From positions 128,665 to 192,664 of the forward strand of contig JAGWKL010000002.1 of the NCBI GenBank assembly GCA_028865345.1: DNA of 64,000 nucleotides, written 5' to 3'. This stretch comes from Candidatus Omnitrophota bacterium. GTDB taxonomy: Bacteria; Omnitrophota; Gorgyraeia; Zapsychrales; Fredricksoniimonadaceae. Below are positions 1 through 64,000 of this stretch, piece by piece. Position numbers and translations under genes: made by a program. The notes under the pieces were generated by a model. That model had not been told where the DNA came from, searched no databases, and worked only from the letters and a program-made list of their open reading frames with translations. How positions within the stretch are numbered: position 1 is the stretch's first letter; the number at the start of each line of letters is the position of its first letter.

Positions 1-186
1 TTAAAGAAGATTCCTGGACAGGGGTTGACGGCTTGCCTCCCCAGGCGGATTTCGCCTGCTCTTTGGGGCGGAGTATAAGCTGATTATATTTTTCTTGTAA
101 TGGAAACATTATTATGAATAAAAATCTCGAAGGCAGCTATAATCTTAAATAAGAAAGAATGTATTGGCAAGGAATATCTATAAAGA

Positions 187-1443
187 ATGCAGATCAGCCA
201 CAATAAGGGCGTGAAGATTTCACTCAACACTCAAATTTTCTTAGGCGCTTTCCTGGGAGTTGTTTTCGGCATCATTTTAGGCCATACCGGCCTTCTTTTA
301 CCGTCGACAGCTTCCTGGTTCCTGTCCGGTTTTGGCCTTTTAGGCAAAATTTTTATCGACCTGCTGAAGGTGATCATGGTGCCGGTGGTGTTCACCTCCA
401 TTGCCGCCGGCATTGCCAACCTCAGGAATGCCCCCCAATCCGGGCGGGCCTGGCCTGCGCTCATCCTCTATTCCCTGACTACGACCTGCCTTGCCGCCGC
501 AACCGGCCTGACAGCCATGAATTTGATCAAACCCGGAGTAGGACTTAACACCCATTTGTTCCAGGAAAACATGCCGCCTTCCGGCCTTCATTCCCTTACT
601 GTCGGTGATTTTATCCGTAAACTCATCGAGGGCATCTTTACCCACCCGCTGGCCGCCGTGGGCCAGAACAACATTCTTGCCGTGATCATGCTCGCCCTGT
701 TGACCGGTATCGCCATCGTCCTTCTGGGAGAGCGAAGTCGAACCACCGTCAAAGCGCTCAACAAGCTCTTTGAGATCATGATGACCATAGTGCGCTGGAT
801 CATGGTCCTTGCACCTGCGGGCATCATGGGGCTTTTGGCTGTGCTCATCGCCCGCCAAAAGGTCCAACTGCTTTTTGTTTTGAGCAAATACATCCTTGTG
901 GTGATGGGCACGACTTTTTTTCACGGGGCCGTGACCTTGCCGGTCATCCTATGGCTGACCACCAGAATGTCACCGCACCGTTTTTTAATGGGAATGAAGG
1001 AGGCGTTCATCACCGCGTTTGCCACCAGCTCATCGACCGCCACCCTGCCTGTCAGCCTGCGCTGCATCACGGACAATCTGGGAATCGACAGGCATGTGGC
1101 CCGCTTTGTGCTGCCGGTAGGCGCCGCTCTGAACATGGACGGGACCGCCATGTACGAGGCCATGGCTGCGCTTTTCGTGGCCAATCTATGCGGGATCCAC
1201 CTTTCCCTGCCTGCCCAGATCATCGTGGTCCTGACGGCGATGACGGCCTCCATCGGAGCGCCGGGCCTGCCCAGCGCCGGCATGGTGACGATGATGATGG
1301 TCCTGCAGTCCGTCGGCCTGCCGCTGTCGGCCTTGGGGCTTCTGATTGCCATTGACCGGCCCCTGGACACGGGACGAACGGTGGTCAACGTAGAGGGGGA
1401 TTGTATCGGCGCTTGTGTGGTGCAGCGGGTGGCGGGACGTTAA
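187..1443 (+). CDS. Sodium/proton:dicarboxylate (amino acid) symporter, SDF/GltP/DctA family
   Basis: 418 aa polytopic membrane protein. Carries SDF-family hallmark motifs (AAGIANL, MDGTAMYEAMAALFVA) and re-entrant-loop-like segments. Confidence 0.85.
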   Translation: MQISHNKGVKISLNTQIFLGAFLGVVFGIILGHTGLLLPSTASWFLSGFGLLGKIFIDLLKVIMVPVVFTSIAAGIANLRNAPQSGRAWPALILYSLTTTCLAAATGLTAMNLIKPGVGLNTHLFQENMPPSGLHSLTVGDFIRKLIEGIFTHPLAAVGQNNILAVIMLALLTGIAIVLLGERSRTTVKALNKLFEIMMTIVRWIMVLAPAGIMGLLAVLIARQKVQLLFVLSKYILVVMGTTFFHGAVTLPVILWLTTRMSPHRFLMGMKEAFITAFATSSSTATLPVSLRCITDNLGIDRHVARFVLPVGAALNMDGTAMYEAMAALFVANLCGIHLSLPAQIIVVLTAMTASIGAPGLPSAGMVTMMMVLQSVGLPLSALGLLIAIDRPLDTGRTVVNVEGDCIGACVVQRVAGR

Positions 1444-2321
1444 TCGAAAACAACCGTCTTATTGCCGTAACAAAGGATCTTTTGTTCCAGGTGCCGGCGC
1501 ACGGCGCGGCTTAAAACGAGCTTTTCTAAGTCTTCCCCTTTTCTTTTTAAATCTTCGAGGGAATCACGGTGGCTGACAGCGACGGTATCCTGGGCGATGA
1601 TGGGGCCCTCGTCCAGGCCTTCGGTCACATAATGAGATGTTGCTCCAATCACCTTCACCCCTTTTTGATAGGCCTGCAAATAGGGATTGCTCCCGGCAAA
1701 GGCCGGCAAAAAGGAATGGTGGATATTGATGATCTGCGACGGATATGAATCGACAAATTGCCCGGTGAAGATTTGATGGTACCTGGCCAGGACGACCAGG
1801 TCGATCTTGTTGGCTTTCAGCATCTGTTTCTGCTTTTGCTCCTGGCCGGTTTTATTGGCCCGCTCCACATGGAATTCAAAAAATGGGATATGAAAATCCC
1901 TGGCCGGCGTCCGGGCGTCGGGATGGTTGCTTATGATGAGCGGGATCTCGCAAAAAAGCTGGCCGGTCTTATGGCGGTATAACAGATCATACAAACAATG
2001 CAAATGCTTGCTGACGAAAACGGCAACGCGCAGCTTTTGATCTGAAAATGAAAGCCTCCAGTCCATCTTAAATGTTTCAGCGATGGCCGAAAAAGCCGGA
2101 TGGACATCGTTCCTTTCGAGCTTAAAACCTTCCAGAGACCATTCGATACGCATGAAAAAGGTATTGCTCTGCTCATCGATGTGCTGGTCGGCATGGACGA
2201 TGTTACCCTGGTGTTGAAAGACGAAATTGGTAACTGCGGCGGTGATACCTTTTTGGTCCGGGCAGGAAATCAGCAATATGGCGTGATTCATATTCCGGCT
2301 ACTATAGCACATCCGAGCCAA
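1440..2321 (-). CDS. purU: Formyltetrahydrofolate deformylase
   Basis: N-terminal ACT-like domain (MNHAILLISCPDQKGITAAV). C-terminal formyltransferase core (HHSFLPAFAGSNPY...ATSHYVTEGLDEGPIIAQD). Confidence 0.85.
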   Translation of the reverse strand: MARMCYSSRNMNHAILLISCPDQKGITAAVTNFVFQHQGNIVHADQHIDEQSNTFFMRIEWSLEGFKLERNDVHPAFSAIAETFKMDWRLSFSDQKLRVAVFVSKHLHCLYDLLYRHKTGQLFCEIPLIISNHPDARTPARDFHIPFFEFHVERANKTGQEQKQKQMLKANKIDLVVLARYHQIFTGQFVDSYPSQIINIHHSFLPAFAGSNPYLQAYQKGVKVIGATSHYVTEGLDEGPIIAQDTVAVSHRDSLEDLKRKGEDLEKLVLSRAVRRHLEQKILCYGNKTVVFD

Positions 2322-2333
2322 AACAGGAATAGA

Positions 2334-3326
2334 TTACTTAAAACTCTGCAGGGCCTTCATGTAATTGGCCCGTTCAAAGGCCTTGGGGTCAGCGCAGGAT
2401 TTCTGGCTCATGCTGCCCTGCATCTGGGAGACGGAAACATATTCATGCTCCTCCATCCACTGCCGGGCGCCCTCAAGGATTTTTTTCAACTGCGGGATGC
2501 CGTTTTGAAGGAGAGCCGAACACAGCATGGTCACGTCGCTGCCTGCCATGAGCATCTTAATGACATCCTCGGGTCCGTGAATCCCGCCGGTGGCGGCTAA
2601 ATTGGCCTTGATCTGCCCGTACAGGATGGCCACCCAACGCAAAGGCAAACGCATGGCCTGCGGCGTGCTCAAAAGCACATTAGGCACCACGGCCAAATTG
2701 GACAGATCAATGTCCGGCTGATAAAAGCGGTTGAACAGGACCAGGGCATCAGCCCCGGCCTCATCCAGGCGTTTGGCCATATTGGCCATGGAACTGAAGA
2801 ACGGGCTTATCTTGACCGCCACCGGAATAACAACGTTTGACTTAACAGACTTCAGAACCTCCAGATAAATGTTCTCAACGTCCTGGCCGGAAATTTGAGG
2901 GTCTGTGGCCAGAAAATAAATATTCAACTCCAACGCGTCGGCGCCGGCTTGTTGAATATGCTTGGCGTAGGTCACCCATCCTCCTTCAGAATGGGCATTA
3001 AGGCTTGCAATAATGGGGATGTCCACCGCCTTTTTGGCCTTATAAATATGCTCAAGATAATCATCCGGGTCGATATCGTATTGCAACGGTTTGGGGAAAT
3101 AGGTCAATGATTCGGCAAAACTTTCGGTGCCGGCGGTCAAATAATGGTCAAGTTCGTAAATTTCATGGGTGATCTCTTCTTCGAACAGGGAATAATTAAC
3201 GATGGCCGCGGCCCCTGCGTCTTCCAGCTTTTTAAGATTGTCCAAACTTTTAGAAAGCGGGGAAGCTGACGCAATGACCGGATTTTTCAGCTTTAACCCC
3301 ATGTAGGTCGTCGACAGGTCTATCAT
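2334..3326 (-). CDS. Dihydroorotate dehydrogenase-family (PyrD-like) FMN TIM-barrel protein
   Basis: Class-1 DHOD-like N-terminus (GLKLKNPVIASASPLSK) and a C-terminal GGI motif (LAATGGIHGPEDV). The exact substrate is uncertain; it could be PyrD or a PreA-like enzyme. Confidence 0.7.
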   Translation of the reverse strand: MIDLSTTYMGLKLKNPVIASASPLSKSLDNLKKLEDAGAAAIVNYSLFEEEITHEIYELDHYLTAGTESFAESLTYFPKPLQYDIDPDDYLEHIYKAKKAVDIPIIASLNAHSEGGWVTYAKHIQQAGADALELNIYFLATDPQISGQDVENIYLEVLKSVKSNVVIPVAVKISPFFSSMANMAKRLDEAGADALVLFNRFYQPDIDLSNLAVVPNVLLSTPQAMRLPLRWVAILYGQIKANLAATGGIHGPEDVIKMLMAGSDVTMLCSALLQNGIPQLKKILEGARQWMEEHEYVSVSQMQGSMSQKSCADPKAFERANYMKALQSFK

Positions 3327-3337
3327 ACTCTCGCTCC

Positions 3338-6300
3338 TTACGGCGCCGGCGCATCGGAAGCCATGGCGCTATAGATCCTCCAGCGTTCGTTGACATCCTG
3401 CTGGGCCAGGGCCGCCAATTTTTTGGCCCCCTCCGGATCCGTTTTACTGAGCATCTTAAAACGGTTTTCCATGTTCAAGAATTCCTGTAGGAACCCTTTG
3501 GGCGCTGCGGAATCCAACGTCAACGGGTTTTTGCCTTCTCTGATCAGGCCGGGATTATACCGGAACAAGGGCCAATATCCTGTGCTCACCGCCGCCTTCT
3601 GGTCCTGCATAGCGGTCGTCATGTTGATGCCATGGGCGATGCAATGGCTGTAGGCGATGATGAGCGACGGGCCGTCATAGGCCTCAGCTTCGAGAAAGGT
3701 TTTGAGCGTATGCTCGTCTTTGGCGCCCATGGAAACCGAAGCCACATACACATAGCCATAGGTCATGGCCATCCGCGCGAGGTCTTTCTTGGGCAAAGAT
3801 TTTCCTGCCGCCGCAAATTTGGCAACGGCCGAGCGCGACGTGGATTTGGAGGCCTGGCCTCCGGTATTGGAGTAGACCTCGGTATCAAGCACCAGGATAT
3901 TGACGTTGCGTCCTGAAGAAATGACATGGTCCAGGCCGCCGTAGCCGATATCATAGGCCCAGCCGTCCCCGCCGATGATCCATACGCTTTTCTTGACCAG
4001 CATATCGGCGACAGACAGCAATATTTTGGCATCCGCGGACGGATTATTTCGCAATTTTTCTTTAAGGACCTGTACGCGGCCGCGCTGTTGAAATATTTCG
4101 GCTTCATCGGTTTGCCGGGCATGGATGATCTCTTCAACCAGGGACGCGCCCAGCAGAGTTTCCAATTTCTTCACATACTCGCAAGCCATCTCTTTTTGCT
4201 TGTCGATGGAAATCCTGAAGCCCAGCCCGAACTCGGCATTGTCCTCGAAGAGCGAATTGCTCCACGCCGGCCCCCTGCCTTCATTGTTCTTTGTGTACGG
4301 CGTCGTCGGCAAATTTCCTCCGTAGATCGATGAACAGCCCGTGGCATTGGCAATGACCATACGGTCCCCGAAGAGCTGGGTGGCAAGTTTGATATACGGC
4401 GTTTCCCCGCAACCGGCGCAAGCGCCTGAGAATTCAAACAAAGGCTGCAACGTTTGGGCGGACCGGATGGCGCTCTTTTTGACCAGATTACGGTCCACAT
4501 CAGGGATATTTAAAAAGAACTCCCAATTTTTCCTTTCTTCTTCCCGCAGGGGCTCCTGGGGCTTCATGTTCAGGGCCTTGAATTTGGTCTCCGACTTATT
4601 TTTGACGGGACAAACGTCGACGCATATACCGCAACCCGTACAATCTTCGGGCGCCACTTGAATGGTGTATTTCATCCCCGACCATTCGCGGTCCTTGGCC
4701 TCCATGCTTTTGAAGGTGGACGGACTTTCCCGCAAATATTTATTGTCGTACGCCTTGATGCGGATGACCGCATGAGGGCAGACCATGGCGCATTTGCCGC
4801 ATTGGATGCAAATGGCGTTGTCCCAGACAGGGATTTCCTGGGCGATGTTGCGTTTTTCCCATTTGGTGGTGCCGACGGGATAGGTGCCGTCGCAGGGCAG
4901 GGCGCTGACAGGAACCGCCTCGCCGCGGCCTTTGATCATCTCATAGGTCACCTTGCGCACGAATTCCGGCGCTTCATCCGGGATTTTATGGTTAAGCTCT
5001 ACCGTGCTCGTGACCTGTGATGGGGCCTTGACTTCATGCAAGTTGGCCAGCGTATTGTCCACCGCCTCATAATTTTTCTTTAAGATCTCCTCGCCTTTTT
5101 TGCCGTAGGCTTTTTTGATGGATTCCTTGATGGCGGCAATGGCTTCGTCCTTGGGAAGGACACCTGAAATGGCAAAAAAGCAGGTCTGCATGATCGTATT
5201 GATCCTGCCTCCCATTCCCGATTTCCCTGCCACGCTGTAGGCATCAATGACAAAGAACCGTAATTTTTTGTCCCTGATCATCTGGGCCGTCAGGCGCGGG
5301 ATATGTTGCCAAACCGCCTCGGGACCATGATGGCTGTTCAAAAGGAATATCCCCTCTTCTTGGATCCCTTGAAGAACATCCATGGTCTCCAAAAATTGCG
5401 ACTGATGGCAGGCCACAAAATTGGCCTTATTGATAAGGTAGGTCGAATGAATGGGCTTAGGGCCAAAGCGCAGGTGAGACACGGTCATGGACCCTGATTT
5501 TTTGGAATCATAGACAAAGTAGCCCTGGGCAAAAAGCGGCGTGTTCTCGCCGATGATCTTGATGGAATTCTTGTTGGCGCTGACCGTCCCGTCCGCACCC
5601 AACCCATAGAAAATGGCCCTCACTCCGGCCTGGCTTTCGATGTTAAAGTTCTGGTCATAGTCCAGGCTGGTATGGGAAAGGTCATCATTAATACCGACGG
5701 TAAAATGATTTTTAGGTTGGGCTTTAAGCAACTCATCAAAAACGCCCTTGACCATGGCCGGCGTAAATTCCTTGGACGAGATCCCGTACCTGCCGCCGAT
5801 GACCTTGGGCAGGCGCTCAAAACGGCTTGCCCCGCATTCCACGAGGGCATTGACAACATCCAGATACAACGGCTCGCTGCTTCCCGGCTCCTTGGTCCTG
5901 TCCAAAACAGCGATCGAGGTCACCGACTTGGGCAAAGCCTCCACAAAAGCTTCCTTGGCAAAAGGCCGGTACAGACGGACCTTCAGCACGCCGACCTTTT
6001 GGCCTAATAAATGGTCCACCGTGTCCTGGCAGGTTTCGGCGCCGGACCCCATGATGACCACGACCCGCTTGGCATCTGTTTCACCGTAATATTGGAACAG
6101 TTTATACTGGCGACCCGTGAGTTGCGCAAAGGTGTCCATGGCTTTTTGCACGATGCCTGGACAGGCCTGATAAAAAGGATTGACGGTCTCGCGGGACTGA
6201 AAATGCACGTCCGGATTCTGGGCCGTGCCGCGGATGACCGGAGCATCCGGCGTCAACCGGCGCCGGCGATGGGCCAGGACAAGATCTTCATCGATCATGG

Positions 6301-6880
6301 CCCGTATATCGTCCATGGAAAGTTGTTCGATCTTGGCCACCTCATGAGAAGTGCGGAACCCGTCGAAGAAATGGACAAAAGGGATGCGGGCCTCCAGGGT
6401 CGCGGCCTGGGAGATCAAGGCCATATCCATGACTTCCTGGACCGAAGCCGAGCACAGCATGGCAAAACCGGTCATGCGCGCGGCCATCACATCCTGATGG
6501 TCGCCGAAAATGGAAAGCCCCTGGGTGGCCAGGGAACGGGCGGCGATATGGAACACCGTTGAAGAAAGTTCTCCGGCGATCTTATACATGTTGGGAAGCA
6601 TAAGAAGCAGGCCCTGGGAACAGGTAAAAGTGGTCGTCAAGGCTCCGGTTTGCAGCGCGCCGTGGACGGCTCCGGCCACCCCTGCCTCGCTTTGCATTTC
6701 CTGCACCAGAGGGGTCGTCCCCCAAATATTCTTCTTGCTGGCGCTGTTCCATTCATCAGCCCACTCGCCCATCGGTGAAGAAGGGGTTATCGGATAAATG
6801 GCGATCACCTCATTGACCGCAAAAGCAACATACGCCGCCGCCTCATTACCATCAATCGTCACTTGTTTGCGTTGTGCCAT
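3338..6880 (-). CDS. nifJ: Pyruvate:ferredoxin (flavodoxin) oxidoreductase, single-chain PFOR
   Basis: 1,180 aa. Two ferredoxin-type Cys clusters (CIQCGKCAMVCPHAV; CTGCGICVDVCP) and a TPP-binding region (GGDGWAYDIGYGGLDHV). Confidence 0.95.
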   Translation of the reverse strand: MAQRKQVTIDGNEAAAYVAFAVNEVIAIYPITPSSPMGEWADEWNSASKKNIWGTTPLVQEMQSEAGVAGAVHGALQTGALTTTFTCSQGLLLMLPNMYKIAGELSSTVFHIAARSLATQGLSIFGDHQDVMAARMTGFAMLCSASVQEVMDMALISQAATLEARIPFVHFFDGFRTSHEVAKIEQLSMDDIRAMIDEDLVLAHRRRRLTPDAPVIRGTAQNPDVHFQSRETVNPFYQACPGIVQKAMDTFAQLTGRQYKLFQYYGETDAKRVVVIMGSGAETCQDTVDHLLGQKVGVLKVRLYRPFAKEAFVEALPKSVTSIAVLDRTKEPGSSEPLYLDVVNALVECGASRFERLPKVIGGRYGISSKEFTPAMVKGVFDELLKAQPKNHFTVGINDDLSHTSLDYDQNFNIESQAGVRAIFYGLGADGTVSANKNSIKIIGENTPLFAQGYFVYDSKKSGSMTVSHLRFGPKPIHSTYLINKANFVACHQSQFLETMDVLQGIQEEGIFLLNSHHGPEAVWQHIPRLTAQMIRDKKLRFFVIDAYSVAGKSGMGGRINTIMQTCFFAISGVLPKDEAIAAIKESIKKAYGKKGEEILKKNYEAVDNTLANLHEVKAPSQVTSTVELNHKIPDEAPEFVRKVTYEMIKGRGEAVPVSALPCDGTYPVGTTKWEKRNIAQEIPVWDNAICIQCGKCAMVCPHAVIRIKAYDNKYLRESPSTFKSMEAKDREWSGMKYTIQVAPEDCTGCGICVDVCPVKNKSETKFKALNMKPQEPLREEERKNWEFFLNIPDVDRNLVKKSAIRSAQTLQPLFEFSGACAGCGETPYIKLATQLFGDRMVIANATGCSSIYGGNLPTTPYTKNNEGRGPAWSNSLFEDNAEFGLGFRISIDKQKEMACEYVKKLETLLGASLVEEIIHARQTDEAEIFQQRGRVQVLKEKLRNNPSADAKILLSVADMLVKKSVWIIGGDGWAYDIGYGGLDHVISSGRNVNILVLDTEVYSNTGGQASKSTSRSAVAKFAAAGKSLPKKDLARMAMTYGYVYVASVSMGAKDEHTLKTFLEAEAYDGPSLIIAYSHCIAHGINMTTAMQDQKAAVSTGYWPLFRYNPGLIREGKNPLTLDSAAPKGFLQEFLNMENRFKMLSKTDPEGAKKLAALAQQDVNERWRIYSAMASDAPAP

Positions 6881-6899
6881 ACGAAGACCTCTTTCTGCA

Positions 6900-6960
6900 A
6901 ATTCAAAATAAAAAAAGCACGCGACCGTTTTTAGTATAAACGCACGTACTGATGCTTTAA
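6900..6960 (-). promoter_or_regulatory. Putative sigma70-type promoter for the PFOR gene
   Basis: On the minus strand, TTTAAA-17nt-TATACT lies about 45 nt upstream of the ATG. An AAGAGG RBS sits 7 nt before the start. Read by eye only. Confidence 0.3.
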
Positions 6961-7036
6961 ATGAGTAGTTATGGGGAAATTGCTACGTAGTATTACTTAA
7001 GATAGACCGTTTCTCTGATAAAATCAGGACAGCAGT

Positions 7037-7063
7037 GCCTGTCCCCAGGCTCGGGGACATTTC
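7037..7063. repeat. REP-like palindromic element TGTCCCCAGGCTCGGGGACA (family copy a)
   Basis: Perfect 7-bp stem hairpin 20 nt after the SDR stop codon. It belongs to the recurrent GCCTGTCCCC..GGGGACAGGC family in this window. Confidence 0.6.
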
Positions 7064-7083
7064 CAGGAAGGCGCTTTAAGCCA

Positions 7084-7788
7084 TCACCAGGCAGTTTCTT
7101 TCCGGTCGCTGAAAATTTTGCCCGTGGGGCCGCCGTCCGGCAGCGTGGCAAGCCACACGGCCGTGTCCGCGCCTTCTTCCACTGAACGATTAGCACCAGG
7201 ACCGCCCATGCGTGTCTTGACCCAGCCCGGGCACATGCTGTTGACCAATATGTTTGTGCCCGCAAGTTCGGCCGCTAAAACCCTGGTCATGGCATTGATC
7301 GCCGTCTTGGACATGCGGTAGGCAGGATAACCGCCTCCCATATTATGCAATTGCCCGAGACCGCTTGAAATATTGACGATGCGCCCATAGTTGTTCTTTT
7401 TCATGAGTGGCACTAAGGCCTGGCAAAGTAAATAGGGAGCGTAGACATTCGTTTCCATGGTCTGGCGCACGGTGGCCAGGTCCGTATTAAAAAAATTCCC
7501 GCCCTGGGAGTCAAGAAAAATACCGGCATTGTTGACCAAACCGTCACAACCGCCGAATTCTTTGGAAAGAAAGTTTGATAATGCCAGAACCTGCGAGGGG
7601 TTGGTCACATCCAGCGGATGATAACGGACGGACAATTCGTGTTTATTAAGATCGCTGACGGCCTGAAGGCCGTCTTTTTCAATGCGGGAGGTCAGGACAA
7701 CGATCATATCCATCCTGGCCAACTGACGGCAGATCTCCTGCCCTATTCCGCGGTTACCTCCGGTTACGACGATAACTCGTTCTTTCAT
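7084..7788 (-). CDS. Short-chain dehydrogenase/reductase (SDR) family oxidoreductase
   Basis: TGGNRGIG Rossmann motif at the N-terminus. I place the start at MKERVIVV, preceded by an AGGAGG RBS; the track ORF extends 18 codons further upstream. Confidence 0.85.
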   Translation of the reverse strand: MKERVIVVTGGNRGIGQEICRQLARMDMIVVLTSRIEKDGLQAVSDLNKHELSVRYHPLDVTNPSQVLALSNFLSKEFGGCDGLVNNAGIFLDSQGGNFFNTDLATVRQTMETNVYAPYLLCQALVPLMKKNNYGRIVNISSGLGQLHNMGGGYPAYRMSKTAINAMTRVLAAELAGTNILVNSMCPGWVKTRMGGPGANRSVEEGADTAVWLATLPDGGPTGKIFSDRKETAW

Positions 7789-7845
7789 AAGCACCTCCTT
7801 CAACCATCTGCCATTTGTACCACAATCCGATGGGGACGGCAACGA

Positions 7846-8535
7846 TTAATCTTTCCAGCCGACGGCAGGCATGGCATCAGGTGATTGGACAGTCAGGGCA
7901 AAGACATCCGAATGCGGTAAATCTTCCAGCCAACTGTCGGAAACCAGGATGTCTTTCAGGGGTTGGGCAGGCTTAGGGTTGGCAAAACTGATATGGTACA
8001 AGGTACAATTGGGGCGGACCGGGTTAATACCGACCGGCCTGACTTTGACGCCATCCTGCACCCAAGTCATCGAGGGCATATGAAACCAGTCCCAAAAAAC
8101 GGGGGCCGACAATATCTTATAGGTCCCGTCCAGATAAACAAAGGTAACGGTCAATACGGCGTAATAATAGTTTTCACCATAAAGGCGCAGCAAATGGTCA
8201 TGGACATAACTATTGCCGTAATTGCCCGAAGCCAGAAAATCGATCCTATCGATCTTCATGCCGTGACGTATAGGCACGGGAAAAAATTTTTCATTGTCGA
8301 TAGCCAACCTGCCATAATCCGCCCAATCCGATGGACCTTTGACTAAAAAATCGATTCCGTCATAAGCCAGATACCTGCTGGCCAGATGATTTGATCCTGC
8401 GCCGCCGGCGGCAAAATTCTCCCTGGTTTTGGCCAGAAAATAGAAATCTCCCCGCGACTCCCACCGGGGAAGAGCCCCCCAGGCGTTTGTGAGAAAAAAG
8501 AAAATCATAAAGATCGCGCATGATGCCTTTTTCAT
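7846..8535 (-). CDS. Secreted hypothetical protein co-transcribed after BatD (BatE position)
   Basis: Signal peptide MKKASCAIFMIFFFLTNAWG. Its start overlaps the batD stop. I could not identify any domain. Confidence 0.55.
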   Translation of the reverse strand: MKKASCAIFMIFFFLTNAWGALPRWESRGDFYFLAKTRENFAAGGAGSNHLASRYLAYDGIDFLVKGPSDWADYGRLAIDNEKFFPVPIRHGMKIDRIDFLASGNYGNSYVHDHLLRLYGENYYYAVLTVTFVYLDGTYKILSAPVFWDWFHMPSMTWVQDGVKVRPVGINPVRPNCTLYHISFANPKPAQPLKDILVSDSWLEDLPHSDVFALTVQSPDAMPAVGWKD

Positions 8536-8539
8536 GGTT

Positions 8540-10342
8540 TTAAATGCCTTTCAAGGCTTTCTCAAGGCGTGAAATTAAGTTCTGCACTTGGGCGAAATCT
8601 GTCCGCATCTGTGCGGTATCGCGATTGGCTCCGGCAAAACAAACCAAATCACTTTGTTCCAACAAGGATTTGATCTGCGCCCTGCTGTCTTCATCTAATT
8701 TAGCCTTCTGCAGACGGTTTAATATTTCATTCATGTTCAGGGCGGCGGCGGACTCGCCCCATTTATCAGCCAGAAAATCACGCAAGGCTTTTGACAAAAG
8801 CGCATAAAAATCCTTGGTCTTACCTGCTGATATTAAAGCCTGCGCCTGATTCAAAACCTCTCTGGCTTGCGCCCGCGCCTTAAGCCTGCGGGCAAAGGCG
8901 GGGTCACGGGCCAAGCGGTCTTGAAAGCGTCGCCATAAAAAATAAGAAATCCCCGCCGCAAGGACTATTCCAAAACCGGCCCAAAACCAGATTGACGCGG
9001 CAAGCTGTTTCAAAATTTGATAAATATCATTAAACATCTCCTCAAAAGAGAATTGCCCTGCAGTCGGGGCCGGCCCTTCTTTCGCCAAATTAGTAAACCC
9101 AACGGCCTTGAATTCCTGGCCCGGGGCAGGAGCCGTGACCCGGACGGCAAAAGGTCCCCGGGTGATCGTTCTATATTCTTTCAAAGCGGGATCAAAATAA
9201 GAAAAATGCAACGGCGGAACCTGTTTGATGGCCGTCGAAGTAGGAATGATGACCTCCTCAGCGGTCTTCCCGTTTTCCGTGTTCTTGACTTGAGGTTCAT
9301 AGGTCTTAAACCCTGGCGCTTGGGAAATAGGCATGGTCATGTCCTTAAAATTACCGCTGCCCTGCACCTGCATCTTTAAAGTTATGGGATCGCCGGCCTT
9401 GACCTGCGACGGAGAAACACTCGCGTGAAAATCAAAAGATGTCCCGATCGCGCCAGAGAAGTCCTTCGGACGGTCATTCTCCGGCAATGGAGAAACACGT
9501 AAAGCAATAGGTTGCGAGTTCACAACGACAGGACGGGCGGCGTAAGAATCAAAAAAACCGTTAAAGATATCCCCGCCGAAAATATCGTTGCTCTGGAAAG
9601 GACTGTTTTGGCCGGTCTTATAAAGCACATTGCCCTGGATGCGCACCGGCCCCAGGGTCAGGTTCCCCAACCGGTTGGGATAAAGATGGGTCTTAAACTC
9701 AATGACTTCATACTTCACTCCATTGATGATCTCGGAATTCTGCTCCGGTTTTTCAAAATCATCAACCGTAAAACCCTGCTGGTCAAATTGAGGGTACTGC
9801 ACATCCCGTAAAGGGACATCATTGACAAAAAGTTTGACCGTAAGGTCCAGGCGCTCATTCAAATACACATCAGTTCGATCAACGGACGCTTCCACGAGGA
9901 CTTTGTCTTTAAGGCTTTCCTCGCTGGGCGCCTGGGTAGAAGTCCCTTGGGTTTGGGACGATGTTTGAAGGACATCAACATCGATGGACTTTGTCGTATA
10001 CATCTGGCCGCCTATGGTTGCTGTGATGGGCGGAATTTGGAAATGGCCGGCCTTATTGGGAAATAAATCATAAATAAAGGAACGGGAGCTGCTGTAAACG
10101 CCGTTGACGATGGAGACGCTGGTGGAGGGGCCCAAATACTTGGCGGAAAATCCATCCACGGCCGGCAGGCTGATGGGGTTCAGATCATGGTTGACGCCGG
10201 TAAATGTCAACGTCAACTGCAAGACCTGGTCCATGGATATGCGGGAAGAATCGACCGTGGCCTCGAAGGTCACGGCGTCGGCCATCACAACAGGGCTTGC
10301 AGCCATCAATATAAGAAAACACAAAATAAATTTCTTCATCAT
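8540..10342 (-). CDS. batD: BatD-like oxygen-tolerance protein
   Basis: Signal peptide, a long periplasmic region and a C-terminal TM segment followed by a charged tail. Sits at the BatD position of the operon. I place the start at MMKKFIL. Confidence 0.7.
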   Translation of the reverse strand: MMKKFILCFLILMAASPVVMADAVTFEATVDSSRISMDQVLQLTLTFTGVNHDLNPISLPAVDGFSAKYLGPSTSVSIVNGVYSSSRSFIYDLFPNKAGHFQIPPITATIGGQMYTTKSIDVDVLQTSSQTQGTSTQAPSEESLKDKVLVEASVDRTDVYLNERLDLTVKLFVNDVPLRDVQYPQFDQQGFTVDDFEKPEQNSEIINGVKYEVIEFKTHLYPNRLGNLTLGPVRIQGNVLYKTGQNSPFQSNDIFGGDIFNGFFDSYAARPVVVNSQPIALRVSPLPENDRPKDFSGAIGTSFDFHASVSPSQVKAGDPITLKMQVQGSGNFKDMTMPISQAPGFKTYEPQVKNTENGKTAEEVIIPTSTAIKQVPPLHFSYFDPALKEYRTITRGPFAVRVTAPAPGQEFKAVGFTNLAKEGPAPTAGQFSFEEMFNDIYQILKQLAASIWFWAGFGIVLAAGISYFLWRRFQDRLARDPAFARRLKARAQAREVLNQAQALISAGKTKDFYALLSKALRDFLADKWGESAAALNMNEILNRLQKAKLDEDSRAQIKSLLEQSDLVCFAGANRDTAQMRTDFAQVQNLISRLEKALKGI

Positions 10343-10374
10343 ATTCCCTATTTCTTCGTTTTTCGTAAAGGGGT

Positions 10375-11319
10375 TTACCAATCCTTCAACACGGGCCTGG
10401 TATCGATTTTTTGAGACATATAGTTTAAAAGCCTCCTGGGTTCTTCGTTCTGCCGATAATCCTCCAGGGCCCTCTCAGCCTGTTGCCGATCAAGTTCCTG
10501 TTGGCTTTCTGCGGCTTGAGACTGTGGTTTCTGTTGATTTTGCCCCTTAGATCCGGAAGATTGCTGTTGTTCCGGTTGCTTCTGCGACTTTTGCCGGCCC
10601 TGCCGGCTGTGTTGGTTTTGTTGCCGGTTTTGTTTCCGGTTCTTTTCTTGATTTTGCCGGCTCTGTTGATTTTGCTGATGCTGTTGATTCTGTTGCTGTT
10701 TCTGATTTTTACGCTGTTGCTGCTGTTTCGCCTGCCCCCCGGCCTTTTGAGGGGGGAGCTTCTTTAACCGCTCAATTTCTTTTCTGACCACACCCTCATT
10801 AAATAACGCATCCTGGTCCTTCGGGTTTTGTCCCAGGGCCTGTCCGTATTGTCCCAGCGCCTGCTGCAAGGTCTCGATGGCGCCGTTAACATCGGCGCCT
10901 TCCTTTTGCACGCCTGCCCTGTAAAGATCGTTGCCTAAATTATACTCCGCCAGGGGCTTTATTTTAGAATTTTTATCCCGGGCCGCTTGCTCCAAATACC
11001 CAAAGGCCTTTGCATAATCACCCTTTTTATACAAGGCCGTGCCTAAATCATATTTGACGACCGGTGATTGACCGTTCTGTTGTAAAGCCTCTTGATAAAG
11101 TTTAAGGGCATCATCGAATTTCCCGTGCTTATACAAGCTGTTGGCATGGTTCACATCACCTGCAACGGAAGCAAAAGCGCTGGAAGAAAAAATGAATATT
11201 ATGAAAAACAAGGAAAGCAAAAATATATTCTTTTCACGGTGAGAATTCACGCTGTTTTTCTCCTCGTCAAGATAAGCATCTCTATCAACAACAGAATAAA
11301 TGCCAGCGTCAACGGCCAC
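10375..11319 (-). CDS. batC: BatC-like TPR-repeat protein with extreme Q/N/K-rich low-complexity tail
   Basis: N-terminal TM segment, then TPR repeats (YKHGKFDDALKLYQEAL...). About 85 aa of QQQQRKNQKQQQNQQHQQNQQ-type sequence follows. The ORF overlaps batB by about 70 nt. Confidence 0.7.
   Translation of the reverse strand: MAVDAGIYSVVDRDAYLDEEKNSVNSHREKNIFLLSLFFIIFIFSSSAFASVAGDVNHANSLYKHGKFDDALKLYQEALQQNGQSPVVKYDLGTALYKKGDYAKAFGYLEQAARDKNSKIKPLAEYNLGNDLYRAGVQKEGADVNGAIETLQQALGQYGQALGQNPKDQDALFNEGVVRKEIERLKKLPPQKAGGQAKQQQQRKNQKQQQNQQHQQNQQSRQNQEKNRKQNRQQNQHSRQGRQKSQKQPEQQQSSGSKGQNQQKPQSQAAESQQELDRQQAERALEDYRQNEEPRRLLNYMSQKIDTRPVLKDW
10509..10761 (-). repeat. Low-complexity CAG/CAA/AAC-rich coding repeat inside batC
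   Basis: The DNA is dominated by GTT/CTG repeats on the plus strand. This creates the spurious L-rich antisense ORF 10483..10767. Confidence 0.8.
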
Positions 11320-12254
11320 TGGAAACGCTCATCATACAGGCGGGCCATCTTCGCTTCGGCATCATGTTTCTTCAATTTTGACAGCTGCCGGTCATATAAA
11401 TAATCCAGACCAAACCTCTCCGCCCCGCTATGGACATAAGCGCCACCGGTAAGATAAGCGATCTGCTGCAACAAATTTTCATTCAAATGAGACTTGATAT
11501 AATCGCCGTTTGAATCTTTGAGAAACTCCAGCTGACCATTGGCACCAGGCACCTGGATCAGATCCCCTGCCCTGGTGCCGACCCCTACCGTAAAAATACG
11601 AATCCCCTTTTGGCTGGCGCGCCGGGCCGCGCTGACGGCATCGCCTTCTTCCTGTTCTCCATCGGTGATCAAAACGACGGCCTTATCGGAATTGACCATG
11701 CCCTGATAAGCCTTGATGCTCTCATCAATGGCTGCCGCGATGTCCGTGCCGCCGCGGGGAATGGAATCAACGCTCAAATCATCCAGGCTCAGCAAGAAAC
11801 CGTTGTAATCATAGGTAAAGGGGCACATCAGCATCGCGTCCCCTGCAAAGGCAATAAGGCCGATGCGGTCCGAACCGTCCAAATTCTTGACCATGTCCCT
11901 GACAGCAAGCTTGACCCTTTCAAGGCGTGAAGGCAGCACGTCTTGCGTCAACATGCTTTTTGATACGTCAATGGTAAACATAATGTCCAGGCCGTGACGC
12001 CTGACCGACAGTTGATGATACCCCCATTGGGGTCGGCTTAAGGCAATGACCATGAATACAAAAGCTGCTATCAAGAATACGGCCTTCCATCGGTAAAGTT
12101 TCTTATCTCCCCCCCGGGCCAATTCGCTCAACAGATGGTCCTGGGCAAAACGCGACATCATCCGGCAGCGGTGTTGATAAAACCAATGCAGGCCGAAGGC
12201 GATCAAAGGCAGCAGCCAAAATAAATGCCAGGCTTGAGGATTCGCGAAAATCAT
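11247..12254 (-). CDS. batB: vWA-domain protein BatB-like
   Basis: vWA MIDAS motif (DVSKSM). Two N-terminal TM segments. The start ATG overlaps the batA stop as ATGA. Confidence 0.8.
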   Translation of the reverse strand: MIFANPQAWHLFWLLPLIAFGLHWFYQHRCRMMSRFAQDHLLSELARGGDKKLYRWKAVFLIAAFVFMVIALSRPQWGYHQLSVRRHGLDIMFTIDVSKSMLTQDVLPSRLERVKLAVRDMVKNLDGSDRIGLIAFAGDAMLMCPFTYDYNGFLLSLDDLSVDSIPRGGTDIAAAIDESIKAYQGMVNSDKAVVLITDGEQEEGDAVSAARRASQKGIRIFTVGVGTRAGDLIQVPGANGQLEFLKDSNGDYIKSHLNENLLQQIAYLTGGAYVHSGAERFGLDYLYDRQLSKLKKHDAEAKMARLYDERFQWPLTLAFILLLIEMLILTRRKTA

Positions 12255-13255
12255 GGAATTTTCAAGAATACAGTATTGTTTAGAATGATTTCCAGGGCCA
12301 GCAGCACCATGGCCCCATCTAAAAAGAACCAAAACATCGGTTGGTACATCTTATAGCCTTTTTCCCGGATTTTGGATTTTTCCATTCGGTTGATCCGGGC
12401 ATAAATCCGCCGCAGGGAGCCCGTGTCCGCCGCACGGAAATACTCGCCCCCGGTCATGGCGGCGATCTTCTTAAGTGTTCCCTCATCCAAATCAAACTGT
12501 GCCTCCTCATAATGGGTGTTGCCGAATGCGTCGGTCACCGGAAAAGGCACAATTCCCGTTGTCCCGGCGCCTATCGTGTAGATTTTTACACCCAAGGCCT
12601 GGGCGGCACGGGCCGCGGTCAAAGGGCTGATAGAGCCGGAATTGTTGACCCCGTCGGTCAAAAGCACGATGACCTTGGATTTGGCTTTGCTGTCCTTCAA
12701 GCGCAACAAAGACGTGGCAATCCCGGAACCTATGGCGGTCGAATCCTGGATAACACCGATACGGATGGCCCTGAGATTTTCCAACAGCCAATCATGGTCC
12801 ATGGTCAAGGGACAGACCGTATAGGCCTGTGTACCGAATACAACCAATCCTATACGGTCATTCGGACGCTCTTTAATAAATTTCTCCACCGTCTTTTTAA
12901 TAATATCCAAACGGCTGATCCGATGTCCGTTGACCTTATAATCCATGGCCGACATACTCCCCGAAACATCCAGGGTCAGGACAATATCGATGCCTTGGCC
13001 TTTGAGATTAGATACCGCCAAAAGTTTTCTGGGGCCGGCCAGCGCAACCAACAGTAGGACCAAAACCAAAATCCTTAATGCCCAGGGAAGAAAGCTCCAT
13101 TTCACGCGCCACGTGACCGGGACTGCGCTCATGAAGGACAACGACGAAAATCTTAAAGAAGCCCCTTCCCGCCGCCGGCGCTCATACCATAAGGCAGCCA
13201 GCAGTAACGGGACCACGACCAAGACCAATGGCGTTTTAAATTCGGGGATCACCAT
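12251..13255 (-). CDS. batA: vWA-domain protein BatA-like
   Basis: TLDVSGSM MIDAS motif and N-terminal TM helices. Confidence 0.8.
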   Translation of the reverse strand: MVIPEFKTPLVLVVVPLLLAALWYERRRREGASLRFSSLSFMSAVPVTWRVKWSFLPWALRILVLVLLLVALAGPRKLLAVSNLKGQGIDIVLTLDVSGSMSAMDYKVNGHRISRLDIIKKTVEKFIKERPNDRIGLVVFGTQAYTVCPLTMDHDWLLENLRAIRIGVIQDSTAIGSGIATSLLRLKDSKAKSKVIVLLTDGVNNSGSISPLTAARAAQALGVKIYTIGAGTTGIVPFPVTDAFGNTHYEEAQFDLDEGTLKKIAAMTGGEYFRAADTGSLRRIYARINRMEKSKIREKGYKMYQPMFWFFLDGAMVLLALEIILNNTVFLKIP

Positions 13256-13275
13256 TCCCTGTTCCTTCGACTTCG

Positions 13276-13779
13276 TTAAGTCGTTTTTGTATCCTCAACC
13301 AACTTCCTTGCAAGATCAAAATTTCTTTCCGCCTCCTTGATGGTGGGGGCGTATTGGGCGAACTTGACCATGTCACAGGAATTCAGGAATTCTTTTAACG
13401 CGGCTTTCTGGTCCTCATTGAGATGGCCGCTTATTTTCAATGAGTATAAAAACTCTTCCGTGGACATATGCGGGGCGCGGACATTAAACCTATTTTCCAT
13501 ATAACGGCGCGCGATGTCCGCCACCCGTGTAAAGAATTCCTTAAAAAGCCCCTTGTCCAATAAATTCTCCCGCTGCAAAGCTTCCAGCTGTTGGTAAGCT
13601 TTCTGCCATGCGGGTAGTTCAGGTGCCGGCGGCACAACAGACTTTCGGGGAGAATTCTTAAAATAACGAAGGAAAAAATAAACTCCGCAAGCAACAACAA
13701 GCAGCGCCAGCAGAAGCCACAACAGCCACCAAAAATCAGGCAAACCAACGGGGGGCCTGACATCTCTGATATCATTCAT
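13276..13779 (-). CDS. DUF4381-like small membrane protein of Bat/MoxR operons
   Basis: 167 aa with a single N-terminal TM (FWWLLWLLLALLVVACGV). It sits between the DUF58 and batA genes, as in canonical operons. Confidence 0.6.
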   Translation of the reverse strand: MNDIRDVRPPVGLPDFWWLLWLLLALLVVACGVYFFLRYFKNSPRKSVVPPAPELPAWQKAYQQLEALQRENLLDKGLFKEFFTRVADIARRYMENRFNVRAPHMSTEEFLYSLKISGHLNEDQKAALKEFLNSCDMVKFAQYAPTIKEAERNFDLARKLVEDTKTT

Positions 13780-13781
13780 AA

Positions 13782-14672
13782 TTATCTGCTCAAACGCCGG
13801 CGCCTTTGGGCAAAGAAGCCTGCCAGGGCCTTGGTATACGGCACATCCGTGGAAATATCAATATGGTCCATGCCAATGATATCGAACAGGCGGTTGCGTT
13901 CTTTGATCCTGTCCAAAGCTTTTGTATGGTAGACCTTGCGTAAAACATCGTGAGAAGTATCAACGACCATTTTGGCGCCAGATTCAGCGTCCTCCAGTTC
14001 GATGAGCCCGCAATCGGGCAAATCGACTTCTCGGGGATCTGTTAGGCTGATGGCGATCAAATCATGGTGCTGATTGGCAACGCGCATGGATTTACGCAAA
14101 AACCCCGGATTGGGATCCAAAAAATCGGAAATAATGAAAACCGTTGACCTACGACGGACCACCTTTGTCAGGTGTTCCAACACCAGCGGCAAGTTGGTGG
14201 CCTTGGCCTGCGGCTTGAAATAAAGGATCTCACGGACCACCCTTAGCACATGGGTTTTGCCTTTCTTAGGCGGAATAAAAAGCTCCGGCCCGTCTGTGAA
14301 CATCAAAAGCCCGACCTTGTCATTATTGCGGATGGCGGCAAAGGCCAGCACCGCGGCGATTTCGGCGGCCAATTTATTTTTCATTTGATTGGTCGAGGCA
14401 AAATGCACTGATGCCGAGGCGTCCACCAGAATCATGACGGTCAACTCGCGCTCTTCCACATATTTCTTGACGTGGGGCGCTCCGGTGCGCGCGGTGACGT
14501 TCCAGTCGATGGAACGGATGTCATCGCCGGGCTGATACTCGCGCACTTCGTCGAACTCCATGCCGCGCCCCTTGAACACGCTGTGGTACGCGCCTGCAAA
14601 CACATCCGTGACCAGGCGGTTGGTCGTAATGTCGATGCGTAGGATCTTTTCAAGGATTTCTTTAGGTATCAT
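13782..14672 (-). CDS. DUF58-domain protein (MoxR partner)
   Basis: Canonical DUF58 N-terminal signature (FKGRGMEFDEVREYQPGDDIRSIDWNVTAR). Confidence 0.85.
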   Translation of the reverse strand: MIPKEILEKILRIDITTNRLVTDVFAGAYHSVFKGRGMEFDEVREYQPGDDIRSIDWNVTARTGAPHVKKYVEERELTVMILVDASASVHFASTNQMKNKLAAEIAAVLAFAAIRNNDKVGLLMFTDGPELFIPPKKGKTHVLRVVREILYFKPQAKATNLPLVLEHLTKVVRRRSTVFIISDFLDPNPGFLRKSMRVANQHHDLIAISLTDPREVDLPDCGLIELEDAESGAKMVVDTSHDVLRKVYHTKALDRIKERNRLFDIIGMDHIDISTDVPYTKALAGFFAQRRRRLSR

Positions 14673-15664
14673 GGCACTTCAACTTCATCCAATATCCGTT
14701 TAACCAGGTCCTCCGGTGTTTTGCCTTCGGCCTCAGCTTCGTAACTGGGAATGACCCGGTGACGCAAAACATCCATGCCGATCGATTTGACATCCTGCGG
14801 GGTCACAAATCCCCTGCCCTGAATAAACGCATGCGCGCGACCCGCCAGCGCCAAATTGATCGTGGCCCTGGGGCTTGCGCCATACAGGATAAGCCCTTTG
14901 AGATCGTCGAGTTTATACCTTTCCGGATTACGGGTGGCCTCGACGATCCGGACAATGTAATCCTCTATCTTTTCGTCCATGTAAATTTCATCCACGACCG
15001 ACCGCAGACGGACAATGTCCGCGGGGGCGGCCACGGCCTGCACGCCTATGGACGGACCTGTTCTGCCCATGCGTTTGAGGATCTTGAGTTCTTCGTCCAT
15101 GGCCGGATACGTGATCTTCACCTTGAGCATGAAACGGTCCACCTGGGCTTCCGGCAAAGGATAGGTCCCTTCCTGTTCAATGGGATTTTGGGTGGCCAGG
15201 ACCAAAAACGGGTCATCCAGTTTCAGGGTCTCTTCGCCGATCGTCACCTGCCGCTCCTGCATGGCTTCAAGGAGCGCGCTTTGCACCTTGGCCGGCGCGC
15301 GGTTGATCTCATCGGCCAAAATGATATTGGCAAAAACCGGCCCCTTTTTGACATTGAAATTCCCTGTACGCGCATCAAAAATAAGCGTACCCGTCAAATC
15401 CGCGGGAAGCATATCCGGAGTAAATTGCAGGCGATGGAATTTGGCCCGGATCGTCGCGGAGAGCGTCTTGACTGCCGTAGTCTTGGCCAAGCCCGGCACT
15501 CCTTCGACCAGGACATGGCCATTGGCCAGAATGCCTATCAACAGACGGTCTATCAACACGCTTTGACCGACAATTACCTTTGAAGTTTCAAAACGAATCG
15601 CATCAATGAGTCCTGATTCTTTTTTGACCTTATCATTGATGACGCTGATATCTGCAAGAGCCAT
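14669..15664 (-). CDS. moxR: MoxR-family AAA+ ATPase
   Basis: Walker A motif (GVPGLAKT) and a MoxR-like Walker B/sensor region. The start is preceded by an AGGAGG RBS. Confidence 0.9.
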   Translation of the reverse strand: MALADISVINDKVKKESGLIDAIRFETSKVIVGQSVLIDRLLIGILANGHVLVEGVPGLAKTTAVKTLSATIRAKFHRLQFTPDMLPADLTGTLIFDARTGNFNVKKGPVFANIILADEINRAPAKVQSALLEAMQERQVTIGEETLKLDDPFLVLATQNPIEQEGTYPLPEAQVDRFMLKVKITYPAMDEELKILKRMGRTGPSIGVQAVAAPADIVRLRSVVDEIYMDEKIEDYIVRIVEATRNPERYKLDDLKGLILYGASPRATINLALAGRAHAFIQGRGFVTPQDVKSIGMDVLRHRVIPSYEAEAEGKTPEDLVKRILDEVEVP

Positions 15665-15779
15665 GCTTTGCCTCCTTGACTTAAAGGACGATTATTTGTT
15701 TCAACCCATTGAATTGAAAAAACGGCAGTGAATAATATTATAAAAAACGAGATGAGGAATGCAAGCAGATTAGAATTTC

Positions 15780-18527
15780 TTAACCCGTACTTTTCATGCC
15801 GGATGCAATGCCGTTGACCGTCAACAGCAGGATGGCGTCGATCTTGGATCGCCTGGCTTGGGCAGCGGAATCATCCAATTGTTCCTTTTCCTGCAGGAAC
15901 CGGACCTGAATATAATTCAAGGGGTCCACATAGGGGTTGCGCACCTTAATGGATTCCTTTAAAACTTTATGATAATCCAACAGTTCTTTCTGCTGCGAAA
16001 TCAACAGGACGCTATTCACCGCCGCTTGATGCTCCTGTTCAATGGCGTGGTGGATATTTTGACGTAAAATATCATCGACAACGATTTGGGAATACAACTC
16101 GGCAATATAAAGGTCGGATTTGGCCAGTGAAATTTGCAAATTATGGATCATAGAGGTAAAAAAAGGCCATTGCTTGTACATCTGCCTTAATACATCGAGG
16201 CCCCGCGGGTCTTGATCGATATATTTTTTAAAAGCATGCCCCGCCCCATACCACGCAGAGATGATGTAACGCGACTGCACCCAACTGAAGACCCAGGGAA
16301 TGGCGCGCAGCTGCTCAAAGCTTTGGGAGCCGCTGCGGGCCGCGGGCCTGGAGCCGATCTTGGTGATCTTAAGAACGTTGATGGGGGTGGCCTGATGATA
16401 AAAATCCAAAAATCCTGGCGTTTCGAAGATCAGCCGCCGGTAAAACAGGAATGAGTCCTCGGACATTCGGGCCAACAATTTTTCCCAGCCGGTCCATTTC
16501 GGATTTTTCTTGATGGCGCGGTTGGTCACCAGATTGGTCCATGCCACGGCCGTGATCAATTGCTCCATGTTGCGTTTGGCCACCATGGGGTTGGCGTATT
16601 TTTGTGAAATAACTTCCCCCTGTTCGGTGATCTTGATACGGCCCCCGACGGCAGAAAACGGCTGTCCTAAAATGGCCCGGTGAGATTCTCCACCGCCGCG
16701 ATCGACGGTTCCGCCCTTGCCGTGAAATAATTTGATCCTGACGCCATATTTTTCAGCGACTTTGTATAAATTCTGCTGGGCCAGATACAAATGCCAGTTG
16801 GCGGCCAGATAACCCCCGTCCTTGCTGCTGTCGGAATAACCCAACATGATCTCCTGAACATCCCCCCTCGCCCTGAGATAAGAACGGTATAAAGGAACGC
16901 TGAATAATTCTTCCATGATCTTATGGCAATTGTGCAGGGCACTGATCGTCTCAAACAAAGGCACGACGCCGATGGAAGCCCTTTTGACACGCTTATGCGC
17001 CACATGGACCAGGCCTTCCTGTTTGGCCAAATACAACAGGGCCAGCAGATCCTCCGAGGTTTGGGTCATGCTGAGTATGTAGGAATCTACGATATCCCGA
17101 TCAAACAATTCTTTAAGCCGGCGGAAGGTCTTGAATTGGGCCAGGATGTCCTTTGCATCAGGAGAGGAAACCGCCTTTTTGCCGGTTTTGGGTGAGCTTA
17201 TTTTATTGATTAAAACATCCGGCTGCATACCGTCAGGGCCCAAAAGTTCCTGAAGGGTCATATGGACCTTCCTGGCGTGGTCCCTGAAATCCAGGCGGGC
17301 CAGGAAAAAACGGAAGGCTTTGGCCTGCACAATAAGCCGCCTTAAATCCCCTTCGCAGGCACATCCCCCCCGGTTTTTGCTCAAACTTTCCTGGACGGTC
17401 AAAATATCAGCGATAAATTCATCCGCATTCTTATATCTCCCCTTTTTGCCCGTCAGCACAGATTCCAACCTGTAATGGATAAAAGAAAATTTCTTACGGT
17501 AAATTTCAGAGCTTTCATAACGCCCCAGTTCACGGGCCTGTTGGGGAAGCGTTTGTGCATCATGCTCTATGGAATCGAGGAATTTCTTACTGACTTGGAC
17601 ATGCTGGGTTGACTGGCTGAATTTACGGATGAAATTCTCAACGGACAATAAATAAAACTTGACGATGAGCCTTCTTTGTTTGCGCGCGGTGATCATGGTG
17701 ATTTCCGGAGTGACATTGGGGTTCCCGTCGCGGTCCGCCCCCACCCATGAACCAAAATGGATAAACGGCTCGATATCGTCCTGGACAACCGCTCCCAGAC
17801 CCTCGAATTCCCGGCGGACCTTTTCATGGATGTTGGCCAGCAGGCTTATGATCGTGCGTTCAAAATAATACAAAGTATGATCCACTTCATCGAGGACTTC
17901 CACCTTGCGATGACGCACCTCGGAGGTCTGCCAGAGGATCTCCAGGGTTTCCTTGATACGTTTGGTAAGCAAATCATGTTCAGGAATGGTCAGATCCTGC
18001 CTGTTGAGCTGGATCAATTGTCCGCTGATAAAAAAAAGGTGGTCCAGGACCGTTCGCCGTTTGACTTCCGTAGGATGTGCAGTCAACACGGGCCCGATAT
18101 CACAATGGCTCAAAAAATTAAGGATTTCCTTGGCCCCATACCCTTCTTCCATAAGGTCCTTAAACAATTTCTTGAGTGACATTTCCTGAAAAATTTCCGG
18201 GGAACGTTCATAGTCCCGCAGGCGGCGGATGCGCTGCACTTCTTCGGCGATATTGACCATCTGAAAATAGACGGTAAAGGCACGTGCCACATGATAAGCT
18301 TCATCTTCCGACAGAGACCGGATCAACCGCTTCTGGGATTCGATCATCAAAGGGTTACGTTTGTCCCGTATCTCCTGGGCGAGGGTGCGGATCTCCTCCA
18401 CTTTAAGCAAAAGGGCATCCCCTTCCTGCTCACGGATGATCTCGGTCAAAAGCCTGGTTAAAAAACGGATATCCTGGCGCAGCTGATTTTGAGAAGGGGC
18501 TGAAGGAATAATTTCTTCTTTAAACAT
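15780..18527 (-). CDS. ppc: Phosphoenolpyruvate carboxylase
   Basis: 915 aa. VLTAHPTE active-site motif. C-terminus ends ...GMKSTG, like the PEPC NTG terminus. Confidence 0.95.
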   Translation of the reverse strand: MFKEEIIPSAPSQNQLRQDIRFLTRLLTEIIREQEGDALLLKVEEIRTLAQEIRDKRNPLMIESQKRLIRSLSEDEAYHVARAFTVYFQMVNIAEEVQRIRRLRDYERSPEIFQEMSLKKLFKDLMEEGYGAKEILNFLSHCDIGPVLTAHPTEVKRRTVLDHLFFISGQLIQLNRQDLTIPEHDLLTKRIKETLEILWQTSEVRHRKVEVLDEVDHTLYYFERTIISLLANIHEKVRREFEGLGAVVQDDIEPFIHFGSWVGADRDGNPNVTPEITMITARKQRRLIVKFYLLSVENFIRKFSQSTQHVQVSKKFLDSIEHDAQTLPQQARELGRYESSEIYRKKFSFIHYRLESVLTGKKGRYKNADEFIADILTVQESLSKNRGGCACEGDLRRLIVQAKAFRFFLARLDFRDHARKVHMTLQELLGPDGMQPDVLINKISSPKTGKKAVSSPDAKDILAQFKTFRRLKELFDRDIVDSYILSMTQTSEDLLALLYLAKQEGLVHVAHKRVKRASIGVVPLFETISALHNCHKIMEELFSVPLYRSYLRARGDVQEIMLGYSDSSKDGGYLAANWHLYLAQQNLYKVAEKYGVRIKLFHGKGGTVDRGGGESHRAILGQPFSAVGGRIKITEQGEVISQKYANPMVAKRNMEQLITAVAWTNLVTNRAIKKNPKWTGWEKLLARMSEDSFLFYRRLIFETPGFLDFYHQATPINVLKITKIGSRPAARSGSQSFEQLRAIPWVFSWVQSRYIISAWYGAGHAFKKYIDQDPRGLDVLRQMYKQWPFFTSMIHNLQISLAKSDLYIAELYSQIVVDDILRQNIHHAIEQEHQAAVNSVLLISQQKELLDYHKVLKESIKVRNPYVDPLNYIQVRFLQEKEQLDDSAAQARRSKIDAILLLTVNGIASGMKSTG

Positions 18528-18530
18528 TAT

Positions 18531-19043
18531 TTATAGCAGGGATTTATAGCCGCCGAGCGTGATCTTGTGACCGACGTCTTCTATTTTCTTCCTCAGGCGG
18601 TCTTTATGATCTTTCATTTGAGAGGAGACATTTTCGTCAGAGGTCGCTATGATTTGAGCCGCCAAAATACCGGCATTTCTGGCACCGTCAACGGCAACCG
18701 TGGCCACAGGAACGCCTTCGGGCATCTGGACAATGGACAGCAACGAATCCAGGCCACCCATGGAATTGGCTGATTTGACCGGAACTCCTATGACCGGCAA
18801 GGTTGTCAGCGCCGCCACCACCCCCGGCAAATGGGCCGCTCCGCCGGCACCGGCGATGATGACTTTTAGACCGCGGGAAGCAGCTTTGGAGGCGTATTCG
18901 CAGGTGAGCTCAGGCGCGCGGTGCGCTGAAATCACGCTGACCTCATGGGGGATCCCGAATTCATCCAGAACCTCTGCCGCCTTGCTCATCAATTTCAGGT
19001 CCGACTGACTGCCCATAATGATACCGACCAATGGTTTTTTCAT
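18531..19043 (-). CDS. purE: N5-carboxyaminoimidazole ribonucleotide mutase
   Basis: PurE N-terminal signature ([14 protein letters not shown]) with the typical length of 170 aa. Confidence 0.9.
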
Positions 19044-19066
19044 ACATTATCCTTTCATTACAAAAA

Positions 19067-22000
19067 TTAACTCAAAAAAACATCGATACGATCAACAGCC
19101 CCCTGCCGGACATCCCGGGCATAAGGGGCGTTTAAAGTACTGCCATCGAACTCCACCCGGCGGCGGTCAGGATAGGTCAACACGATCTTTTGCGCGCTGA
19201 CGCCCTGATTTCCATAAGTATCTTTCATTTGGGGGTTATGATACGTAATCATGGTCTTACCGAACAACTTAAAAGCATAGGTGTGTGCCGCAAACGGGCC
19301 CTTGGCTTTCCGGGTGAATAACCACGACGGCAACAAGGGCCTAAAGGTGAGCGCCAGCCTGCCGTGTTTATCCAGGACAAAAGGCCTGGTGCCCATGTTC
19401 ATGATAAGCCACATATGCAAAAACTCAGCTGTGCTGCCTGAAAGCCTGGCCACAAAACCCTGACCGTGCAGGTCCTTATCTTCATGGGCTGAAGAAACGA
19501 TAAAAGAAGAATTCTGCAGGATGCTGCGGCCATAAACCTGCGGATCCAAGAACGGGACCAGGGCTTCGCGAATCTCTGCGAAGAGTTCTTCCGCCAGGCC
19601 GCTGCGAAGGAGCTCGAGATAATATTTATATTCCATATGGAGCCATATGGACCCGTTCTCAAGCCATCCGGCAGGAAAAATACGGGTACGGCCGATCTCG
19701 TCGGGTTCTTTGGACAAGTCCGCATTGACCTTGTAAGCCCGAAGCGCACGGTCATACAAGGGGCTCGAACGGACCGCTTTATAAACGGCTTTCGCCTCGG
19801 GAAAGCCGTTGCCCGCCCTCATAGCATGCACAAAACCCTCTAAAAATAAAGGCAGATCATGGCGCCTGAAGGTCTTGGCACGGACATGCTGGCCATGGTG
19901 TGATTTATCCAAAAGATCGTATTCAATGACTTCATGGGTAAAATAAGTGGCGAAAAGGCCGTTGTCGTACCGGGATTTGGTTGCGGCCATGCTGCACCTT
20001 TCCATGATACCATCCAGGAATTTCTTGATTTCACCGATGGACAAAGACCTTTCCTTTCCATCGATCCCGTAACGGACGGTTTGACGGAAATGCTCTTTGA
20101 GGTCAGTGGCCTTTTGCCAGTATTTTAAAGGATCGGCTTCCGTAGACAGAACGTGGATGAGCCCCTGTATAAAATCCGCCAATTCCTGGAACACCTCGAC
20201 GGTAGTTTGATCGTCCAATCTTGATTGCCGTATGGCCTCTTTGACAAAAACAGCAAACCGTTTGAGCTCAAAAGTTTCGGAAATCGACGAGCCCAGCAAG
20301 CCGGGCAAGCCATTAAGGGCGTCATACCAATTGGGTTTATTGGCCTCCATTTCGATCCCGATGCCGCTGGGATCAAGACTTGCGGCTTTATTGGCCAACA
20401 GACAAATCAATTTGACCAAAAGAATGGTCGTATATACTTCACCCTGGCCGTTGGCAGCCCTTAATTTATACCCTTTGGCCCTGGCCTTCACCTCTTTATC
20501 GTGCTCGGCCAGGGAATGGTATTGCCTCACCCCGACAGGAGTCAAAACCAGGCGCGCGTCCCTCGGCAGCACATAAAAATCGTTCAAAAAGAAATGAAAC
20601 ACTTTCTTTTCCCAGAAGATCTCTCTTAAATTTTCCGGGTAAAGCCTTAAGTAACTTTCAATAAGGTCCAGATTATAGGTCCAGTGGTCGGTCCAAAAAC
20701 CTTCACCCGGTTCCACAGATTCATGTTTAACGCAAGCCCCCAGGACCTTTGTCAGGAAATCAACGGGCTTGGCCTTAATAGGGACTTCCCGTAATATCAA
20801 TTTCAACAGGTCTCCCGGCATGAAACCTTTTTTAAGCATCTCTTTGATCTTGTCCGCTCCCTGGACAATACCGAATGCGTTCAACAACCCATGGACCATC
20901 CCCTCATCCTTAATGACAAAAAAGGTGCCCTTGATGATCAACGGATTGTATCCGTCGGCCTGGATCAAATTCAAAAAATCGATGAGACTGCTGTCCTTAA
21001 CGTCCCTATTAAACCAGATATCGTTGCGGCGGTTCTGGTTGACGTCGCGGTAGTTGCCGTTGCCCTGGGACAGGAAGGTGGGGGCCAGCATGAAGAAATT
21101 GTAATCGCGCTCCAGGTCTCCGTGCTTGCGCCCGTAAACATTGAAGACGCAAGGTCCCTGCGCGCTTTGCAGGGTGACAGGCAGACCGCCGCGCAAGACA
21201 TTGTCCATAAAGTTCTGACCGCAATACTGGTTGAATTCATCAGAGGAACTGTGGGTAAAACAATGGTCCCTGATCCCGTCAATGATCTGCCGGTTAAGCC
21301 CGGCCTTGGTTTCTATAAACTTAGCGGCCGTAGCTTTTTTGACCACTTTTTTCAACTCCGTCAGATCGTGGGCAAATCCGACGAGGCTCGCGAAAGAATG
21401 CCTCTTGCCCCCCGCCAATGAAAAACGGCAGACGCTCATCGCCGACGGCGTGCGGTTGGATGTTTCCTGGAGGGCCGGCAGTAAAAAATTCTTTTGGGTA
21501 ATGAAATTCTCTGGCACCAGGAAATCGCTGGCGGCGCCAAAGACAACGGACGCCTCCACCACCACATCCAAAAGTTTGGCCGTCGACTCATCAAAGGCAA
21601 AATAAAAATTACCCTCTTTAATGGGGGTAACCTGCGGGGTGTCAGCCACCTCTACTTTTAGCTGATAAAAAGGCGCTTTATTGCCGACATTTTGCACCTT
21701 TGACCAGGCCTCCACCGTACGGCTCATGTTTTTGGCAAGCCAATCCTTAAGACCATAGGGATTGATAACAGGCAGGCCGTCCACACAACTGAAATCCACC
21801 CTTCTGCGGCCTATATTCTCGAAAGTCACACGGCGCACCAGGGCCGCAAAAGGCTCCTGTGGCATAGTGAAGTAATTGACAACCGTCTTGATCCCCAAGG
21901 TGTTGTTGACCTCTTCAATGGTCAGGTCATGGGCGGTGATCAGCATGCGTTGACGGATCTTATAAGGCGAAACCAGACTGTTGTCAAAAGGCTCATAAAA

Positions 22001-22279
22001 CCGCTGCGTGCCGCCGGATCCCACTTTCAAGAAAGTCCTGAAGCCCCGGATGGAACATATCCGGGGGGCTTTATTGGCCGGATAGAATTCCATAATGGCC
22101 CTGTCTTTGGATTCGATGCCGAAAGAGCAGATGGCCTGGGCCCGGTTGACATAAAAGGCCCACATGGGGATCCCGTACAACCCCGCAACGCCTGGAAAGA
22201 AATCCGAAAACAATTTGGCGTGCTGGTAGTCTTCAATGACAAAAGCGCCGCTTGCGTCCAAATAATACGGCTTATTCAT
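19067..22279 (-). CDS. Large conserved protein, putative (alpha/alpha)6-barrel glycoside phosphorylase/hydrolase-like
   Basis: About 1,070 aa with no signal peptide. Contains a WxDxLN-type motif (NWYDALNG) reminiscent of GH94/GH65 catalytic-acid regions. The start is MNKPYYLD, preceded by a GGAGAGAGGGA RBS. The functional call is tentative. Confidence 0.75.
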   Translation of the reverse strand: MNKPYYLDASGAFVIEDYQHAKLFSDFFPGVAGLYGIPMWAFYVNRAQAICSFGIESKDRAIMEFYPANKAPRICSIRGFRTFLKVGSGGTQRFYEPFDNSLVSPYKIRQRMLITAHDLTIEEVNNTLGIKTVVNYFTMPQEPFAALVRRVTFENIGRRRVDFSCVDGLPVINPYGLKDWLAKNMSRTVEAWSKVQNVGNKAPFYQLKVEVADTPQVTPIKEGNFYFAFDESTAKLLDVVVEASVVFGAASDFLVPENFITQKNFLLPALQETSNRTPSAMSVCRFSLAGGKRHSFASLVGFAHDLTELKKVVKKATAAKFIETKAGLNRQIIDGIRDHCFTHSSSDEFNQYCGQNFMDNVLRGGLPVTLQSAQGPCVFNVYGRKHGDLERDYNFFMLAPTFLSQGNGNYRDVNQNRRNDIWFNRDVKDSSLIDFLNLIQADGYNPLIIKGTFFVIKDEGMVHGLLNAFGIVQGADKIKEMLKKGFMPGDLLKLILREVPIKAKPVDFLTKVLGACVKHESVEPGEGFWTDHWTYNLDLIESYLRLYPENLREIFWEKKVFHFFLNDFYVLPRDARLVLTPVGVRQYHSLAEHDKEVKARAKGYKLRAANGQGEVYTTILLVKLICLLANKAASLDPSGIGIEMEANKPNWYDALNGLPGLLGSSISETFELKRFAVFVKEAIRQSRLDDQTTVEVFQELADFIQGLIHVLSTEADPLKYWQKATDLKEHFRQTVRYGIDGKERSLSIGEIKKFLDGIMERCSMAATKSRYDNGLFATYFTHEVIEYDLLDKSHHGQHVRAKTFRRHDLPLFLEGFVHAMRAGNGFPEAKAVYKAVRSSPLYDRALRAYKVNADLSKEPDEIGRTRIFPAGWLENGSIWLHMEYKYYLELLRSGLAEELFAEIREALVPFLDPQVYGRSILQNSSFIVSSAHEDKDLHGQGFVARLSGSTAEFLHMWLIMNMGTRPFVLDKHGRLALTFRPLLPSWLFTRKAKGPFAAHTYAFKLFGKTMITYHNPQMKDTYGNQGVSAQKIVLTYPDRRRVEFDGSTLNAPYARDVRQGAVDRIDVFLS

Positions 22280-23096
22280 ACAAAGTCCCTCTCTCCATTC
22301 TTCCCCCCTCAAACCTGAAACGCCTGAATAAATTATAATAACCTGAGAATTTAAACCACAAAATCAACCCTGAATACCTGTCATCCGTATTATTCATATG
22401 GATGCGTTTAAGCTCGTAGAAATCCCTGTCAAACCTGTCCTTGCCCCTGTTGGTTGTGACAGCGGCCTTAAATCCCGCCTGCGCCACCAGGCGCTTGATG
22501 TTCTCGGTAAAACCCCCATCCGGATAGCAAAAATAATCGATAGGGTGCCCTAAATGTCCCTCAATGATCCTTTTACTGCCAGCTATCTCGTTTTCCTGCT
22601 GGGCCAGGGTCAAACGGGGTAAATACGCGTGGTGCCGCGTGTGCGCCCCAAAAGAAATGTCGTGTTTTTCCATTTCTTTGATCTCGTCCCATGTAAGGCA
22701 GCCCGGTTTGCCCACCCAATCGGACACCAAAAATATCGTCGCAGGGAAACCGTACTTTTTGAGGATGGGAAAGGCGTATTTATAATTGTCCTCATAACCG
22801 TCATCCACTGTTATGACAATGGTATTCCGGGAGAACACCTGTCCTTTCTTCAGGCCCGTGACCAGATCATCTAAACTGATCACCTGAAAGCCGTGGCGTT
22901 TCATAAAATTCAACTGGTAATCAAAAGACTTTGAACTGACGTCGTTGAGGCGCCACTTGACTCCGGAAGGTATCCCCACATGATGGTACATCAGGACAGG
23001 GACAACATAGCGGTCACGCAGCCAAAAAGTAAATCCAATGGCTGAAATCACGATGACGGCGAGCAAGGCCAGAAAGATATTTCTTAAACTCCTCAT
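22272..23096 (-). CDS. Polysaccharide deacetylase (NodB-homology) family protein, membrane-anchored
   Basis: N-terminal TM segment. NodB motifs (TVDDGYEDNY; HTRHH). Confidence 0.85.
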   Translation of the reverse strand: MRSLRNIFLALLAVIVISAIGFTFWLRDRYVVPVLMYHHVGIPSGVKWRLNDVSSKSFDYQLNFMKRHGFQVISLDDLVTGLKKGQVFSRNTIVITVDDGYEDNYKYAFPILKKYGFPATIFLVSDWVGKPGCLTWDEIKEMEKHDISFGAHTRHHAYLPRLTLAQQENEIAGSKRIIEGHLGHPIDYFCYPDGGFTENIKRLVAQAGFKAAVTTNRGKDRFDRDFYELKRIHMNNTDDRYSGLILWFKFSGYYNLFRRFRFEGGRMERGTLYE

Positions 23097-23102
23097 GATC
23101 CA

Positions 23103-23555
23103 CTATATTCCGGTTAAACGTTCTTTAACGAGCCTGCTTACCGTTTGGTTGTCCGCCTGGCCCCCGGTGCGGCCCAGGACGTCCTTCATAACACGGCCCA
23201 TGTCCTTCAGAGAGGCCGCGCCGCTTGCCGCAATCACCTCCTCGATGATTTTCTTCAATTGTTCCGTCGACATTTCAGGCGGAAGATATTTCTTTAATAG
23301 GACCAGTTCTTTTTCTTCCTTCTCAGCCAGGTCTGCCCTACCGCCGGCTTTAAATTGAGCGATGGAATCAAGGCGCTGTTTGGACTGCTTTTTGATGACG
23401 GCGATGACATCCTCATCGGGGACCGCTTCCAGGCGTTTATCCACCTTGACATTCTTGATCTGCGCGCGTAAGAAACTTAACACAGAAGAAGTGAAGGAAT
23501 CCCTGGCTTTCATGGCCTGCACATAATCCTGGCTGATTTTGTCTTCCAATGACAT
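23103..23555 (-). CDS. GatB/YqeY domain protein
   Basis: About 150 aa spanning a full YqeY-like domain. Confidence 0.8.
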   Translation of the reverse strand: MSLEDKISQDYVQAMKARDSFTSSVLSFLRAQIKNVKVDKRLEAVPDEDVIAVIKKQSKQRLDSIAQFKAGGRADLAEKEEKELVLLKKYLPPEMSTEQLKKIIEEVIAASGAASLKDMGRVMKDVLGRTGGQADNQTVSRLVKERLTGI

Positions 23556-23622
23556 AATTTCTTTCTCCTTTTAAATCTTTATATATTAACGATTTTATGA
23601 CGGGATTTCAACAGTTATACAT

Positions 23623-23660
23623 AAAAAGGGGACACTTTAAAAGTATCCCCTTTTTAAAAA
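23623..23660 (-). terminator. Bidirectional rho-independent terminator
   Basis: AAAAAGGGGA-loop-TCCCCTTTTT. Its symmetric A/T flanks end the coiled-coil gene transcript before the yqeY operon. Confidence 0.6.
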
Positions 23661-23688
23661 CCTTTACACTCCCGGAAGTATAAAAGTT

Positions 23689-24489
23689 TTACTGCAAAAC
23701 TTTGACATTAATGGCAAAAGATTTCTTGGCCGCTGCCGGGTTCTCCGGCCGGCCGTTACGCACCAGGAACCCGTCATTGCCGTTTAAAACTGCCAGGCGA
23801 TCTTTCTGTTTTTGGGCAGCGACCCTGGCCAGATAAGCTTCATGCCTCAGAGCACTCATATGGTCTTTGACCTCTCTGATCTTCTTTTGGAACAAGGTGA
23901 TCAAAGACCGGCCTTGCTGCGGATTGGAAAATTGAGCATTAAAAGCGCGCAATTGATCCTTCAAATCTTTCAACTGAAAACTGATTAAAGAATCCCTGTC
24001 TTTCAAGGTCTTGATTTTAGCCTGTAATTCACCGATATTCTGCACATTTTCCGTGGTACGCAAATTATCCAGGCCCTGCAATTCCAGCCTTAACCTGGTA
24101 TTTTCCGCCTGGGCCTGACCCAGCATACCTTCAGTATCGGCAAGAGTGTTCCGCGTAGAGTTCAATTGGGCCGTCACCTGATCCAACTGGCGGTTAACAA
24201 TCTCCAGCTTGCGGGTCGTTTCTTCCAACTCAACCTTGGTTTCCTTATATTTTCCTACATATGTCATGTAGTTGGCCGACGCATGATCGCTGGCGGTCAA
24301 GGCCATACCGGTTGACTGCGAAAGGATTTTATAATTCTGGTGCTGTAGGCCGAGCACATACGCCGTCAAGGCGATCATGACCAGGGAAAGAACGATCCCC
24401 ACTATTCTTTTCAAATGGCCGTTTTGGTGCTGGGCATCCAGGTCCTGGTCGAATTTTGGTTCCTGCTGATTCAATAATGTCTCTGCCAC
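23689..24489 (-). CDS. Coiled-coil membrane protein, hypothetical
   Basis: One TM segment (IVGIVLSLVMIALTAYVL) followed by a long heptad-rich region. Confidence 0.6.
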   Translation of the reverse strand: MAETLLNQQEPKFDQDLDAQHQNGHLKRIVGIVLSLVMIALTAYVLGLQHQNYKILSQSTGMALTASDHASANYMTYVGKYKETKVELEETTRKLEIVNRQLDQVTAQLNSTRNTLADTEGMLGQAQAENTRLRLELQGLDNLRTTENVQNIGELQAKIKTLKDRDSLISFQLKDLKDQLRAFNAQFSNPQQGRSLITLFQKKIREVKDHMSALRHEAYLARVAAQKQKDRLAVLNGNDGFLVRNGRPENPAAAKKSFAINVKVLQ

Positions 24490-24506
24490 CTTCCCACCTC
24501 CTCGCG

Positions 24507-24887
24507 CTAAAGCGCCAAATTCCCTAAAATTTTTGCATCTCCGGCTTCACACAACTGATTGATCTTCACCTCGAGCCATCGCTGCAGGCTGCCATCCGGT
24601 TTGTCCGCTAAAAATTGTATCCCGCACAAAAACCTTTGCGGGGAAGCGCCGATACGCTGAAACCACATGATCTTCCCTTTTTTGGCGGCAAAGGGTAAGG
24701 CTTCTGTCCCTGATTCAATGGACAAAACACAATTGTCCGACGGCTTGAACACCTTGTCCGTCTGCAAAAGCAGGCCTGAAGCTGAAATATTGACCACAGT
24801 CCCTTCACCCGAGACGTTCTGGTCCGCAACCTTCCAGCTCACGTCTAAAAATTCCCGCAAACGAAAATGTCGACGGTTCTCAAACAT
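24507..24887 (-). CDS. PilZ-domain protein (c-di-GMP binding)
   Basis: RRHFR...NISASG, matching the RxxxR/DxSxGG-type PilZ motifs. Confidence 0.7.
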   Translation of the reverse strand: MFENRRHFRLREFLDVSWKVADQNVSGEGTVVNISASGLLLQTDKVFKPSDNCVLSIESGTEALPFAAKKGKIMWFQRIGASPQRFLCGIQFLADKPDGSLQRWLEVKINQLCEAGDAKILGNLAL

Positions 24888-24925
24888 ACCCAGCTTATTT
24901 TACCGCACAATACAAAAAGGGCAAG

Positions 24926-24962
24926 AAAAAAAGGCCTGTCCCCCCGGCCCCGGGGACAGGCC
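24926..24962 (-). terminator. Rho-independent terminator formed by REP-like element (family copy d)
   Basis: Perfect 11-bp stem GGCCTGTCCCC/GGGGACAGGCC. On the minus strand it is followed by a T7 run and lies directly after the Smr gene. Confidence 0.65.
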
Positions 24963-24967
24963 GGCAA

Positions 24968-25219
24968 CTACCTGAAATGGACAAAAATCCTGCCGAAATT
25001 CTTGTCGTCTTTCTCAATGCGGTGGTACAAAGCCTTGATATGTTTCTGCTCTAAAAAACGTAAAACATGCTTTTTAAGCTGCCCGCTGCCCTTGCCTGGA
25101 ATGATTTCAACCAAGGCTATCCCCTTGTCCACCGCTTCCCGGATCACACGGTTCAGTTCGGCTTCAATGGCGTCTCCGCGGTTAAAAATATCATGCAAAT
25201 CCAGTTTGATCTTAGCCAT
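24968..25219 (-). CDS. Smr-domain protein
   Basis: LDLHD...IPGKGSG Smr signature. I place the start at MAKIKLDLHD. Confidence 0.65.
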   Translation of the reverse strand: MAKIKLDLHDIFNRGDAIEAELNRVIREAVDKGIALVEIIPGKGSGQLKKHVLRFLEQKHIKALYHRIEKDDKNFGRIFVHFR

Positions 25220-25835
25220 GATAAGCTCCCTTAATGGTTTTGGCCATGTCCTCTGCCGTATCTTCAGGATGGAAAAGATCGGATGTTTTACCATGGGCAT
25301 CTATCAAATAAATATAATCCGAATGGTTAAACATATACCCCAATGCCGAAGAACTGGATTCCACCCTCTCATAAGAGGCTCCATACTTATGGACCACAGC
25401 ATCCACCTGCTGTTTGGTCCCGGTTAAGCCAATAGCATTGATATTGAAATACTTCAGATATGCTTTGAGCTTTTGCGGCGTGTCCCGCCGGGGATCAATG
25501 GTGACAAATACGGTCAGGATATGGGGCCGCAACTTCTTGCCTAAAAGCGCATAGACACGGGCCAACTTGGAAAGTGTCGTGGGGCAGACATCCGGGCACG
25601 TAGTGTACCCGAAAAACAAAAGAACGATTTGCCCGCGGTGGTCTTTCAAATGAAAAATCTTCCCGTTATCGTCATGAAGGGTAAAGTCCCTTTGAGTGTT
25701 CAATGCGCTATAAGCTTCGGCATTATCGGCAGCAGGTGCCGTTTCCTGCTTCCCGCATCCTGCCCAGGAGAAACAAAACCCCAGAAATAAGATAGAAAAA
25801 ATTACTTTATCGGCTTTTAAATTCGGCATGATCAT
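25212..25835 (-). CDS. SCO1/SenC copper chaperone (thioredoxin fold)
   Basis: CPDVCPTT CxxxC motif plus a downstream His. Lipoprotein-like signal (AGC). Confidence 0.85.
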   Translation of the reverse strand: MIMPNLKADKVIFSILFLGFCFSWAGCGKQETAPAADNAEAYSALNTQRDFTLHDDNGKIFHLKDHRGQIVLLFFGYTTCPDVCPTTLSKLARVYALLGKKLRPHILTVFVTIDPRRDTPQKLKAYLKYFNINAIGLTGTKQQVDAVVHKYGASYERVESSSSALGYMFNHSDYIYLIDAHGKTSDLFHPEDTAEDMAKTIKGAYHG

Positions 25836-26329
25836 TGGGACATCCTCATTCCCGGCATAGAGGAAGGCTTCTGTTTTCCCTGCATTTTGACCTCTGCGTT
25901 GACAATGATGGAAGCCCCTCCCTTAAAATGAAGCGTGACCGGCACCATTTCACCTTTATGGACCGGTTTTTTCAGATTGATCAACATGATATGATAACCT
26001 CCCGGCTGTAACGTCACCTGTGACCGGGCCGGAATGGCTATCTGCTTGACCATGGCCATTGTCATCATCCCATTGGCCTCGCTCATCCGATGGATCTCAA
26101 CAGCGCCTGCGATATCACTCGATGCCGACACCAAAACAACTTCCTTGGAAGACGTGTTGGTTATGGTCATATACGCCGCCGTTGTCGTCTGCGTAGGCGG
26201 CATGGCCTGCACCCAGGCATGGCTGACGGAAACTCCTTGGGCCGCGTGGGCTTCATAAGCAAGAAAAATCACGGCTATCGCCGCCGACATAAAAAACAAT
26301 AAATTTCTGGTATTCATAGATTCCCTCAT
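25832..26329 (-). CDS. Periplasmic copper chaperone PCu(A)C (DUF461)
   Basis: Signal peptide. HxnM...HxM copper-binding pattern (HRMSEANGMM...HIMLI). Confidence 0.75.
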   Translation of the reverse strand: MRESMNTRNLLFFMSAAIAVIFLAYEAHAAQGVSVSHAWVQAMPPTQTTTAAYMTITNTSSKEVVLVSASSDIAGAVEIHRMSEANGMMTMAMVKQIAIPARSQVTLQPGGYHIMLINLKKPVHKGEMVPVTLHFKGGASIIVNAEVKMQGKQKPSSMPGMRMSQ

Positions 26330-26727
26330 TTCTTTTTTTGGCCCTCATGACGGACGCTCGCAGATGCCTGCAATGATTGCAGATAAGTGATGATCTGATT
26401 GACTTGTTTGGGCGGAACATGTTCGAAAGCAGGCATAATGCTGCTGTCTTCCTTGATTCCATATTCAATCGAACGCCTCATGCTGTCCCAATCGCTGCCA
26501 TGGTGGTATGTTTTGAGATCGTAAAAATCGGTCGGCGGCGGCACAAACTTTTGTGCATTTATGCCGTCGCCGCGGGCATCCCATCCATGACACAGCGCGC
26601 AACCGTAGGACAAATAAAGCTGCCTTCCTTTTTCGACCGCGGCAGGAGTGCCTGCCACGGCCCCTGTAATACTCCAAAACAAGAAAAACAATAAAGATAG
26701 GAAACGGACCATTGCGTCACCCTCCAA
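26326..26727 (-). CDS. Class I c-type cytochrome
   Basis: CALCHG heme-binding motif and a distal Met (IMPAF). Signal peptide present. Confidence 0.8.
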   Translation of the reverse strand: MEGDAMVRFLSLLFFLFWSITGAVAGTPAAVEKGRQLYLSYGCALCHGWDARGDGINAQKFVPPPTDFYDLKTYHHGSDWDSMRRSIEYGIKEDSSIMPAFEHVPPKQVNQIITYLQSLQASASVRHEGQKKK

Positions 26728-26797
26728 ACAATTCCACTAAGCTTTGCCACTGATTCGAAGTGCCGCTTTCCTTAATTTTCATCGTTGGGAGCGGCCT

Positions 26798-27715
26798 CTA
26801 AAATTTATAACTGACGACAACCTTGTAAAGGGACCCAGCTACCAGCTGATCGCCGTTGATATGTTGATAAACAGGAAACCCGACATCGAAGAACACCATG
26901 AACCTTTTATAATCCAATTCCAACCCTGGAGCAAGCAAAATACGCTCATAACCACTGTCTGCCGGGTTTGCGGCCCATCCTCTGTCCCGGGAACGGTAGG
27001 AATTTTCCACTTCTCCTATCGGAGTGACCCTGACGCTTCCTGCCGACAAGCCGTTATAATCAACACCGGCCACGGCATCGTCCTCGGTGCCGGGACGGTA
27101 TCCGCCCTGCGTCAAAAAAGGCTGGTCGAGTAAATTCTGGACAAAATAACCGACAGAAGCGCTTATGGCCCCGCGGTGATAGGCGCCCAACAATGCGTCG
27201 GTACTGCCGGTGCCAAGCTCTGTGTCCCGGTCGAAATTCGGATAGGTCCAGTCGCCTGTAGGCACCTTAAAGCCAAACTCAAGGCCGGTGGACATGTCCG
27301 CTGAAAAACCGGTATAAATGCCCTGGATGCGCATATCGCCGACGGCCGAATGCCGGAATGAAACAATGCCCCCTGCATCATCGGTGGCCTTGAAATAACG
27401 GTGGTCGTAAGGCAGATCCGCCTGAATGCCCCATTTGCGGTTAAACATATATTGAAAACCTGTATCCGTAAAACTGGTACGGATCCGCTTGTCGCTGTTA
27501 CCATCCGCAGACGCCTTGGAATCCTTGCTCCAATTACGATTTTGGTCCATAAAATCATACTCCGTAAAAACCCTCCCGCCCTGGCCTGACGGGAACATGG
27601 AGCTTGTCCCCACATTGAACACACCGCACCCGCAGGCGCAAGCCCAGGAAATGACCGGCATGAAATCAAGAAAAACAAACGTCGAAAATGATAATATAAG
27701 AAATATTTTACGCAT
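26798..27715 (-). CDS. Putative outer-membrane beta-barrel protein/porin
   Basis: Signal peptide, alternating amphipathic strands and a C-terminal aromatic residue (..SYKF). Function unknown. Confidence 0.55.
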   Translation of the reverse strand: MRKIFLILSFSTFVFLDFMPVISWACACGCGVFNVGTSSMFPSGQGGRVFTEYDFMDQNRNWSKDSKASADGNSDKRIRTSFTDTGFQYMFNRKWGIQADLPYDHRYFKATDDAGGIVSFRHSAVGDMRIQGIYTGFSADMSTGLEFGFKVPTGDWTYPNFDRDTELGTGSTDALLGAYHRGAISASVGYFVQNLLDQPFLTQGGYRPGTEDDAVAGVDYNGLSAGSVRVTPIGEVENSYRSRDRGWAANPADSGYERILLAPGLELDYKRFMVFFDVGFPVYQHINGDQLVAGSLYKVVVSYKF

Positions 27716-27789
27716 TTGATCCTCCCGGTTAATGACATAGAGAATCCTTCACGGAGCGGCAAGCAAAAGCGCTGCCGAAGGGCTCCATT

Positions 27790-27812
27790 GGCCTGTCCCC
27801 CAACTCGGAGAC
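27790..27812. repeat. Degenerate REP-like element copy (GCCTGTCCCCCAACTCGGAGAC)
   Basis: Sequence similarity to copies a, b and d. The stem is imperfect. Confidence 0.4.
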
Positions 27813-27827
27813 CTTAAGAAAATGCGC

Positions 27828-28193
27828 CTAAATTTTGGGAACGTACTCTGATGCGGCAGGGAAAGGATTATGATAAAGCAAGAAAGGGTCTTCAAAAACA
27901 GACGTTGATTGCAAACCCGGACCAACCATGGGATGAGATGAGACAAAATAATTGCTCCCGCCCATATTTTCTTTGTTGTTGGACGCCCCGGTCTTGAGCA
28001 CCACCCCATGCTCCATGGCCTTATCAGGCGCTTTAGGCAAGAAAATGCTGCACATACACATGGCCCGCTGGCCGCCGCAAAAAAGTTTTTGCTCAGACGG
28101 TTTTATAAAATACCCCAACGGCATGATCCAAAGGACAAACCCGGCAAGACATAATGACGGAAGGATTTTATGCATGGCAAATATTTTAAGCAA
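27828..28193 (-). CDS. Small Cys-rich membrane protein, hypothetical
   Basis: Its start lies 3 nt after the stop of the upstream gene, which suggests translational coupling. One TM segment and a CGGQRAMCMC motif. No clear RBS. Confidence 0.4.
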   Translation of the reverse strand: MLKIFAMHKILPSLCLAGFVLWIMPLGYFIKPSEQKLFCGGQRAMCMCSIFLPKAPDKAMEHGVVLKTGASNNKENMGGSNYFVSSHPMVGPGLQSTSVFEDPFLLYHNPFPAASEYVPKI

Positions 28194-28196
28194 CGG

Positions 28197-28799
28197 TTAA
28201 AAAATGCCAAAAAGTTTCTTTTTTTGCACTTCAAAGGCATCGGCCTTGATGCGGTATATCCCGGCGAACTCGCCGTCTTCAAACTTGGGGCCCACATTGA
28301 GGGTGCCGTAAATGGTGATGGGCTCGTTAAAATCATCGTCTGAAATGTTAAACCCTTTGGGATCCACGGTATCGCCGATCATCCATTGGTCGTAGCCCAG
28401 CATGGCGCAAAACAAACAAGACACCAACTCATCGGCAAATAAAAATTCCTTGGTGTTCTGGCCAAAACCTTGGCTCGCCAAAGGGATCACAAAGCCCGTA
28501 ACAGCCACCTTCTTACCGCTCAAATCCTGAATATCTTTAGGGATGGTCATGGGAACTTTTGCCGCCGGGGTGACATTGCCATCGGGATGTTCCACCGCCA
28601 CCGGAGGCGCGTAATTGAAGAAAAGCTCATCGAAGGTGACCACCTGGTAGCGTTGATGGTCCTTCTCGACGAACTTCAAAACCTGCGGCCCTCTTGGCGG
28701 AGGATGGACTTGCGAGCGCGCCGGATGCGCCGCTAAAAGGATGCAAACGCTTAAAAACACCCAGCGTAACACCTTCGGTCTTTCATTGATCTTAATCAT
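28197..28799 (-). CDS. Secreted hypothetical protein at end of znu operon
   Basis: Signal peptide (VFLSVCILLAAHPARS). Family not recognised. Confidence 0.6.
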   Translation of the reverse strand: MIKINERPKVLRWVFLSVCILLAAHPARSQVHPPPRGPQVLKFVEKDHQRYQVVTFDELFFNYAPPVAVEHPDGNVTPAAKVPMTIPKDIQDLSGKKVAVTGFVIPLASQGFGQNTKEFLFADELVSCLFCAMLGYDQWMIGDTVDPKGFNISDDDFNEPITIYGTLNVGPKFEDGEFAGIYRIKADAFEVQKKKLFGIF

Positions 28800-28830
28800 A
28801 ATGTCATTATAGTAAGCAGCAAATGACCTG

Positions 28831-29676
28831 TCAAAAGCATTGAATGGATGAAATCAGCCTTACGAGAATATAAATGACGAATACTATAGAGGTTATGAAA
28901 AAGCTTACCGGATATGGCAGATAAAAAGAAATAAACAATCCAAGCCACGTCGCGAAGACCGCGATAAGCACTGAAATAGCTATCCCGTCAAAGGGCCTTG
29001 ATGCCAGACGATGGGCTATAGCGGCCGGCGTCACCATCAAAGCAAAAATAAGAAGCACCCCCACCACTTGTACGGCAATGGAGGTCGCCACAGCAATTAA
29101 AAGCATAAATATAAGACCGATGCCCAGAACCGAGAGACCTTTGGCTTCCGCGACATCCTCATCAAGCGAAGTGAATAACAGCGGCCGGTAAAATATCGCC
29201 AATACAATAAGAATCAGGATCCCTGCCAATAACGTCACCGTCACATTGCTGCTGCTGATACCCAAAATTTCTCCGAACAAAAGCGAGTAGGCTTCCGTGG
29301 CATAACCGGAATAAAGGCTGATAAATAAAACGCCCAGGCCCAACATGAATGCCAGCACCGTGCCGATCTGGATGTCCCGGCTGGCGACCTTGCGTCCCAA
29401 TAATCCCATCAACAAACCGCCGCTCATGGTAAATAAAAGCAGCCCCACAATGGGGTTCAGGCCGATCAAACAGGCCCCGGCAGCTCCTGTAAATCCGACG
29501 TGAGATAAGGCGTGCGCCGCGAATGCGGACCTCCTTAACACAATAAAATACCCCACAAATCCCGCGACAACAGCAACGATTGTTCCTGCCTGAAAGGCGT
29601 GCAGCATAAAATCATACTTAAAGATCGTCTGCAGATCGCTAAAAATATTAACACTAAATGCGGGACTAATGTTCAT
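28831..29676 (-). CDS. znuB: Metal ABC transporter permease (ZnuB/TroCD family)
   Basis: 281 aa with about 8 TM helices. Sits in a ZnuABC context. Confidence 0.85.
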   Translation of the reverse strand: MNISPAFSVNIFSDLQTIFKYDFMLHAFQAGTIVAVVAGFVGYFIVLRRSAFAAHALSHVGFTGAAGACLIGLNPIVGLLLFTMSGGLLMGLLGRKVASRDIQIGTVLAFMLGLGVLFISLYSGYATEAYSLLFGEILGISSSNVTVTLLAGILILIVLAIFYRPLLFTSLDEDVAEAKGLSVLGIGLIFMLLIAVATSIAVQVVGVLLIFALMVTPAAIAHRLASRPFDGIAISVLIAVFATWLGLFISFYLPYPVSFFITSIVFVIYILVRLISSIQCF

Positions 29677-30487
29677 GGTGATGCGCTCCTTCTTCCCCTA
29701 CTTCGCCTCCCACGATGGCAAACCTCCCTCGAGAATCCCTCAACACCTCCACCGGGGAGTTATAAAGTTTGGTAAGGGCCTCCGAATTCAACACATCGCC
29801 GGGGTCCCCGACGGCCACATGCCCATTGGCCACATACACGACCCTGTCCAACGCCGACAAAAGCGGATTGATGTTGTGGGCTATCAAAAGGACCGTTATG
29901 TTTTGAGAAGTCGCCACGTCCTTGATAAGCTTTACAAATTCCGATTCGCGACGGATATCCAGGCTTGCCAGCGGCTCATCCAACAATAGGATTTGAGGGT
30001 TTCCCACCAAGGCTTGCGCCAAAAATATTCTTTGCAATTCCCCCCCGGATAACGTGCTTAAGGACCGGTGAGCCAATTCCTGAGCCCCCACAATATCAAG
30101 AGCCTTAAGTGATGCCTTGGTCTCTTTTTTACTTTGGGCAGGCAAACTAAATCCCAGCCGCTTGCCGCTGGTTCCAAGCTTGACAATTTCCAAAGCTTCT
30201 ATCCTAAGTTCCGCATCGAAAGAATGGTGCTGCGGAACGTAGCCTATCCTGTCATTATCGCATTGGGGCTTGCGGCCAAAAACAGTTATTTCTCCGCTGA
30301 TTGGTTTTAAAAGGCCCAATAGCAATTTAAAAAGGGTCGTTTTCCCCGCGCCATTGGGCCCCAGAATGCCGACAAATTCTCCTTTGGCGATCGCAAAAGA
30401 TGTTTGTTCAAAAACCATCCTTTTTGATTTTCCCAAAAAGTACCCGGCCGACAAATTATTGACGGTGATAATATTTTCTTTTTTCAT
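29666..30487 (-). CDS. znuC: Metal ABC transporter ATP-binding protein
   Basis: Walker A (GPNGAGKTT), signature motif (LSGGELQR) and Walker B (LLLDEP). I place the start at MKKENIITV. Confidence 0.85.
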   Translation of the reverse strand: MKKENIITVNNLSAGYFLGKSKRMVFEQTSFAIAKGEFVGILGPNGAGKTTLFKLLLGLLKPISGEITVFGRKPQCDNDRIGYVPQHHSFDAELRIEALEIVKLGTSGKRLGFSLPAQSKKETKASLKALDIVGAQELAHRSLSTLSGGELQRIFLAQALVGNPQILLLDEPLASLDIRRESEFVKLIKDVATSQNITVLLIAHNINPLLSALDRVVYVANGHVAVGDPGDVLNSEALTKLYNSPVEVLRDSRGRFAIVGGEVGEEGAHHHEH

Positions 30488-30495
30488 CTTTTTCG

Positions 30496-31416
30496 TCACT
30501 GCCCCAGGGCCTTGGCATTCAAGGCGTTTTGCAACGATATTAATTGTGCATTCATCCACTCTTGAAACGTCAGATCAGGCGGCTGGATTGTTTCTGTAAC
30601 CCCCATAACAGGTATCCCCTCATCCGCTGCCAATTTCTTTATATTTTCAGTTAAAGGCGTAACGGTCTGCGCGTTATAAACTAAAACTTTGACTTGCCCG
30701 CTCTTTAATTGATCTTCGAATTCAATAACACTTCTTGCCGGCGGATCGTTACCCTCTGCGACCGCGTCGATGAATGCCGGCGGCGAAATGCAATCGAGGT
30801 CCGCAGCATCGGCAAGATATACAAATATACTTTCCGTGGAGGCGACCTTGGCTCCTCCAAACTTTTCTTTAATGAAGACGATCCTGTTCTGGTATTGGGC
30901 AAGTGAAGATTGCAGGGCCTTATATTGGCGCTCATAATACCCGGCATCGTTTGGATCGATTGAAATTAAATCTTTTTCCATTTGAGCCGTCACCCGATTG
31001 ACAAAACTTGGGTTATACCACAGATGGGGATTTTCTCCTTCCTTTACCCCAAGAAAATTGGCAACGTTCAAAACCTTGCGGCGAGGATTGCCGCCCGCAT
31101 TCAACAACTTGTCCATCCAGCTGTCATAACCGGCGCCGTTTTCGATCACATAATCAGCAGTTGATACGGACCTGGCGTCACCGGCATTGCTTTCATATTC
31201 GTGGGGATCAGCGTTAGGGTCTGAAACAACGCTGAAAACGCGCACCTTATCACCGCCCAGCTGAGATATAAGACTGCCCCAGAAATTTTCTGCCGCAACA
31301 ATTTGTATGACTTTAGTTGAATTGCCCGTTACCCGGCAATGGCCTGTTAAAGGCCCGCAAAGAACACTAAAAATAAAAACCGAGATGCTTATAAAAATGA
31401 TCCTGGAATTTAACAT
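30496..31416 (-). CDS. znuA: Metal ABC transporter substrate-binding protein (ZnuA/TroA family)
   Basis: Signal peptide. Metal-site DPHEYE motif. Confidence 0.85.
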   Translation of the reverse strand: MLNSRIIFISISVFIFSVLCGPLTGHCRVTGNSTKVIQIVAAENFWGSLISQLGGDKVRVFSVVSDPNADPHEYESNAGDARSVSTADYVIENGAGYDSWMDKLLNAGGNPRRKVLNVANFLGVKEGENPHLWYNPSFVNRVTAQMEKDLISIDPNDAGYYERQYKALQSSLAQYQNRIVFIKEKFGGAKVASTESIFVYLADAADLDCISPPAFIDAVAEGNDPPARSVIEFEDQLKSGQVKVLVYNAQTVTPLTENIKKLAADEGIPVMGVTETIQPPDLTFQEWMNAQLISLQNALNAKALGQ

Positions 31417-31457
31417 TGTTCACTCAGCATATTTGATTTCTCTTTAAATAAGCGTAA

Positions 31458-31472
31458 TTAGAAACTATTTCT
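31458..31472. promoter_or_regulatory. Putative Zur box (7-1-7 inverted repeat TAGAAACTATTTCTA) upstream of znuA
   Basis: Near-perfect palindrome about 40 nt upstream of the znuA ATG. It matches the box found at the fur-family gene. Confidence 0.45.
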
Positions 31473-31502
31473 ATCTAAAAATTAAAAAATTAAACCCTCC
31501 GG

Positions 31503-32192
31503 CTAAAACAATACCGCGCTATGTTTGTTTTTATAATACACGTATTCCTTCTGGACTTCTGCCGCCTGCGCGCTGTTGCCCATATGTCTGTACGCATCCG
31601 CCAAATCTCCAAGCATGGTCTGCATGCTCGTTAAACTGCGGAACCCTTCCCGGCCGTGACGGTATTTCAAAATGTCCGCTTCCAATACGGCTTGCACGTG
31701 AGGACCGCCCTGTCTTATGCGTTCAAAGCTATCAATGGCCTTTTGATAATCCTTCTTGGCGTAATAGGCCTTGCCCAATTCGTAAGAGGCCGCTCCCCTG
31801 TCTCGAGGATTTAATGCCAGGACTTTCTCAAATGCCGCAATGGCCTTATCAAGCCGGGATGTGTCCATATACGCATATCCTAAGGCCGTCCATGCCTCTA
31901 TATTATCCCTGTCAAGGGCGATGATCTTGTGGCATATACGGATAACATTATGGTATGAAAAACTGCCTTCATAGGATGTCACCCGGACAAGCATTTGTCC
32001 CAGGATAAAAGGCTTTAGTAAAACCAACAAGGCCCCCACCATCAGCACCGACAAGAACCAACGGCGGCCGCGTGTCAAGAATTGATGGTCGTGTTCATGG
32101 CCGTGTTCATGATTATGATCATGAGAATGGTCACAAGCACAGTCCTTGGTGTGTTCATGAGAATGATCCAACGTCTTTTTTGAATTGTCCAT
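31503..32192 (-). CDS. His-rich metal-binding N-terminus + TM + TPR-repeat protein
   Basis: N-terminus DHSHEHTKDCACDHSHDHNHEHGHEHDHQ. One TM segment. TPR repeats (WTALGYAYM...AIAAFEKVLALNP). Confidence 0.7.
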   Translation of the reverse strand: MDNSKKTLDHSHEHTKDCACDHSHDHNHEHGHEHDHQFLTRGRRWFLSVLMVGALLVLLKPFILGQMLVRVTSYEGSFSYHNVIRICHKIIALDRDNIEAWTALGYAYMDTSRLDKAIAAFEKVLALNPRDRGAASYELGKAYYAKKDYQKAIDSFERIRQGGPHVQAVLEADILKYRHGREGFRSLTSMQTMLGDLADAYRHMGNSAQAAEVQKEYVYYKNKHSAVLF

Positions 32193-32202
32193 GATACCTG
32201 TT

Positions 32203-32904
32203 TTAAGAAATCGTCACTAAAAAGATCCCTGTGACGATCAAAATATTCCCGACAATAAAACTGATGATCCCTTCCAAAATCTGCGTCTTGGGCATGAATT
32301 TTTTAAACAAGGCGGACGAGAACCCGATCACAATAATAGGAAGGCTCTGGCCCAGGGCAAAGCTGAAAAAAACCACCGCCGCATACAGGAGACTCCCCTT
32401 AATGGCGATGAGGCTCGCAATCAAAAGCAGAACTGCCCCGCAGCAGGGGCAGGCCGGCATTTCCAGAAAGGCATAAACCAATCCGAAGATAAATGCCGAG
32501 GGTATGCTTTTGACACCCTTGACCGCATTTTCACAATGGGTATTGATGCCCCCCTTGCCGAAAGAAACAAGGCCGGAAAAAAACAAGCCTCCTAAGATCA
32601 TCAAAGAGCCTAAAACCAGATAAAGGTATTCGCTGACGGCAACCAGCTTGGAGGCGACGTTGGCGATCGTGCCCAACAGGATGCCGATAAAGGTATAAGA
32701 TATGATCAGGCCGCTGGAAAAAGCAAGGGAAAGAAAAAATCCCCGGTGATGGGAATGGGACTTGGAAGAAACCAAGCCCAACAAGACCGGCAAACGCGCC
32801 AGGGTGCAGGAACTTAAACTGGCGATGGCTCCGGCAAGGGCCGCCACCAGCAAAATTTCTAATAACGACCCTCTCAAGAAGATGCTTTGGATATAGCTAA
32901 CCAT
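32203..32904 (-). CDS. DsbD/CcdA-superfamily-like polytopic membrane protein
   Basis: First TM carries LSSCTLARLPVLLG, reminiscent of the CcdA SPCVLP motif. A later TM carries CPCCG. An SHSHH motif is present. Family assignment is tentative. Confidence 0.55.
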   Translation of the reverse strand: MVSYIQSIFLRGSLLEILLVAALAGAIASLSSCTLARLPVLLGLVSSKSHSHHRGFFLSLAFSSGLIISYTFIGILLGTIANVASKLVAVSEYLYLVLGSLMILGGLFFSGLVSFGKGGINTHCENAVKGVKSIPSAFIFGLVYAFLEMPACPCCGAVLLLIASLIAIKGSLLYAAVVFFSFALGQSLPIIVIGFSSALFKKFMPKTQILEGIISFIVGNILIVTGIFLVTIS

Positions 32905-32945
32905 GGTTTTTCTTTATTGATACCGGCAAAAGTGTTCGGATAAAC

Positions 32946-33356
32946 CTACTGGCAATCCTTGCAGATACCGTTGATTTGCATCGAGTGGTTTAAAATTTTG
33001 TAACCCTTCACACTCTTAATATCGGGGAAAGAGCACTCCGGAAAAACATCCGCCTTGCCGCACTCCACACAAATAATGTGGTGGTGATGATGGCCGCTGT
33101 GGTCATGGCATAAAGCATAATAACGTTTACGCCCCTGGCGCTCAACCCTGAACAATATCCCTTGCTTGACGAAGATCTCCAGGTTCCGGTAAACGCTCGG
33201 AAACCCGGACTGCTTGAATGTTTTCTTGAGGTGCGTCCAGATGATCTCCGGCGACAAGCACTTGTCTTTTTTATCAAAAAGCTCCAGGATCGCCCGGCGT
33301 TTGGGGGTGATCTTAAAATGACCCTTCCTTAATTTTTGAATACACTCGACATTCAT
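32946..33356 (-). CDS. zur: Fur-family transcriptional regulator, likely Zur
   Basis: HHHHIICVECGK and other CxxC pairs. Winged-helix N-terminus. Confidence 0.85.
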   Translation of the reverse strand: MNVECIQKLRKGHFKITPKRRAILELFDKKDKCLSPEIIWTHLKKTFKQSGFPSVYRNLEIFVKQGILFRVERQGRKRYYALCHDHSGHHHHHIICVECGKADVFPECSFPDIKSVKGYKILNHSMQINGICKDCQ

Positions 33357-33359
33357 AAA

Positions 33360-33374
33360 TAGAAATAATTTCTA
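33360..33374. promoter_or_regulatory. Putative autoregulatory Zur box TAGAAATAATTTCTA overlapping -10 (TATAAAT) of the zur promoter
   Basis: Perfect 7-1-7 inverted repeat only 3 nt upstream of the fur-family ATG, so the mRNA is leaderless or has a very short leader. Fur-family boxes typically have 7-1-7 architecture. Confidence 0.45.
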
Positions 33375-33411
33375 TTTATAATACTGCCTTTTGCAGCCGT
33401 GTCAAGAGGCA

Positions 33412-35892
33412 TTAATGATTGAAGGGAACCTTCCAAATGTCCTTGGCGTATTCACGGATGGTACGGTCAGACGAAAAAAAACCGGAATGGGCCACATTGA
33501 TGATGGACTTCTTCACCCATTCCTCCTGATCCATATAGGACTTGGAAACCACGTCCTGCATTTGGCAATAAGAATCAAAGTCCGCGCACACCAAATAAGG
33601 ATCGTACCCCGTCAATGAGTCAATGATGGGGGCAAAAAGATTGGCGTCATGGGGGCTGAAAAAGCCGCTGCGGATGAGCTTGAAAATTTCCTGGAGCATC
33701 GGGCTTTTGTCAATGAAGCCCGAGGGATGATACCCATGGGCTTTAAGATTTTGGACCTCATCGCTCTTCAGGCCGAAAATAAAGATGCTCTCCTCCCCCA
33801 CCATTTTAGCTATCTCGATATTGGCCCCATCGAGAGTGCCGATGGTAAGAGCCCCGTTCATCATGAATTTCATGTTGCCGGTGCCCGAGGCCTCGGTGCC
33901 GGCCGTGGAGATCTGTTCGGAAAGATCGCTGGCGGGAAAAACCTTTTCCGCCAGGGACACCCGGTAATTTTCCAGAAATACCAGCTTGATCTTGTCCTTC
34001 ACGCTTTTGTCATGGTTGATGATCTCTGCGATGCTGTTGATGAATTTGATCGTCAATTTGGCCATATAATACGCCGGCGCCGCCTTCCCCCCCACCATAA
34101 AAGTACGCGGATAAATAAACTCTTTGGGGCTATGTTTGAGCCGCAGGTACTGGGCAATGATATAAAAAGCAAAAAGCATCTGGCGTTTGTATTCATGGAT
34201 ACGTTTGATCTGGACGTCGAATATAGATTCCGGATCAAGGCTCAAATCCATGCTGGATTTTATATAACGCGCCAGCGCCTGTTTGTTCTGTCTTTTAATG
34301 TCCGTCCATTTTTCACGGAACGCTTTGTTGTTCTTGAAACTATCGATCTTTTCCAGCCTGTTCAAGTCCATGATCCAGCCGTCGCCCACCTTGTCTATAA
34401 GCAGGTCGGCCAGGCGCGGATTGGCTTTCAGGAGCCACCGGCGCTGGGTGATCCCGTTGGTTTTGTTGTTGAACTTGCCGGGATAGAACTCGTAAAAATC
34501 CTTGAATAAATTCGCCTTAAGAAGGTCCGAGTGCAACTGAGAGACCCCGTTGACGGAAAAACTCCCCACGATGGCCAGATAAGCCATGCGGATCCTTTTA
34601 GTGTCCCCTTCCTCGATCAGCGACATGCGGCGCAGGCGGTCCGTGTCTCCGGGATAACGCAATGCCACCTCTTTAAGGAAATGGGCGTTGATCTCATAGA
34701 TGATCTGCATGTGCCGGGGCAAAAGCCTCTCGAAGAGTTCGACGCTCCAGCATTCCAGGGCTTCGGGCATCAGGGTATGGTTGGTATAGGCAAAGACCCT
34801 GGTGGTGATGTCCCATGCCGCTTCAAAACCAAAATCGTATTCATCGATCAAAAGCCGCATCAGTTCGGCGATCGCCAGAGTGGGATGAGTATCATTCAAC
34901 TGGATGACCACCTTTTTGGGCAGGTCCCTGAGGTCCGGATTCTCCGCCTTGCAGCGCCTGATGATGTCGGCAATGGATGCCGCTGTAAAAAAATATTCCT
35001 GCTTGAGCCTCAGTTCCTTGCCCTGGCTGCTGGCATCGGAAGGATAAAGGACCTTGGAAATATTTTCAGAGAGGATTTTCTTATATACGGCATGCTCATA
35101 GTCTCCGGATTTAAAATAATCGAAATCAAACTCCTCGGTCCCCCGCGCCGACCAAAGGCGCAGGGTATTGACCACGTCGTTTCTATAGCCCACGACGGGC
35201 AGGTCGTAAGGGACAGCCAGGACATCCTGCGTATTGATCCATTTTTGTTTAGGATTGCCCTTGTTATCGTGTTCCGTCACGCTGTTGCCATAATAACAGA
35301 CTTTGACCGTATATTCCGGACGGGCGAATTCCCAGGGATTTCCGGCGCGCAGCCATTCATCCGGAAGCTCCATCTGAAAACCGTTCTTGACCTTTTGATT
35401 GAATATCCCGTATTCATAACGGATCCCGTAGCCGTGCGCCGGTATGCCCAGGCTTGCCATCGAATCCAAAAAACACGCGGCCAGACGTCCCAGGCCGCCA
35501 TTGCCTAAGCCGGCGTCGATTTCCTGGCCCCTGACCTCTTCCAGATCCAACCCCAACTCATCCATGGCTTCGGCGACCTGCTTCTCTATGCCTAAGCTGT
35601 ACATATTATTACCCATCAGGCGGCCTATCAAAAATTCCATGGATAAATAGTAGACCCGGCGGGCGTTCTTTTTATGATAGCTCTGCTGGGTCTTGATCCA
35701 CCGCTCCACAATGCGTTCCCTTACAGCCAGGGAAAGGGCCAGAAAATTATCGTGCATCGTGGCGGTATATTGGTCTTTGGAAAGGGTGTATTCACGGTTC
35801 ATCTGAAAGGACAGCTTTATAGCATCCTTGGTCATTTCCTTACCGGAAACAAACCACTCAGCTTCTTTTTTAATACCGGTCTCTTGAGCCAT
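33412..35892 (-). CDS. glgP: Glycogen/alpha-glucan phosphorylase
   Basis: EASGTGNMKFMMNG PLP-lysine motif. 826 aa. AAGGAG RBS. Confidence 0.95.
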   Translation of the reverse strand: MAQETGIKKEAEWFVSGKEMTKDAIKLSFQMNREYTLSKDQYTATMHDNFLALSLAVRERIVERWIKTQQSYHKKNARRVYYLSMEFLIGRLMGNNMYSLGIEKQVAEAMDELGLDLEEVRGQEIDAGLGNGGLGRLAACFLDSMASLGIPAHGYGIRYEYGIFNQKVKNGFQMELPDEWLRAGNPWEFARPEYTVKVCYYGNSVTEHDNKGNPKQKWINTQDVLAVPYDLPVVGYRNDVVNTLRLWSARGTEEFDFDYFKSGDYEHAVYKKILSENISKVLYPSDASSQGKELRLKQEYFFTAASIADIIRRCKAENPDLRDLPKKVVIQLNDTHPTLAIAELMRLLIDEYDFGFEAAWDITTRVFAYTNHTLMPEALECWSVELFERLLPRHMQIIYEINAHFLKEVALRYPGDTDRLRRMSLIEEGDTKRIRMAYLAIVGSFSVNGVSQLHSDLLKANLFKDFYEFYPGKFNNKTNGITQRRWLLKANPRLADLLIDKVGDGWIMDLNRLEKIDSFKNNKAFREKWTDIKRQNKQALARYIKSSMDLSLDPESIFDVQIKRIHEYKRQMLFAFYIIAQYLRLKHSPKEFIYPRTFMVGGKAAPAYYMAKLTIKFINSIAEIINHDKSVKDKIKLVFLENYRVSLAEKVFPASDLSEQISTAGTEASGTGNMKFMMNGALTIGTLDGANIEIAKMVGEESIFIFGLKSDEVQNLKAHGYHPSGFIDKSPMLQEIFKLIRSGFFSPHDANLFAPIIDSLTGYDPYLVCADFDSYCQMQDVVSKSYMDQEEWVKKSIINVAHSGFFSSDRTIREYAKDIWKVPFNH

Positions 35893-36079
35893 ATTAACTC
35901 CTTTCGCCCTTCCTCATCCCCGCTGCCACCGAAGGAAGATTAGCTATTGACATATACGCTGCGGGTGGACCACGCGGACGCTATCTTTTTAAATGTTTAT
36001 ATAATTTCTTAATTATAGGACAAGCCGCCGTTACTTACAAGAAAATCCGAAGGGTCTTTACTGGCAGGAACTTAAGGAA

Positions 36080-36454
36080 TCATTTCTGGTGCGTATACAC
36101 AATCAATTGCCCTGTGAATCTCAACAATGCATCGCCGTAATAATAGTAACGGTAAGACATGGTCTTGGCATTGATAATGGCATCAGCCCCTTTATGCCTG
36201 GCGATTTTCTGCGCCTGACTGGTTAGCATCGCGGGAGTTACCCCATCACTGGCAAGGCCCTCAACGGAAACCTTACCGATCACATAATAAGGACGGACGG
36301 TTCCCATGGTTTGAGATGCCGGGTAAACATCAACGGTGTAATATTTGTCCTTGGGAGCAAACTGCTGATATGTATAACTGACATAACTCGAACTGGTAGC
36401 GCACCCTGCCAAAACCAAGAAAGCCAAGCCTAAGATTAATAATTTCGTTTTCAT
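36080..36454 (-). CDS. BhsA/YdgH (DUF1471)-like lipoprotein with Tyr-rich C-terminus
   Basis: Lipobox LAGC. Pattern YxVIGKVSVEG...DGVTPAML...KGADAIIN typical of the YdgH/BhsA fold. Paralog of 57826..58281. Confidence 0.6.
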   Translation of the reverse strand: MKTKLLILGLAFLVLAGCATSSSYVSYTYQQFAPKDKYYTVDVYPASQTMGTVRPYYVIGKVSVEGLASDGVTPAMLTSQAQKIARHKGADAIINAKTMSYRYYYYGDALLRFTGQLIVYTHQK

Positions 36455-36460
36455 AAGGGG

Positions 36461-36994
36461 TTATTTCCCGTACATTGTTTCAAGCTGGGACACTTTAGGG
36501 AACCGGGCATAAAATTCACCCTGAGGCCCTACAAAGCCGCTGCCTGACTTTTTGAGAACGACCGGCGTATATCCCCCCTTGCCGTTGGGAACATTGACGG
36601 TGATTGTATTATCCGAAGCCTGCGGCGCCTCTGCAGCTTGAGCAGGCGCACCGGCAGGTGTTGCCACGACCTGGTAACCATACGGGCCATACGTATAATA
36701 CACGCCGTTATTGACATAATATGTAACTCCGTTGATGACAACCGGTTGAAAGGCCGGAGATTCAACCGCATAGGCAGCAGGATAGCTAGCAACAGGATAG
36801 TAATAAGGAGCATAATAGGGGCCATAATAAGGATAATCGTCATAATCGTAGCCGTAATAATAAGGAGAGGACCAGCCATAACTAAAAGAAACATAGGAGT
36901 GCCTATGCCAATATGCATCAGAAGTTGTTGGCTTGACGATACATAAGCCAAAGAAGAACATGAAGACAAGCAAAATTTTCAATGTCATTTTCAT
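36461..36994 (-). CDS. Secreted Tyr-rich low-complexity protein with conserved ~50-aa C-terminal domain
   Basis: Signal peptide, then a YYYGYDYDDYPYYGPYY region. The C-terminus TITVNVPNGKGGYTPVVLKKSGSGFVGPQGEFY...QLETMYGK is about 60 % identical to the C-terminus of 43959..44405. The ATG start at M20 has a GGAGG RBS. Confidence 0.65.
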   Translation of the reverse strand: MKMTLKILLVFMFFFGLCIVKPTTSDAYWHRHSYVSFSYGWSSPYYYGYDYDDYPYYGPYYAPYYYPVASYPAAYAVESPAFQPVVINGVTYYVNNGVYYTYGPYGYQVVATPAGAPAQAAEAPQASDNTITVNVPNGKGGYTPVVLKKSGSGFVGPQGEFYARFPKVSQLETMYGK

Positions 36995-37129
36995 AACCGC
37001 CTCCAGCGAAAGAGCCCCCAAACTACATAGACGTGATTTTAATACTACCACAATAAATCGTCAAGTTTTTGTCCCCAACCGCTTCTTAGACAGCAAAAAT
37101 GATCAAAAAGTTCCATTTGAAAAGGCTTT

Positions 37130-37774
37130 TCATTCAGCTTTCCTTAAAATCAATTTTCGGCTCGCCAGGTCCAAGGTAAAATGAAATTTGCTTAAGAATG
37201 ACATGCCTAACAGGCCATCCCTGATTTCCTTATTATCTTCAAGTAAAACGACAGCAGGAACATCCCGGGCCTGCATGTCCCCCAACTTCACGCTGTCCAA
37301 CGACACTGCCGCGGCCTTATATTTGCCGTTAAGTACTTCCACATACCCTATTTGAGACCGGCTCAGATCAAGGCCCAGTTGGCGGGCAAACGGCCGGCTC
37401 AATAAAATCACCGGAGAACCCGTATCCACAACCAGGGAAGCATGGATTTTACCGTTAATGAATGCCTCCGCCGCCAGATGCCCCTGGGCATCGGGACTAA
37501 GGGGAATTACAATTCCCTCGATGTCACGGCGCTTCTGTTCCTCCTCCATGTTGGTATCATCGCTCAACTGTTCCTTGGCCTCCAGGATCTTTGAAAAAAC
37601 ACCCGAAGCTTCAGCCTGGGCCAGCGCCTGGCGGTCTGACTTGATGATATCACTTTCTTCATTGGCCATGGACCTGGAACACAAAAACAGACCAACCACT
37701 AGCAGCAAAACCCCTCCCCGCAACAACTGGGCATTACGAAACCGAAGCAAGCCCCGCTCAGGCCTATCGCCCAT
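37130..37774 (-). CDS. Membrane-anchored retropepsin-like (clan AA) aspartic protease
   Basis: N-terminal TM segment. Catalytic LVVDTGSPVILLS (DTG) motif and a C-terminal fold like the TIGR02281-type family. Its start lies 8 nt after the vWA stop. Confidence 0.75.
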   Translation of the reverse strand: MGDRPERGLLRFRNAQLLRGGVLLLVVGLFLCSRSMANEESDIIKSDRQALAQAEASGVFSKILEAKEQLSDDTNMEEEQKRRDIEGIVIPLSPDAQGHLAAEAFINGKIHASLVVDTGSPVILLSRPFARQLGLDLSRSQIGYVEVLNGKYKAAAVSLDSVKLGDMQARDVPAVVLLEDNKEIRDGLLGMSFLSKFHFTLDLASRKLILRKAE

Positions 37775-39491
37775 GACTTTTGCCTTTCTGGCTTTCTTTA
37801 AACGCAACTTTGGGGGCCGCTAAAGGATGCGAAGGTTCATTCTCGCTGAAAGAATAGGGAGTGATGATATGGAACTGCCCGCAGATTTTATGAATGGCAT
37901 CAATCAAGGCCCCATTGTCCTGATCGTATTTCAATTCACTGATCAAATAGTACACCTTATGGAACGCCCAGTCCCGTGCGATATCTTTACCGCCCAACGG
38001 CGCATTCTTAAGGGAGCCGCTGACAATGAACTCTTTATTATCATCGGCCGTGTCTCCCCTGATTTGAACGGCAAACTGATCTTCATTAGTGTATTTGCCG
38101 TAAATTACGAATTGCGACCCTTTAAAAAAATCCGGCATGGTCCGGGGAAAAATTTCCCGTTCATTCAGACCGCTGACATAATAGCGCACGTTCAACAAAA
38201 GCGGGTCTTTGATCTCGTCGTACAATCCGGCCAGATCCCGGCCCATAAAATACTGCCGGCCCACAACCGTTGACCAACCCCGGTTTTTAAAAGCAATAAA
38301 ATCCAGCATATAAGGATCCACGGCTGCGCCGCCGCCAAAAGTAAAAATACTGACCTTGTTATGATTGATACGGGAAATCTCGTTTATGACATGCCGGTCA
38401 TTCACAAGACCGGCAGTAGGAATGCCGTCGCTGATCAAAACCCTGTAGGACGGCACAAAAGGATGCGGCAACGTGACGCTTGTGCGCAGGGCGTCATAAA
38501 TGTCGGTCGTGGACCATGATTGCAGGCTGTGAAGAAAATCAACAGCCTTCCTGATATTGCCGGCGTCAACTTTAAGGGAAACAGGACTAAACGGTATGGA
38601 TCTATTGTTAAAAGCAAGGATATTAAAACGGTCATCGGGATTAAGGTGATGCAAGCTGTAGGCGATCCCCTCTTCCACCTGGGTCAAACGCGGCATTCCG
38701 ATGCTGCCTGAGGCGTCCACCAGGAAAATGATCTCCTTGGGGATGACGGGAAAATTAATGGTGGCATCCTTGACCTTTACAACGAGCTTGAAATATTTTT
38801 GCCCTGAAGGGGACTGGTACCTGAAGAGCTGATAAGTCAGTGCCGTACCCAAATCGGTGAGCCTGGATTTAGGCGCCTGGCCCGTGGGGCTTCTTTTCAT
38901 CATCTGGAATTCATTGTGCATATTGGCGGATCTACGGGACGTGACCAGGGCCGCCTTGGCCGGAAAAGAGCTCTTATCAAGAAAATTCCTGGAGATGTCC
39001 TCACCGGCAATAAGCACCGGCGAACCGGAGGCAAAGTTCTCCGTCGGCACTTCACCCAATTCAACCAGGTTCTCCCTCAGCGAACGGCGTACCCGTCTGG
39101 TGGTGACGATATCATTGAAATCCGATTTTCTTAAGGTCTGCGCTTGCTTGACCGATGAAGGGATGAGCGCCTGCTTTCCTTTCTGAATGGATGTCTCAAT
39201 ATTGTTCTTCACCGTTTCTTCGGATTCTATGGCCGGCTTGCTGATCAGATTTTCCAGAAAAGGATTGTCGGGTTTAGGTGATTTGCGCAAAGTCTCGGTG
39301 GCGAATTTGACCTTCGGGGTGCCCATCTGTTCTTCTTTGGCGATCGTGACATGAAAAAACATTTCCGGTTTTTCGGGGAACTCAACAGCAGGCAGCATTT
39401 TGGCAAAATAACTCCATATTAAAAACCCCGCGTGGAGGGAAAGGGAAATCCCAAGAGCGATCAATATCCTTCGCTGGACAATAACACTCAT
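37764..39491 (-). CDS. Membrane-anchored vWA-domain protein
   Basis: N-terminal TM segment. vWA MIDAS residues (FLVDASGSIG ... STTDIYDAL). The start ATG overlaps the TPR gene stop as ATGA. Confidence 0.8.
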   Translation of the reverse strand: MSVIVQRRILIALGISLSLHAGFLIWSYFAKMLPAVEFPEKPEMFFHVTIAKEEQMGTPKVKFATETLRKSPKPDNPFLENLISKPAIESEETVKNNIETSIQKGKQALIPSSVKQAQTLRKSDFNDIVTTRRVRRSLRENLVELGEVPTENFASGSPVLIAGEDISRNFLDKSSFPAKAALVTSRRSANMHNEFQMMKRSPTGQAPKSRLTDLGTALTYQLFRYQSPSGQKYFKLVVKVKDATINFPVIPKEIIFLVDASGSIGMPRLTQVEEGIAYSLHHLNPDDRFNILAFNNRSIPFSPVSLKVDAGNIRKAVDFLHSLQSWSTTDIYDALRTSVTLPHPFVPSYRVLISDGIPTAGLVNDRHVINEISRINHNKVSIFTFGGGAAVDPYMLDFIAFKNRGWSTVVGRQYFMGRDLAGLYDEIKDPLLLNVRYYVSGLNEREIFPRTMPDFFKGSQFVIYGKYTNEDQFAVQIRGDTADDNKEFIVSGSLKNAPLGGKDIARDWAFHKVYYLISELKYDQDNGALIDAIHKICGQFHIITPYSFSENEPSHPLAAPKVAFKESQKGKSHGR

Positions 39492-41848
39492 TTTAAAAGA
39501 CCGATCCTTTGCCGGGCATAGGACGCAGCCCTGCTGTTTTTATATTTATCCAGTATCTCCTCATAGGCTTTCAGGGCGTCGGGACGGCGCTTTTGGCGCT
39601 CAAAAATCCCGGCTGCCCTTAATAGACTCTCGGGGCAGTAATAATCGTCATCGTAAACCGTGGCCACCAGGAGATAATATTTGGCCGCCTCGTCCAGTTT
39701 CCCCTGGGCGCGATCGGCATTGGCCATCTCAAAGGCGGCATGCGCCGTGACTGTATAATCATCGGGATTTTCGTCCAAAGCCTTTTGGAATTCCTTTTCG
39801 GCCTCATCATACCTTTGCTGGGTCTCCAGGCATAAACCGTGGCCGATATGGGCGCTTCCGGTAAAGGCATTCTTAACACTTGAAGCTTCGACCGGATCGT
39901 AATACTTGGCCGCCTCATCGCAGCGCCCCAGCCCTCTCAAGGCTTCGGCTTTAAAATAATAAATTTCCGTCATGTCCAAAGGACCCGCTCCCCGGCTTCC
40001 AAGGCCGGAAAAACGTTTTTCCGCGTCGGCCGCCACACGAAGGACATCATCATATTTTTGTTCCTTCAGATATTGATTGCAAACCCACACATAGGTCGCC
40101 AGCTGCAGGTCATTAGGGCCCGGCAGGTTCATCAGGCGGTCAAAAAAATTCCTCGCCTGGTCGAAATTTTTCATGCCCAGATAAATGATCGCCATATTCT
40201 TGACGGCAGCCGGATAAAATTTTCCTCCTTCCTGGTTTTGGTCCACGTGCGCGTAGGCGGCCAGCGCCTGGCTGCTGTTGCCTGAAAGCTGAAGGTTATA
40301 TCCCAACAAGAAATACGCGGTATTTGCTTTTTGAGGCGAAGCTGAAGCCAAATACCCCTGCAGCAATTTGACCGCCTCGGCAGGCTGGTTGTCCTTGGCC
40401 AGGCTGTCCGCCAGGATAAACAAAACATTGCTATATTGCCGGGCCTTGGGAAATGTTTTTAAATATTCCCGGGCCCGATCGATCGCATCCCGGATATCGC
40501 CTGTCCGAACATCCATCATGATCGCGTTATATAATGCTTCCCCCTTTAAATCAGGCTGGCTTTCAAGATCATAATATTTCAAAAATAAAGCCTGGGCCTC
40601 TTTCAGGCGGCCCGCTCCCTCGCGGCAATGGGCCTCGCCCAATAGCGCCGCCTTATTAAAACGGGAACCAGGGAAATTCTGATAAACATTTTCAAAAAAA
40701 TTAAATGCTTTATCATATTCCCCCAGGCCGAAACAGCATTGGGCTTTCAGGAAAAATGTCTCGTCGGCATTCCCGGTATCGGCGGAAGAATACGCGTTCA
40801 ACAATGCCAGGGCGTCCTTATAATCTTTGTTACTGATAAAAATACCGGCTTTCTTGATAAAAATCCGGGCAGTCTCCCATGGTTTTAATCCCGGGAAGGC
40901 CAGCATGCGGTCCAGAAGTTTATTGGCCCGGTCATATTGTTTTAATTCAATATAGGCCATGACCGCCGCCAGGTGGACGTTAAAGTAAGATTCATCGTCC
41001 TTGATCCGGGACGCATATTTATGGTACTCGTCGAGCAATTGACCGTACTGCCCCAGATTGAAATAAGCCAAAAGCAGGTTGGCCAAGGCATCCTCATTGA
41101 GCCCCAGGGCCGGATACCCTTTGATCACCCGGTTGAATTCCTTGATGGCGCCGTCATATTGACCCGACAAAAACAGGACTGCGGCGATCCTATAATGCAA
41201 TTGGCCTTTAAGGGAGTCGTTCTCTGCCAGCGCCAAAGATTTGCTATACGCATCGAGGGCCTCCTGATCATGCCCCCCCTGAACCTCTATCTTGCCTATT
41301 TCCCTGAACGCATCGGCGGTATAGCCGGATGCCCCCTGGACTGCTGAAGCCTTTTGGAAAAAAGTAAGGGCTGAAGACCTATCTCCCTTATCTAAATAAG
41401 CGCGGGCCGTATAAAAATCAAACGATTGCAAAATCTGCCCCTTTAACTGTTTTCGATCAACGGACTCAAGCTCTTTTAAAGCCTCATCATATTGCTTTTG
41501 CTCGATGTCGATCTGCCCTAAACGCAAGATACTCACCGGTAATTTTCCGGAATGAGGGTAAAGTTGATTAAACTGCCTGAAAGCATCAACGGCCTTGTTA
41601 AATTCCCGGGACAAGAAATAACCCTCGCCCAGGGAAAGGTAGGCGTCCTGCAAAGACGGGCTGTGGGGATTTTCGGCAATGAACTTCCGGTATTGTGTAA
41701 TGGCCATCCCGTACATGCCGCGCGCAAGCAAACCCTGGGCAAAATCCAGCTCTTCCGCTTCCTGCACGCTGTCCTGGGCGTGCACAGGCACAGGGAACGC
41801 GCAACACACTGTGAAAATACCTGCGATAACAACGGTCCTGAAATTCAT
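39488..41848 (-). CDS. Large secreted TPR-repeat protein
   Basis: Signal peptide, then more than 15 TPR-like repeats over 786 aa. Its start lies 1 nt after the exbD stop. Confidence 0.8.
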   Translation of the reverse strand: MNFRTVVIAGIFTVCCAFPVPVHAQDSVQEAEELDFAQGLLARGMYGMAITQYRKFIAENPHSPSLQDAYLSLGEGYFLSREFNKAVDAFRQFNQLYPHSGKLPVSILRLGQIDIEQKQYDEALKELESVDRKQLKGQILQSFDFYTARAYLDKGDRSSALTFFQKASAVQGASGYTADAFREIGKIEVQGGHDQEALDAYSKSLALAENDSLKGQLHYRIAAVLFLSGQYDGAIKEFNRVIKGYPALGLNEDALANLLLAYFNLGQYGQLLDEYHKYASRIKDDESYFNVHLAAVMAYIELKQYDRANKLLDRMLAFPGLKPWETARIFIKKAGIFISNKDYKDALALLNAYSSADTGNADETFFLKAQCCFGLGEYDKAFNFFENVYQNFPGSRFNKAALLGEAHCREGAGRLKEAQALFLKYYDLESQPDLKGEALYNAIMMDVRTGDIRDAIDRAREYLKTFPKARQYSNVLFILADSLAKDNQPAEAVKLLQGYLASASPQKANTAYFLLGYNLQLSGNSSQALAAYAHVDQNQEGGKFYPAAVKNMAIIYLGMKNFDQARNFFDRLMNLPGPNDLQLATYVWVCNQYLKEQKYDDVLRVAADAEKRFSGLGSRGAGPLDMTEIYYFKAEALRGLGRCDEAAKYYDPVEASSVKNAFTGSAHIGHGLCLETQQRYDEAEKEFQKALDENPDDYTVTAHAAFEMANADRAQGKLDEAAKYYLLVATVYDDDYYCPESLLRAAGIFERQKRRPDALKAYEEILDKYKNSRAASYARQRIGLLK

Positions 41849-41849
41849 T

Positions 41850-42272
41850 TTAAGGGTTCTCGTCCTTGATCGCTGAAAAAGAAATGTCCGTCAAATGGGA
41901 ATACCCGCAGGCATCCAGGGCCTGGATCACGTATTTATGGTAGGTCAGTGCGTCCGCGCGGATAATGACCTGCTGGTTCGGGAATAATTTGGACACATGG
42001 GCCAGCATAACCGTCAGTCCGTCCGGAGTATATTGCTTCTGGTTGACGATAAAACGGCCGTCCCTGGTGATATTGATGACGATCTTGCCGGCGCTTTGGG
42101 CGGACTGGACCGCTGTTTTGGATTTGGGAAGCGTCATATTGACCTGCGCTTCCATCTGGTTATAAACGGCAATGACCATAAAAAACATCAGGGCCCAGAA
42201 AGCAATGTCCACCAGAGGGGCCAGTTGGACGATCGGCCTTTGCCGTTGATATTCAGAGACGTCGAATTTCAT
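41850..42272 (-). CDS. exbD: ExbD/TolR biopolymer transport protein
   Basis: 140 aa. ExbD N-terminal pattern with one TM (LAPLVDIAFWALMFFMV). Confidence 0.85.
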   Translation of the reverse strand: MKFDVSEYQRQRPIVQLAPLVDIAFWALMFFMVIAVYNQMEAQVNMTLPKSKTAVQSAQSAGKIVINITRDGRFIVNQKQYTPDGLTVMLAHVSKLFPNQQVIIRADALTYHKYVIQALDACGYSHLTDISFSAIKDENP

Positions 42273-42293
42273 AAGCTTCTCTCCTCGTAATAT

Positions 42294-43040
42294 TTATCGG
42301 CCGTGGATCTTCTTGATGATGTCCGAGCTGTAAATCTCCACCATATTGGTGATCTGCTGGACATGGCCGCGGAAATAGGAATACGCCATCAACGCCGGGA
42401 TGGCGACGATGAGCCCGGAGGCCGTACAGACCATGGCCTTAGAGATGCCCGCAGCCAAAAGGGTCGTTTTAAGGCTGGCTGACTGCAAAGGCACCGCACG
42501 GAAGGCCTGGATCAATCCCAGCACAGTTCCCAACAGGCCCAAAAGGGGCGCCACAGCGACGATGTCGGAAAGATAACTGATGTTTTGCCAGAGATTGGTC
42601 AATTCAACGCGGGCGGTGTTCTCCATGGCTTCGCGGGCCAAATCATCATGGTGCTGCTTTCGTTCAAGGCCGGCCAGGACAATCTTGGCAATGATGGTGC
42701 TGTTTTCCTGGCGGCAGATGGTTTGGGCGCCGTTAAAATCCCTGCTGTTGAGCTTGTGCATCACCTCATCATATAGCCCGCGCGGGACAAGCTTATTGAC
42801 ATTAAGCATCATGACGTCATAAACGATAATGGCCACGGCCGCAACCGAGAGGAAACCTATGCCGATCATGGTTAAGCCTCCGGCCTTCAGCGTCTGCCAC
42901 AGCGTCATGTCCCCGGGCATATTAGCCCCTCCTGCGCCGGATCCGGACACTTGAGCATAGGCACAATGATGTCCGTTAAGTAAAAACAAAAGAACGAACA
43001 TCCCCAACATCCAAACCGGCATATTTTTCGCATTGATCAT
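42294..43040 (-). CDS. exbB: MotA/TolQ/ExbB proton-channel protein
   Basis: 248 aa with three TM helices. C-terminal TolQ/ExbB-family core. Confidence 0.85.
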   Translation of the reverse strand: MINAKNMPVWMLGMFVLLFLLNGHHCAYAQVSGSGAGGANMPGDMTLWQTLKAGGLTMIGIGFLSVAAVAIIVYDVMMLNVNKLVPRGLYDEVMHKLNSRDFNGAQTICRQENSTIIAKIVLAGLERKQHHDDLAREAMENTARVELTNLWQNISYLSDIVAVAPLLGLLGTVLGLIQAFRAVPLQSASLKTTLLAAGISKAMVCTASGLIVAIPALMAYSYFRGHVQQITNMVEIYSSDIIKKIHGR

Positions 43041-43163
43041 GTGTCAACCCCCTCGTGATTTAAAAAATTCTACATTTTTAATTTTAACTTAAGAGACCCG
43101 CCAATACAAGAAGCAAGCAATGCAAATGTTGATTTATAAATTTTTAAATATAAAATACATCTC

Positions 43164-43853
43164 ATGCGAAAGTACTTGTTTATTTTATGTCTTTTGGTGC
43201 CGGTCTTGTGCCTGGAAGCCCGGGCCCAAGAGCAAACGCCCGAGCAGCTTTTACAAACCGTGCGCACCTCCCTGGTGGAAGTAAGGGCCGTAGCCACCAA
43301 GACCATCAGAGAAAATAACGGTGATGAAATAAGAGGAACCTACCATGCCACAGGTTCCGGCGTCATCCTTGACACCTATGGAAACATCGTCACCAATACC
43401 CATATCATCGCCAACGCCCAACGCATCTATGTCGGCCTCAGCGACGGCACCGTGCTCGAGGCAAAACGTGTATATTCCAGCGACGCTGACTTCAGCTTTA
43501 TCAAGGTCGATCCGCCCTACCCGCTTGATCCCATCAGCTGGGCTGATTCTTCACAAGCCGGGACAGGCACACCCATCATTGCGCTGACCAATAGCGACAA
43601 CGGCCAAGAGCACATCCTCGGCGGTGAAATCATCAAGCTTATCAATGGCGTTGATTCAGGCAGTGTGGAAATGTTTGAATTAAACCTTCCCCTTGTCCCC
43701 GGGGACAGCGGCGGCCCGCTTCTCGACAACGAAGGGCATTTGTTAGGACTGATCATGGGCAGGAAAACAAGCCAAGACGATAAAAGTTATGCCATAGCGT
43801 CCAATAAAATCCATCAAGAATACATGAACTACCAGCAAAATCTACCCAATTAA
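43164..43853 (+). CDS. Secreted trypsin-like (S1) serine protease, no PDZ domain
   Basis: Signal peptide. Catalytic His (TNTHIIANA) and Ser (GDSGGPL) motifs. Divergent from exbB. Confidence 0.8.
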   Translation: MRKYLFILCLLVPVLCLEARAQEQTPEQLLQTVRTSLVEVRAVATKTIRENNGDEIRGTYHATGSGVILDTYGNIVTNTHIIANAQRIYVGLSDGTVLEAKRVYSSDADFSFIKVDPPYPLDPISWADSSQAGTGTPIIALTNSDNGQEHILGGEIIKLINGVDSGSVEMFELNLPLVPGDSGGPLLDNEGHLLGLIMGRKTSQDDKSYAIASNKIHQEYMNYQQNLPN

Positions 43854-43958
43854 ATAATATTCACAACTGGATTTAAAATGAAATACCAAAAGGCTTGAGT
43901 TGTACTTCCCTGCTATGCCGAACAGTTATCTCATCGCAAACGCTTTTAAACGGACAAT

Positions 43959-44405
43959 TTATCTGCCGTACATGGCCTGCAGCTGTTCGGTTGAAGGGAT
44001 CTGGTCGTAATATTCGCCCTGCGGGCCTATATAACCGTTCCCCGATCTTTTGAGCACCACCGCCGTATATCCTCCGGTGGAATTAGGGATATTGACCGTG
44101 ACCGTGTCCCCGGAATAGGTGATGTTGGTCACAGGAGCCGGTTGGCTGACAACTACCGGCGCCGGCTGTTGGACAACAGGTTTTTGGATTTGAGAACCCA
44201 CCGCGGCCCCGGTGACGGCGCCCAACGCGCCTCCGATCAAAGCCCCTGCCCCTGTGTCATGGCTTTGATGGCCTATAATACCCCCGGCCAGCATGCCCAG
44301 AGCGCCTCCGGCGGCGGCACCTTCGCCTTCATTATTATAGGGATTGCAGCCGGCAATAAAAGCGGCGAAAACAAACACTGTCAGGACATAAAAACATTTT
44401 TTCAT
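43959..44405 (-). CDS. Glycine-zipper lipoprotein with conserved ~50-aa C-terminal domain (paralogous to 36461..36994 C-terminus)
   Basis: Lipobox FIAGC. Gly-zipper region (GALGMLAGGIIG...GALIGGALGAVTGAAVG). The C-terminus TVTVNIPNSTGGYTAVVLKRSGNGYIGPQGEYY...QLQAMYGR matches the other protein. GGGGAG RBS before MKKCF. Confidence 0.65.
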   Translation of the reverse strand: MKKCFYVLTVFVFAAFIAGCNPYNNEGEGAAAGGALGMLAGGIIGHQSHDTGAGALIGGALGAVTGAAVGSQIQKPVVQQPAPVVVSQPAPVTNITYSGDTVTVNIPNSTGGYTAVVLKRSGNGYIGPQGEYYDQIPSTEQLQAMYGR

Positions 44406-44477
44406 TTTAAATCTCCCCAAAAACAGACAATCTAAATTATAGCAAACGCTGAACTTATTTCATCTAAAATCCGCTTC

Positions 44478-44849
44478 TCAACACACAACTTCCACGGTCC
44501 AGTGTTCATTGACCCAAAGGCCGATAACCTGTTGACTGGGCCAATGCGACTTGAGGCGTTTGGCCGCATCGTTGATTTGCTGGCGGTGCAAATTTTCTGC
44601 AACAGGGTTGCCCCGGCAATCGTGGTGGCCCACCACAAAAAGCATGGTTGATTTATTTAAATTAACCGAGATGGCAACGCTGCGTAGAACTTCCCTGATA
44701 TCTTCCTGGTCAGCCAAAACATGGTCCATACCTGCCTCGGTGATCACATCCACAAAATCCACGGGATAGTTCTCTTTGATCCAGTGCAATACCGGCAATT
44801 GCACGCGGCCGTCCATACAATTAAGACATGTTGCCCGTTTATCCACCAT
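44478..44849 (-). CDS. Compact beta-carbonic-anhydrase-like Zn-binding protein (hypothetical)
   Basis: C11-x-D13-x-R15 and H75-x-x-C78 resemble the beta-CA CxDxR...HxxCG zinc triad and Asp-Arg dyad. It is only 123 aa, so the assignment is tentative. Confidence 0.55.
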   Translation of the reverse strand: MVDKRATCLNCMDGRVQLPVLHWIKENYPVDFVDVITEAGMDHVLADQEDIREVLRSVAISVNLNKSTMLFVVGHHDCRGNPVAENLHRQQINDAAKRLKSHWPSQQVIGLWVNEHWTVEVVC

Positions 44850-45001
44850 TCCTCCGCTTAAAATGTTTTACCTATTCTAACCGCTCTGTCCTTTTAGACA
44901 ACGACAATTGCATAAAAGTTCCCCCAAAAGGCGCTTCCTGCCTCCCCGGGCTTGGTGGAAAGCGCCCTCTTTTTAACACGCCGGGCAAAAATAAACCACC
45001 C

Positions 45002-45232
45002 TTAAAACTCTTTGGTTAAAATGTTATAGATCGGTTGTGATCTCAGCCAAAGCGCGGCGGATTTTGCCGGATGTTGGGCGAGATACTGCTTGGCGTAACT
45101 ATTGATCCACTCCCTGCAAGCTCTTTCAAAGCCGATATCCTTCCCGGATTTTTCGCTTTCAATCCACTTATACCTGTTGATCTCATCCAGAACATCCTTG
45201 TCTTTCAACAGCTCTGTACTTGTGATGGACAT
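45002..45232 (-). CDS. Small hypothetical protein
   Basis: 76 aa with no TM segment and a conserved-looking charged/aromatic pattern. Family not recognised. Confidence 0.45.
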   Translation of the reverse strand: MSITSTELLKDKDVLDEINRYKWIESEKSGKDIGFERACREWINSYAKQYLAQHPAKSAALWLRSQPIYNILTKEF

Positions 45233-45383
45233 ATCTCCTCCTTGGAAAAAGAGAAAAAAACCGGACTTCTTAAATTTTGAATATTATAACACAAAAAAAA
45301 CGCAGACAAAAAAATAATCATAAAACCGGCCATCCGTAGTAATACTTATATGTCGACGGCCTCAAGAAAGATAAAATTTAAGC

Positions 45384-46007
45384 GTGGACACTTCCTTTAT
45401 CCTTCAAGCGGCGCTCACCGGCTTGTCCTTGGGGGCTTTCTGCCTGTCCTACTGTTTCCCTTTTTTGGCCACATTGATCGCCAGCACACCTCGAAGACCA
45501 AAGGAAAACTCAAAACTCATTTTTCAGTTCATTTTCGGCCGTTTCATCGGCTATCTGCTCTTCGGCTTCGCGTTCGGTTACGTAGGAGAAAAATTCCGCT
45601 CTCCTGTCCTGACCATCATGACGGATTTTTCCATGATCCTTATTTCTGTGATCCTGGTCCTTTATCTGTGCGGGGTCATCAAACAAAAAGAATCATGTTT
45701 GTGCTCAAAGTTCCATAACCGTAACGCCATGGCCATGGGCCTGCTCATGGGCATCAACATCTGCCCGCCGTTTTTGTTGTCCCTTCCCTATGTTTTCTCC
45801 CTGCACAGCACCTGGCTTGGGATTATTTATTTTATCGTTTTCTTTCTGACCAGTTCCGTCTATTTCCTGCCCATGATCTTTGTGGGAATGCTGGCCAGAA
45901 TAAAAGAATTCCGTTTGGTGGCCCGCATCAGCGGATTTATTTGTGCGGGCATTTTCACCTTCTCCGGATTCTATTCGCTGGTCCATATCTTGTTGCCCAA
46001 GCCGTAA
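45384..46007 (+). CDS. DsbD/TauE-superfamily-like 6-TM membrane protein
   Basis: First TM carries FCLSYCFPFLATL, which is CcdA-like. A later TM has INICPPF. First gene of a 3-gene plus-strand operon. Confidence 0.55.
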   Translation: MDTSFILQAALTGLSLGAFCLSYCFPFLATLIASTPRRPKENSKLIFQFIFGRFIGYLLFGFAFGYVGEKFRSPVLTIMTDFSMILISVILVLYLCGVIKQKESCLCSKFHNRNAMAMGLLMGINICPPFLLSLPYVFSLHSTWLGIIYFIVFFLTSSVYFLPMIFVGMLARIKEFRLVARISGFICAGIFTFSGFYSLVHILLPKP

Positions 46008-46020
46008 AAATGGAGGTCTT

Positions 46021-46332
46021 ATGTTAGGCGGCGCGTTCCTTAACAGGCTTGACAAGTTCGGCATGTGGATCCTGATGGCCATGGTCCTCGGTTTCGTCAT
46101 GACCGGCTACGGCATGACCAAACACATCATGGACCCCGTGTTGGCCAAATACATCCATACCCAATTGCTGCCTCTACCGCTGCTCATATTCTTTTGCATC
46201 CATGTGATCAAAGGCGTCCGTAATCAATTTAAAAAATGGAAGATCTTCGATAATGACCGCACCCTGGACATCTACGCCTATGCCCTGGTGCTGTCCGTCA
46301 CCGCCATCCTGATCTGGCTGTTTTTCCGTTGA
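46021..46332 (+). CDS. Small 3-TM membrane protein
   Basis: GGAGG RBS. Begins 14 nt after the previous stop. Its stop overlaps the radical SAM start. Confidence 0.5.
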   Translation: MLGGAFLNRLDKFGMWILMAMVLGFVMTGYGMTKHIMDPVLAKYIHTQLLPLPLLIFFCIHVIKGVRNQFKKWKIFDNDRTLDIYAYALVLSVTAILIWLFFR

Positions 46333-47459
46333 CCATGGGTCCCATCGTCAAAAAAATTCTCGCCGGCCTGTTTTTACTCTTGATCGTCGGATCATCCGTA
46401 CTGGTGGCCATCCAGCGCCAGCGGACCATCGGCTTAGAAGAAGACCCTTCCAAATTCCATGAAGCCCTGTATTACAGCAAACTTTACGGCGGTCTTGTCC
46501 AATGCAAGCTTTGCCCCAATCTATGCATTCTGGCGCCCGGCGAATACGGCATCTGCAAGGCGCGCAAAAATATCAACGGAAAGCTCTATTCCCTGGTTTA
46601 TGGCAAGATCGCTGCCGCCCACCTTGACCCCATTGAAAAAAAACCGTTTTTTCATGTGCTGCCGGGGGCGCAGGCTTTCTCCATCGCGACCACCGGCTGC
46701 AACATCCAATGCCTTTTTTGCCAGAACTGGGAGATCTCACAGGCCTTTCCCTTTGATGTCCCCACCCGGTCCGCCAGCCCCAAACAGGTGGTGCAAGAGG
46801 CCCTGGCCAGCGGGGCCCGCGCCATTGCCTTTACTTACAGCGAGCCCGTCATTTCTTATGAATATGTGCTGGACATTGCGAAGCTGGCCAAACAAGCGGG
46901 CTTGAAAACACTCATGGTCAGCAACGGCTACATAGAGCAAAAACCGCTTAAACGCCTCCTTAAATACATCGACGCTTTTAAAGTGGATTTCAAAGGCTTT
47001 GATGAAAAGTTCTATACAAGGCTCACCGCCGGGCACTTGCAACCGGTCCTGGAAACCATGAAAACCATCCATCAAAGCGGCGTCTGGCTTGAGATCGTCA
47101 CGTTGCTTGTCACGGGACAAAACGACAGCGACAGGCAGATCCGGGGACTGGCGGACTGGATCAAAACCAACCTGGGAGATGATGTGCCTTTGCATTTCTC
47201 GCGCTTCTACCCCCAATACAAACTGCTCAATGTGCCGCCCACCCCGCCGGAAACCGTGATCCGGGCCCGTGACATCGCCATGCAGGAAGGGTTGAAATAC
47301 GTTTATACGGGAAACATCGACTACCCTCCGGGCGAAATCACCTTCTGTCCAGAATCAGGTGAAAAAGTCATCGTGCGCCGGGGCATGTTCACCATTTATA
47401 ACGGCCTGGTCAACGGGGCTTGCAGCGATGGAGAAAAAATCCCGGGGATTTGGGATTAA
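46329..47459 (+). CDS. AmmeMemoRadiSam-type radical SAM enzyme (PFL-activase-like)
   Basis: N-terminal Cys cluster (CKLCPNLC...GICKARK), then GCNIQCLFCQNW (CxxxCxxC). Confidence 0.85.
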   Translation: MTMGPIVKKILAGLFLLLIVGSSVLVAIQRQRTIGLEEDPSKFHEALYYSKLYGGLVQCKLCPNLCILAPGEYGICKARKNINGKLYSLVYGKIAAAHLDPIEKKPFFHVLPGAQAFSIATTGCNIQCLFCQNWEISQAFPFDVPTRSASPKQVVQEALASGARAIAFTYSEPVISYEYVLDIAKLAKQAGLKTLMVSNGYIEQKPLKRLLKYIDAFKVDFKGFDEKFYTRLTAGHLQPVLETMKTIHQSGVWLEIVTLLVTGQNDSDRQIRGLADWIKTNLGDDVPLHFSRFYPQYKLLNVPPTPPETVIRARDIAMQEGLKYVYTGNIDYPPGEITFCPESGEKVIVRRGMFTIYNGLVNGACSDGEKIPGIWD

Positions 47460-49668
47460 AACCCCGATGCATGCTGATAACTGCAGCTAAAGCGACATTG
47501 ATCGCCATCAACAGCAAAAGCGTTTTGTATATGCCATAGGCCGGGATCATAAATACGCTTATACCCAAAGCCCCTGCACACGAACCAAAAAGATCAGCCG
47601 CGTAAATGCTTCCCAAAAGCGCGCGGTCGTTATCATTTTGCCCGGCAAGAAACAAAGTACTGGCATAAGAAAATTCCAAGCCGGTAAAAACACCTATCCC
47701 TGCCCCCAAAATGATCCAGACCTCAGGCAAAGGAAGATAGCCATAATGGCCAGCCGCCCGCATCAACCAAAACCAGATCAGAAAATAGGCGCCCATGCCT
47801 GCATGGAGTTTGGCGATCGAAGTAAACCCGCCAGAGATTTTCTTATTGCCCCCCCAAAAGCCGGGGGACAAACCCCAAAAAGTGCCCGCCGCTGCTGCCA
47901 GCATAAACGTAGCGATGATCCAGGCGATTTTATAATAAAGATCGCCGTAAAAGACCTGAAACCCATAAATCACGATGACCTCGGCGGCCATTAAAGAAAA
48001 ACCTCCCACAGCCATGACGGCAATGAGAAGGGGCCGGTTGGATGACGATGGACCGCGGGCCCAAAGGAACGGCAAGATCAGCCCTAGGGCCCCGATCAAA
48101 ACGATGAAATAATTCGTCCGCATGAGGCGGGCGAGCAAAGCGGCGAGACCCTGATGAAAAATACTGAACCAATAGATCAGATTGTAAAGATACCCCCGCG
48201 GATGCAGATCAGTATTGATCCGGGCCGTCCTGTCTGCCTTAAAAAAATCCCCGGCCGCGGCAATACGGTCTGTGGTGTACCGGTAAACAATGGCCGGCGC
48301 GGAAAGGAAATACGTAAGGATGCCCCTGGCTTTGAGCCTGCGGATGATCACCCGCGGGTCATGGGGCAAAGCCTGTTGCGAAGCTAAGATAAAAAGCGTA
48401 TCTCCCGGAAGTAGGACGACCGAACGAAAATTGTGTTTGATCGTCCTGTATATGCAGGAGCCCAAATGCCCCAAGGTGGCCGGTATGGTATCTGCTGCAA
48501 ATTTCAAATGCGTTGCCATGACTCCGCCGGCTTTTAAATGCCCCCGAACCTCTCTGAAAAAAGCATCGGTAAAATAGCGGTTGAGCAGGGCCGTCGACGG
48601 ATTGGGCAGATTGATGATGACCACGTCCAGGTCCGATGGGAGGTTCTCAAGCGAACGGCGCGGGTCGCCTTTGACCAAAACAACCTGCCCCTTTCTCAAA
48701 ATACCGTCCAAGGAGGGCGAGAGTGCCCGGGCAAGGCCGGTCATGGCTGGATCCAATTGGGCGTAATAGACCCTTTCAGGCTTATATTTTAATATCTCCT
48801 GCAGAGCGCCACTGAAACCGGCATCTATCAAAAGTACTTTTTGGGGGCCGGCATCGGAAAGCATGGGCAAATGGACAAGATATTCATTGAACGCCCTGTC
48901 CTTATCCGTGCCCACGGGCATGCCGCTTTCATAAAAATTGAGCTGGTCCCCGGTGCGCGTCACGGCAAGATTTCCGTGCACTGAATTCTTTGTTTCCACC
49001 AACTGTTCATTGGGAAACCTTAGGGCCGCAGTCCGGAAATTCAAAGGCCCCGAAAATAAAAAACAGGCCAAACACCAAAAGGCCGCTGCCATGGCAGCTA
49101 TAAAAAATTGTTTTTTAGCGGCGACACCGCTCCACAGGAGTCCGGCAAAGACCGCCGCCAAATTCAAGGCCGCAACGACACCACAGGTCCTAAACGCGTC
49201 GGCGAACACCAACCCGTAACTGAACACCAACCCGCCCAGGACAAAACCCAGGGCTTCGTAAAGATAGGCCTTGCGCTGGTCGTCCCATTCGGACACGGCG
49301 GAAAATTGCACCCCTAAACACAGGCACAAAGGGGCAATTGCCAAAAAAGAGACCACGATCGTCGGTAAAAAATCAGGAACCTGCCCGGCGGCGGCAAAAA
49401 AACTTTTACTTAAACGCGCGGCCAGGACCGTCAGCGGGAACAATACGCAAAGCGCCAAATGGCAGATGAGAACAAGCGCAAGGCCGCGGCAGGCTTTAGG
49501 CAGGAATTTGATGGCGAGGCTGCCTGCCGCCACCCAAAAAAGCCAGGCAAACAGGATCCAGCCGATGAAAAATTCATTACCCCAAAAACTGACGATCATT
49601 TCCCGGATCATAACGATCTGGGAAACCAAAGAAGAAAAACCCAGAACAAGAACTGAAAGGAAGAACAT
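47410..49668 (-). CDS. Polytopic membrane protein with C-terminal spermidine-synthase (PABS)-like domain
   Basis: About 12 TM helices at the N-terminus. The C-terminal region VLLIDAGFSGALQEILKY resembles aminopropyltransferase/SAM-MTase folds. Its 3' end overlaps the radical SAM gene convergently by 50 nt. Confidence 0.7.
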   Translation of the reverse strand: MFFLSVLVLGFSSLVSQIVMIREMIVSFWGNEFFIGWILFAWLFWVAAGSLAIKFLPKACRGLALVLICHLALCVLFPLTVLAARLSKSFFAAAGQVPDFLPTIVVSFLAIAPLCLCLGVQFSAVSEWDDQRKAYLYEALGFVLGGLVFSYGLVFADAFRTCGVVAALNLAAVFAGLLWSGVAAKKQFFIAAMAAAFWCLACFLFSGPLNFRTAALRFPNEQLVETKNSVHGNLAVTRTGDQLNFYESGMPVGTDKDRAFNEYLVHLPMLSDAGPQKVLLIDAGFSGALQEILKYKPERVYYAQLDPAMTGLARALSPSLDGILRKGQVVLVKGDPRRSLENLPSDLDVVIINLPNPSTALLNRYFTDAFFREVRGHLKAGGVMATHLKFAADTIPATLGHLGSCIYRTIKHNFRSVVLLPGDTLFILASQQALPHDPRVIIRRLKARGILTYFLSAPAIVYRYTTDRIAAAGDFFKADRTARINTDLHPRGYLYNLIYWFSIFHQGLAALLARLMRTNYFIVLIGALGLILPFLWARGPSSSNRPLLIAVMAVGGFSLMAAEVIVIYGFQVFYGDLYYKIAWIIATFMLAAAAGTFWGLSPGFWGGNKKISGGFTSIAKLHAGMGAYFLIWFWLMRAAGHYGYLPLPEVWIILGAGIGVFTGLEFSYASTLFLAGQNDNDRALLGSIYAADLFGSCAGALGISVFMIPAYGIYKTLLLLMAINVALAAVISMHRGFNPKSPGFFLHRCKPR

Positions 49669-49693
49669 AAGTCCTCTCTCCAGTCCCAGGGAC

Positions 49694-51292
49694 CTACATT
49701 TCCCGGGCTTCGACTGTCCCCGAATGTCCCTTGTATACGGGGATCATGAGGACAAAAGGAACACAGGTAAAAAACATAAACATCAAAAACATAGAAATAT
49801 CATTGTACGCCATCATCTGGGCCTGCTGGGTCACCAGCCTGTTGATTAAGTCCATGGCCGCCTGCTTGGCTGTGCCTAAAGACATGCCCTGCCGGTACAG
49901 AAACGCCGTTGCCTGATGGAAAAACCTCTCAAAATTCGGATTAAAAGGATTGATATGCTCCGCCAGATAGACGTGATGGACCTGGGAATTCCTCTCGAAC
50001 AAGGTTGCCATGACCGCGTATCCAATATTGCCGCCGACCTGCTGGAAAAGATTAAACAGCCCTGATGCGGATGTCATAAGTTCCTTTTCCACGGAACTCA
50101 AAGCCACCGTCGATAAGGAAATAAAAATGAACGGCAGCCCGCTGCCCATCAAAAGAAGGGACGGCACGATATTACCCTGTCCCGCCGTGGTTGCCAGATG
50201 GGCCAACTGGAAGTAAGAAACGTTCACGACCGCAATGCCGTATAAAATCAATGCCCGCGGGTCTACAAGATTGTATAGCTTCCCGACCAAAGGCAGGACG
50301 CATATCAAGGCGATGGCCCTTGGCATCAGCACCAGGCCGGACTGATACGCCGGATAATTTAAAAGCTGCTGGGTAAACTGAGGTAAAATAAACGAAGTGC
50401 CGTACAGTGCTATCCCGAACAAAAGAATGACCACGACCCCCATGCGAAACTGGGCATTTTTAAAAATCCTTAAATTTACCACCGGCTCTTCGACGGACAA
50501 TTCCCAGACCACCAGCGCCAAAAGTGTTATCACTGTGAAAACCGCGGTCCATGCGATCCAACTGGACTCAAACCAGTTTTCCTGCTGCCCCCTTTCCAGG
50601 AAGACCTGCAGGCCGGTCAGGCCAAGCGTCAGCAAAACGATACCTGCCACATCTATCCTCTTGACACCCCGTTGAAGATAGGGAGGGTCAAAGACAAAAA
50701 GGCTGACCAAAAGCATCCCCACGACACTCACAGGTATGTTGATATAAAAAATCCACTGCCAGCCGTACTGGTCCGTGAGCCAGCCCCCTAATACCGGGCC
50801 GACGGCAGGCGCCACCACCACCCCCATGGAAAAAATCGCCATGGCCATGCCCTGTTCATTTCTGGGAAAAGTCTCGCGCAGGATGGCCTGGGCCAAAGGC
50901 ACCAGGCTCCCTCCGCCCATGCCCTGCAGGACGCGGCAGGCGATCATCTCCGGAAAGGTATGCGACATGCCGGCCAGGATCGACCCCACGGTAAAAACGA
51001 CAAAGGAAAGCAAATAAAAATTTTTTCTGCCCAAAAGACGCACCCACCAGCCGGACATGGTCAGCATGATGACGGCGGCGATGCTGTAGCTCGTCGCCAC
51101 CCAGGTGATCGCGGAGAGGTTCTGGCCGAAGCTGCCCATCATATGGGGAAGGGCCACATTGACGACATTGACGTCCATGATCGCCATGAAGGCGCCGAGA
51201 ACGACCGAAACAGCTACGGCCCATTTATTGGGGCTGTATTGCGCCGGGGGCGCCTGCCCCCCGGCTTTTGGGGGCAAAGAGGAGGAATTCAT
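49694..51292 (-). CDS. emrB: MFS DHA2-family efflux transporter (EmrB/QacA-like)
   Basis: 532 aa with 14 predicted TM helices and DHA2 motifs. Confidence 0.85.
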   Translation of the reverse strand: MNSSSLPPKAGGQAPPAQYSPNKWAVAVSVVLGAFMAIMDVNVVNVALPHMMGSFGQNLSAITWVATSYSIAAVIMLTMSGWWVRLLGRKNFYLLSFVVFTVGSILAGMSHTFPEMIACRVLQGMGGGSLVPLAQAILRETFPRNEQGMAMAIFSMGVVVAPAVGPVLGGWLTDQYGWQWIFYINIPVSVVGMLLVSLFVFDPPYLQRGVKRIDVAGIVLLTLGLTGLQVFLERGQQENWFESSWIAWTAVFTVITLLALVVWELSVEEPVVNLRIFKNAQFRMGVVVILLFGIALYGTSFILPQFTQQLLNYPAYQSGLVLMPRAIALICVLPLVGKLYNLVDPRALILYGIAVVNVSYFQLAHLATTAGQGNIVPSLLLMGSGLPFIFISLSTVALSSVEKELMTSASGLFNLFQQVGGNIGYAVMATLFERNSQVHHVYLAEHINPFNPNFERFFHQATAFLYRQGMSLGTAKQAAMDLINRLVTQQAQMMAYNDISMFLMFMFFTCVPFVLMIPVYKGHSGTVEAREM

Positions 51293-52182
51293 TTTGTTTT
51301 ACCTGAACTCAAATCGATCACGGGGACAACCGACATCCCCAGGACTAAAGGCCTTTTGGGATCGAGGGGCCCGTCAAAAATAATTTTAACGGGAACGCGC
51401 TGAACGACCTTGATGTAGTTGCCCGTCGCATTCTCGGCAGGCAGCAGGCTGAATTTTGAACCGGTCCCCTGCTGAATGCTGTCCACATGCCCGTGGAAAA
51501 CGGCCCCCGGATAAGCATCGACATGGATCACCACCTTCAATCCTGGATGGACATGCGTCATCTGCGTTTCTTTTAAATTAGCCACCACCCACCGGTCGGG
51601 AAAAACAACGGCCATCAGGGCCTGCCCCTGCTGCACGGACATGCCGGGTTCGACGCTCTTTTTGGTCACCGTTCCGTCGGCCGGCGAGGTGATTTTCGTA
51701 TAGGAAAGCTCAAGCTCTGCCTGTTCAAGCCTTGCCCGGGCCGCATCCACCTTGGCCTTATCAGTGTTCCAGCGCAGCATTGCCATATCAAACTGACGTT
51801 GGGAGATGTCCTTGGTGGCGAGCAATTTCGTATAACGCGCCACATCCTGCTTCGCCTGATCGGCATCGTCCTGTTTAGCTTGAAGGTCGGCCTTGGCCAG
51901 ATCAAAAGCGGCCTTATAATCACGGGGGTCTATATTACAAAGAAGATCGCCCGCCTTGACCGGTTGATTGTCATTGACATAAACTTTTTCAATATACCCC
52001 GAGACCCTGGGGCTGATGACAGTCACATCACCTTCGATAAAGGCATCGTCGCAGGATTCATGGGTAAAGACATAGTGCAGGACAAAGGCCAGCACCACCG
52101 CGGCAGCAATAGTCAATACGGACGCTATTTTCCAGAATCTCCGGTGAAACTCGTAAACCTTGCTGAATATCCTGCTGACCAT
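51289..52182 (-). CDS. emrA: HlyD-family membrane fusion protein (EmrA-like)
   Basis: N-terminal TM, coiled-coil and beta-barrel/lipoyl-like segments. Its start overlaps the tolC stop. Confidence 0.85.
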   Translation of the reverse strand: MVSRIFSKVYEFHRRFWKIASVLTIAAAVVLAFVLHYVFTHESCDDAFIEGDVTVISPRVSGYIEKVYVNDNQPVKAGDLLCNIDPRDYKAAFDLAKADLQAKQDDADQAKQDVARYTKLLATKDISQRQFDMAMLRWNTDKAKVDAARARLEQAELELSYTKITSPADGTVTKKSVEPGMSVQQGQALMAVVFPDRWVVANLKETQMTHVHPGLKVVIHVDAYPGAVFHGHVDSIQQGTGSKFSLLPAENATGNYIKVVQRVPVKIIFDGPLDPKRPLVLGMSVVPVIDLSSGKTK

Positions 52183-52200
52183 AATGACCTCTCTGCTTTT

Positions 52201-53574
52201 TTAAGAACGGCTTAAATGGAACGACTCTGTGCGGCCCAAGGCCGAATAATAGTTCACCCGCGCCATGTGATATTGTACCAGAGCCGACACATAAGATTGG
52301 CGTGTATTTTCAAGGGCGGCCTGGGCGTCGACCACCGCGATGTTATTGCCGACCCCTTCTGTGTATTGGCGCCTGGCAAGCCCCAGCTGTTGGCCCGCCA
52401 GCCGCAAAGCCTCGCTTGCGGCCTTCACCTCTTCCGTCGTCGTGCTCAACGTCTGCAGCGCCAGGCGAACATCCTCCTGGACTTGCGTTCGCATATCATC
52501 GTAAAGAGTCTTGGCCTGCTTAACCTGGGAGGCCTGTTGCCGGATCTCCCCTGCGATCTGTCCTCCTTCGAAAATGGGCACACTCACATTGACGGCGATC
52601 TGCGCGGCTTTATGGGCATATTTGTCGGGTTCAACGGCGGACTGCCCATAATTCCCGTAAAGGTCCACCTTGGGCAATCTTTCCCTGACCGCCTCCGACA
52701 GCCGGTATCGGGCATACCTGACCTTTGAAGAAGCAATGGACATCTCCCATCTATGTTTAAGGGCCGTGGCAATGGCATCAGAAAGCCCCATGGGTTTTTC
52801 TTTAAAAAAGATCAGGGAATCGCTTAAACTGAGTTCGCTGTTCAAAGGCAATCCGATGATACGCTTGAAGCCGAGCATTGCCGTGTCGAGCCTCTCAATA
52901 TCTTCCTGCTCCTTGGCACGCCGCTCTGCCAGCCGCGTTTGGGCCCTGACCACGTCCAAATTAGTGACAACACCCACTTTTAATTGGTGTTGGGCCAGGG
53001 ACACAAGCGTTTGGGCCAGACGCAGGTCTTCTTCAACGGCCTTTAATTGTTCCTGGGCCTGCAGCACATCCAGATAAGAAATGACTGCGGCCGTGACCAC
53101 CTGTTGTTGGGCCAGTTCTTTTTCCTCCCTGGCCATGGCCACGTCCATTTGGCCCGCCTGAAATTTGGATATGGCGCTCAAATCAAAGATCCGCTGGGTG
53201 ATTTGGAAGCGCGCATCGAAAGTATTGAACGGCCCGATAACGCCGAAAGCAGGCAGGCCCTGACCGGCGAAATTCTCCCAGAAAACCCTCCCTTGAGAAG
53301 CCCCGAACGAAAGATGGGGAAGAAGATCAGAATCGTTCTGCCATAGGCGGCCCCTGACTTCATCGATTTTTTCCACGGCGATCTTGAGCAGGACATTGTT
53401 GTGTTTGGCATCATCAATGGCTTGGGTAAGGCTGAGGTCCAAGGTCATGCCCTCATCATTGATTTCCTGCACGTCGTCTGCAGCCCGGGAAATAGGACCG
53501 AAACCCGTTAAGAAAAACACACTGACGAGCAATATCCCAAGCCTAACTGCGTTCCTTTGAGTTGTCATAATCAC
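52201..53574 (-). CDS. TolC-family outer-membrane efflux protein
   Basis: Signal peptide. Duplicated coiled-coil and beta repeats over 457 aa. Confidence 0.8.
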   Translation of the reverse strand: MIMTTQRNAVRLGILLVSVFFLTGFGPISRAADDVQEINDEGMTLDLSLTQAIDDAKHNNVLLKIAVEKIDEVRGRLWQNDSDLLPHLSFGASQGRVFWENFAGQGLPAFGVIGPFNTFDARFQITQRIFDLSAISKFQAGQMDVAMAREEKELAQQQVVTAAVISYLDVLQAQEQLKAVEEDLRLAQTLVSLAQHQLKVGVVTNLDVVRAQTRLAERRAKEQEDIERLDTAMLGFKRIIGLPLNSELSLSDSLIFFKEKPMGLSDAIATALKHRWEMSIASSKVRYARYRLSEAVRERLPKVDLYGNYGQSAVEPDKYAHKAAQIAVNVSVPIFEGGQIAGEIRQQASQVKQAKTLYDDMRTQVQEDVRLALQTLSTTTEEVKAASEALRLAGQQLGLARRQYTEGVGNNIAVVDAQAALENTRQSYVSALVQYHMARVNYYSALGRTESFHLSRS

Positions 53575-54089
53575 TTTCCAATTTCCCTGGCCCTGTTCCT
53601 CAGCCGTACAAGCAATTCGTTGAATATTTTCTTCTCATGAGCAGTAAGGACCTTACACAGATCATGGATGATCTTATAAAATCCCGGCAATATGTCTTCC
53701 AACAGTTTTTCTCCTTTGGGCAACAACTTGATCCTATTGACCCGGCGGTCATGGGGGTCGCTGATACGTTCCACCAGGCCCTTGCGGGAAAGGCTGTCCA
53801 CCAATCCGGTGATATTAGCGCGGCTGACGAGCATCAGTTGGCTGATCTCATTTTGTTTGCAAGCCTTGGACGGGCTGCGGCTCAATATCCTCAAAACATT
53901 AAACCCCGCCCGGGTGATCCCGAATGAGGTAACTGCATCCGACAGATGGTCGTTGACCACATCAAAGGTATACGTCAGGTTCAAAGCCGCTTCCACCGAA
54001 GGCCAGTCAAAGGCCGGATATCGGGCCCCGTGTTTTTTGACCTGGCTCCAATAGTATTCTTCCCTTCTGTCAATTTTGTGTTCCGGCAT
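53571..54089 (-). CDS. MarR-family transcriptional regulator
   Basis: Winged-HTH region (ISQLMLVSRANITGLVDSLSRKGLVER). The start MPEHK has a GGAGG RBS. Confidence 0.8.
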   Translation of the reverse strand: MPEHKIDRREEYYWSQVKKHGARYPAFDWPSVEAALNLTYTFDVVNDHLSDAVTSFGITRAGFNVLRILSRSPSKACKQNEISQLMLVSRANITGLVDSLSRKGLVERISDPHDRRVNRIKLLPKGEKLLEDILPGFYKIIHDLCKVLTAHEKKIFNELLVRLRNRAREIGK

Positions 54090-54355
54090 ATCGATCCCTC
54101 CTCCCTTCATGGCAAGCTTACAACGCCGGCTGTAATTTGTCAAGTACTTAACAGTTAATTACTTTACAAAATACGCACTTGCGCCCCAGGCAATAAGTAA
54201 TTTTACGTATGGCAAATTTCAACCTTTCGTAGTATGATTTCCCATCATTCCTCAAGCGCAAAATGCTTGAGCAGTGCGCCCTTCGGCGTCGCTTGGTTGT
54301 GTCATTGCAAGGCCCCGAAGGCGACGAAGCGATCTTATGGCTAATCACCTTTTAT

Positions 54356-54371
54356 AGCACATCGATGTGCT
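54356..54371. promoter_or_regulatory. Perfect 16-bp palindrome AGCACATCGATGTGCT upstream of amtB
   Basis: Lies about 120 nt upstream of the amtB ATG and is a candidate operator. I did not recognise the family. Confidence 0.3.
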
Positions 54372-54488
54372 GAGCAAAAAATTTCCCGACGGGTGCATTG
54401 ACGTACCTTGTCATTGGGGATGCAGCGCCGCGTCTCCCGCCAAAGGTGATTTTTCAACCCATAAACTGTAATTTTTAAAGGAGACAAA

Positions 54489-55727
54489 ATGAACAATCTT
54501 CCTATTAATACGGTTGATACAGCGTTCGTGCTGCTGTCTGCAGCCCTGGTCATGTTGATGACGCCGGGCCTTGCCTTGTTCTACGGGGGCATGGTCCGCA
54601 AAAAAAATATTTTAAGCGTGCTTATCCAATGTTTCGCAGCCATGTGTGTTTTGAATGTGTGGTGGATCCTGATCGGTTACAGCCTTTCCTTCTGCCCGGC
54701 CAAGGGCTTCTGGGGAGGTTTGGACTGGATGGGATTAAAAGGCGTCGGATACGCGGCCTTGCCGGATTACTCTTCCACCATCCCCAACCGGGTTTTTATG
54801 ATCTTTCAGGGGATGTTTGCCGTGATCACGCCGGCCCTCATCATCGGCGCCTTTGCGGAACGGATGAAATTCTCCGCCTACATCATTTTCACCCTGCTGT
54901 GGGCCACCTTTGTTTATGCCCCCGTATGCCATTGGGTATGGGGAAGCGGCGGATGGCTCAAACAAATGGGCGTATTGGATTTTGCCGGAGGAATCGTTGT
55001 CCACGCCACCGCAGGTGTGGCCGCCCTGATCACGACGATCGTCATCGGCAAGCGCAAAAACCTTTTCCATTCCCCTGCGCCCCATAATTTGCCGCTCGTG
55101 GTGCTGGGGACAGGGTTATTATGGTTCGGCTGGTTCGGTTTTAACGCCGGCAGCGCCCTCGCCGTCAATGCCGTTGCTGTCAATGCCTTCATTACCACCA
55201 ATACCGCTGCGGCCGCGGCAGGTCTTTCCTGGGTCCTGTTGGAATGGATCCGTAACGGCAGGCCCACTGTTTTCGGCATTGTCACCGGCTGTGTTGCGGG
55301 ACTTGCCACCATAACGCCCGGCGCCGGTTATGTCAGCGTGGGTTCGTCCGTGATCATAGGCATTTTCGCCAGCATCCTCTGTTTTATCGCTGTGGCCATC
55401 ATCAAACCCAGATACGGCTACGATGATTCCCTGGACGTGTTCGGCGTGCACGGCGTGGGCGGGATCCTGGGGGTCATTTGTGTCGGGCTTTTTGCCTCCA
55501 AAGCCGTCAACCCCGGCGGAGCCGACGGTTTGTTCTACGGGAACCCCAAATTATTGGTCACCCAGTTGACCGGCGTCCTGGCGGCCGTGCTTTATACGGC
55601 GGCGGTGACCTTTGTGATCTATAAGCTTATCAATGTCTTTTTAGGCGTACGGATCGGCGAACAGGATGAATCGATCGGCCTTGATCTGGCCCAGCACCGT
55701 GAAAACGCTTATACCCTTCTTGAATAG
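54489..55727 (+). CDS. amtB: Ammonium transporter
   Basis: 412 aa with 11 TM helices and Amt/Rh signature residues. AAAGGAGA RBS. Confidence 0.9.
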   Translation: MNNLPINTVDTAFVLLSAALVMLMTPGLALFYGGMVRKKNILSVLIQCFAAMCVLNVWWILIGYSLSFCPAKGFWGGLDWMGLKGVGYAALPDYSSTIPNRVFMIFQGMFAVITPALIIGAFAERMKFSAYIIFTLLWATFVYAPVCHWVWGSGGWLKQMGVLDFAGGIVVHATAGVAALITTIVIGKRKNLFHSPAPHNLPLVVLGTGLLWFGWFGFNAGSALAVNAVAVNAFITTNTAAAAAGLSWVLLEWIRNGRPTVFGIVTGCVAGLATITPGAGYVSVGSSVIIGIFASILCFIAVAIIKPRYGYDDSLDVFGVHGVGGILGVICVGLFASKAVNPGGADGLFYGNPKLLVTQLTGVLAAVLYTAAVTFVIYKLINVFLGVRIGEQDESIGLDLAQHRENAYTLLE

Positions 55728-55738
55728 GAGATAAAAAT

Positions 55739-56080
55739 ATGAAATTAATTGTCGCCATTATCCAGCCTTACCGTCTGGAAGAGGTCAAAAAAGCTCTGTA
55801 TGCCGAAGAAGTGCACTTGATAACAGTCAGTGAAGTGCTGGGCCACGGCCGGCAAAAAGGCGTGACGGAATATTACCGCGGGGTCAGGGAAACCGGCAAT
55901 CTGTTGCGCAAGGTCCGGGTGGAAATTGCGGTGAATGAAAACTTTGTCGAGCCCACGATCAAGGCCATTATGAAAGGCGCCCAGACCGGCAAGGTGGGCG
56001 ACGGCAAAATCTTTATCATGGACCTGAAAGAATGCGTCCGCATCCGCACCGGCGAACGGGGGCCGGAAGCCATCGGCTAA
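55739..56080 (+). CDS. glnK: Nitrogen regulatory protein P-II
   Basis: 112 aa. MKLIVAIIQPY; T-loop GRQKGVTEYYRGV containing Tyr51. Confidence 0.9.
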   Translation: MKLIVAIIQPYRLEEVKKALYAEEVHLITVSEVLGHGRQKGVTEYYRGVRETGNLLRKVRVEIAVNENFVEPTIKAIMKGAQTGKVGDGKIFIMDLKECVRIRTGERGPEAIG

Positions 56081-56595
56081 TACGCCCGAGGGTAACATAA
56101 TTTATCCCCGGAAACCCTGGCCATGGGATTTATTTTATGGTCGACGGCCCTGCCCGGGCCCATAATGTCCACGACCATGACCCCCCGGACCAGCAGGGCA
56201 TCTGCGATCAAAGATCTGTGACAGCGCCAGGGGACCGCTTCGGCGCACATGATGGCCACAATGCTTTCCCCTGCCTGCGCGATAAGCTCTTGAAGATTGC
56301 CTTCGAATTCCTGTGTCTGCATATAATCGGCATACCCCCTGAAAGAAACGTTCTTCCACCCTTGATTGACGGAACCTTTTTGAGGATGCCTCAAGCCGCC
56401 TAAGCCGCGCATATTCCTGTACATGATCCCATGGGATGAAAGATCTTGGGAAAGGGCCTCCGCGTTAAATTGGGGATTGAACCTGGACTTAGGTATAGTC
56501 CGCACATCAATTAGCTTGTTGATTTGGAAACTTTTTAAAGTGCCGATGAAGTGATCAAGCGGATGCGTGGAGTGGCCGATGGTATAAATTTTCAT
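56077..56595 (-). CDS. DUF488-family protein
   Basis: Canonical DUF488 N-terminus MKIYTIGHS...IDVR. Its 5' end overlaps the upstream gene by 41 nt. Confidence 0.7.
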   Translation of the reverse strand: MKIYTIGHSTHPLDHFIGTLKSFQINKLIDVRTIPKSRFNPQFNAEALSQDLSSHGIMYRNMRGLGGLRHPQKGSVNQGWKNVSFRGYADYMQTQEFEGNLQELIAQAGESIVAIMCAEAVPWRCHRSLIADALLVRGVMVVDIMGPGRAVDHKINPMARVSGDKLCYPRAY

Positions 56596-57238
56596 TCTTT
56601 ACGTGAAATACAAGGTCCCCTATCATGCGGATGACATCCTGAACCGGGAGTTTGGCAGTATTGATGGTCAGATCATAAAGTCTGGCGTCATCAATATTCT
56701 TATGAAAATATTTATGGAAATATTCCCTGCGGTTGCGTTCTTCCTGGACAATATAACGTCTGGCCTGTTCTTCTTCCATATTCAAAATTTCCCGAAGGTA
56801 ACGGATCCTGTCGGCCACCGGCGCCACCAGCCTGACATGCGCCCCCTGGAGCAGGTCGGCCGTGACGATGTTGGAGCCCCTTCCGACGAGGATAGCATAA
56901 CCCGATTGAGCCAATTGAAAAATGGTGTCATTGATCTCATTGACCAATAAATGGCGCGAAGGATGAAGGCCGATGGTTTCCTCTATGATATTCTCGAGTT
57001 CCGAAGTTATCGATTCCGATAAATAAGGCAGGACTGTCTGGGGCAATTGATGGTCTTCCGCCACTTTCTTGAGCAAATTGCCGTCATATATCCTCCACTG
57101 GGCTCCTTTACGCCTTTCATGCGTCTGCAAATACTCCCCCAGGCCCTGGATAACGCTTTTGGCACGGGCCCCCAGCTCATAGGAAATAGTCACAAACGGC
57201 TTAGCCAGCCGCTTTTCTTTTACCGCATAATATCGCAT
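56555..57238 (-). CDS. Cytidylate-kinase-like family (P-loop NTPase) protein
   Basis: ITISYELGARAKSV...YDGNLL pattern typical of the CMK-like family. No classical GxxxxGK P-loop. Confidence 0.65.
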   Translation of the reverse strand: MRYYAVKEKRLAKPFVTISYELGARAKSVIQGLGEYLQTHERRKGAQWRIYDGNLLKKVAEDHQLPQTVLPYLSESITSELENIIEETIGLHPSRHLLVNEINDTIFQLAQSGYAILVGRGSNIVTADLLQGAHVRLVAPVADRIRYLREILNMEEEQARRYIVQEERNRREYFHKYFHKNIDDARLYDLTINTAKLPVQDVIRMIGDLVFHVKNENLYHRPLHASA

Positions 57239-57417
57239 GGTTCTTTTGAAAAGCCCCCCGCGCCTCTTCCTTGATTATAAAGGAAGTTTTAAAGCCCAGG
57301 AGGAGAAGGCCTGAGTTTAAATAAGGCGCGAGGGGGAAATAAGACCGTTCTGGCAAACGTAACCATTTGCTTACATCTTGTAAACAAATGCTTACTATAA
57401 AAATATACTAACAAACC

Positions 57418-57813
57418 CTATTTGTCAATTTTATTTCCGTCTAAACTGCAGAGGCCGGAGCCGAAATAAGCGATCAACAAAGCCGCCCCCAGCATGGAAG
57501 TGTTCTTGAGAAAATTGACCATCTGCATCTGCCTCATCATCGGATCGCTGACTGCCCAAAAATTATGCATCATCAAGGTCACGGGAACCAAAAATACCAC
57601 CAACATCCAGGCCCCCCAGCGCGTCTTATAGCCCAACAGGATGCATACCCCTCCCAAAAGCGCCAAAATGCCCGCCAAAGGCACAAGGACGTGGGCCATA
57701 GGCACGCCATGCTTGGCCGCGAAACCTATGACCGGTCGGGTAAAATCATTGAACGACGAAAGGATAAAAATCAAGGAATACAATATTCTCCCCAACAAGA
57801 CAATGAATTCCAT
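57418..57813 (-). CDS. DoxX-family membrane protein
   Basis: 131 aa with 4 TM helices in a DoxX-like pattern. Confidence 0.7.
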   Translation of the reverse strand: MEFIVLLGRILYSLIFILSSFNDFTRPVIGFAAKHGVPMAHVLVPLAGILALLGGVCILLGYKTRWGAWMLVVFLVPVTLMMHNFWAVSDPMMRQMQMVNFLKNTSMLGAALLIAYFGSGLCSLDGNKIDK

Positions 57814-57825
57814 TCACCCTCCTTT

Positions 57826-58266
57826 TTAGATTTTTTGCCCGCTGTGTTCAAAAACAACCAAATTCCCCGTGAATTCCAGAAGAGTACTTTCATAGGGCAC
57901 ATAGGTCGTGGGGTGGTAGTAATACCACCCGTAATAACCGGGAACAACATATGTCCCCATATAGGGAACGGCACGGGTGACGGCGTCGATGACGGCATCG
58001 GCGCCTTTCTTTCTGGCGACCCTGACCGCCTCCTGCGACAGCAGGCCCGGCGTAACATCATTGGCGGCATCTCCCTGAATATCCACTTTCCCGATGACCT
58101 GATATGGCGGGGACACGGGAAGCTTATGGGACGGGGAATAAACCGGGATAAAATAATTCTCCGGTTTGGGAGGATAAGAATGATTGGTATAAGAAAAATA
58201 TCTTAGGCTTGTCGCGCAACCAGCCAAGCTCAGCACCGTCAAAATGACCAAAGAAATCTTTTTCAT
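57826..58266 (-). CDS. BhsA/YdgH (DUF1471)-like lipoprotein with Tyr-rich C-terminus (paralog of 36080..36454)
   Basis: Lipobox LAGC. YQVIGKVDIQG...DVTPGLL...KGADAVID. C-terminus LLEFTGNLVVFEH, versus LLRFTGQLIVYTH in the paralog. Confidence 0.6.
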   Translation of the reverse strand: MKKISLVILTVLSLAGCATSLRYFSYTNHSYPPKPENYFIPVYSPSHKLPVSPPYQVIGKVDIQGDAANDVTPGLLSQEAVRVARKKGADAVIDAVTRAVPYMGTYVVPGYYGWYYYHPTTYVPYESTLLEFTGNLVVFEHSGQKI

Positions 58267-58295
58267 TTTTGCCTCCTTCATGAAGCGTCTTGCGC

Positions 58296-58751
58296 TTACA
58301 TGCCATCGAACACCTTGGTCCCACCCAAATATCCCTGAAAAATAAGGAGCGCGACAAAGGCAAAACCGAATAAAAGATATAGCCCGGAAACTTTTTGATC
58401 TTGACGGTTAAATTTCAAACGCCATGACATCAGGCCTATTAAAAGCACCGCCAGGCTTGTGCCCAGCCACTTATGCATGGTCATGCCCGGATCGCCGTTA
58501 TCGTCCTTCATCCAAAAAAGCCATCCCGCGGCAACTGTAAAAGGAGTGATGAGGGCTGCATACAGCATCGTCAACCGGCCAGTGTCCTGCAGAGGCCTGC
58601 TTTTCAGGCAAACAGCCAGTAGATCGCTGGCCACCGATGTGGGGACCAAAGCCGCCGTAAAATTAACAAGGATGGGATGCAATTTGGTCACTGTCACGAA
58701 GTGTTTCATTGCCGCCAGAACATGTATATCCATTGGACGTCCTTTCTTCAT
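58296..58751 (-). CDS. DUF2231-like membrane protein
   Basis: 4 TM helices. Family assigned by overall pattern only. Confidence 0.5.
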   Translation of the reverse strand: MKKGRPMDIHVLAAMKHFVTVTKLHPILVNFTAALVPTSVASDLLAVCLKSRPLQDTGRLTMLYAALITPFTVAAGWLFWMKDDNGDPGMTMHKWLGTSLAVLLIGLMSWRLKFNRQDQKVSGLYLLFGFAFVALLIFQGYLGGTKVFDGM

Positions 58752-58766
58752 CAGCCGATGTCGGTT

Positions 58767-59258
58767 TTATCTTTTGTACTGAATGAGTATACCGATTATA
58801 AATAATAAAGCCAACAAAAGCAATTTTAAGTATGCGCCTGCATGGATACTCTGGACGATGAACATGGCCCCTATAAAAGAGGAAATAATGACCAGCGCCG
58901 GATTGAAAAAAATGGCCAGAAAAACACTTCCTAATATTCCGCTTATCACGACAAGCATCCACCAGAGATCGCTCGTGCCGGCTGGAACAAAATAATTCCA
59001 CAGACCTGTAAATATATAGATGCCCGCCAAAAAACCGACGCATAGGAGAGCCAAACCCTGAAAAAACAAGACGAGGACCAAACCGACCAACCCGCACATC
59101 AAACCCGCAGCCACTGCCTGCCAGGCCGGCAAGCCGAATATAAAATACGCGCCAGCTTCGTATCCGACCCAAAAACCCAAAGCGCAGATAAAAAACCAAA
59201 AAAGCTGCTCGCCTGCGGCCAACATTAGGATGCCGATCAATAGTTTTACGGCCGCCAT
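58767..59258 (-). CDS. Hypothetical polytopic membrane protein
   Basis: 163 aa with 5 TM helices. No motifs recognised. Confidence 0.5.
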   Translation of the reverse strand: MAAVKLLIGILMLAAGEQLFWFFICALGFWVGYEAGAYFIFGLPAWQAVAAGLMCGLVGLVLVLFFQGLALLCVGFLAGIYIFTGLWNYFVPAGTSDLWWMLVVISGILGSVFLAIFFNPALVIISSFIGAMFIVQSIHAGAYLKLLLLALLFIIGILIQYKR

Positions 59259-59426
59259 AAGATTTTCCTTAAAAGACTTATATTACCGTCCGGGCATTCT
59301 TTCTGTGTACCCCCTTGTTTTAATACCAAACAGATTAATGAAAGATTAAATCAGCATTAAAAACCCCTAAGCGGGATTCATCTTATTTTAACCTTCGCTT
59401 CATTCCCCTTTTGCTGCAATACTTGC

Positions 59427-59675
59427 GTGCATCAACAATTGGAATCCAAACAACAGCCCTTGGCAACCATTCCCATGGCCGGTGGCTTTACCGAATTGGG
59501 AGCCGTCAGCCGTGTCAAGGCCCTAAGAATAAACGGAAAAAAACACAGTCATAACGCCATCAGGGGCAACATCAAAGGGTCCATCGCGGGCAACCCTCAA
59601 GATGACGCCCCTCTTATGCCGGGAGATGTCGTGGTGGTTTCAGAGGGGATATTTAAGAAATATTTTATCGTTTAA
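59427..59675 (+). pseudogene. Possible remnant of SLBB-domain (polysaccharide-export-like) gene
   Basis: 82-aa ORF ending ...APLMPGDVVVVSEG, reminiscent of SLBB domains. No N-terminal part or signal peptide is present. Confidence 0.25.
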
Positions 59676-59847
59676 ATCGAACATCCTTGACCAGGGGGCT
59701 TAACTTTTTTTCGACGATCTCATTGAGGCCGTAGTTTTCAAGCCTTTTTTGCGCCTCCGCCGATGAAAGCCCGTCCTTCGTGCAGGACAATGCCTTCAGC
59801 AGCTCATCGGCAGAGGTATTTTTCGCCTCTTTCTCGTCCATTTCCAT
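59665..59847 (-). pseudogene. P-type ATPase N-terminal (Cation_ATPase_N) fragment
   Basis: 60 aa, LSCTKDGLSSAEAQKRLENYGLNEI. This is the characteristic N-terminal helix of P2-type ATPases, truncated before any TM or catalytic domain. Confidence 0.45.
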
Positions 59848-59859
59848 CCTTTGCGATTG

Positions 59860-60096
59860 TTAATATCCAAGGTCCTTTTTCATTTGTGCAAACTCTTGCG
59901 AATTGATCTCCCCTGAAGCATATCTTCTTTTAAGGATATCGAGAGGGGCTTCTTTGGCATCATTCTTGGGACCCTGAGGTTCCGAACGGTGCTTGATCAA
60001 AATGACCAAACAGCAAATGATCAAGACCCAAAACAAAAAGGTAAACAAAGACCCCCACCACCAACCAAAGCCGTTCCAACAGTACGATGACCACAT
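59860..60096 (-). CDS. SHOCT-domain small membrane protein
   Basis: N-terminal Trp-rich TM segment. C-terminal LKRRYASGEINSQEFAQMKKDL matches the SHOCT motif. Confidence 0.6.
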   Translation of the reverse strand: MWSSYCWNGFGWWWGSLFTFLFWVLIICCLVILIKHRSEPQGPKNDAKEAPLDILKRRYASGEINSQEFAQMKKDLGY

Positions 60097-60425
60097 AGAC
60101 TACCTCCTTGGTAAAACCAAAAATCGTTTTCTTTTTGTATGATAAAATTGCAGGTTATCGCTGTCAATAAAAAATCCGGCAGGGAGTCAATTGGACGGTT
60201 TGACGATCTTACTCTTTTCCTTCCTTTTCTTAAGAAGAGGGTCTTTAATGTCCGTTCTTAAAGGGAACTCGAATTTATCTTTTAAAACACATCCGATTCC
60301 GCCCGGAAAGCACGCCGTTTTACGGCGCCTGCAGAAATCATCAGATCTTCTATGCCGGCAGTCCCACATTTAAGGTCTCTCCTTCCTAAAAATCATCCCC
60401 ATTGCCGTCAGTATACCATGATGTT

Positions 60426-61169
60426 TCATTGACGAATCGTCCAAAAATCGTCGGCCAGGGTCTCCAGATAGGCATAGGGCATGGTAAAGTAACCGGCTTG
60501 GCCCCACTGCGTACCCCAGGAATTGCGCACGATAAAACGTTTCTGTTTCTGGTCATACCCGGCGGCCATAACCGCGTGCCCCCCTAAGACCTTTTCCGAT
60601 CTTTTGGGCATGGGCACAATGCCGGTTTGGGTGACTTTAGGGCTTTCAAAACTCTCATAAACGCTAAACCCGAATACGAAGGGAAAACCGTCGGCCAGGC
60701 AGTTGAGCATTTCGGAAAGCGTCGCCAAACGGTGATAGGAAACGATACGGCGTTTAAGGGCCTCTTTGTAACAGGCTGTTGCGGGCTTGCGGGTGAATTG
60801 GGAAATATCATACGGCCAGGCGGATTCGGGACAAACGCCGTATTTAGCCAGGCTTTTGATGCCATCGCGGATCATGGCTCCGGAATCATAGCCCACCGTC
60901 CCTTCAATGGAGCGCTCGTTATAATAAATAAAGAGCCGGCTTAAATCCTTATAAGACTTACCATTGATCTCTTCCAGGAATTGCAGATTTCCTGCCAGGG
61001 CATTGGCCGTGCAGCTTCCCAACCTGCCCTGGTTTTCTATCGGCGAATCCTCGCTCCTTAAATCGACTCTGGAAGGCAATTTGATTTTTGGGGCAATGGC
61101 GCTATAGAGATAATCTCTATGGTCCGGCCTGTCCGGGACCCAACCGTAAACTGGGGACTGTTTCATCAA
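60426..61169 (-). CDS. Papain-like cysteine protease, C1 family, cytoplasmic (no signal or pro-region)
   Basis: All four catalytic-site residues are in register: Gln (NQG), Cys (GSCTANA), His (GGHAVMAAGYD) and Asn (RNSWG). Confidence 0.8.
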   Translation of the reverse strand: MMKQSPVYGWVPDRPDHRDYLYSAIAPKIKLPSRVDLRSEDSPIENQGRLGSCTANALAGNLQFLEEINGKSYKDLSRLFIYYNERSIEGTVGYDSGAMIRDGIKSLAKYGVCPESAWPYDISQFTRKPATACYKEALKRRIVSYHRLATLSEMLNCLADGFPFVFGFSVYESFESPKVTQTGIVPMPKRSEKVLGGHAVMAAGYDQKQKRFIVRNSWGTQWGQAGYFTMPYAYLETLADDFWTIRQ

Positions 61170-61198
61170 AGGCTCCTCTCGGGTATGGGGGGATTGGT

Positions 61199-61222
61199 TG
61201 GCCTGTCCCCAGACTCGGGGAC
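61199..61222. repeat. REP-like palindromic element GCCTGTCCCCAGACTCGGGGAC (family copy b)
   Basis: Immediately abuts the stop codon of the pilin gene. 7-bp stem. No T-run. Confidence 0.55.
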
Positions 61223-61984
61223 CTACATGCTTGCCTGTTGTGGAACAACGCTTCCGGAAACCTGGACTTCGGGGTTATCCACCGGGTCTTTGGAAACGGC
61301 CGCAGTGCTTCCTTGACCGCAATTTGTCGCGTCAGAATTATCGAGGCAGTTTAAGATATTGATGCTGAAGAGCAATTGAGAGCCATTCGCAATAAAGGAA
61401 GGCGAAGATGCAAGGCTGGTTCCGGCCGTACTGGTAATGCTGTAGGCTGTACCGAGAAAGGTTATGGTATTTCCTGTTGTGGGGTCCGGAAGAAGGTTGC
61501 CGCCGGCTGTGCTGCAACTGGAAGCGCCCCTGGGATCTGCCCCGGCAGTATATTTTTCAGCACACCATCTGATTTGATAAGGATACGTGGGATCTGTGGA
61601 CGGATACCACTGGTAACATAACCAAATATCCCCACCGGCATAATTGATCAGATTATTGCCATTGCCTTGAGGCTGATGGATACAAAATGTATGCGCATCA
61701 GTTACTGTGGTCCCTGTCGAGCCTGTATTGAGCGCCATCCCTGGCACAAGAATGGCCTCGTCATTGGCATTGGCGCTGCCGACAGCCAAAGAAGCATTAT
61801 TAAGCATGTGATTTAAAGCGGCCTGTGTTTCTGACTTAAGAAAATACTTCTGCCCATAATCCTGATTGCTGTTTCTCAGCGCTGAATTAACGGCCATAAT
61901 ACCGGATATAATAACGACAACCAGGAGTGTTGCAACGATCAATTCAATGAGGGTAATGGCCCGGTTGGAAAATACCCTTTTCAT
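61223..61984 (-). CDS. Type IV minor pilin / pseudopilin-like protein
   Basis: Prepilin N-terminus MKRVFSNRAITLIELIVATLLV. About 250 aa of Thr/Ser/Gly-rich sequence. Confidence 0.75.
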   Translation of the reverse strand: MKRVFSNRAITLIELIVATLLVVVIISGIMAVNSALRNSNQDYGQKYFLKSETQAALNHMLNNASLAVGSANANDEAILVPGMALNTGSTGTTVTDAHTFCIHQPQGNGNNLINYAGGDIWLCYQWYPSTDPTYPYQIRWCAEKYTAGADPRGASSCSTAGGNLLPDPTTGNTITFLGTAYSITSTAGTSLASSPSFIANGSQLLFSINILNCLDNSDATNCGQGSTAAVSKDPVDNPEVQVSGSVVPQQASM

Positions 61985-62466
61985 GGCATACTTGTCCAAT
62001 TGATATTCAAATCGACCCTGCGGGCCACGCCGGCATCGACGGCGGTAATGGTGCCGCAGGTAGCGGTGCCGTCCCCGCAGCTGACGACATAGGACAGGCA
62101 TGGAGTGACGCCGATGTCAGGGCATGAATTCGAAGCAGAGATGGCCGGAGGCCATTTTAAACCGGACGCTGTTAACGTGGCATTATTGACTTCATGGGTC
62201 CCCAACTCCAAAGATAAACCCGTGCAAACCGGTGAGCAGGTGGCATAAAAATTGGCAGCACTGTTGGCGCTCACCGAAGAACGCAGGTTCTCAAGCACCT
62301 GCTTTCCGAAAACAGCCGCTGCCAGGGCATTCTCTTTGTCGTTCGCCGGAGTGCGCGTGGTGTTCAGGGTGGCAAAAATTCCGGCGATGGAAACGACAAA
62401 AATGACCGCCGCCAGTAAAACTTCCAGCAACGAAAACGCCTGTTCATTCAAATTTTTTTCTTGCAT
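61981..62466 (-). CDS. Type IV minor pilin / pseudopilin-like protein
   Basis: MQEKNLNEQAFSLLEVLLAAVIFVV prepilin-type N-terminus. Several Cys residues. Confidence 0.7.
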   Translation of the reverse strand: MQEKNLNEQAFSLLEVLLAAVIFVVSIAGIFATLNTTRTPANDKENALAAAVFGKQVLENLRSSVSANSAANFYATCSPVCTGLSLELGTHEVNNATLTASGLKWPPAISASNSCPDIGVTPCLSYVVSCGDGTATCGTITAVDAGVARRVDLNINWTSMP

Positions 62467-62471
62467 AAGCA

Positions 62472-62930
62472 TCAAGGGCACCAACCGCTATCGCCTGCCG
62501 CAGGTACGCAAACAGGATTTGAATTATTGGTTAAGTTTACCGGCGCATTGGTCACAGTAATCGTAATGTTCGGCCTGGTCGCCTTACAGGAAAACCCGGA
62601 CGCATCCGTGACGCAGGAATACGTGTATGATCCGTCATCCTCGATATCCAGGGACAAATTGCAATTGATGGCCGCCAATGTATCCCCGCAGTGGGTGTCA
62701 GAGGCATTGCAGGCAGGAGTTGCGGCTGAGGTGGCAATGCAATATCCATTGTTATTGTTATAATAATTCCGTTGGGCGCTGTAAATGGCCAATAAATTAT
62801 TCCGGGCTGTCGTCGCCTTTGCCTGCTCCGTGGGAGCGACATAACTGGGCAAAAGAAACGCCATCACAAGCCCTATGATAAACAGGACCACAATCAGTTC
62901 GATCAACGTGAACCCAGCCCTGTAAGGCAT
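62472..62930 (-). CDS. Type IV pilin (PilA-like paralog)
   Basis: MPYRAGFTLIELIVVLFIIGL. C-terminal disulfide loop CVPAAGDSGWCP. Confidence 0.75.
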   Translation of the reverse strand: MPYRAGFTLIELIVVLFIIGLVMAFLLPSYVAPTEQAKATTARNNLLAIYSAQRNYYNNNNGYCIATSAATPACNASDTHCGDTLAAINCNLSLDIEDDGSYTYSCVTDASGFSCKATRPNITITVTNAPVNLTNNSNPVCVPAAGDSGWCP

Positions 62931-62999
62931 AAATATATATACCCCCCTATTTAAATTTATAACATACAAAAGAAGACAGGTCAAATATGGCTGCCAAAA

Positions 63000-63455
63000 T
63001 CAGGGACAGGTGAGGCCGGTGCCGCTGTGAGAACAGGCCAGGTTGCCGTTGATGTCCACGGTCAATGTGTTGGCCTGGCTTGCGGGTATGGTCACTGCAG
63101 TAACCGCTGTGCACTGCAACACATTTCCAGGGGCTGTGCAGCTATAAGCAAATCCGTCAGTGTCAGCGGCCATGCTTATCCGCAAGTTGGAACTGAGGTG
63201 CGACTGGGAATCTCCGCAAAAGCCGGCATGGCCTGTGGGGTTTGCGCCGGTCGAGATACAATACGAACTGTAATCTTCATAAAATTTTGATTGCGCGGCG
63301 GCAATGGCCCTTAAATTGTTCTCCACGAGCTGCACCCTGGCTGTCCATTCCTGGTTAAAATAACTTGGGATGGCGATGGCGGCCAGAGCACCGATGATCA
63401 CCAAAACAACCAAAAGTTCTATCAGGGTAAAACCGCTTTTAAATGATTTTTTCAT
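63000..63455 (-). CDS. Type IV pilin (PilA-like paralog)
   Basis: MKKSFKSGFTLIELLVVLVIIGALAAIAIP. C-terminal CSHSGTGLTCP loop. Confidence 0.8.
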   Translation of the reverse strand: MKKSFKSGFTLIELLVVLVIIGALAAIAIPSYFNQEWTARVQLVENNLRAIAAAQSKFYEDYSSYCISTGANPTGHAGFCGDSQSHLSSNLRISMAADTDGFAYSCTAPGNVLQCTAVTAVTIPASQANTLTVDINGNLACSHSGTGLTCP

Positions 63456-63460
63456 ATCTT

Positions 63461-63499
63461 AAAAAAAAGGCAGCCCCGCGTCCGGCGGAGCTGCCTTTT
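63461..63499 (-). terminator. Rho-independent (bidirectional) terminator downstream of major pilin gene
   Basis: AAAAAAAAGGCAGC-loop-GCTGCCTTTT. A T8 run follows the hairpin on the minus strand. Confidence 0.65.
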
Positions 63500-63517
63500 C
63501 AACACCAAACATCAACT

Positions 63518-63988
63518 CTAACAAATACCGGTATATGGACTGGCACTACCGGTAGCACATGACCAAATGCCAGCAGCATTCCTGGTAAGCGTGATCGTTT
63601 TAGCACCAGCATCCGTGGCCACAAGAGTATAGGTTGCAGTGCCTGCCGAGACCGTTCCTGCCGGAGCAACGGCTGTTCCTAAAGTTGCACTTTGTGCTAC
63701 GACAGCAGGTGCAATCGAAACAGTCCAGCCATTTTGAGCGCCGGCATTAAGATTTTGGCCTGCTAAGGTGCACTGCCCAGCATTAGGCAAGGTGGTGTAA
63801 TGTGCCTGAAGACAGGACTCGATAGGCGTTTTATAGCTGTCCAGCAAGGTCAACGCCTGGGCACCGGCGCTTTTTTGGATATTACTGAAGAGGTTAGGCA
63901 ACGCAATGGCCGCCAAAATACCCACTATGATCAAAACAACGATAATTTCTATCAATGTAAAACCGCTGTTATTGCCGATTTTTTTCAT
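63518..63988 (-). CDS. pilA: Type IVa major pilin (PilA-like)
   Basis: MKKIGNNSGFTLIEIIVVLIIVGILAAIALP. C-terminal D-region Cys pair CATGSASPYTGIC. AGGAGA RBS. A terminator follows immediately. Confidence 0.8.
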   Translation of the reverse strand: MKKIGNNSGFTLIEIIVVLIIVGILAAIALPNLFSNIQKSAGAQALTLLDSYKTPIESCLQAHYTTLPNAGQCTLAGQNLNAGAQNGWTVSIAPAVVAQSATLGTAVAPAGTVSAGTATYTLVATDAGAKTITLTRNAAGIWSCATGSASPYTGIC

Positions 63989-64000
63989 GCTAGGTCTCCT

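Follow-up and report, generated by a model that had tools for sequence, protein, structure and literature searches.

The window (the whole 64-kb stretch of Omnitrophota DNA analysed here) contains five minus-strand genes encoding an ExbB-like, an ExbD-like, a TPR, a vWA and a retropepsin-like protein, with genes for two small proteins, TagY and TagG, on either side. The features are as follows, from the upstream end of the cluster.

43959..44405, minus strand: TagG, a Gly-zipper lipoprotein (Gly-zipper_Omp, 1e-7), C-terminal mini-domain at 43962-44114
43164..43853, plus strand: secreted trypsin-like (HtrA-core) protease (Trypsin_2, 3e-20), divergent from ExbB
42294..43040, minus strand: ExbB/TolQ-like protein, 248 aa (MotA_ExbB, PF01618, 4.8e-31)
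41850..42272, minus strand: ExbD/TolR-like protein, 140 aa (PF02472, 1e-19)
39488..41848, minus strand: secreted TPR protein, 786 aa (many TPR families; YbgF/CpoB-type repeats, 181 bits)
37764..39491, minus strand: anchored vWA protein, 575 aa (VWA_3/VWA/VWA_2), proposed force transducer
37130..37774, minus strand: retropepsin-like aspartic protease, 214 aa, predicted to be secreted (TIGR02281), a clade-specific accessory gene
36461..36994, minus strand: TagY, with a signal peptide, a Tyr-rich DUF6515-like region and a C-terminal mini-domain at 36464-36616
36080..36454, minus strand: lipoprotein, 124 aa, starting 6 nt after TagY

All five open reading frames of the cluster lie where the preliminary description had placed them and have the domain identities that it gave. 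The junctions of 21, 1 and -4 nt were also exact, but the 8 nt claimed between the vWA and protease genes were not: the sole in-frame ATG of the protease (37774) creates an 11-nt overlap with the vWA stop, and the next start in frame, a TTG at 37750, leaves a 13-nt gap. In five orthologous loci (L005, L007, L009, L013 and L020), the overlap between them is 4 nt.

The best NCBIfam match of the ExbB protein was TolQ, and the best family match of the ExbD protein was TolR, albeit with scores (90 and 50) that fell far short of the respective equivalog cutoffs (221 and 127). E. coli TolQ (8odt, 8e-14) is the closest solved relative of the ExbB protein. The channel residues are retained: conservation is at least 90% for Thr172 (LLGTV) and Thr206 (TAxGL) of ExbB across 33 orthologues and for the transmembrane Asp22 of ExbD (42207-42209) across 35. 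Orthologues of the TPR protein begin with a sequence resembling a signal peptide, after which comes a conserved E-x-LDFAQGLL motif.

The vWA protein has about 80 full-length orthologues, and the named ones are all from Omnitrophica. Its AF2 model comprises a helix of high pLDDT, a disordered stretch and a confident globular head, which map to the DNA as follows.

39399..39485, minus strand: N-terminal transmembrane helix, aa 3-31, with S16-x3-H20 (39432-39446), L24 and S27
39339..39359, minus strand: motor-box-like motif FFHVTIA, aa 45-51, containing the conserved F-x-[VIL]-[KRT]
38865..39395, minus strand: disordered periplasmic linker, aa 33-209 (about 180 residues, pLDDT <50)
37848..38861, minus strand: globular head, aa 211-548, with a beta element, a vWA fold with MIDAS, a beta-sandwich and helices

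Among 20 diverse N-termini of the vWA protein, with identities down to 11%, no columns other than S16 and H20 are invariant, and these two align with S16/H20 of E. coli TonB and S18/H22 of TolA. The F-x-[VIL]-[KRT] motif follows H20 at a constant distance, and FHVTIA aligns with the motor-box strands ISVTMV of TonB and IDAVMV of TolA, although the AF2 monomer did not predict this motif as a strand. The Leu and Ser of the SHLS motif stand at other distances, with S16-H20-L24-S27 in the vWA protein and S16-H20-L27-S31 in TonB. Because a profile of the N-terminus searched against solved structures retrieved neither TonB nor TolA, the likeness of the anchor to these proteins is at the level of motifs only. 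The linker is poorly conserved and rich in E, S, K and P. In the head, the MIDAS DxSxS lies at 38703-38717, and D259, S261, S263, T329, D330 and D355 do not vary among 14 orthologues. The best Foldseek match of the head was ITIH1 (6fpy, E=2e-22), and BatB (3ibs) matched weakly (6e-9).

We compared 45 orthologous loci from species-representative genomes that were either titled Omnitrophota or mislabelled. The vWA gene was present in all 45, TPR in 40, ExbD in 34 and ExbB in 32, and the order and strand of ExbB-ExbD-TPR-vWA were kept at every locus as far as the contig extended, with the TPR gene in every case between ExbD and vWA. No other gene family occurred in more than 14 of the 45 loci, antisense shadow ORFs set aside. 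In the close clade (vWA identity of about 55% or more), the entire neighbourhood to GlgP and Fur is syntenic, whereas unrelated housekeeping genes lie downstream of vWA in diverged loci. The conserved unit is the four genes for the ExbB/TolQ-like, ExbD/TolR-like, large secreted TPR and inner-membrane-anchored vWA proteins. The retropepsin, the trypsin-like protease, TagY, TagG and the small lipoprotein are neighbours that this core has in particular lineages only, and for one family the retropepsin may be an optional addition. The conserved channel residues and the collinearity of the four-gene core across the phylum support the earlier proposal of an envelope machine energised by the proton motive force.

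The TonB/TolA-type helix, the disordered linker and the head with an intact MIDAS together suggest that the vWA protein is the force transducer of this motor. We therefore read the cluster, with a probability of about 0.72, as a proton motor in which a vWA protein takes the role of TonB/TolA and the TPR protein serves as adaptor, a module of the "vWA force transducer" class. The preliminary description had found no TonB-like partner, which holds for the TonB_C domain, but the vWA protein itself, assigned there to a scaffold or adaptor role, bears the SxxxH anchor of TonB and TolA and is better seen as that partner. For docking, force transduction, ligand identity and the physiological role of the module, we infer that the ExbB/ExbD pair would form a Ton/Tol-type motor driven by protons, on which the vWA helix could dock via the face carrying Ser16 and His20, as its sequence suggests, while the short conserved motif after the helix would likely contact ExbD. 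The linker of about 180 residues would span the periplasm, and the head with its complete metal-ion site may bind a putative carboxylate-bearing ligand, on which proton flow would then exert a pull. By analogy with CpoB and TolA, the TPR protein is likely a periplasmic adaptor or scaffold.

The gene combination had been thought undescribed as a system, but the "vWA force transducer" class was proposed in 2025 for sets of a TPR gene, tolQ-like and tolR-like genes and an SHLS-anchored vWA gene (Williams-Jones et al., 2025; PMC12204202), in a paper whose main text does not mention Omnitrophota. In common with that class, the module described here has one N-terminal helix that bears the conserved Ser/His of the SHLS motif, a disordered linker in which a motor-box-like motif occurs, and a C-terminal head of vWA fold that replaces the TolA/TonB C-terminal domain, and it is syntenic with tolQ-like, tolR-like and uncharacterised TPR genes. 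Its placement in the class, whose founding protein is from Tichowtungia, is by architecture and synteny. It differs in having one tolR-like gene rather than the heterologous pair of PVC bacteria, in the gene order tolQ-tolR-TPR-vWA with TPR between motor and transducer, and in a linker of about 180 rather than about 100 residues. Furthermore, the Leu/Ser half of SHLS is about one helical turn shorter here, the head resembles ITIH1 most closely and has an extra beta-sandwich, and a retropepsin gene is appended in one Omnitrophota clade.

This fifth gene scores 78.5 bits with TIGR02281 (cutoff 57.95) and encodes a DTG motif at residues 117-119 (37418-37426); Rickettsia ApRick (5c9b, 9e-9) is the nearest solved structure. 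Its N-terminus, described earlier as a membrane anchor, fits a cleavable signal peptide better, with predicted cleavage between SMA and NEE here and between VYA and AEG in L035. The DTG motif and the N-terminal export signal are shared with Rickettsia APRc/ApRick, Pseudomonas aeruginosa Rlo and TIGR02281 retropepsins, although APRc and Rlo have not been reported next to an ExbBD-vWA module. Iterated HMM searches found the retropepsin in 9 of the 45 loci, all of the close clade, plus the diverged L054, and neither it nor the tag genes in about 30 more diverged orthologous loci. The co-occurrence of ExbB/ExbD, retropepsin and vWA is therefore confined to these loci, a want of protease conservation that the preliminary description had itself set against its model.

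Could the protease nevertheless belong to the machine, as an accessory subunit of the vWA force transducer that processes the Glu/Lys-rich linker, the TPR protein or TagY-type neighbours? The retropepsins that bacteria secrete act as site-specific processing enzymes, and the Rlo proteases of P. aeruginosa cleave Glu-rich sequences (PMC12239564). In L054, moreover, the retropepsin follows a highly diverged vWA gene (about 29-45% identical). Given this adjacency and the 4-nt overlap in at least five genomes, a functional link between vWA protein and retropepsin is possible in that lineage, although the L054 arrangement may be residual synteny because GlgP is retained nearby. The protease is missing from the module in most lineages, and it is dispensable even within the close clade: it is absent from L011 and lies about 45 kb away in the L017/L053 genome. 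We consider an accessory processing role unlikely.

Far less probable is the sorting model of the preliminary description, in which ExbBD is the motor, the TPR and vWA proteins form the scaffold, and the retropepsin removes a 51-aa C-terminal recognition tag from secreted proteins. TagY and TagG do share a C-terminal domain of 51 aa (59% identity, BLASTP E=1e-21) behind unrelated N-terminal parts, one Tyr-rich with a weak DUF6515 match (9e-7) and the other a Gly-zipper lipoprotein, as had been observed earlier. The tag genes lie on both sides, with the retropepsin overlapping or abutting vWA, in the window and at least seven close relatives, and a relocated retropepsin still adjoins TagY (L017/L053, L062). 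Furthermore, of 119 sequences containing the core motif, 96 stop 22 residues past GPQGE, so that in most single-copy proteins the mini-domain is at the extreme C-terminus. Like the signals of T9SS CTD, PEP-CTERM/exosortase and LPXTG/sortase substrates, it usually stands last in small secreted proteins whose N-terminal parts are unrelated.

However, L011 has both tag proteins without the protease, and the vWA/protease junction is disrupted by insertion or relocation in four close-clade genomes, with insertions downstream of vWA, including HipBA and an acyltransferase, in L008, L010 and L012. The mini-domain is also predicted to fold autonomously into a compact unit of three strands and one helix (pLDDT 92), and it is found in tandem arrays of two to six copies and at the N-terminus of some proteins, as no cleaved sorting signal is known to be. 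In contrast to the sorting signals named above, it is folded and has no transmembrane segment, and no peptidase or secretion genes are regularly linked to it. Its family is large (1,061 representative clusters) and extends to Chitinivibrionales-like and Planctomycetaceae sequences, in which the operon is absent to a distance of 10 kb; 27 of 33 long metagenomic loci lacked ExbB and vWA matches. The mini-domain thus lies mostly apart from such operons, and only two copies occur in the 64-kb window. Taken together, these comparisons largely refute tag processing by this operon.

The least probable reading makes the cluster a variant of Tol-Pal, which tethers the outer membrane at division, of Ton, which serves receptor-mediated uptake, or of the Bat aerotolerance operon. 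In its favour are the TolQ/TolR best matches, the YbgF/CpoB-like repeats, the weak BatB match and the anchored vWA and TPR proteins that Bat also combines in the envelope. Against it stand the sub-cutoff scores, a separate canonical receptor-ExbB-ExbD-TonB set directly downstream in L003, and a complete canonical Bat operon (MoxR, DUF58, BatA, vWA, TPR, BatD) at about 7846-15664 in the window, some 22 kb away. The motor of the module is homologous to those of Ton and Tol-Pal and keeps the channel Thr and Asp, and its third component is likewise made of an SxxxH helix, a motor-box-like motif and a periplasm-spanning linker; its TPR protein is reminiscent of CpoB but three times its size. It differs in the effector head, a metal-dependent vWA domain, and has no TonB_C, TolA domain III, TolB, Pal or TonB-dependent receptor. 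The Bat operon has MoxR, DUF58 and BatD and no ExbB/ExbD, whereas neither MoxR nor DUF58 nor the N-terminal domain of BatA occurs in the cluster.

The 135-nt stretch that precedes TagY contains a promoter-like site (37064-37036), but counts of such sites in the region are not above chance. The 124-aa lipoprotein, called BhsA-like earlier, had no Pfam match at E<=0.01, which leaves that label unsupported. The trypsin-like gene, confirmed at the position noted before, is absent from L009, L011, L012 and L013 and neighbours the module in the close clade only, where six loci carry it, one 8.7 kb from the module. The pair of TagY and lipoprotein recurs at nine genome loci and at many metagenome loci without the operon.

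The preliminary description had placed five minus-strand genes between 43040 and 37130, and all five ORFs are present, with domains matched by Pfam or by TIGR02281.

Genes of the cluster and its flanks, with positions in the window
42294-43040, minus strand: ExbB/TolQ-like protein, 248 aa (MotA_ExbB, 4.8e-31)
41850-42272, minus strand: ExbD/TolR-like protein, 140 aa (ExbD, 1e-19)
39488-41848, minus strand: TPR protein, 786 aa (many TPR families)
37764-39491, minus strand: vWA protein, 575 aa (VWA_3, VWA, VWA_2)
37130-37774, minus strand: retropepsin, 214 aa (TIGR02281, 78.5 bits against a cutoff of 57.95)
36461-36994: TagY, Tyr-rich secreted protein with a weak DUF6515 match; mini-domain at 36464-36616
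36080-36994: TagY-lipoprotein pair, with a 124-aa lipoprotein beginning 6 nt after TagY
43959-44405: TagG, secreted Gly-zipper lipoprotein; mini-domain at 43962-44114

Among the first four genes the junctions were confirmed (gaps of 21 nt and 1 nt, then an overlap of 4 nt), whereas the reported 8-nt gap between the vWA and protease genes was not: the sole in-frame ATG, at 37774, gives an 11-nt overlap with the vWA stop. The common C-terminus of the two flanking secreted proteins, termed here the mini-domain or tag, was also recovered, the last 51 residues being 59% identical (E=1e-21). The 124-aa lipoprotein has no Pfam family, so its description as "BhsA-like" is unverified. A Candidatus Omnitrophica MAG encodes a protein with 100% identity to the vWA protein. 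Promoter and terminator scans of the region gave site counts no higher than the shuffled expectation, and the sites are weak hints only; RNA searches of the 64-kb window found neither Rfam families nor tRNA genes.

The conserved unit comprises four genes, not five: ExbB, ExbD, TPR and vWA are collinear across the phylum, and the other genes are lineage-restricted. A pattern scan with one genome per species yielded 45 loci, all Omnitrophota by title or under evidently mislabelled bin names, in which gene presence was scored by tblastn with the window proteins and by all-against-all ORF clustering. The vWA gene was found in all 45 loci, the TPR gene in 40, ExbD in 34 and ExbB in 32. Order and strand are constant in every locus, missing genes coincide with contig ends, and vWA identity lies between 73% and ~30%. 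With antisense shadow ORFs set aside, no further gene family is common to more than 14 of the 45 loci. The diverged loci carry unrelated genes downstream of vWA, for example a nitroreductase or TonB-dependent receptor, and elsewhere MsrA, a PP-loop ATPase, glycosyltransferases, a deaminase, a photolyase or an integrase.

The vWA protein is probably the missing TonB/TolA-like component, as judged from its anchor motif, three-part architecture and intact metal-ion site (MIDAS), and would dock on the motor. It was previously overlooked as such, the cluster having been described as lacking a TonB-like partner. The AlphaFold2 model contains a confident helix (residues 3-31), a linker with pLDDT below 50 (residues 33-209) and a confident globular region (residues 211-548). 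In the helix, S16 and H20 are nearly invariant in an alignment of 14 orthologues and are the sole invariant columns among 20 diverse N-termini with identity as low as 11%, although three very distant orthologues have AxxxH in place of SxxxH. Against the E. coli TonB and TolA N-termini, taken from NC_000913.3, the two residues line up with S16/H20 of TonB and S18/H22 of TolA. Leu24 and Ser27 share the helical face of Ser16 and His20; their spacing from the His is +4 and +7 as opposed to +7 and +11 in SHLS, one turn closer than in TonB. Furthermore, the orthologues have an F-x-[VIL]-[KRT] motif, FHVTIA in the window protein, which is conserved and aligns with the "motor box" strands ISVTMV of TonB and IDAVMV of TolA; the AF2 monomer model does not predict it as a strand. 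A profile of the vWA N-terminus searched against solved structures retrieved neither TonB nor TolA, only a chance match to a light-harvesting protein (E=0.72), so the anchor similarity is solely one of motif and alignment. The best solved match of the head in Foldseek is inter-alpha-inhibitor heavy chain 1 (ITIH1, E=2e-22), with BatB far weaker, and the MIDAS residues D259, S261, S263, T329, D330 and D355 are invariant. That the anchor Ser and His are the only invariant N-terminal positions lends support, independent and comparative, to the view that motors of the Ton/Tol type drive heads beyond TonB and TolA. A 2.16-Mb high-GC contig (L049, 9308-11059) encodes a vWA protein of 29% identity whose helix has SLALH and whose linker is Pro-rich; it was rejected as an extension of the family, since its neighbours are Rho-like and PEP-CTERM genes and there are no recognisable motor genes nearby.

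The ExbB/ExbD motor looks functional from its conserved residues: Asp22 of ExbD (35 orthologues) and Thr172 and Thr206 of ExbB (33 orthologues) are each at least 90% conserved. Among solved proteins, E. coli TolQ comes closest to ExbB (8e-14). ExbD gave nothing significant against solved structures, nor against E. coli TolR by BLASTP, and its identity is therefore given by Pfam. These features support the proton-driven envelope machine proposed earlier. By analogy with the Ton and Tol systems, for which the cryo-EM work on the mechanism is summarised in PMC12204202, proton flow via an ExbB5-ExbD2 assembly would drive the vWA protein by way of two sites, the helix face with Ser and His and the motor-box motif. 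The disordered linker would bridge the periplasm, the MIDAS head would bind an acidic residue of a partner, and the TPR protein may act as an adaptor or scaffold. Candidate roles of the module are adhesion or gliding, tethering of the outer membrane, and the handling of cargo.

The class of vWA force transducers was proposed in 2025 by Williams-Jones et al. from structure prediction alone, with function unassigned (PMC12204202). Its members are tethered to the inner membrane and consist of an SHLS helix, a disordered region with the motor box, a domain II of ~100 residues and a C-terminal domain of the vWA fold, and they were reported from Proteobacteria, Planctomycetes, Verrucomicrobia, Bacteroidetes and Rhodothermaeota (PMC12204202). 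Judged by the published features of this class, whose founder is a Tichowtungia aerotolerans protein, the window core is probably a new member with minor variations. It shows all the class features compared, namely anchor, vWA head and synteny: a single N-terminal TM helix bears the conserved His of SHLS, a C-terminal vWA fold replaces the TolA/TonB C-terminal domain with no TonB_C match, and tolQ-like, tolR-like and TPR genes are syntenic in 32 to 40 of the 45 loci, a count limited by contig ends. However, the window module has one tolR-like gene where the class has two, its TPR gene sits between the motor and the transducer, its linker is longer, and the Leu/Ser spacing in the helix is compressed. 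Omnitrophota are absent from the main text of PMC12204202, and the ExbB-ExbD-TPR-vWA module is now found in diverse members of this further, largely uncultured phylum. The belief that the gene combination was undescribed has been out of date since 2025 (PMC12204202). Nothing relevant came from literature searches on TIGR02281, on DUF6515, or on Omnitrophota together with ExbB or von Willebrand.

The retropepsin is an optional, lineage-restricted neighbour and not a defining part of the system. It carries the DTG motif at residues 117-119 and passes the TIGR02281 cutoff, and its nearest solved relative is ApRick from Rickettsia (9e-9). The secreted retropepsins of P. aeruginosa (Rlo) have signal peptides and cleave Glu-rich sequences (PMC12239564). 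By iterated HMM searches, 9 of the 45 loci have the retropepsin; every one belongs to the close clade, in which vWA identity is ~55% or more and the whole neighbourhood is syntenic, in the order Pro_CA_2, TagG, trypsin-like protease, module, retropepsin, TagY, lipoprotein, GlgP and Fur. We consider it unlikely that the protease is an accessory subunit of the module. The vWA and retropepsin genes overlap by 4 nt in five loci (L005, L007, L009, L013 and L020), and in the diverged locus L054 a retropepsin of 50% identity follows a vWA of 29-45% identity, with TagY absent and GlgP still near. L011 has no retropepsin, TagY beginning 72 nt downstream of vWA. In the L017 genome, the retropepsin, TagY, lipoprotein, GlgP and Fur genes form a block ~45 kb off on the same contig, and in L062 this block is present with the module absent within 7.5 kb upstream. 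A 40%-identical retropepsin homologue in L055 has no module nearby. Moreover, the site directly after vWA is an insertion hotspot in close relatives: it holds a HipB/HipA toxin-antitoxin pair in L008 (11962-13254) and, in L017 (12060-19763), a 2,567-aa GLUG-repeat protein with an M26 peptidase N-terminal region, while an acyltransferase (L010, 11949-13175) or two unknown ORFs (L012, 7676-9492) separate vWA from the retropepsin.

The distribution of the mini-domain is at odds with a cleaved sorting signal served by the ExbB-vWA operon, the model put forward in the preliminary description. The consensus reads …TINVPNxxGGYTxVxLKRSGxGYxGPQGEFYxxxPxxxQLxxMYGK; it has neither a Pfam model nor a structural match, and the domain modelled alone is predicted to fold into three strands and a helix (pLDDT 92). 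An exhaustive profile search returned at least 1,061 representative clusters at E<=1e-3, 750 of them at E<=1e-10, so that a large family of small extracytoplasmic domains, with more than 1,000 clusters, emerged as a by-product. Architectures were taken from this search; a word-indexed search with the tag profile gave only short, mostly mis-called ORFs inside longer genes. The 64-kb window holds two copies only, those of TagY and TagG. Most mini-domain proteins are small, with a single copy at the extreme C-terminus. However, secreted proteins of the clusters P0299, P0300 and P0302 have 2-6 tandem copies, the copies in P0315 are N-terminal, and the copy in P0427 looks, by eye, as if it follows an outer-membrane-barrel-like region. 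The domain is not confined to Omnitrophota: a member of P0300 is annotated from a Planctomycetaceae MAG, and two mini-domain loci whose 10-kb surroundings lack the ExbB-vWA module, L051 and L052, have housekeeping genes that group with Chitinivibrionales MAG proteins in clusters at 90% identity.

Tag and module also part company in their neighbourhoods. A metagenome scan gave at least 514 tag-encoding stretches, and the 80 loci closest to TagY were kept, a set biased to the window's own clade. Among the 33 kept loci of at least 8 kb, ExbB or vWA occurs in six and the module is absent from 27. The recurrent partner in the metagenome loci is a small lipoprotein, and the TagY-lipoprotein pair stands without module or retropepsin in L074, L080, L086, L087, L089, L099, L103 and L108. 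Of the module loci, only those of the close clade have tag genes next to the module; those of the 52%-identity clade (L001, L014) have them 5-9 kb off, and ~30 other, diverged loci have none within 10 kb. Unlike the C-terminal sorting tags of the T9SS (CTD), exosortase and sortase systems, the window domain is neither always single nor strictly C-terminal, and it has no consistent co-occurrence with the module by loci and 10-kb neighbourhoods. Given the tandem and N-terminal copies, the folded unit, and the tag and module loci that lack each other, the attractive but unsupported reading as a new sorting system was set aside. The 16.3-kb locus L083 carries five separate mini-domain copies, with no ExbB, vWA or retropepsin match.

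In collagen, the Glu of GFOGER coordinates the metal of integrin I-domains. We regard it as highly improbable that the mini-domain, with the invariant GPQGE of its predicted loop, is likewise the natural MIDAS ligand, the Glu coordinating the metal, the transducer gripping and pulling or repositioning the carriers (small envelope proteins, both Tyr-rich DUF6515-type and Gly-zipper lipoproteins) and the retropepsin having been recruited in one Omnitrophota family to release or mature them. If true, this would provide the first candidate substrate for the orphan vWA force-transducer class. At locus L067, a 312-aa protein (2844-3782) fuses a DUF6515-like region, a Gly-zipper and a C-terminal mini-domain. 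Two genes beyond it, a 173-aa secreted protein (4634-5155) repeats the retropepsin linker motif …DRKALAEAKASGD…ILAAKEKLSDD…; it was rejected as a retropepsin-tag linkage because it has only this N-terminal linker motif and no protease domain.

The module is not a Ton or Tol-Pal system: the cluster has no TonB_C or Plug domain and no receptor, the five genes and their flanks lack the TolA C-terminal domain, TolB and a Pal/OmpA domain, and the scores fall far below the equivalog cutoffs (90.5 against 221 for TolQ, 50.1 against 127.3 for TolR). Nor is it a Bat operon, as it lacks MoxR, DUF58, the BatA N-terminal domain and BatD, and a complete canonical operon of that type (MoxR-DUF58-BatA-vWA-TPR-BatD) lies elsewhere in the window.

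The Bat-type operon, ~7846-15664, minus strand
14669-15664, minus strand: MoxR AAA ATPase
13782-14672, minus strand: DUF58 protein
12251-13255, minus strand: BatA
11247-12332, minus strand: second vWA protein
10375-11319, minus strand: TPR protein
8540-10381, minus strand: BatD

This operon also holds a 167-aa ORF and a 229-aa ORF, the latter without a family. In the distant Omnitrophota genome of L003, the stretch directly downstream of the module (11974-15557) encodes a canonical set of TonB-dependent receptor, ExbB, ExbD and TonB and then an ABC uptake system, so that two paralogous motors lie side by side. Since L003 has the module alongside a canonical Ton set, and the window has it alongside a Bat operon, its function is a separate one that replaces neither.

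Elsewhere in the window, housekeeping genes encode pyruvate:ferredoxin oxidoreductase and PEP carboxylase (3338-6880, 15780-18527) and glycogen phosphorylase adjoining Fur (33412-35892). A 1,081-aa ORF at 19067-22312 (minus strand) has no Pfam family at E<=1e-5. A radical-SAM gene at 46329-47459 (plus strand) converges on the gene for a 752-aa polytopic membrane protein with an internal spermidine-synthase-like domain (47410-49668, minus strand), and an MFS transporter with an outer-membrane efflux protein and an ammonium transporter are encoded at 49694-53574 and 54489-55727. Finally, three consecutive minus-strand genes (62472-62984, 63000-63455 and 63518-63988) have N-terminal methylation motifs of the type IV pilin-like kind, and a papain-family C1 peptidase (60426-61169, minus strand) is encoded near them.

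Follow-up and report, generated by a model that had tools for sequence, protein, structure and literature searches.

Two genes on the reverse strand of a 64,000-nucleotide stretch of DNA from a Candidatus Omnitrophota bacterium (hereafter the window, meaning the whole stretch that was analysed) encode secreted proteins that resemble each other at one place, their last ~50 residues. What is this shared segment, and what could it do for the two proteins that carry it? The envelopes of Omnitrophota and Planctomycetota are atypical and poorly understood. Omnitrophota themselves are uncultivated and widespread and have very small cells, and to our knowledge the way in which they build their envelope is almost wholly unknown.

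BLASTP of protein 1 against protein 2 returned a gap-free C-terminal match of 51 aa (residues 127-177 of protein 1 against residues 98-148 of protein 2), with 30/51 identical residues (59%), 41/51 positives and an E-value of 1e-21. No significant similarity between the two proteins was detected by BLASTP outside this segment, hereafter the module. The initial annotation, made from the letters alone, had described a gap-free match of the last ~50 aa at ~60% identity, with the conserved core TVN.PN..GGYT.VVLK.SG.G..GPQGE.Y, between a Tyr-rich protein and a Gly-zipper lipoprotein. The similarity held on proper alignment, the core was correct, both ORFs translate as quoted (177 aa and 148 aa), and sequence and Pfam agree on the nature of the two carriers. 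The extent given for the first copy, 36461..36613, comprises the stop codon and the 50 codons before it; the aligned domain is one codon longer (36464..36616). Copy 1 ends in ...MYGK and is immediately followed by the stop codon (36461-36463), and copy 2 ends in ...MYGR with the stop codon (43959-43961) next. When either segment was compared by tblastn with all six frames of the whole window, the two copies alone were recovered, the next best match having an E-value of 0.098. Features of both proteins and of their surroundings are collected in Table 1.

Table 1. Features of the two module-bearing proteins and of neighbouring genes in the window; residue numbers refer to the protein named in the row.
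Feature	Coordinates	Strand	Basis or remark
Protein 1, 177 aa	36461..36994	-	signal peptide, Tyr-rich region, DUF6515 core, linker, module
Protein 1 signal peptide, about residues 1-27	36914-36994	-	cleavage ...TSDA|YW; AF2 signal helix residues 2-19
Protein 1 disordered Tyr-rich region, about residues 28-77	36764-36913	-	AF2 pLDDT <50
Protein 1 DUF6515 core, predicted four-stranded beta-meander, residues 83-109	36668-36748	-	AF2 pLDDT ~92
Protein 1 low-confidence Ala/Pro-rich linker, residues 110-126	36617-36667	-	AF2
Module copy 1, protein 1 residues 127-177	36464..36616	-	BLASTP; AF2; HMM match reaches ORF end
Protein 2, 148 aa	43959..44405	-	lipoprotein signal, Gly-zipper hairpin, linker, module
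Protein 2 lipoprotein signal, Cys20	44346-44405	-	lipobox FIAG|C read directly in sequence
Protein 2 glycine-zipper hairpin, residues 29-75	44181-44321	-	Pfam
Protein 2 Pro/Val/Gln-rich linker (KPVVQQPAPVVVSQPAPV), residues 76-97	44115-44180	-	sequence
Module copy 2, protein 2 residues 98-148	43962..44114	-	BLASTP; HMM match
124-aa lipoprotein gene	36080..36454	-	starts 6 nt after protein 1 stop codon
Retropepsin-like aspartic protease	37130-37807	-	Pfam
Membrane-anchored VWA protein	37764-39491	-	Pfam
786-aa TPR protein	39488-41848	-	Pfam
ExbD	41850-42272	-	Pfam
ExbB	42294-43040	-	Pfam
Trypsin-like serine protease, convergent with protein 2	43164..43853	+	Pfam Trypsin_2, E 3e-20

The DNA of the two segments is 67% identical, with 76, 75 and 51% identity at codon positions 1, 2 and 3, respectively. 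Divergence of the third position down to 51% indicates purifying selection acting on the protein, rather than recent duplication or gene conversion. Comparison of syntenic orthologues gave 75% identity in the module versus 55% in the rest of protein 1, and 83% versus 77% for protein 2. The module is the best-conserved part of both carrier proteins, and the shared segment is a real, selected, autonomous domain.

Outside the module, each carrier falls into a known family. Protein 1 passes the Pfam model DUF6515 (PF20125) with 29.4 bits against a cut-off of 24.9 (E 9e-7); the match runs over residues 31-128, on profile positions 14-102 of 179, and the module lies outside it. The core displays YY-x-x-G-x-YY motifs. 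Elsewhere, DUF6515 proteins are mostly stand-alone, about 120-149 aa long, with two core repeats and no module. Protein 2 passes both Gly-zipper_Omp (PF13488; 32.1 bits, cut-off 25) and Gly-zipper_YMGG (PF13441; 29.9 bits, cut-off 28.9), in each case over residues about 25-75.

The module itself matched nothing of the kind. Searches of both 50-aa segments against Pfam-A and NCBIfam returned 0 families at E<=10. When 10 divergent multi-repeat relatives and 70 diverse members were scanned singly, no consistent family emerged, the hits amounting to scattered sub-threshold noise (PEGA, CFSR, DUF1687). Profiles of the domain run against all PDB sequences gave best E-values of 0.26-0.36, none of them meaningful, and Foldseek of the predicted fold against the PDB gave no significant match. 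Source annotations of relatives read 'hypothetical protein' or take their name from another part of the protein, as with the 'PXPV repeat protein' of a Planctomycetaceae MAG. The motif strings occurred in no paper found by literature search, and DUF6515 received incidental mentions only. The novelty claimed for the segment was thus upheld by the profile comparisons with Pfam and the PDB proposed alongside it, and no known, widespread domain surfaced. The module is a new domain family, absent from the copies of Pfam, NCBIfam and the PDB that were searched.

AlphaFold2, given the domain alone with a 70-sequence alignment, predicted a beta-beta-beta-alpha fold (mean pLDDT 85.3, pTM 0.62) composed of three antiparallel strands, a G-P-x-G-E-x-Y loop and a C-terminal helix (...P-x-x-x-Q-L-x-x-x-Y-G). 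In copy 1 the predicted strands occupy residues 130-136, 142-150 and 153-155, and the helix residues 168-175. The model of full-length protein 1 gave the module the same secondary structure at a pLDDT of 95-97. Its overall pTM was 0.34, suggesting that the parts of the protein have no fixed mutual orientation and that the module is an independent bead on a flexible tether. The models thus predict an independently folding module at the tip of a Pro/Ala/Val-rich spacer that is itself disordered. Across the family G-P-x-G-E-x-Y is near-invariant, the invariant residues being G, P, G, E, Y, P, L and Y, and neither His nor Cys is conserved in the family alignment. The sequence, polar and rich in beta-strand, closes with an amphipathic helix and Y-G-K. 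The module is an autonomous, extracytoplasmic domain of ~48 residues.

How widespread is this domain? An exhaustive HMM search, which covered 1.84 billion cluster representatives, retrieved 989 of them at E<=1e-3 and 656 at E<=1e-10. A pattern scan using one genome per species gave 255 confirmed genomic copies, almost all in Candidatus Omnitrophota or other PVC-labelled MAGs, and 74 loci were retained, nearly all of them from Candidatus Omnitrophota MAGs. The module is also carried by 13 assemblies labelled 'uncultured Planctomycetales', and those with enough flanking sequence (loci L006, L011, L040, L051 and L069) are syntenic with the window. Single MAGs labelled Kiritimatiellaeota, Lentisphaerae and Verrucomicrobiota carry it as well, and Planctomycetaceae and Phycisphaerae contain members of greater divergence. 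Counting the fetched loci alone, there are 91 module-bearing ORFs in 49 assemblies, with a maximum of at least 5 per assembly. The family is populous, PVC-centred and multi-copy.

In nearly all Omnitrophota hosts the module stops exactly at the stop codon, and 53 of the 91 module-bearing ORFs terminate in Y-G-K. Among the best 156 of the 989 representatives, 119 have a single C-terminal copy, 26 have 2-6 tandem copies separated by short variable linkers (six in P0009, five each in P0010 and P0012), and in 9 the module comes immediately behind the signal peptide. In this last group 100-400 further residues follow, consisting of TPR repeats, WXXGXW repeats or long low-complexity tails. A stand-alone form also exists, an 89-aa protein of Phycisphaerae consisting solely of one module behind a lipoprotein signal and a linker of 20 residues. 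The domain, initially described as C-terminal, is C-terminal by preference but not by obligation.

DUF6515, Gly-zipper, PXPV, WXXGXW and TPR regions are all found as partners of the module, the recurring carriers being Gly-zipper lipoproteins of 148-159 aa and DUF6515-type proteins of 166-250 aa. In a large number of carriers the signal peptide is followed by His/Gly-rich tracts. Occurrence of the same module on many carrier types, in tandem and on its own agrees with the earlier view of a modular domain rather than a whole-gene duplication. The companion statement that the upstream parts are unrelated is true of their sequences, but the two are not independent: their genes are syntenic or adjacent, and a DUF6515 core, a Gly-zipper and the module occur together in one protein in at least six loci (L014, L033, L035, L042, L044 and L045). 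These single-protein fusions in other genomes indicate that the two carrier types are functionally linked.

In the window, a block of ExbB, ExbD, TPR, VWA and retropepsin-like protease genes (37130..43040, -) sits between the two module genes. At locus L001 a 12-gene block around both proteins is kept in order, 11/12 genes showing 68-85% amino-acid identity, and the full arrangement with the ExbBD block is conserved in the close relatives L001, L011, L017, L018 and L040. We considered this block as a functional partner of the module and rejected it: it was found in close relatives only, and elsewhere neighbouring module genes do without it. L023 and L030 have protein 1-type, lipoprotein and protein 2-type genes next to one another, and a protein 1-type gene adjoins a protein 2-type gene in L038. 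Since the module genes adjoin without the block in these three loci, it is probably an insertion rather than a partner or part of the module's core function. The trypsin-like protease gene was found in 6 related loci. The commonest conserved neighbour is the 124-aa lipoprotein, which has no match in Pfam and whose orthologues lie directly 3' of the module gene in 22-23 loci.

When the ORFs located <=3.5 kb from module genes were all clustered without bias, the recurrent neighbours were the 124-aa lipoprotein family (22 loci), TPR proteins (14 loci), response regulators (13), RND pumps and membrane-fusion proteins (MFP; 12 each), LTXXQ/Metal_resist proteins (11), TolC-like proteins and ABC ATPases (10 each) and zf-HC2 anti-sigma factors (9). 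The LTXXQ neighbour is a CpxP/Spy/ZraP-like periplasmic protein with a His-rich tail. Anti-sigma, LTXXQ/Metal_resist and TolC-MFP-RND/ABC genes are co-directional beside module genes in ~25 loci. Two same-strand orders are typical: module gene, ECF sigma, anti-sigma, LTXXQ, TolC, MFP; and anti-sigma, LTXXQ, module gene, lipoprotein. An ECF sigma gene was present immediately upstream of the anti-sigma gene in 5 of 9 loci examined. Together with the His/Gly-rich carriers, these ECF sigma/anti-sigma, LTXXQ and efflux neighbours point to an envelope-stress/efflux setting for the family in many genomes. No envelope-stress neighbours were found beside the two window genes, and no recurring neighbour accompanies the stand-alone forms in Phycisphaerae and on another contig. 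A TolC-MFP-MFS set lies ~7 kb from the window's module genes. Promoter and terminator scans gave candidates upstream of both genes, in a region where the counts did not exceed those expected from shuffling.

What, then, might the module do? We propose, with a probability of roughly 45%, that it is a tethered envelope docking module. The features that suggest this reading are a small, autonomous, extracytoplasmic domain, a Pro-rich spacer, placement at either end of the carrier, presence in 1-6 copies and very strong conservation relative to the carriers. The carrier would be held in or near the outer membrane, protein 2 by its lipidated Gly-zipper and protein 1 as a secreted Tyr-rich DUF6515 protein; the Pro/Ala/Val-rich spacer would span the periplasm; and the module would bind a common, conserved envelope target, thereby fixing different carriers to the same structure. 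Of the three functions first suggested for the segment (sorting, anchoring or recognition), a putative role in anchoring or recognition fits best.

The likeliest target would be the peptidoglycan layer, because in other bacteria carriers of these types have an OmpA-like or SH3b domain at the place taken here by the module. Peptidoglycan is the ligand of OmpA-like domains, and SH3b domains often direct their proteins to the cell wall. As an assignment in its own right, drawn by analogy, peptidoglycan is a doubtful one. Two such substitutions, independent of each other, suggest it. YiaD-type Gly-zipper/OmpA-like lipoproteins (NF053611) have the same lipobox, Gly-zipper hairpin, linker and small periplasmic C-terminal domain as protein 2, which carries the module in place of the OmpA-like domain. 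The NCBIfam model YiaD_Gzip_OmpA matched protein 2 over its N-terminal part only (residues 10-108, on profile positions 3-102 of 206) with 42.8 bits, far short of the family cut-off of 175, and the module has no similarity to OmpA_C; the module therefore stands where YiaD has its OmpA-like domain. On the DUF6515 side, a search with the core in other lineages found three proteins, short and possibly truncated, with a C-terminal SH3_3 domain where protein 1 has the module.

A similar likeness extends to LysM, SH3b/SH3_3 and SPOR domains, which the module resembles in size class (about 45-70 aa), extracytoplasmic location, placement at either end of the carrier, arrangement in 1-6 tandem copies with variable Pro/Ser/Thr-rich linkers, and use on many unrelated carriers. 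The new family thus belongs to a familiar class, that of small modular envelope domains. The likeness stops short of homology: no significant profile match was obtained between the module and LysM, SH3_3, OmpA_C, SPOR or PG_binding, and relatedness to SH3b was rejected on an hhalign probability of 2.5% against the SH3_3 domain. The LysM fold is beta-alpha-alpha-beta and the SH3 fold all-beta, topologies that differ from the predicted beta-beta-beta-alpha of the module.

Several observations speak against docking. In Pfam, NCBIfam and hhalign comparisons the module showed no homology to known wall-binding domains; the best 150 of the 989 representatives include no fusion to a peptidoglycan hydrolase; and we found no use of the module in phage lysins. 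The window's two genes, moreover, lie outside any envelope-stress neighbourhood. A still more specific proposal, that the module founds a PVC-specific class of domains binding peptidoglycan or another envelope polymer, with no relative of solved fold, and serves Omnitrophota and Planctomycetota, under an ECF-sigma envelope-stress regulon, to fasten to the wall both stress lipoproteins of the outer membrane and Tyr-rich matrix proteins, is speculative, and the odds are clearly against it. If the module does bind the wall, the wall-binding class would gain a new tool and a new fold; if not, the module is one more well-delimited domain of unknown function. In either case it is easily recognised and marks a set of envelope proteins, namely Gly-zipper lipoproteins, DUF6515 proteins and the tandem-repeat proteins of Planctomycetota, and offers a handle by which to define that set, as well as the basis for a new domain model where Pfam and InterPro are blank. 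The finding overturns no current view and is not in itself surprising; it merits a Pfam entry and a binding experiment.

Rather than binding a third component, the module could pair with itself, edge-to-edge association of its beta-sheet assembling DUF6515 and Gly-zipper carriers into oligomers or rings, as has been proposed for SlyB/YfgH and similar Gly-zipper lipoproteins. We regard this as unlikely, while ranking it first among the alternatives to docking. It would explain why two carrier types, which are syntenic or fused, bear the same module, and it would account for the several paralogues per genome and for the natural arrays of 2-6 copies; ring formation is, moreover, known or predicted for Gly-zipper lipoproteins of the outer membrane (bioRxiv 10.64898/2025.12.22.696046). 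Like SlyB, YfgH and OsmB, protein 2 is a lipoprotein (~150 aa) that combines a Gly-zipper with a beta-rich part towards the C-terminus, and hhalign places the first hairpin of the module in register with SlyB residues 111-133. These E. coli lipoproteins belong to stress regulons (bioRxiv 10.64898/2025.12.22.696046), and relatives of our module genes likewise sit in envelope-stress neighbourhoods. Homology to the C-terminal beta-domain of SlyB, first suggested by inspection, was nevertheless rejected as unsupported: in spite of the shared register, the hhalign probability was 1.5% (E 0.033, with a single-sequence template, which makes for a weak test), phmmer of protein 2 against the PDB did not find SlyB (PDB 7OJF/7OJG), and SlyB was not among the top 50 Foldseek matches. 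SlyB also has its beta-rich part on both sides of the zipper and no terminal helix, whereas the module ends in a helix. Furthermore, the fusion proteins keep one module, where two would be expected if modules joined the carriers, and stand-alone lipoproteins with a single module exist.

The genomic surroundings raise another alternative, in which the module is a stress-sensing, chaperone or metal-handling element of an ECF-sigma regulon and the module or its free C-terminus contacts the anti-sigma factor, the LTXXQ protein or efflux parts. The same-strand ECF sigma, anti-sigma, LTXXQ and TolC-MFP-RND/ABC genes that adjoin module genes in many loci, the His/Gly-rich tracts of many carriers and the match of the LTXXQ neighbour to Pfam Metal_resist are all in line with such a role. 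The module, however, has no conserved His, Cys or metal ligands, the window's two genes lack such neighbours, the stand-alone Phycisphaerae forms have unrelated ones, and adjacency may mean co-regulation only. For the module this role is improbable; for the carriers, as distinct from the module, a function in stress signalling or metal handling is possible.

Sorting, the first function named by the initial annotation, turned out to be the least likely of its three suggestions, and we consider it very unlikely that the module is a C-terminal sorting or secretion signal, read by dedicated machinery and possibly removed, in the manner of the T9SS CTD or PEP-CTERM/sortase-type signals. Like these signals, it has an extreme C-terminal preference on exported proteins with unrelated N-terminal parts: in almost every Omnitrophota host it runs up to the stop codon, often with Y-G-K as its end, and it is a single C-terminal copy in most of the representatives inspected; trypsin-like and retropepsin-like protease genes, moreover, lie nearby in the window. 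The tandem, post-signal-peptide and stand-alone lipoprotein forms argue against such a signal. An obligate C-terminal position would be expected of a T9SS CTD, PEP-CTERM, LPXTG-type or GlyGly-CTERM signal, whereas internal, tandem and mature N-terminal placements of the module are found as well. It lacks the hydrophobic transmembrane helix and basic tail of sortase-type signals, no NCBIfam or Pfam sorting-signal model matched at E<=10, and, being lipoproteins, protein 2 and the 89-aa stand-alone form already have a targeting signal. The neighbourhoods contain no recurrent sorting enzyme, and the nearby protease genes are conserved in close relatives only. The exact C-terminal preference and the Y-G-K end are, for their part, left unexplained by a simple docking model.

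That the segment is non-functional, a chance or low-complexity resemblance or a recent gene-conversion patch, is a negligible prospect: both carriers are compositionally biased, but the gap-free alignment and its E-value, the third codon position diverged well beyond positions 1 and 2, hundreds of homologues and a confident, independent predicted fold all speak against it.

Finally, carriage by phage lysins or plasmids was used to probe the idea of wall binding: the module was not found in the phage and plasmid records of INPHARED and PLSDB, and two IMG/VR contigs carry it in the usual DUF6515-type architecture rather than in a lysin.

The two carrier types encoded by separate genes in the window, protein 1 (the Tyr-rich DUF6515 carrier) and protein 2 (the Gly-zipper lipoprotein), were found joined elsewhere. 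In each of six loci from other assemblies, a single ORF combines a DUF6515 core with a glycine-zipper segment and one copy of the ~50-aa C-terminal module (table), making it a Rosetta-stone fusion of both carriers.

Module genes also have recurrent neighbours. A gene for a lipoprotein family of 124-160 aa, with the conserved motif ...YxVIGxVxxxG...ARxKGADAIIN... and no Pfam assignment, lies next to them in 22-23 loci. Two paralogues occur in the window, and the copy beside the protein 1 gene is translationally coupled to it. Module-bearing DUF6515 genes further neighbour a recurrent same-strand cassette encoding an ECF sigma factor, a zf-HC2 anti-sigma factor and a periplasmic LTXXQ/Metal_resist protein whose tail is rich in His; TolC-MFP-RND or TolC-MFP-ABC genes often come next. 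Many module-bearing proteins themselves carry long His/Gly-rich or His/Asp-rich tracts (e.g., HGHGHDGGHDGHGRNGGDHHHDGG) immediately past the signal peptide, which is suggestive of metal binding; in protein 1 the His-rich stretch is limited to a short HRH.

Between the two module genes lies an ExbB-ExbD-TPR-VWA-retropepsin block that is kept in close Omnitrophota relatives. It resembles a TonB/Tol-type energised system in which the VWA protein takes the TonB position. As called, the VWA (37764-39491) and retropepsin-like (37130-37807) ORFs overlap by 44 nt.

Features associated with the module (bare coordinates, window; L-numbers, loci outside the window)
Feature	Location	Strand	Remark
Lipoprotein family, copy 1	36080-36454	-	adjoins protein 1 gene
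Lipoprotein family, copy 2	57826-58281	-	surrounded by unrelated membrane-protein ORFs
ExbB-ExbD-786-aa TPR-membrane-anchored VWA-retropepsin-like aspartic protease block	37130-43040	-	
DUF6515/glycine-zipper/module fusions	L014:1468-2389; L042:9244-10153; L035:9232-10150; L033:9211-10147; L044:5449-6256; L045:8858-9458		
ECF sigma cassette	L054, L059, L061, L063, L067		~500-2500 nt downstream of module gene
ECF sigma cassette	L016, L019, L023, L030		
His-rich tract ORFs	L010, L020, L024, L034, L050, L056		
Module-ended DUF6515-like proteins	L079:3629-4156; L080:3443-4150		IMG/VR contigs

The search of cluster representatives identified a divergent subtype, TVWITNDNGSxTPVxL...GPxGEYYxxMPTEEQLKxxYG, present as 3-6 tandem repeats after PXPV/Pro-rich N-terminal regions (P0009, P0010, P0012, P0016 and P0023); one member (MCE5341369.1) came from a Planctomycetaceae MAG. 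Two IMG/VR contigs classified as viral (72 and 61 kb) each encode a module-ended, secreted Gly/Tyr-rich DUF6515-like protein.

Elsewhere in the window, a BatD-domain protein is encoded at 8540-10381(-); the surrounding region (7084-15664) looks like a Bat/aerotolerance-type operon with VWA/TPR/MoxR-like ORFs, BatD being its sole annotated member. The 1081-aa ORF at 19067-22312(-) matched no Pfam family at E<=1e-5. A 292-aa protein (61223-62101(-)) without a Pfam match has an N-terminal motif (...FSNRAITLIELIVATLL...) resembling that of type IV pilins, and its gene adjoins one for a papain-family (Peptidase_C1) cysteine protease (60426-61169(-)). Finally, a 76-aa ORF (45002-45232(-)) with a weak, partial DUF4032 match (E 0.0014) is conserved in a syntenic close relative (L001), adjoining the Pro_CA_2 gene.

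Follow-up and report, generated by a model that had tools for sequence, protein, structure and literature searches.

A 123-residue Omnitrophota protein with the predicted core of a beta-class carbonic anhydrase belongs to the Pro_CA_2 family

The gene, its start codon and its surroundings

The window, by which we mean the whole 64,000-nt stretch of Candidatus Omnitrophota DNA that was analysed, contains on its minus strand an open reading frame (ORF) for a 123-aa protein, translated in the ORF list as MVDKRATCLNCMDGRVQLPV...GHHDCRGNP...VEVVC (Table 1). The first-pass annotation had singled out two short motifs in this protein, C11-M-D13-G-R15 and H75-H-D-C78, as the zinc ligands and catalytic dyad of a beta-class carbonic anhydrase (beta-CA). 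Reading the codons bore out both the residues and their numbering. Across the window's 174 open frames of 100 aa or more, a pattern of C.D.R followed after 40–80 residues by H..C occurred once, in this very frame; composition-preserving shuffles of the 174 frames gave a mean of 0.06 such matches. By its 1184 homologues and its full-length Pfam match (see below), the frame is a real gene.

The translation can begin at either of two adjacent codons, the ATG of Met1 or the GTG of Val2, and Cys11 is retained with both. The true start is probably one of these two, the GTG fitting the homologues better: it yields their 'MDxRATCLNC' N-terminus, and the homologue alignment opens M-D/E-x-R-A-T-C. The public gene call differs. 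In assembly GCA_028866185.1 (contig JAGWIR010000008.1) the 100% identical protein P0001 begins MDGRVQ and has only 112 aa, that is, it starts at Met12. We take the longer start to be correct because residues R5 to C11 are invariant among 32 close homologues, and the Met12 start to be probably wrong because Cys11 and beta-strand 1 would be lost with it. Upstream lie a Shine-Dalgarno-like GGAGG and a match to the sigma-70 promoter consensus; the number of sigma-70-like sites in the region was not above the shuffled expectation.

Table 1. Coordinates of features of the gene and its surroundings, and conservation of residues of the product among family representatives
Feature	Position	Strand	Evidence or remark
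Pro_CA_2 (mini beta-CA-like) coding sequence, 123 aa, with stop codon	44478..44849	minus	ORF list, PF20393 match, homologues, AlphaFold2 model
ATG start (Met1)	44847..44849	minus	1 nt past GGAGG
Alternative GTG start (Val2), 122-aa product	44844..44846	minus	GGAGG 4 nt upstream; homologue-like N-terminus
Met12 ATG, start in public annotation (112-aa product), probably wrong	44814..44816	minus	loses Cys11 and beta-strand 1
Shine-Dalgarno-like GGAGG	44851..44855	minus	read from the sequence; putative
Sigma-70-like promoter match, TTGTCT, 16 nt, TAGAAT	44874..44901	minus	consensus scan, 9/12; weak evidence
Motif 1, C11-M-D13-G-R15: predicted first Zn ligand (Cys11) and catalytic Asp-Arg dyad	44805..44819	minus	codons, conservation, profile alignment
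Motif 2, H75-H-D-C78: predicted second and third Zn ligands, end of beta-strand 3	44616..44627	minus	codons, conservation, profile alignment
DsbD_2-like membrane protein gene	45384..46007	plus	strand opposite to the 123-aa frame
C11	44817..44819	minus	TGT; conserved in 140/141
D13	44811..44813	minus	conserved in 144/147
G14			conserved in 145/147
R15	44805..44807	minus	conserved in 141/147
D34			conserved in 147/150
G40			conserved in 142/149
S61			conserved in 146/151
H75	44625..44627	minus	conserved in 149/151
C78	44616..44618	minus	conserved in 149/151
N81			conserved in 130/150
P82			conserved in 122/150

On one side the gene is flanked by genes for a 76-aa protein, a DsbD_2-like membrane protein and a radical-SAM enzyme, and on the other by genes for a Gly-zipper lipoprotein, a trypsin-like protease, ExbB, ExbD and a TPR protein. 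Only the lipoprotein/protease/ExbB/ExbD/TPR side is syntenic in related Omnitrophota; in another Omnitrophota relative the gene sits between DUF4914 and SAICAR synthase. We considered whether the gene forms part of a local functional cluster and rejected this, the synteny being confined to one side and to the lineage and the neighbours across phyla being almost random. A tblastn search found no PEP carboxylase (PEPC) in the window, and the gene adjoins no carboxylase there.

Family membership and distribution

The protein matched Pfam family PF20393 (Pro_CA_2, "Putative carbonic anhydrase") with 147.3 bits against a cutoff of 30 (E = 3.4e-43), its residues 3–123 aligning to positions 3–125 of the 125-position profile. 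The canonical Pro_CA profile, PF00484, scored 15.8 bits, below its gathering score of 25.7 (E = 0.017, positions 3–73 of 156); this match is weak but co-linear, and for relatives of the protein its E-value went down to 4e-4. NCBIfam holds no model for the Pro_CA_2 family.

Searching a large protein collection with the 123-aa protein returned 1184 homologues at E ≤ 1e-3, and among the matches listed the PF20393 domain was present in 120 of 120. An exhaustive search of representatives of 50%-identity clusters gave 743 matches (E ≤ 1e-3), mostly stand-alone proteins of ~120–135 aa. The length, motifs and stand-alone architecture of the window protein are typical of Pro_CA_2. Its best homologue, from a Candidatus Omnitrophica MAG and 100% identical, is labelled 'hypothetical protein'; several others are called 'carbonic anhydrase' by JGI.

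Fusions to other domains are sporadic: P0227 carries a MerE-like membrane domain, P0169 a His-rich linker with a methyltransferase, and P0137, in which Arg15 is replaced, a response-regulator receiver domain. A scan of 26 longer members found no recurrent fusion partner domain. Natural tandem duplications also occur among the relatives, P0121 for instance, and retain both sets of motifs.

The genome scan took one genome per species and used a narrow family alignment as query, a more diverse alignment being too variable. It found a Pro_CA_2 relative in at least 586 species genomes. Carriers include Omnitrophota, Altiarchaeota, Methanobacteria, Elusimicrobia and many Nitrosopumilus, along with Thermodesulfatator, Halobacillus, Desulfitispora, Anaerolineae and Calditrichia.

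Our literature search found no mention of PF20393 or Pro_CA_2 and no published assay of any member, and searches on small or truncated beta-CAs and on carbonic anhydrase (CA) with archaeal PEPC or in Altiarchaeota found no characterisation. The window protein therefore belongs to a catalogued but experimentally uncharacterised family, whose 'putative CA' name is a database prediction. Because PF20393 was already catalogued as 'Putative carbonic anhydrase', the beta-CA idea of the first-pass annotation is a rediscovery of that prediction and not a new class.

Residue conservation and the window subclade

Conservation was measured in an alignment of the best 150 of the 743 representatives, which are 32–56% identical to the query, save for one fragment at 82%. 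The proposed ligands and dyad (C11, D13, R15, H75 and C78) are 96–99% conserved across the 150 diverged representatives, in keeping with the catalytic pattern first read from the one sequence. Together with G14, D34, G40, S61, N81 and P82 they are all present in the window protein, and each of these eleven positions is at least 81% conserved (Table 1). Near-invariant residues that are the family's own include D34, S61, N81, Q17, T37 and G40. The ligand motifs and dyad are kept at a spacing of 63–67 residues in Nitrosopumilus, Halobacillus, Desulfitispora and other homologues.

Compared with the rest of PF20393, the window protein falls in a rare Omnitrophota subclade marked by R5, C8, N65 and R79. 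These four residues are invariant within the clade, the family having mostly F, A, H and A; the combination was found in only 1–3 of 150 family representatives. At position 65, for instance, His occurs in 130 of 151 representatives, against Asn in the window protein, and the change of A79 to R affects the residue adjoining a zinc ligand. Cys8 creates a C8-x-x-C11 arrangement in the clade. As a feature of the family we rejected a Cys3His structural zinc site with Cys8 for its fourth ligand, position 8 being mostly Ala (73 of 140 representatives); in the window clade Cys8 could conceivably play this part.

Predicted fold and comparison with known enzymes

AlphaFold2, supplied with a 103-sequence alignment, gave a confident model (pLDDT 98.3, pTM 0.92) with a five-stranded alpha/beta core in the order b1(5-10)-aA-b2-aB-aC-b3(69-75)-aD-b4-b5. 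Cys11 is placed just past strand 1 and the dyad at the beginning of helix A; His75 is the last residue of strand 3, with Cys78 after it. In canonical beta-CAs an N-terminal arm and a C-terminal subdomain help to form the dimer and shape the active-site cleft. The model has neither: its first strand already begins at residue 5, and only two residues follow strand 5, which agrees with the earlier remark that the usual terminal elements are absent.

Compared with the PDB using Foldseek, the model had as its best 50 matches only beta-CAs or the beta-CA-derived COS hydrolase, all with probability 1.00 and with TM-scores on the query of 0.57–0.72; the best was Cab (1g5c, E = 1e-6). The predicted fold is thus not the zinc ribbon that would have refuted the beta-CA idea. 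Sequence searches of the PDB were less decisive. The single sequence gave noise only (DJ-1, E = 0.13). The family profile retrieved the beta-CAs 3las, 1g5c, 6jqd, 6y04 and 1ylk and the CS2 hydrolase 3ten, at marginal E-values (1.5e-3 to ~1) with which the unrelated designed protein 7uek scores similarly. Its alignments set CxDxR on CMDSR (3las, 1g5c, 6jqd) and HxxC on the HTDC of solved beta-CAs; in the one profile alignment covering it, the residues immediately beyond the VDxITEPG motif are set opposite the RNAGG loop, a canonical element, of 3las. On the model, the protein has a beta-CA fold with a mainly parallel five-stranded sheet, and its Cys-His-Cys motifs lie where strands 1 and 3 end.

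The best structural match, Cab, is a clade D enzyme of Methanobacterium thermoautotrophicum (TM 0.67 on the query). It has 170 aa in 1g5c and is described as the smallest characterised beta-CA, with a five-stranded core, zinc ligands Cys32, His87 and Cys90, and a dimer with a large interface (PMC4519908). The window protein would share the five-stranded core and the Cys/His/Cys zinc site, at a sequence identity of only ~20%. At 123 aa it is ~47 residues shorter, so the observation that it falls below the smallest beta-CAs (~170 aa) holds. Its ends are shorter: 10 residues precede the first Cys, against 31 in Cab, and 45 follow the last ligand, against ~80. Between the ligand motifs it has a spacing of 64 residues where Cab has 55. 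The motifs themselves differ, Pro_CA_2 having C(M/I)DGRVQxP and HxDC(A/R)GNP where solved clade D enzymes have CMDSR and HTDCG. In short, the window protein resembles the Cab core without its N-terminal arm and C-terminal subdomain.

COS hydrolase of Thiobacillus thioparus (3vqj) and CS2 hydrolase (3ten), recovered by the structure and profile searches, have the same fold. Both kinds of hydrolase use the same Cys/His/Cys and Asp-Arg catalytic set as beta-CAs, and in both N- and C-terminal extensions narrow the substrate channel to a hydrophobic tunnel and restrict access to the metal. They are larger, at 204–213 residues, and the modelled window protein is without such extensions.

Beta-CAs are obligate dimers or pseudo-dimers whose active site lies at the interface. 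To stand in for a dimer, we modelled the tandem relative P0121 (pLDDT 90, pTM 0.68). Its top PDB match was 1ddz, the tandem-repeat beta-CA of Porphyridium purpureum, to which the tandem members of Pro_CA_2 are comparable and from which the single-domain window protein differs; the whole chains superposed poorly, with a TM-score of 0.28 and an rmsd of 20 Å. KaiC matches also appeared in the P0121 structure search, at a TM-score of ~0.2 that makes them meaningless. By analogy with Cab, the window protein may well act as a dimer built by sheet extension.

Gene neighbourhoods of relatives

Across phyla the neighbours of Pro_CA_2 genes were almost random: 142 neighbouring genes yielded 175 Pfam families, of which just one, archaeal-type PEPC (PF14010), recurred as a specific neighbour. 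Pro_CA_2 lies directly upstream of it on the same strand, the gap ranging from an overlap to 55 nt. Together with a metagenome scan and look-ups centred on PEPC, this linkage amounts to about 11 lineages, with Pro_CA_2 proteins 50–78% mutually identical and with different genes on the other flanks; they include Methanobacterium, Altarchaeum, two Ca. Omnitrophica MAG lineages, Methermicoccus-like contigs and several metagenome lineages. Looking outward from PEPC instead, we found the pair in 3 of 6 lineages, and it was absent in Chloroflexi, Syntrophoarchaeum and a deltaproteobacterium. As a caution, one PEPC-linked lineage is without Cys78 ('HHDGGG', with Gly instead).

The substrate of PEPC is HCO3-. 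Since PEPC consumes bicarbonate, a conserved pairing with a CA-like protein is what would be expected of a bicarbonate-supplying CA, and the linkage supports a CA role for the Pro_CA_2 family. This argument reaches the window protein by homology and not through its own context, because the window gene is not PEPC-linked and its product is 50–57% identical to the PEPC-linked relatives.

A second arrangement was found in syntenic loci of the Nitrosopumilus type. In 14 of 15 the next gene on the same strand encodes an Nramp divalent-metal transporter (with a 2-nt gap in locus L049), and in 13 of these loci ferritin follows Nramp. In Nitrosotalea, a cam carbonic anhydrase gene is co-localised with mntH (PMC4836417). 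The Nitrosopumilus order of Pro_CA_2 and Nramp mirrors this cam-mntH arrangement, and it may also be read as a link to metals.

Proposed function and its alternatives

The in silico results are the family membership, the fold, the conserved ligands and dyad, and the linkage of the gene in relatives; zinc binding, catalysis, substrate and oligomeric state of the window protein are what we infer. The reading we favour, and think reasonably likely to be right, is that of a cytoplasmic zinc enzyme of ~122–123 aa, the bare catalytic core of a beta-class CA, interconverting CO2 and bicarbonate. By homology, Cys11, His75 and Cys78 would hold Zn(II) at the C-terminal edge of the parallel beta-sheet, with water or hydroxide as the fourth ligand. 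Asp13, positioned by a salt bridge to Arg15, would orient and activate the zinc-bound water, and the resulting zinc-bound hydroxide would attack CO2 to give bicarbonate; the reverse reaction would proceed too. The likely role would be to maintain the cytoplasmic CO2/HCO3- equilibrium for bicarbonate-dependent carboxylases. Several observations weigh against this reading: the PF00484 score below threshold, the missing terminal elements, the poor superposition of the P0121 model on 1ddz, the absence of PEPC or another carboxylase beside the window gene, the replacement of F5, H65 and A79 in its subclade, the modest identity to the PEPC-linked relatives, and the loss of Cys78 in one PEPC-linked lineage.

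One alternative retains the fold and changes the substrate: a beta-CA-fold zinc hydrolase for COS, CS2 or a related heterocumulene, with little CO2 hydratase activity. The COS and CS2 hydrolases described so far are beta-CAs that have diverged in this way, with the same ligands and dyad; COS hydrolase entries 3vqj and 3vrk are among the top structural matches, and 3ten appears in the profile search. The near-invariant residues peculiar to the family, the stretch that faces the RNAGG loop of 3las in one alignment, and the Arg in place of A79 beside the zinc ligand in the window subclade can likewise be taken as marks of a different substrate. We nonetheless think this reading improbable: the recurrent linkage to bicarbonate-using PEPC points to CO2/HCO3-, there were no recurrent sulfur-metabolism neighbours among the 142 neighbouring genes, and the window protein is without the terminal extensions that restrict metal access in the known hydrolases. 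Nor do we expect the Cys2His site to serve in metal sensing, buffering or delivery, or in CO2/bicarbonate sensing, in place of catalysis. The Nramp and ferritin genes of the Nitrosopumilus-type loci suggest such a role, as do the sporadic MerE-like, His-rich methyltransferase and receiver-domain fusions, the extra Cys8 that makes C8-x-x-C11 in the window clade, and the DsbD_2 membrane protein gene nearby on the other strand. Yet the near-invariant Asp-Arg dyad (144/147 and 141/147) constitutes the catalytic signature of hydratases of the beta-CA type and would be superfluous for mere metal binding. Cys8 is not conserved in the family, the fusions are rare and the 26 longer members share no recurrent partner, and the CA-Nramp pairing occurs also with cam in Nitrosotalea (PMC4836417).

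That the motif arose by chance in a small ORF, be it spurious or one for an unrelated protein such as a zinc ribbon, is refuted. The short length of the protein and the noise returned by the single-sequence PDB search would have suited such an origin; against it stand the 1184 homologues and 743 representatives at 50% identity, the full-length Pfam match, the confident alpha/beta model with beta-CAs or COS hydrolase as its best 50 matches, and a motif pair seen once where 0.06 was expected.

Beyond the catalytic-core reading we would advance a broader proposal, and only tentatively. Pro_CA_2 proteins might be fully active CAs of ~120 residues, the smallest known. They might be dedicated to supplying archaeal-type PEPC with bicarbonate, and might also be the overlooked cytoplasmic CA of lineages reported to be without known CA genes, among them ammonia-oxidising archaea of neutral pH like Nitrosopumilus. 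The R5/C8/N65/R79 subclade of the window, with an Arg next to a zinc ligand and never PEPC-linked, might then be a specialised paralogue with altered substrate, altered anion binding or redox control through C8-x-x-C11.

Significance

For the window itself the yield is modest: what was called a 'hypothetical protein' can be properly named, and its start codon put right. The useful additions of the analysis are the Pro_CA_2-PEPC gene pair, the breadth of the distribution and the recognition of a truncated public gene call.

In one genome paper the CA gene is among the genes that neutral-pH ammonia-oxidising archaea are listed as lacking. A 2024 review, whose main text does not name PF20393, describes the CAs of autotrophic Archaea as a seemingly sparse set to which new forms may yet be added. 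If the family is catalytically active, it would be a minimal beta-CA, a core working without the arms thought to build the dimer and the cleft, and of interest to enzymologists and to those who engineer CO2-capture catalysts that are small and robust. Inorganic-carbon (carbon-cycle) gene inventories would then gain a widespread CA, and the Pro_CA_2-PEPC gene pair offers a directly testable physiological hypothesis.

Start codon and surroundings of the predicted mini-carbonic anhydrase (mini-CA) gene

In the public annotation of the mini-CA gene (locus L168; GCA_028866185.1, JAGWIR010000008.1), Met12 is taken as the start, giving a 112-aa product. This removes the predicted zinc ligand Cys11 together with beta-strand 1. 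Judging from the homologues, the real start probably lies 10–11 codons upstream of the annotated Met12.

Four residues of the window protein, R5, C8, N65 and R79, are invariant in its Omnitrophota clade; the family consensus at these positions is F, A, H and A. N65 and R79 co-occur in the few other Pro_CA_2 representatives having Asn65, and Arg79 adjoins the predicted zinc ligand Cys78 on its C-terminal side.

In other Omnitrophota (loci L001–L003 and L168), the block ending at 44420 has a syntenic counterpart on the corresponding flank of the mini-CA gene. Directly upstream of the gene, the 76-aa ORF gave a weak, sub-threshold match (E = 0.0014) to the C-terminal end of DUF4032, motif KWIESEKSGKDIG included. 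Beyond it lies a divergent cluster, whose small membrane protein had no Pfam match. The genes from 49694 to 55727 look like ordinary chromosomal context.

Coordinates of features in the window and at compared loci
Feature	Location	Strand	Remarks
VWA protein, 786-aa TPR protein, ExbD, ExbB, trypsin-like protease, glycine-zipper lipoprotein	window 37764-44420		
Mini-CA gene	window 44478-44849	-	
N-terminal part of mini-CA gene, start probably misannotated	window 44814-44849	-	gene in the public record: L168 3001-3339
76-aa ORF	window 45002-45232	-	same strand as mini-CA gene; gene call also in L168
DsbD_2-type membrane protein (207 aa), small membrane protein (129 aa), radical-SAM enzyme (376 aa)	window 45384-47459	+	opposite strand to mini-CA gene
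752-aa multi-pass membrane protein with spermidine-synthase domain	window 47410-49668	-	converges on 45384-47459 cluster
MarR regulator, outer-membrane factor, HlyD-type adaptor, MFS efflux pump, then ammonium transporter	window 49694-55727		
Pro_CA_2-PEPC pair	L041 5001-6843		also L042, L043, L172, L173-174, L098-101, L106, L111, L119, L135
Variant PEPC-linked Pro_CA_2	L173 2625-2984		Methermicoccus-like metagenome contig
Glycosylase, Pro_CA_2, Nramp-family transporter	L049 4367-6637		14 syntenic loci

Pairing with PEP carboxylase and rare architectures

A conserved two-gene unit, in which a gene for archaeal-type PEP carboxylase (PEPC, PF14010) lies directly 3' of Pro_CA_2 on the same strand, occurs in some 11 lineages of archaea and bacteria. 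The intergenic gap ranges from an overlap to 55 nt, and the remaining flanks vary between lineages. One of these Pro_CA_2 proteins, from L043, is identical to that in L169–171. We found no report of the two-gene unit in the searchable literature. The copy at L173 has HHDGGG in place of HHDC(A/G)G, so that the third predicted zinc ligand is absent, and its C-terminal part is shorter; this gene may have degenerated, or the sequence may contain an error.

Rare architectures were also found in the family. Tandem Pro_CA_2 duplications with both motif sets intact occur in P0121, P0124, P0126 and P0134. The other rare forms are fusions. P0137 joins a receiver domain to Pro_CA_2 and has Glu at the position of Arg15, in P0169 a His-rich linker connects Pro_CA_2 to a SAM methyltransferase behind it, and P0227 combines a MerE-like membrane domain with Pro_CA_2.

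A conserved locus in ammonia-oxidising archaea

Marine ammonia-oxidising archaea carry a 3-methyladenine glycosylase gene, Pro_CA_2 and an Nramp-family metal transporter gene, in that arrangement, at L049 and 14 syntenic loci (L050–L054, L060, L064, L066, L068, L073, L076, L077, L083 and L086), nearly all of them from MAGs of Nitrosopumilus or other Nitrosopumilaceae. At L049 only 2 nt separate Pro_CA_2 from the transporter gene, after which ferritin comes next in most of the 15 loci. Because a genome paper lists a carbonic anhydrase gene as absent from neutral-pH ammonia-oxidising archaea, Pro_CA_2 could be their unrecognised carbonic anhydrase.
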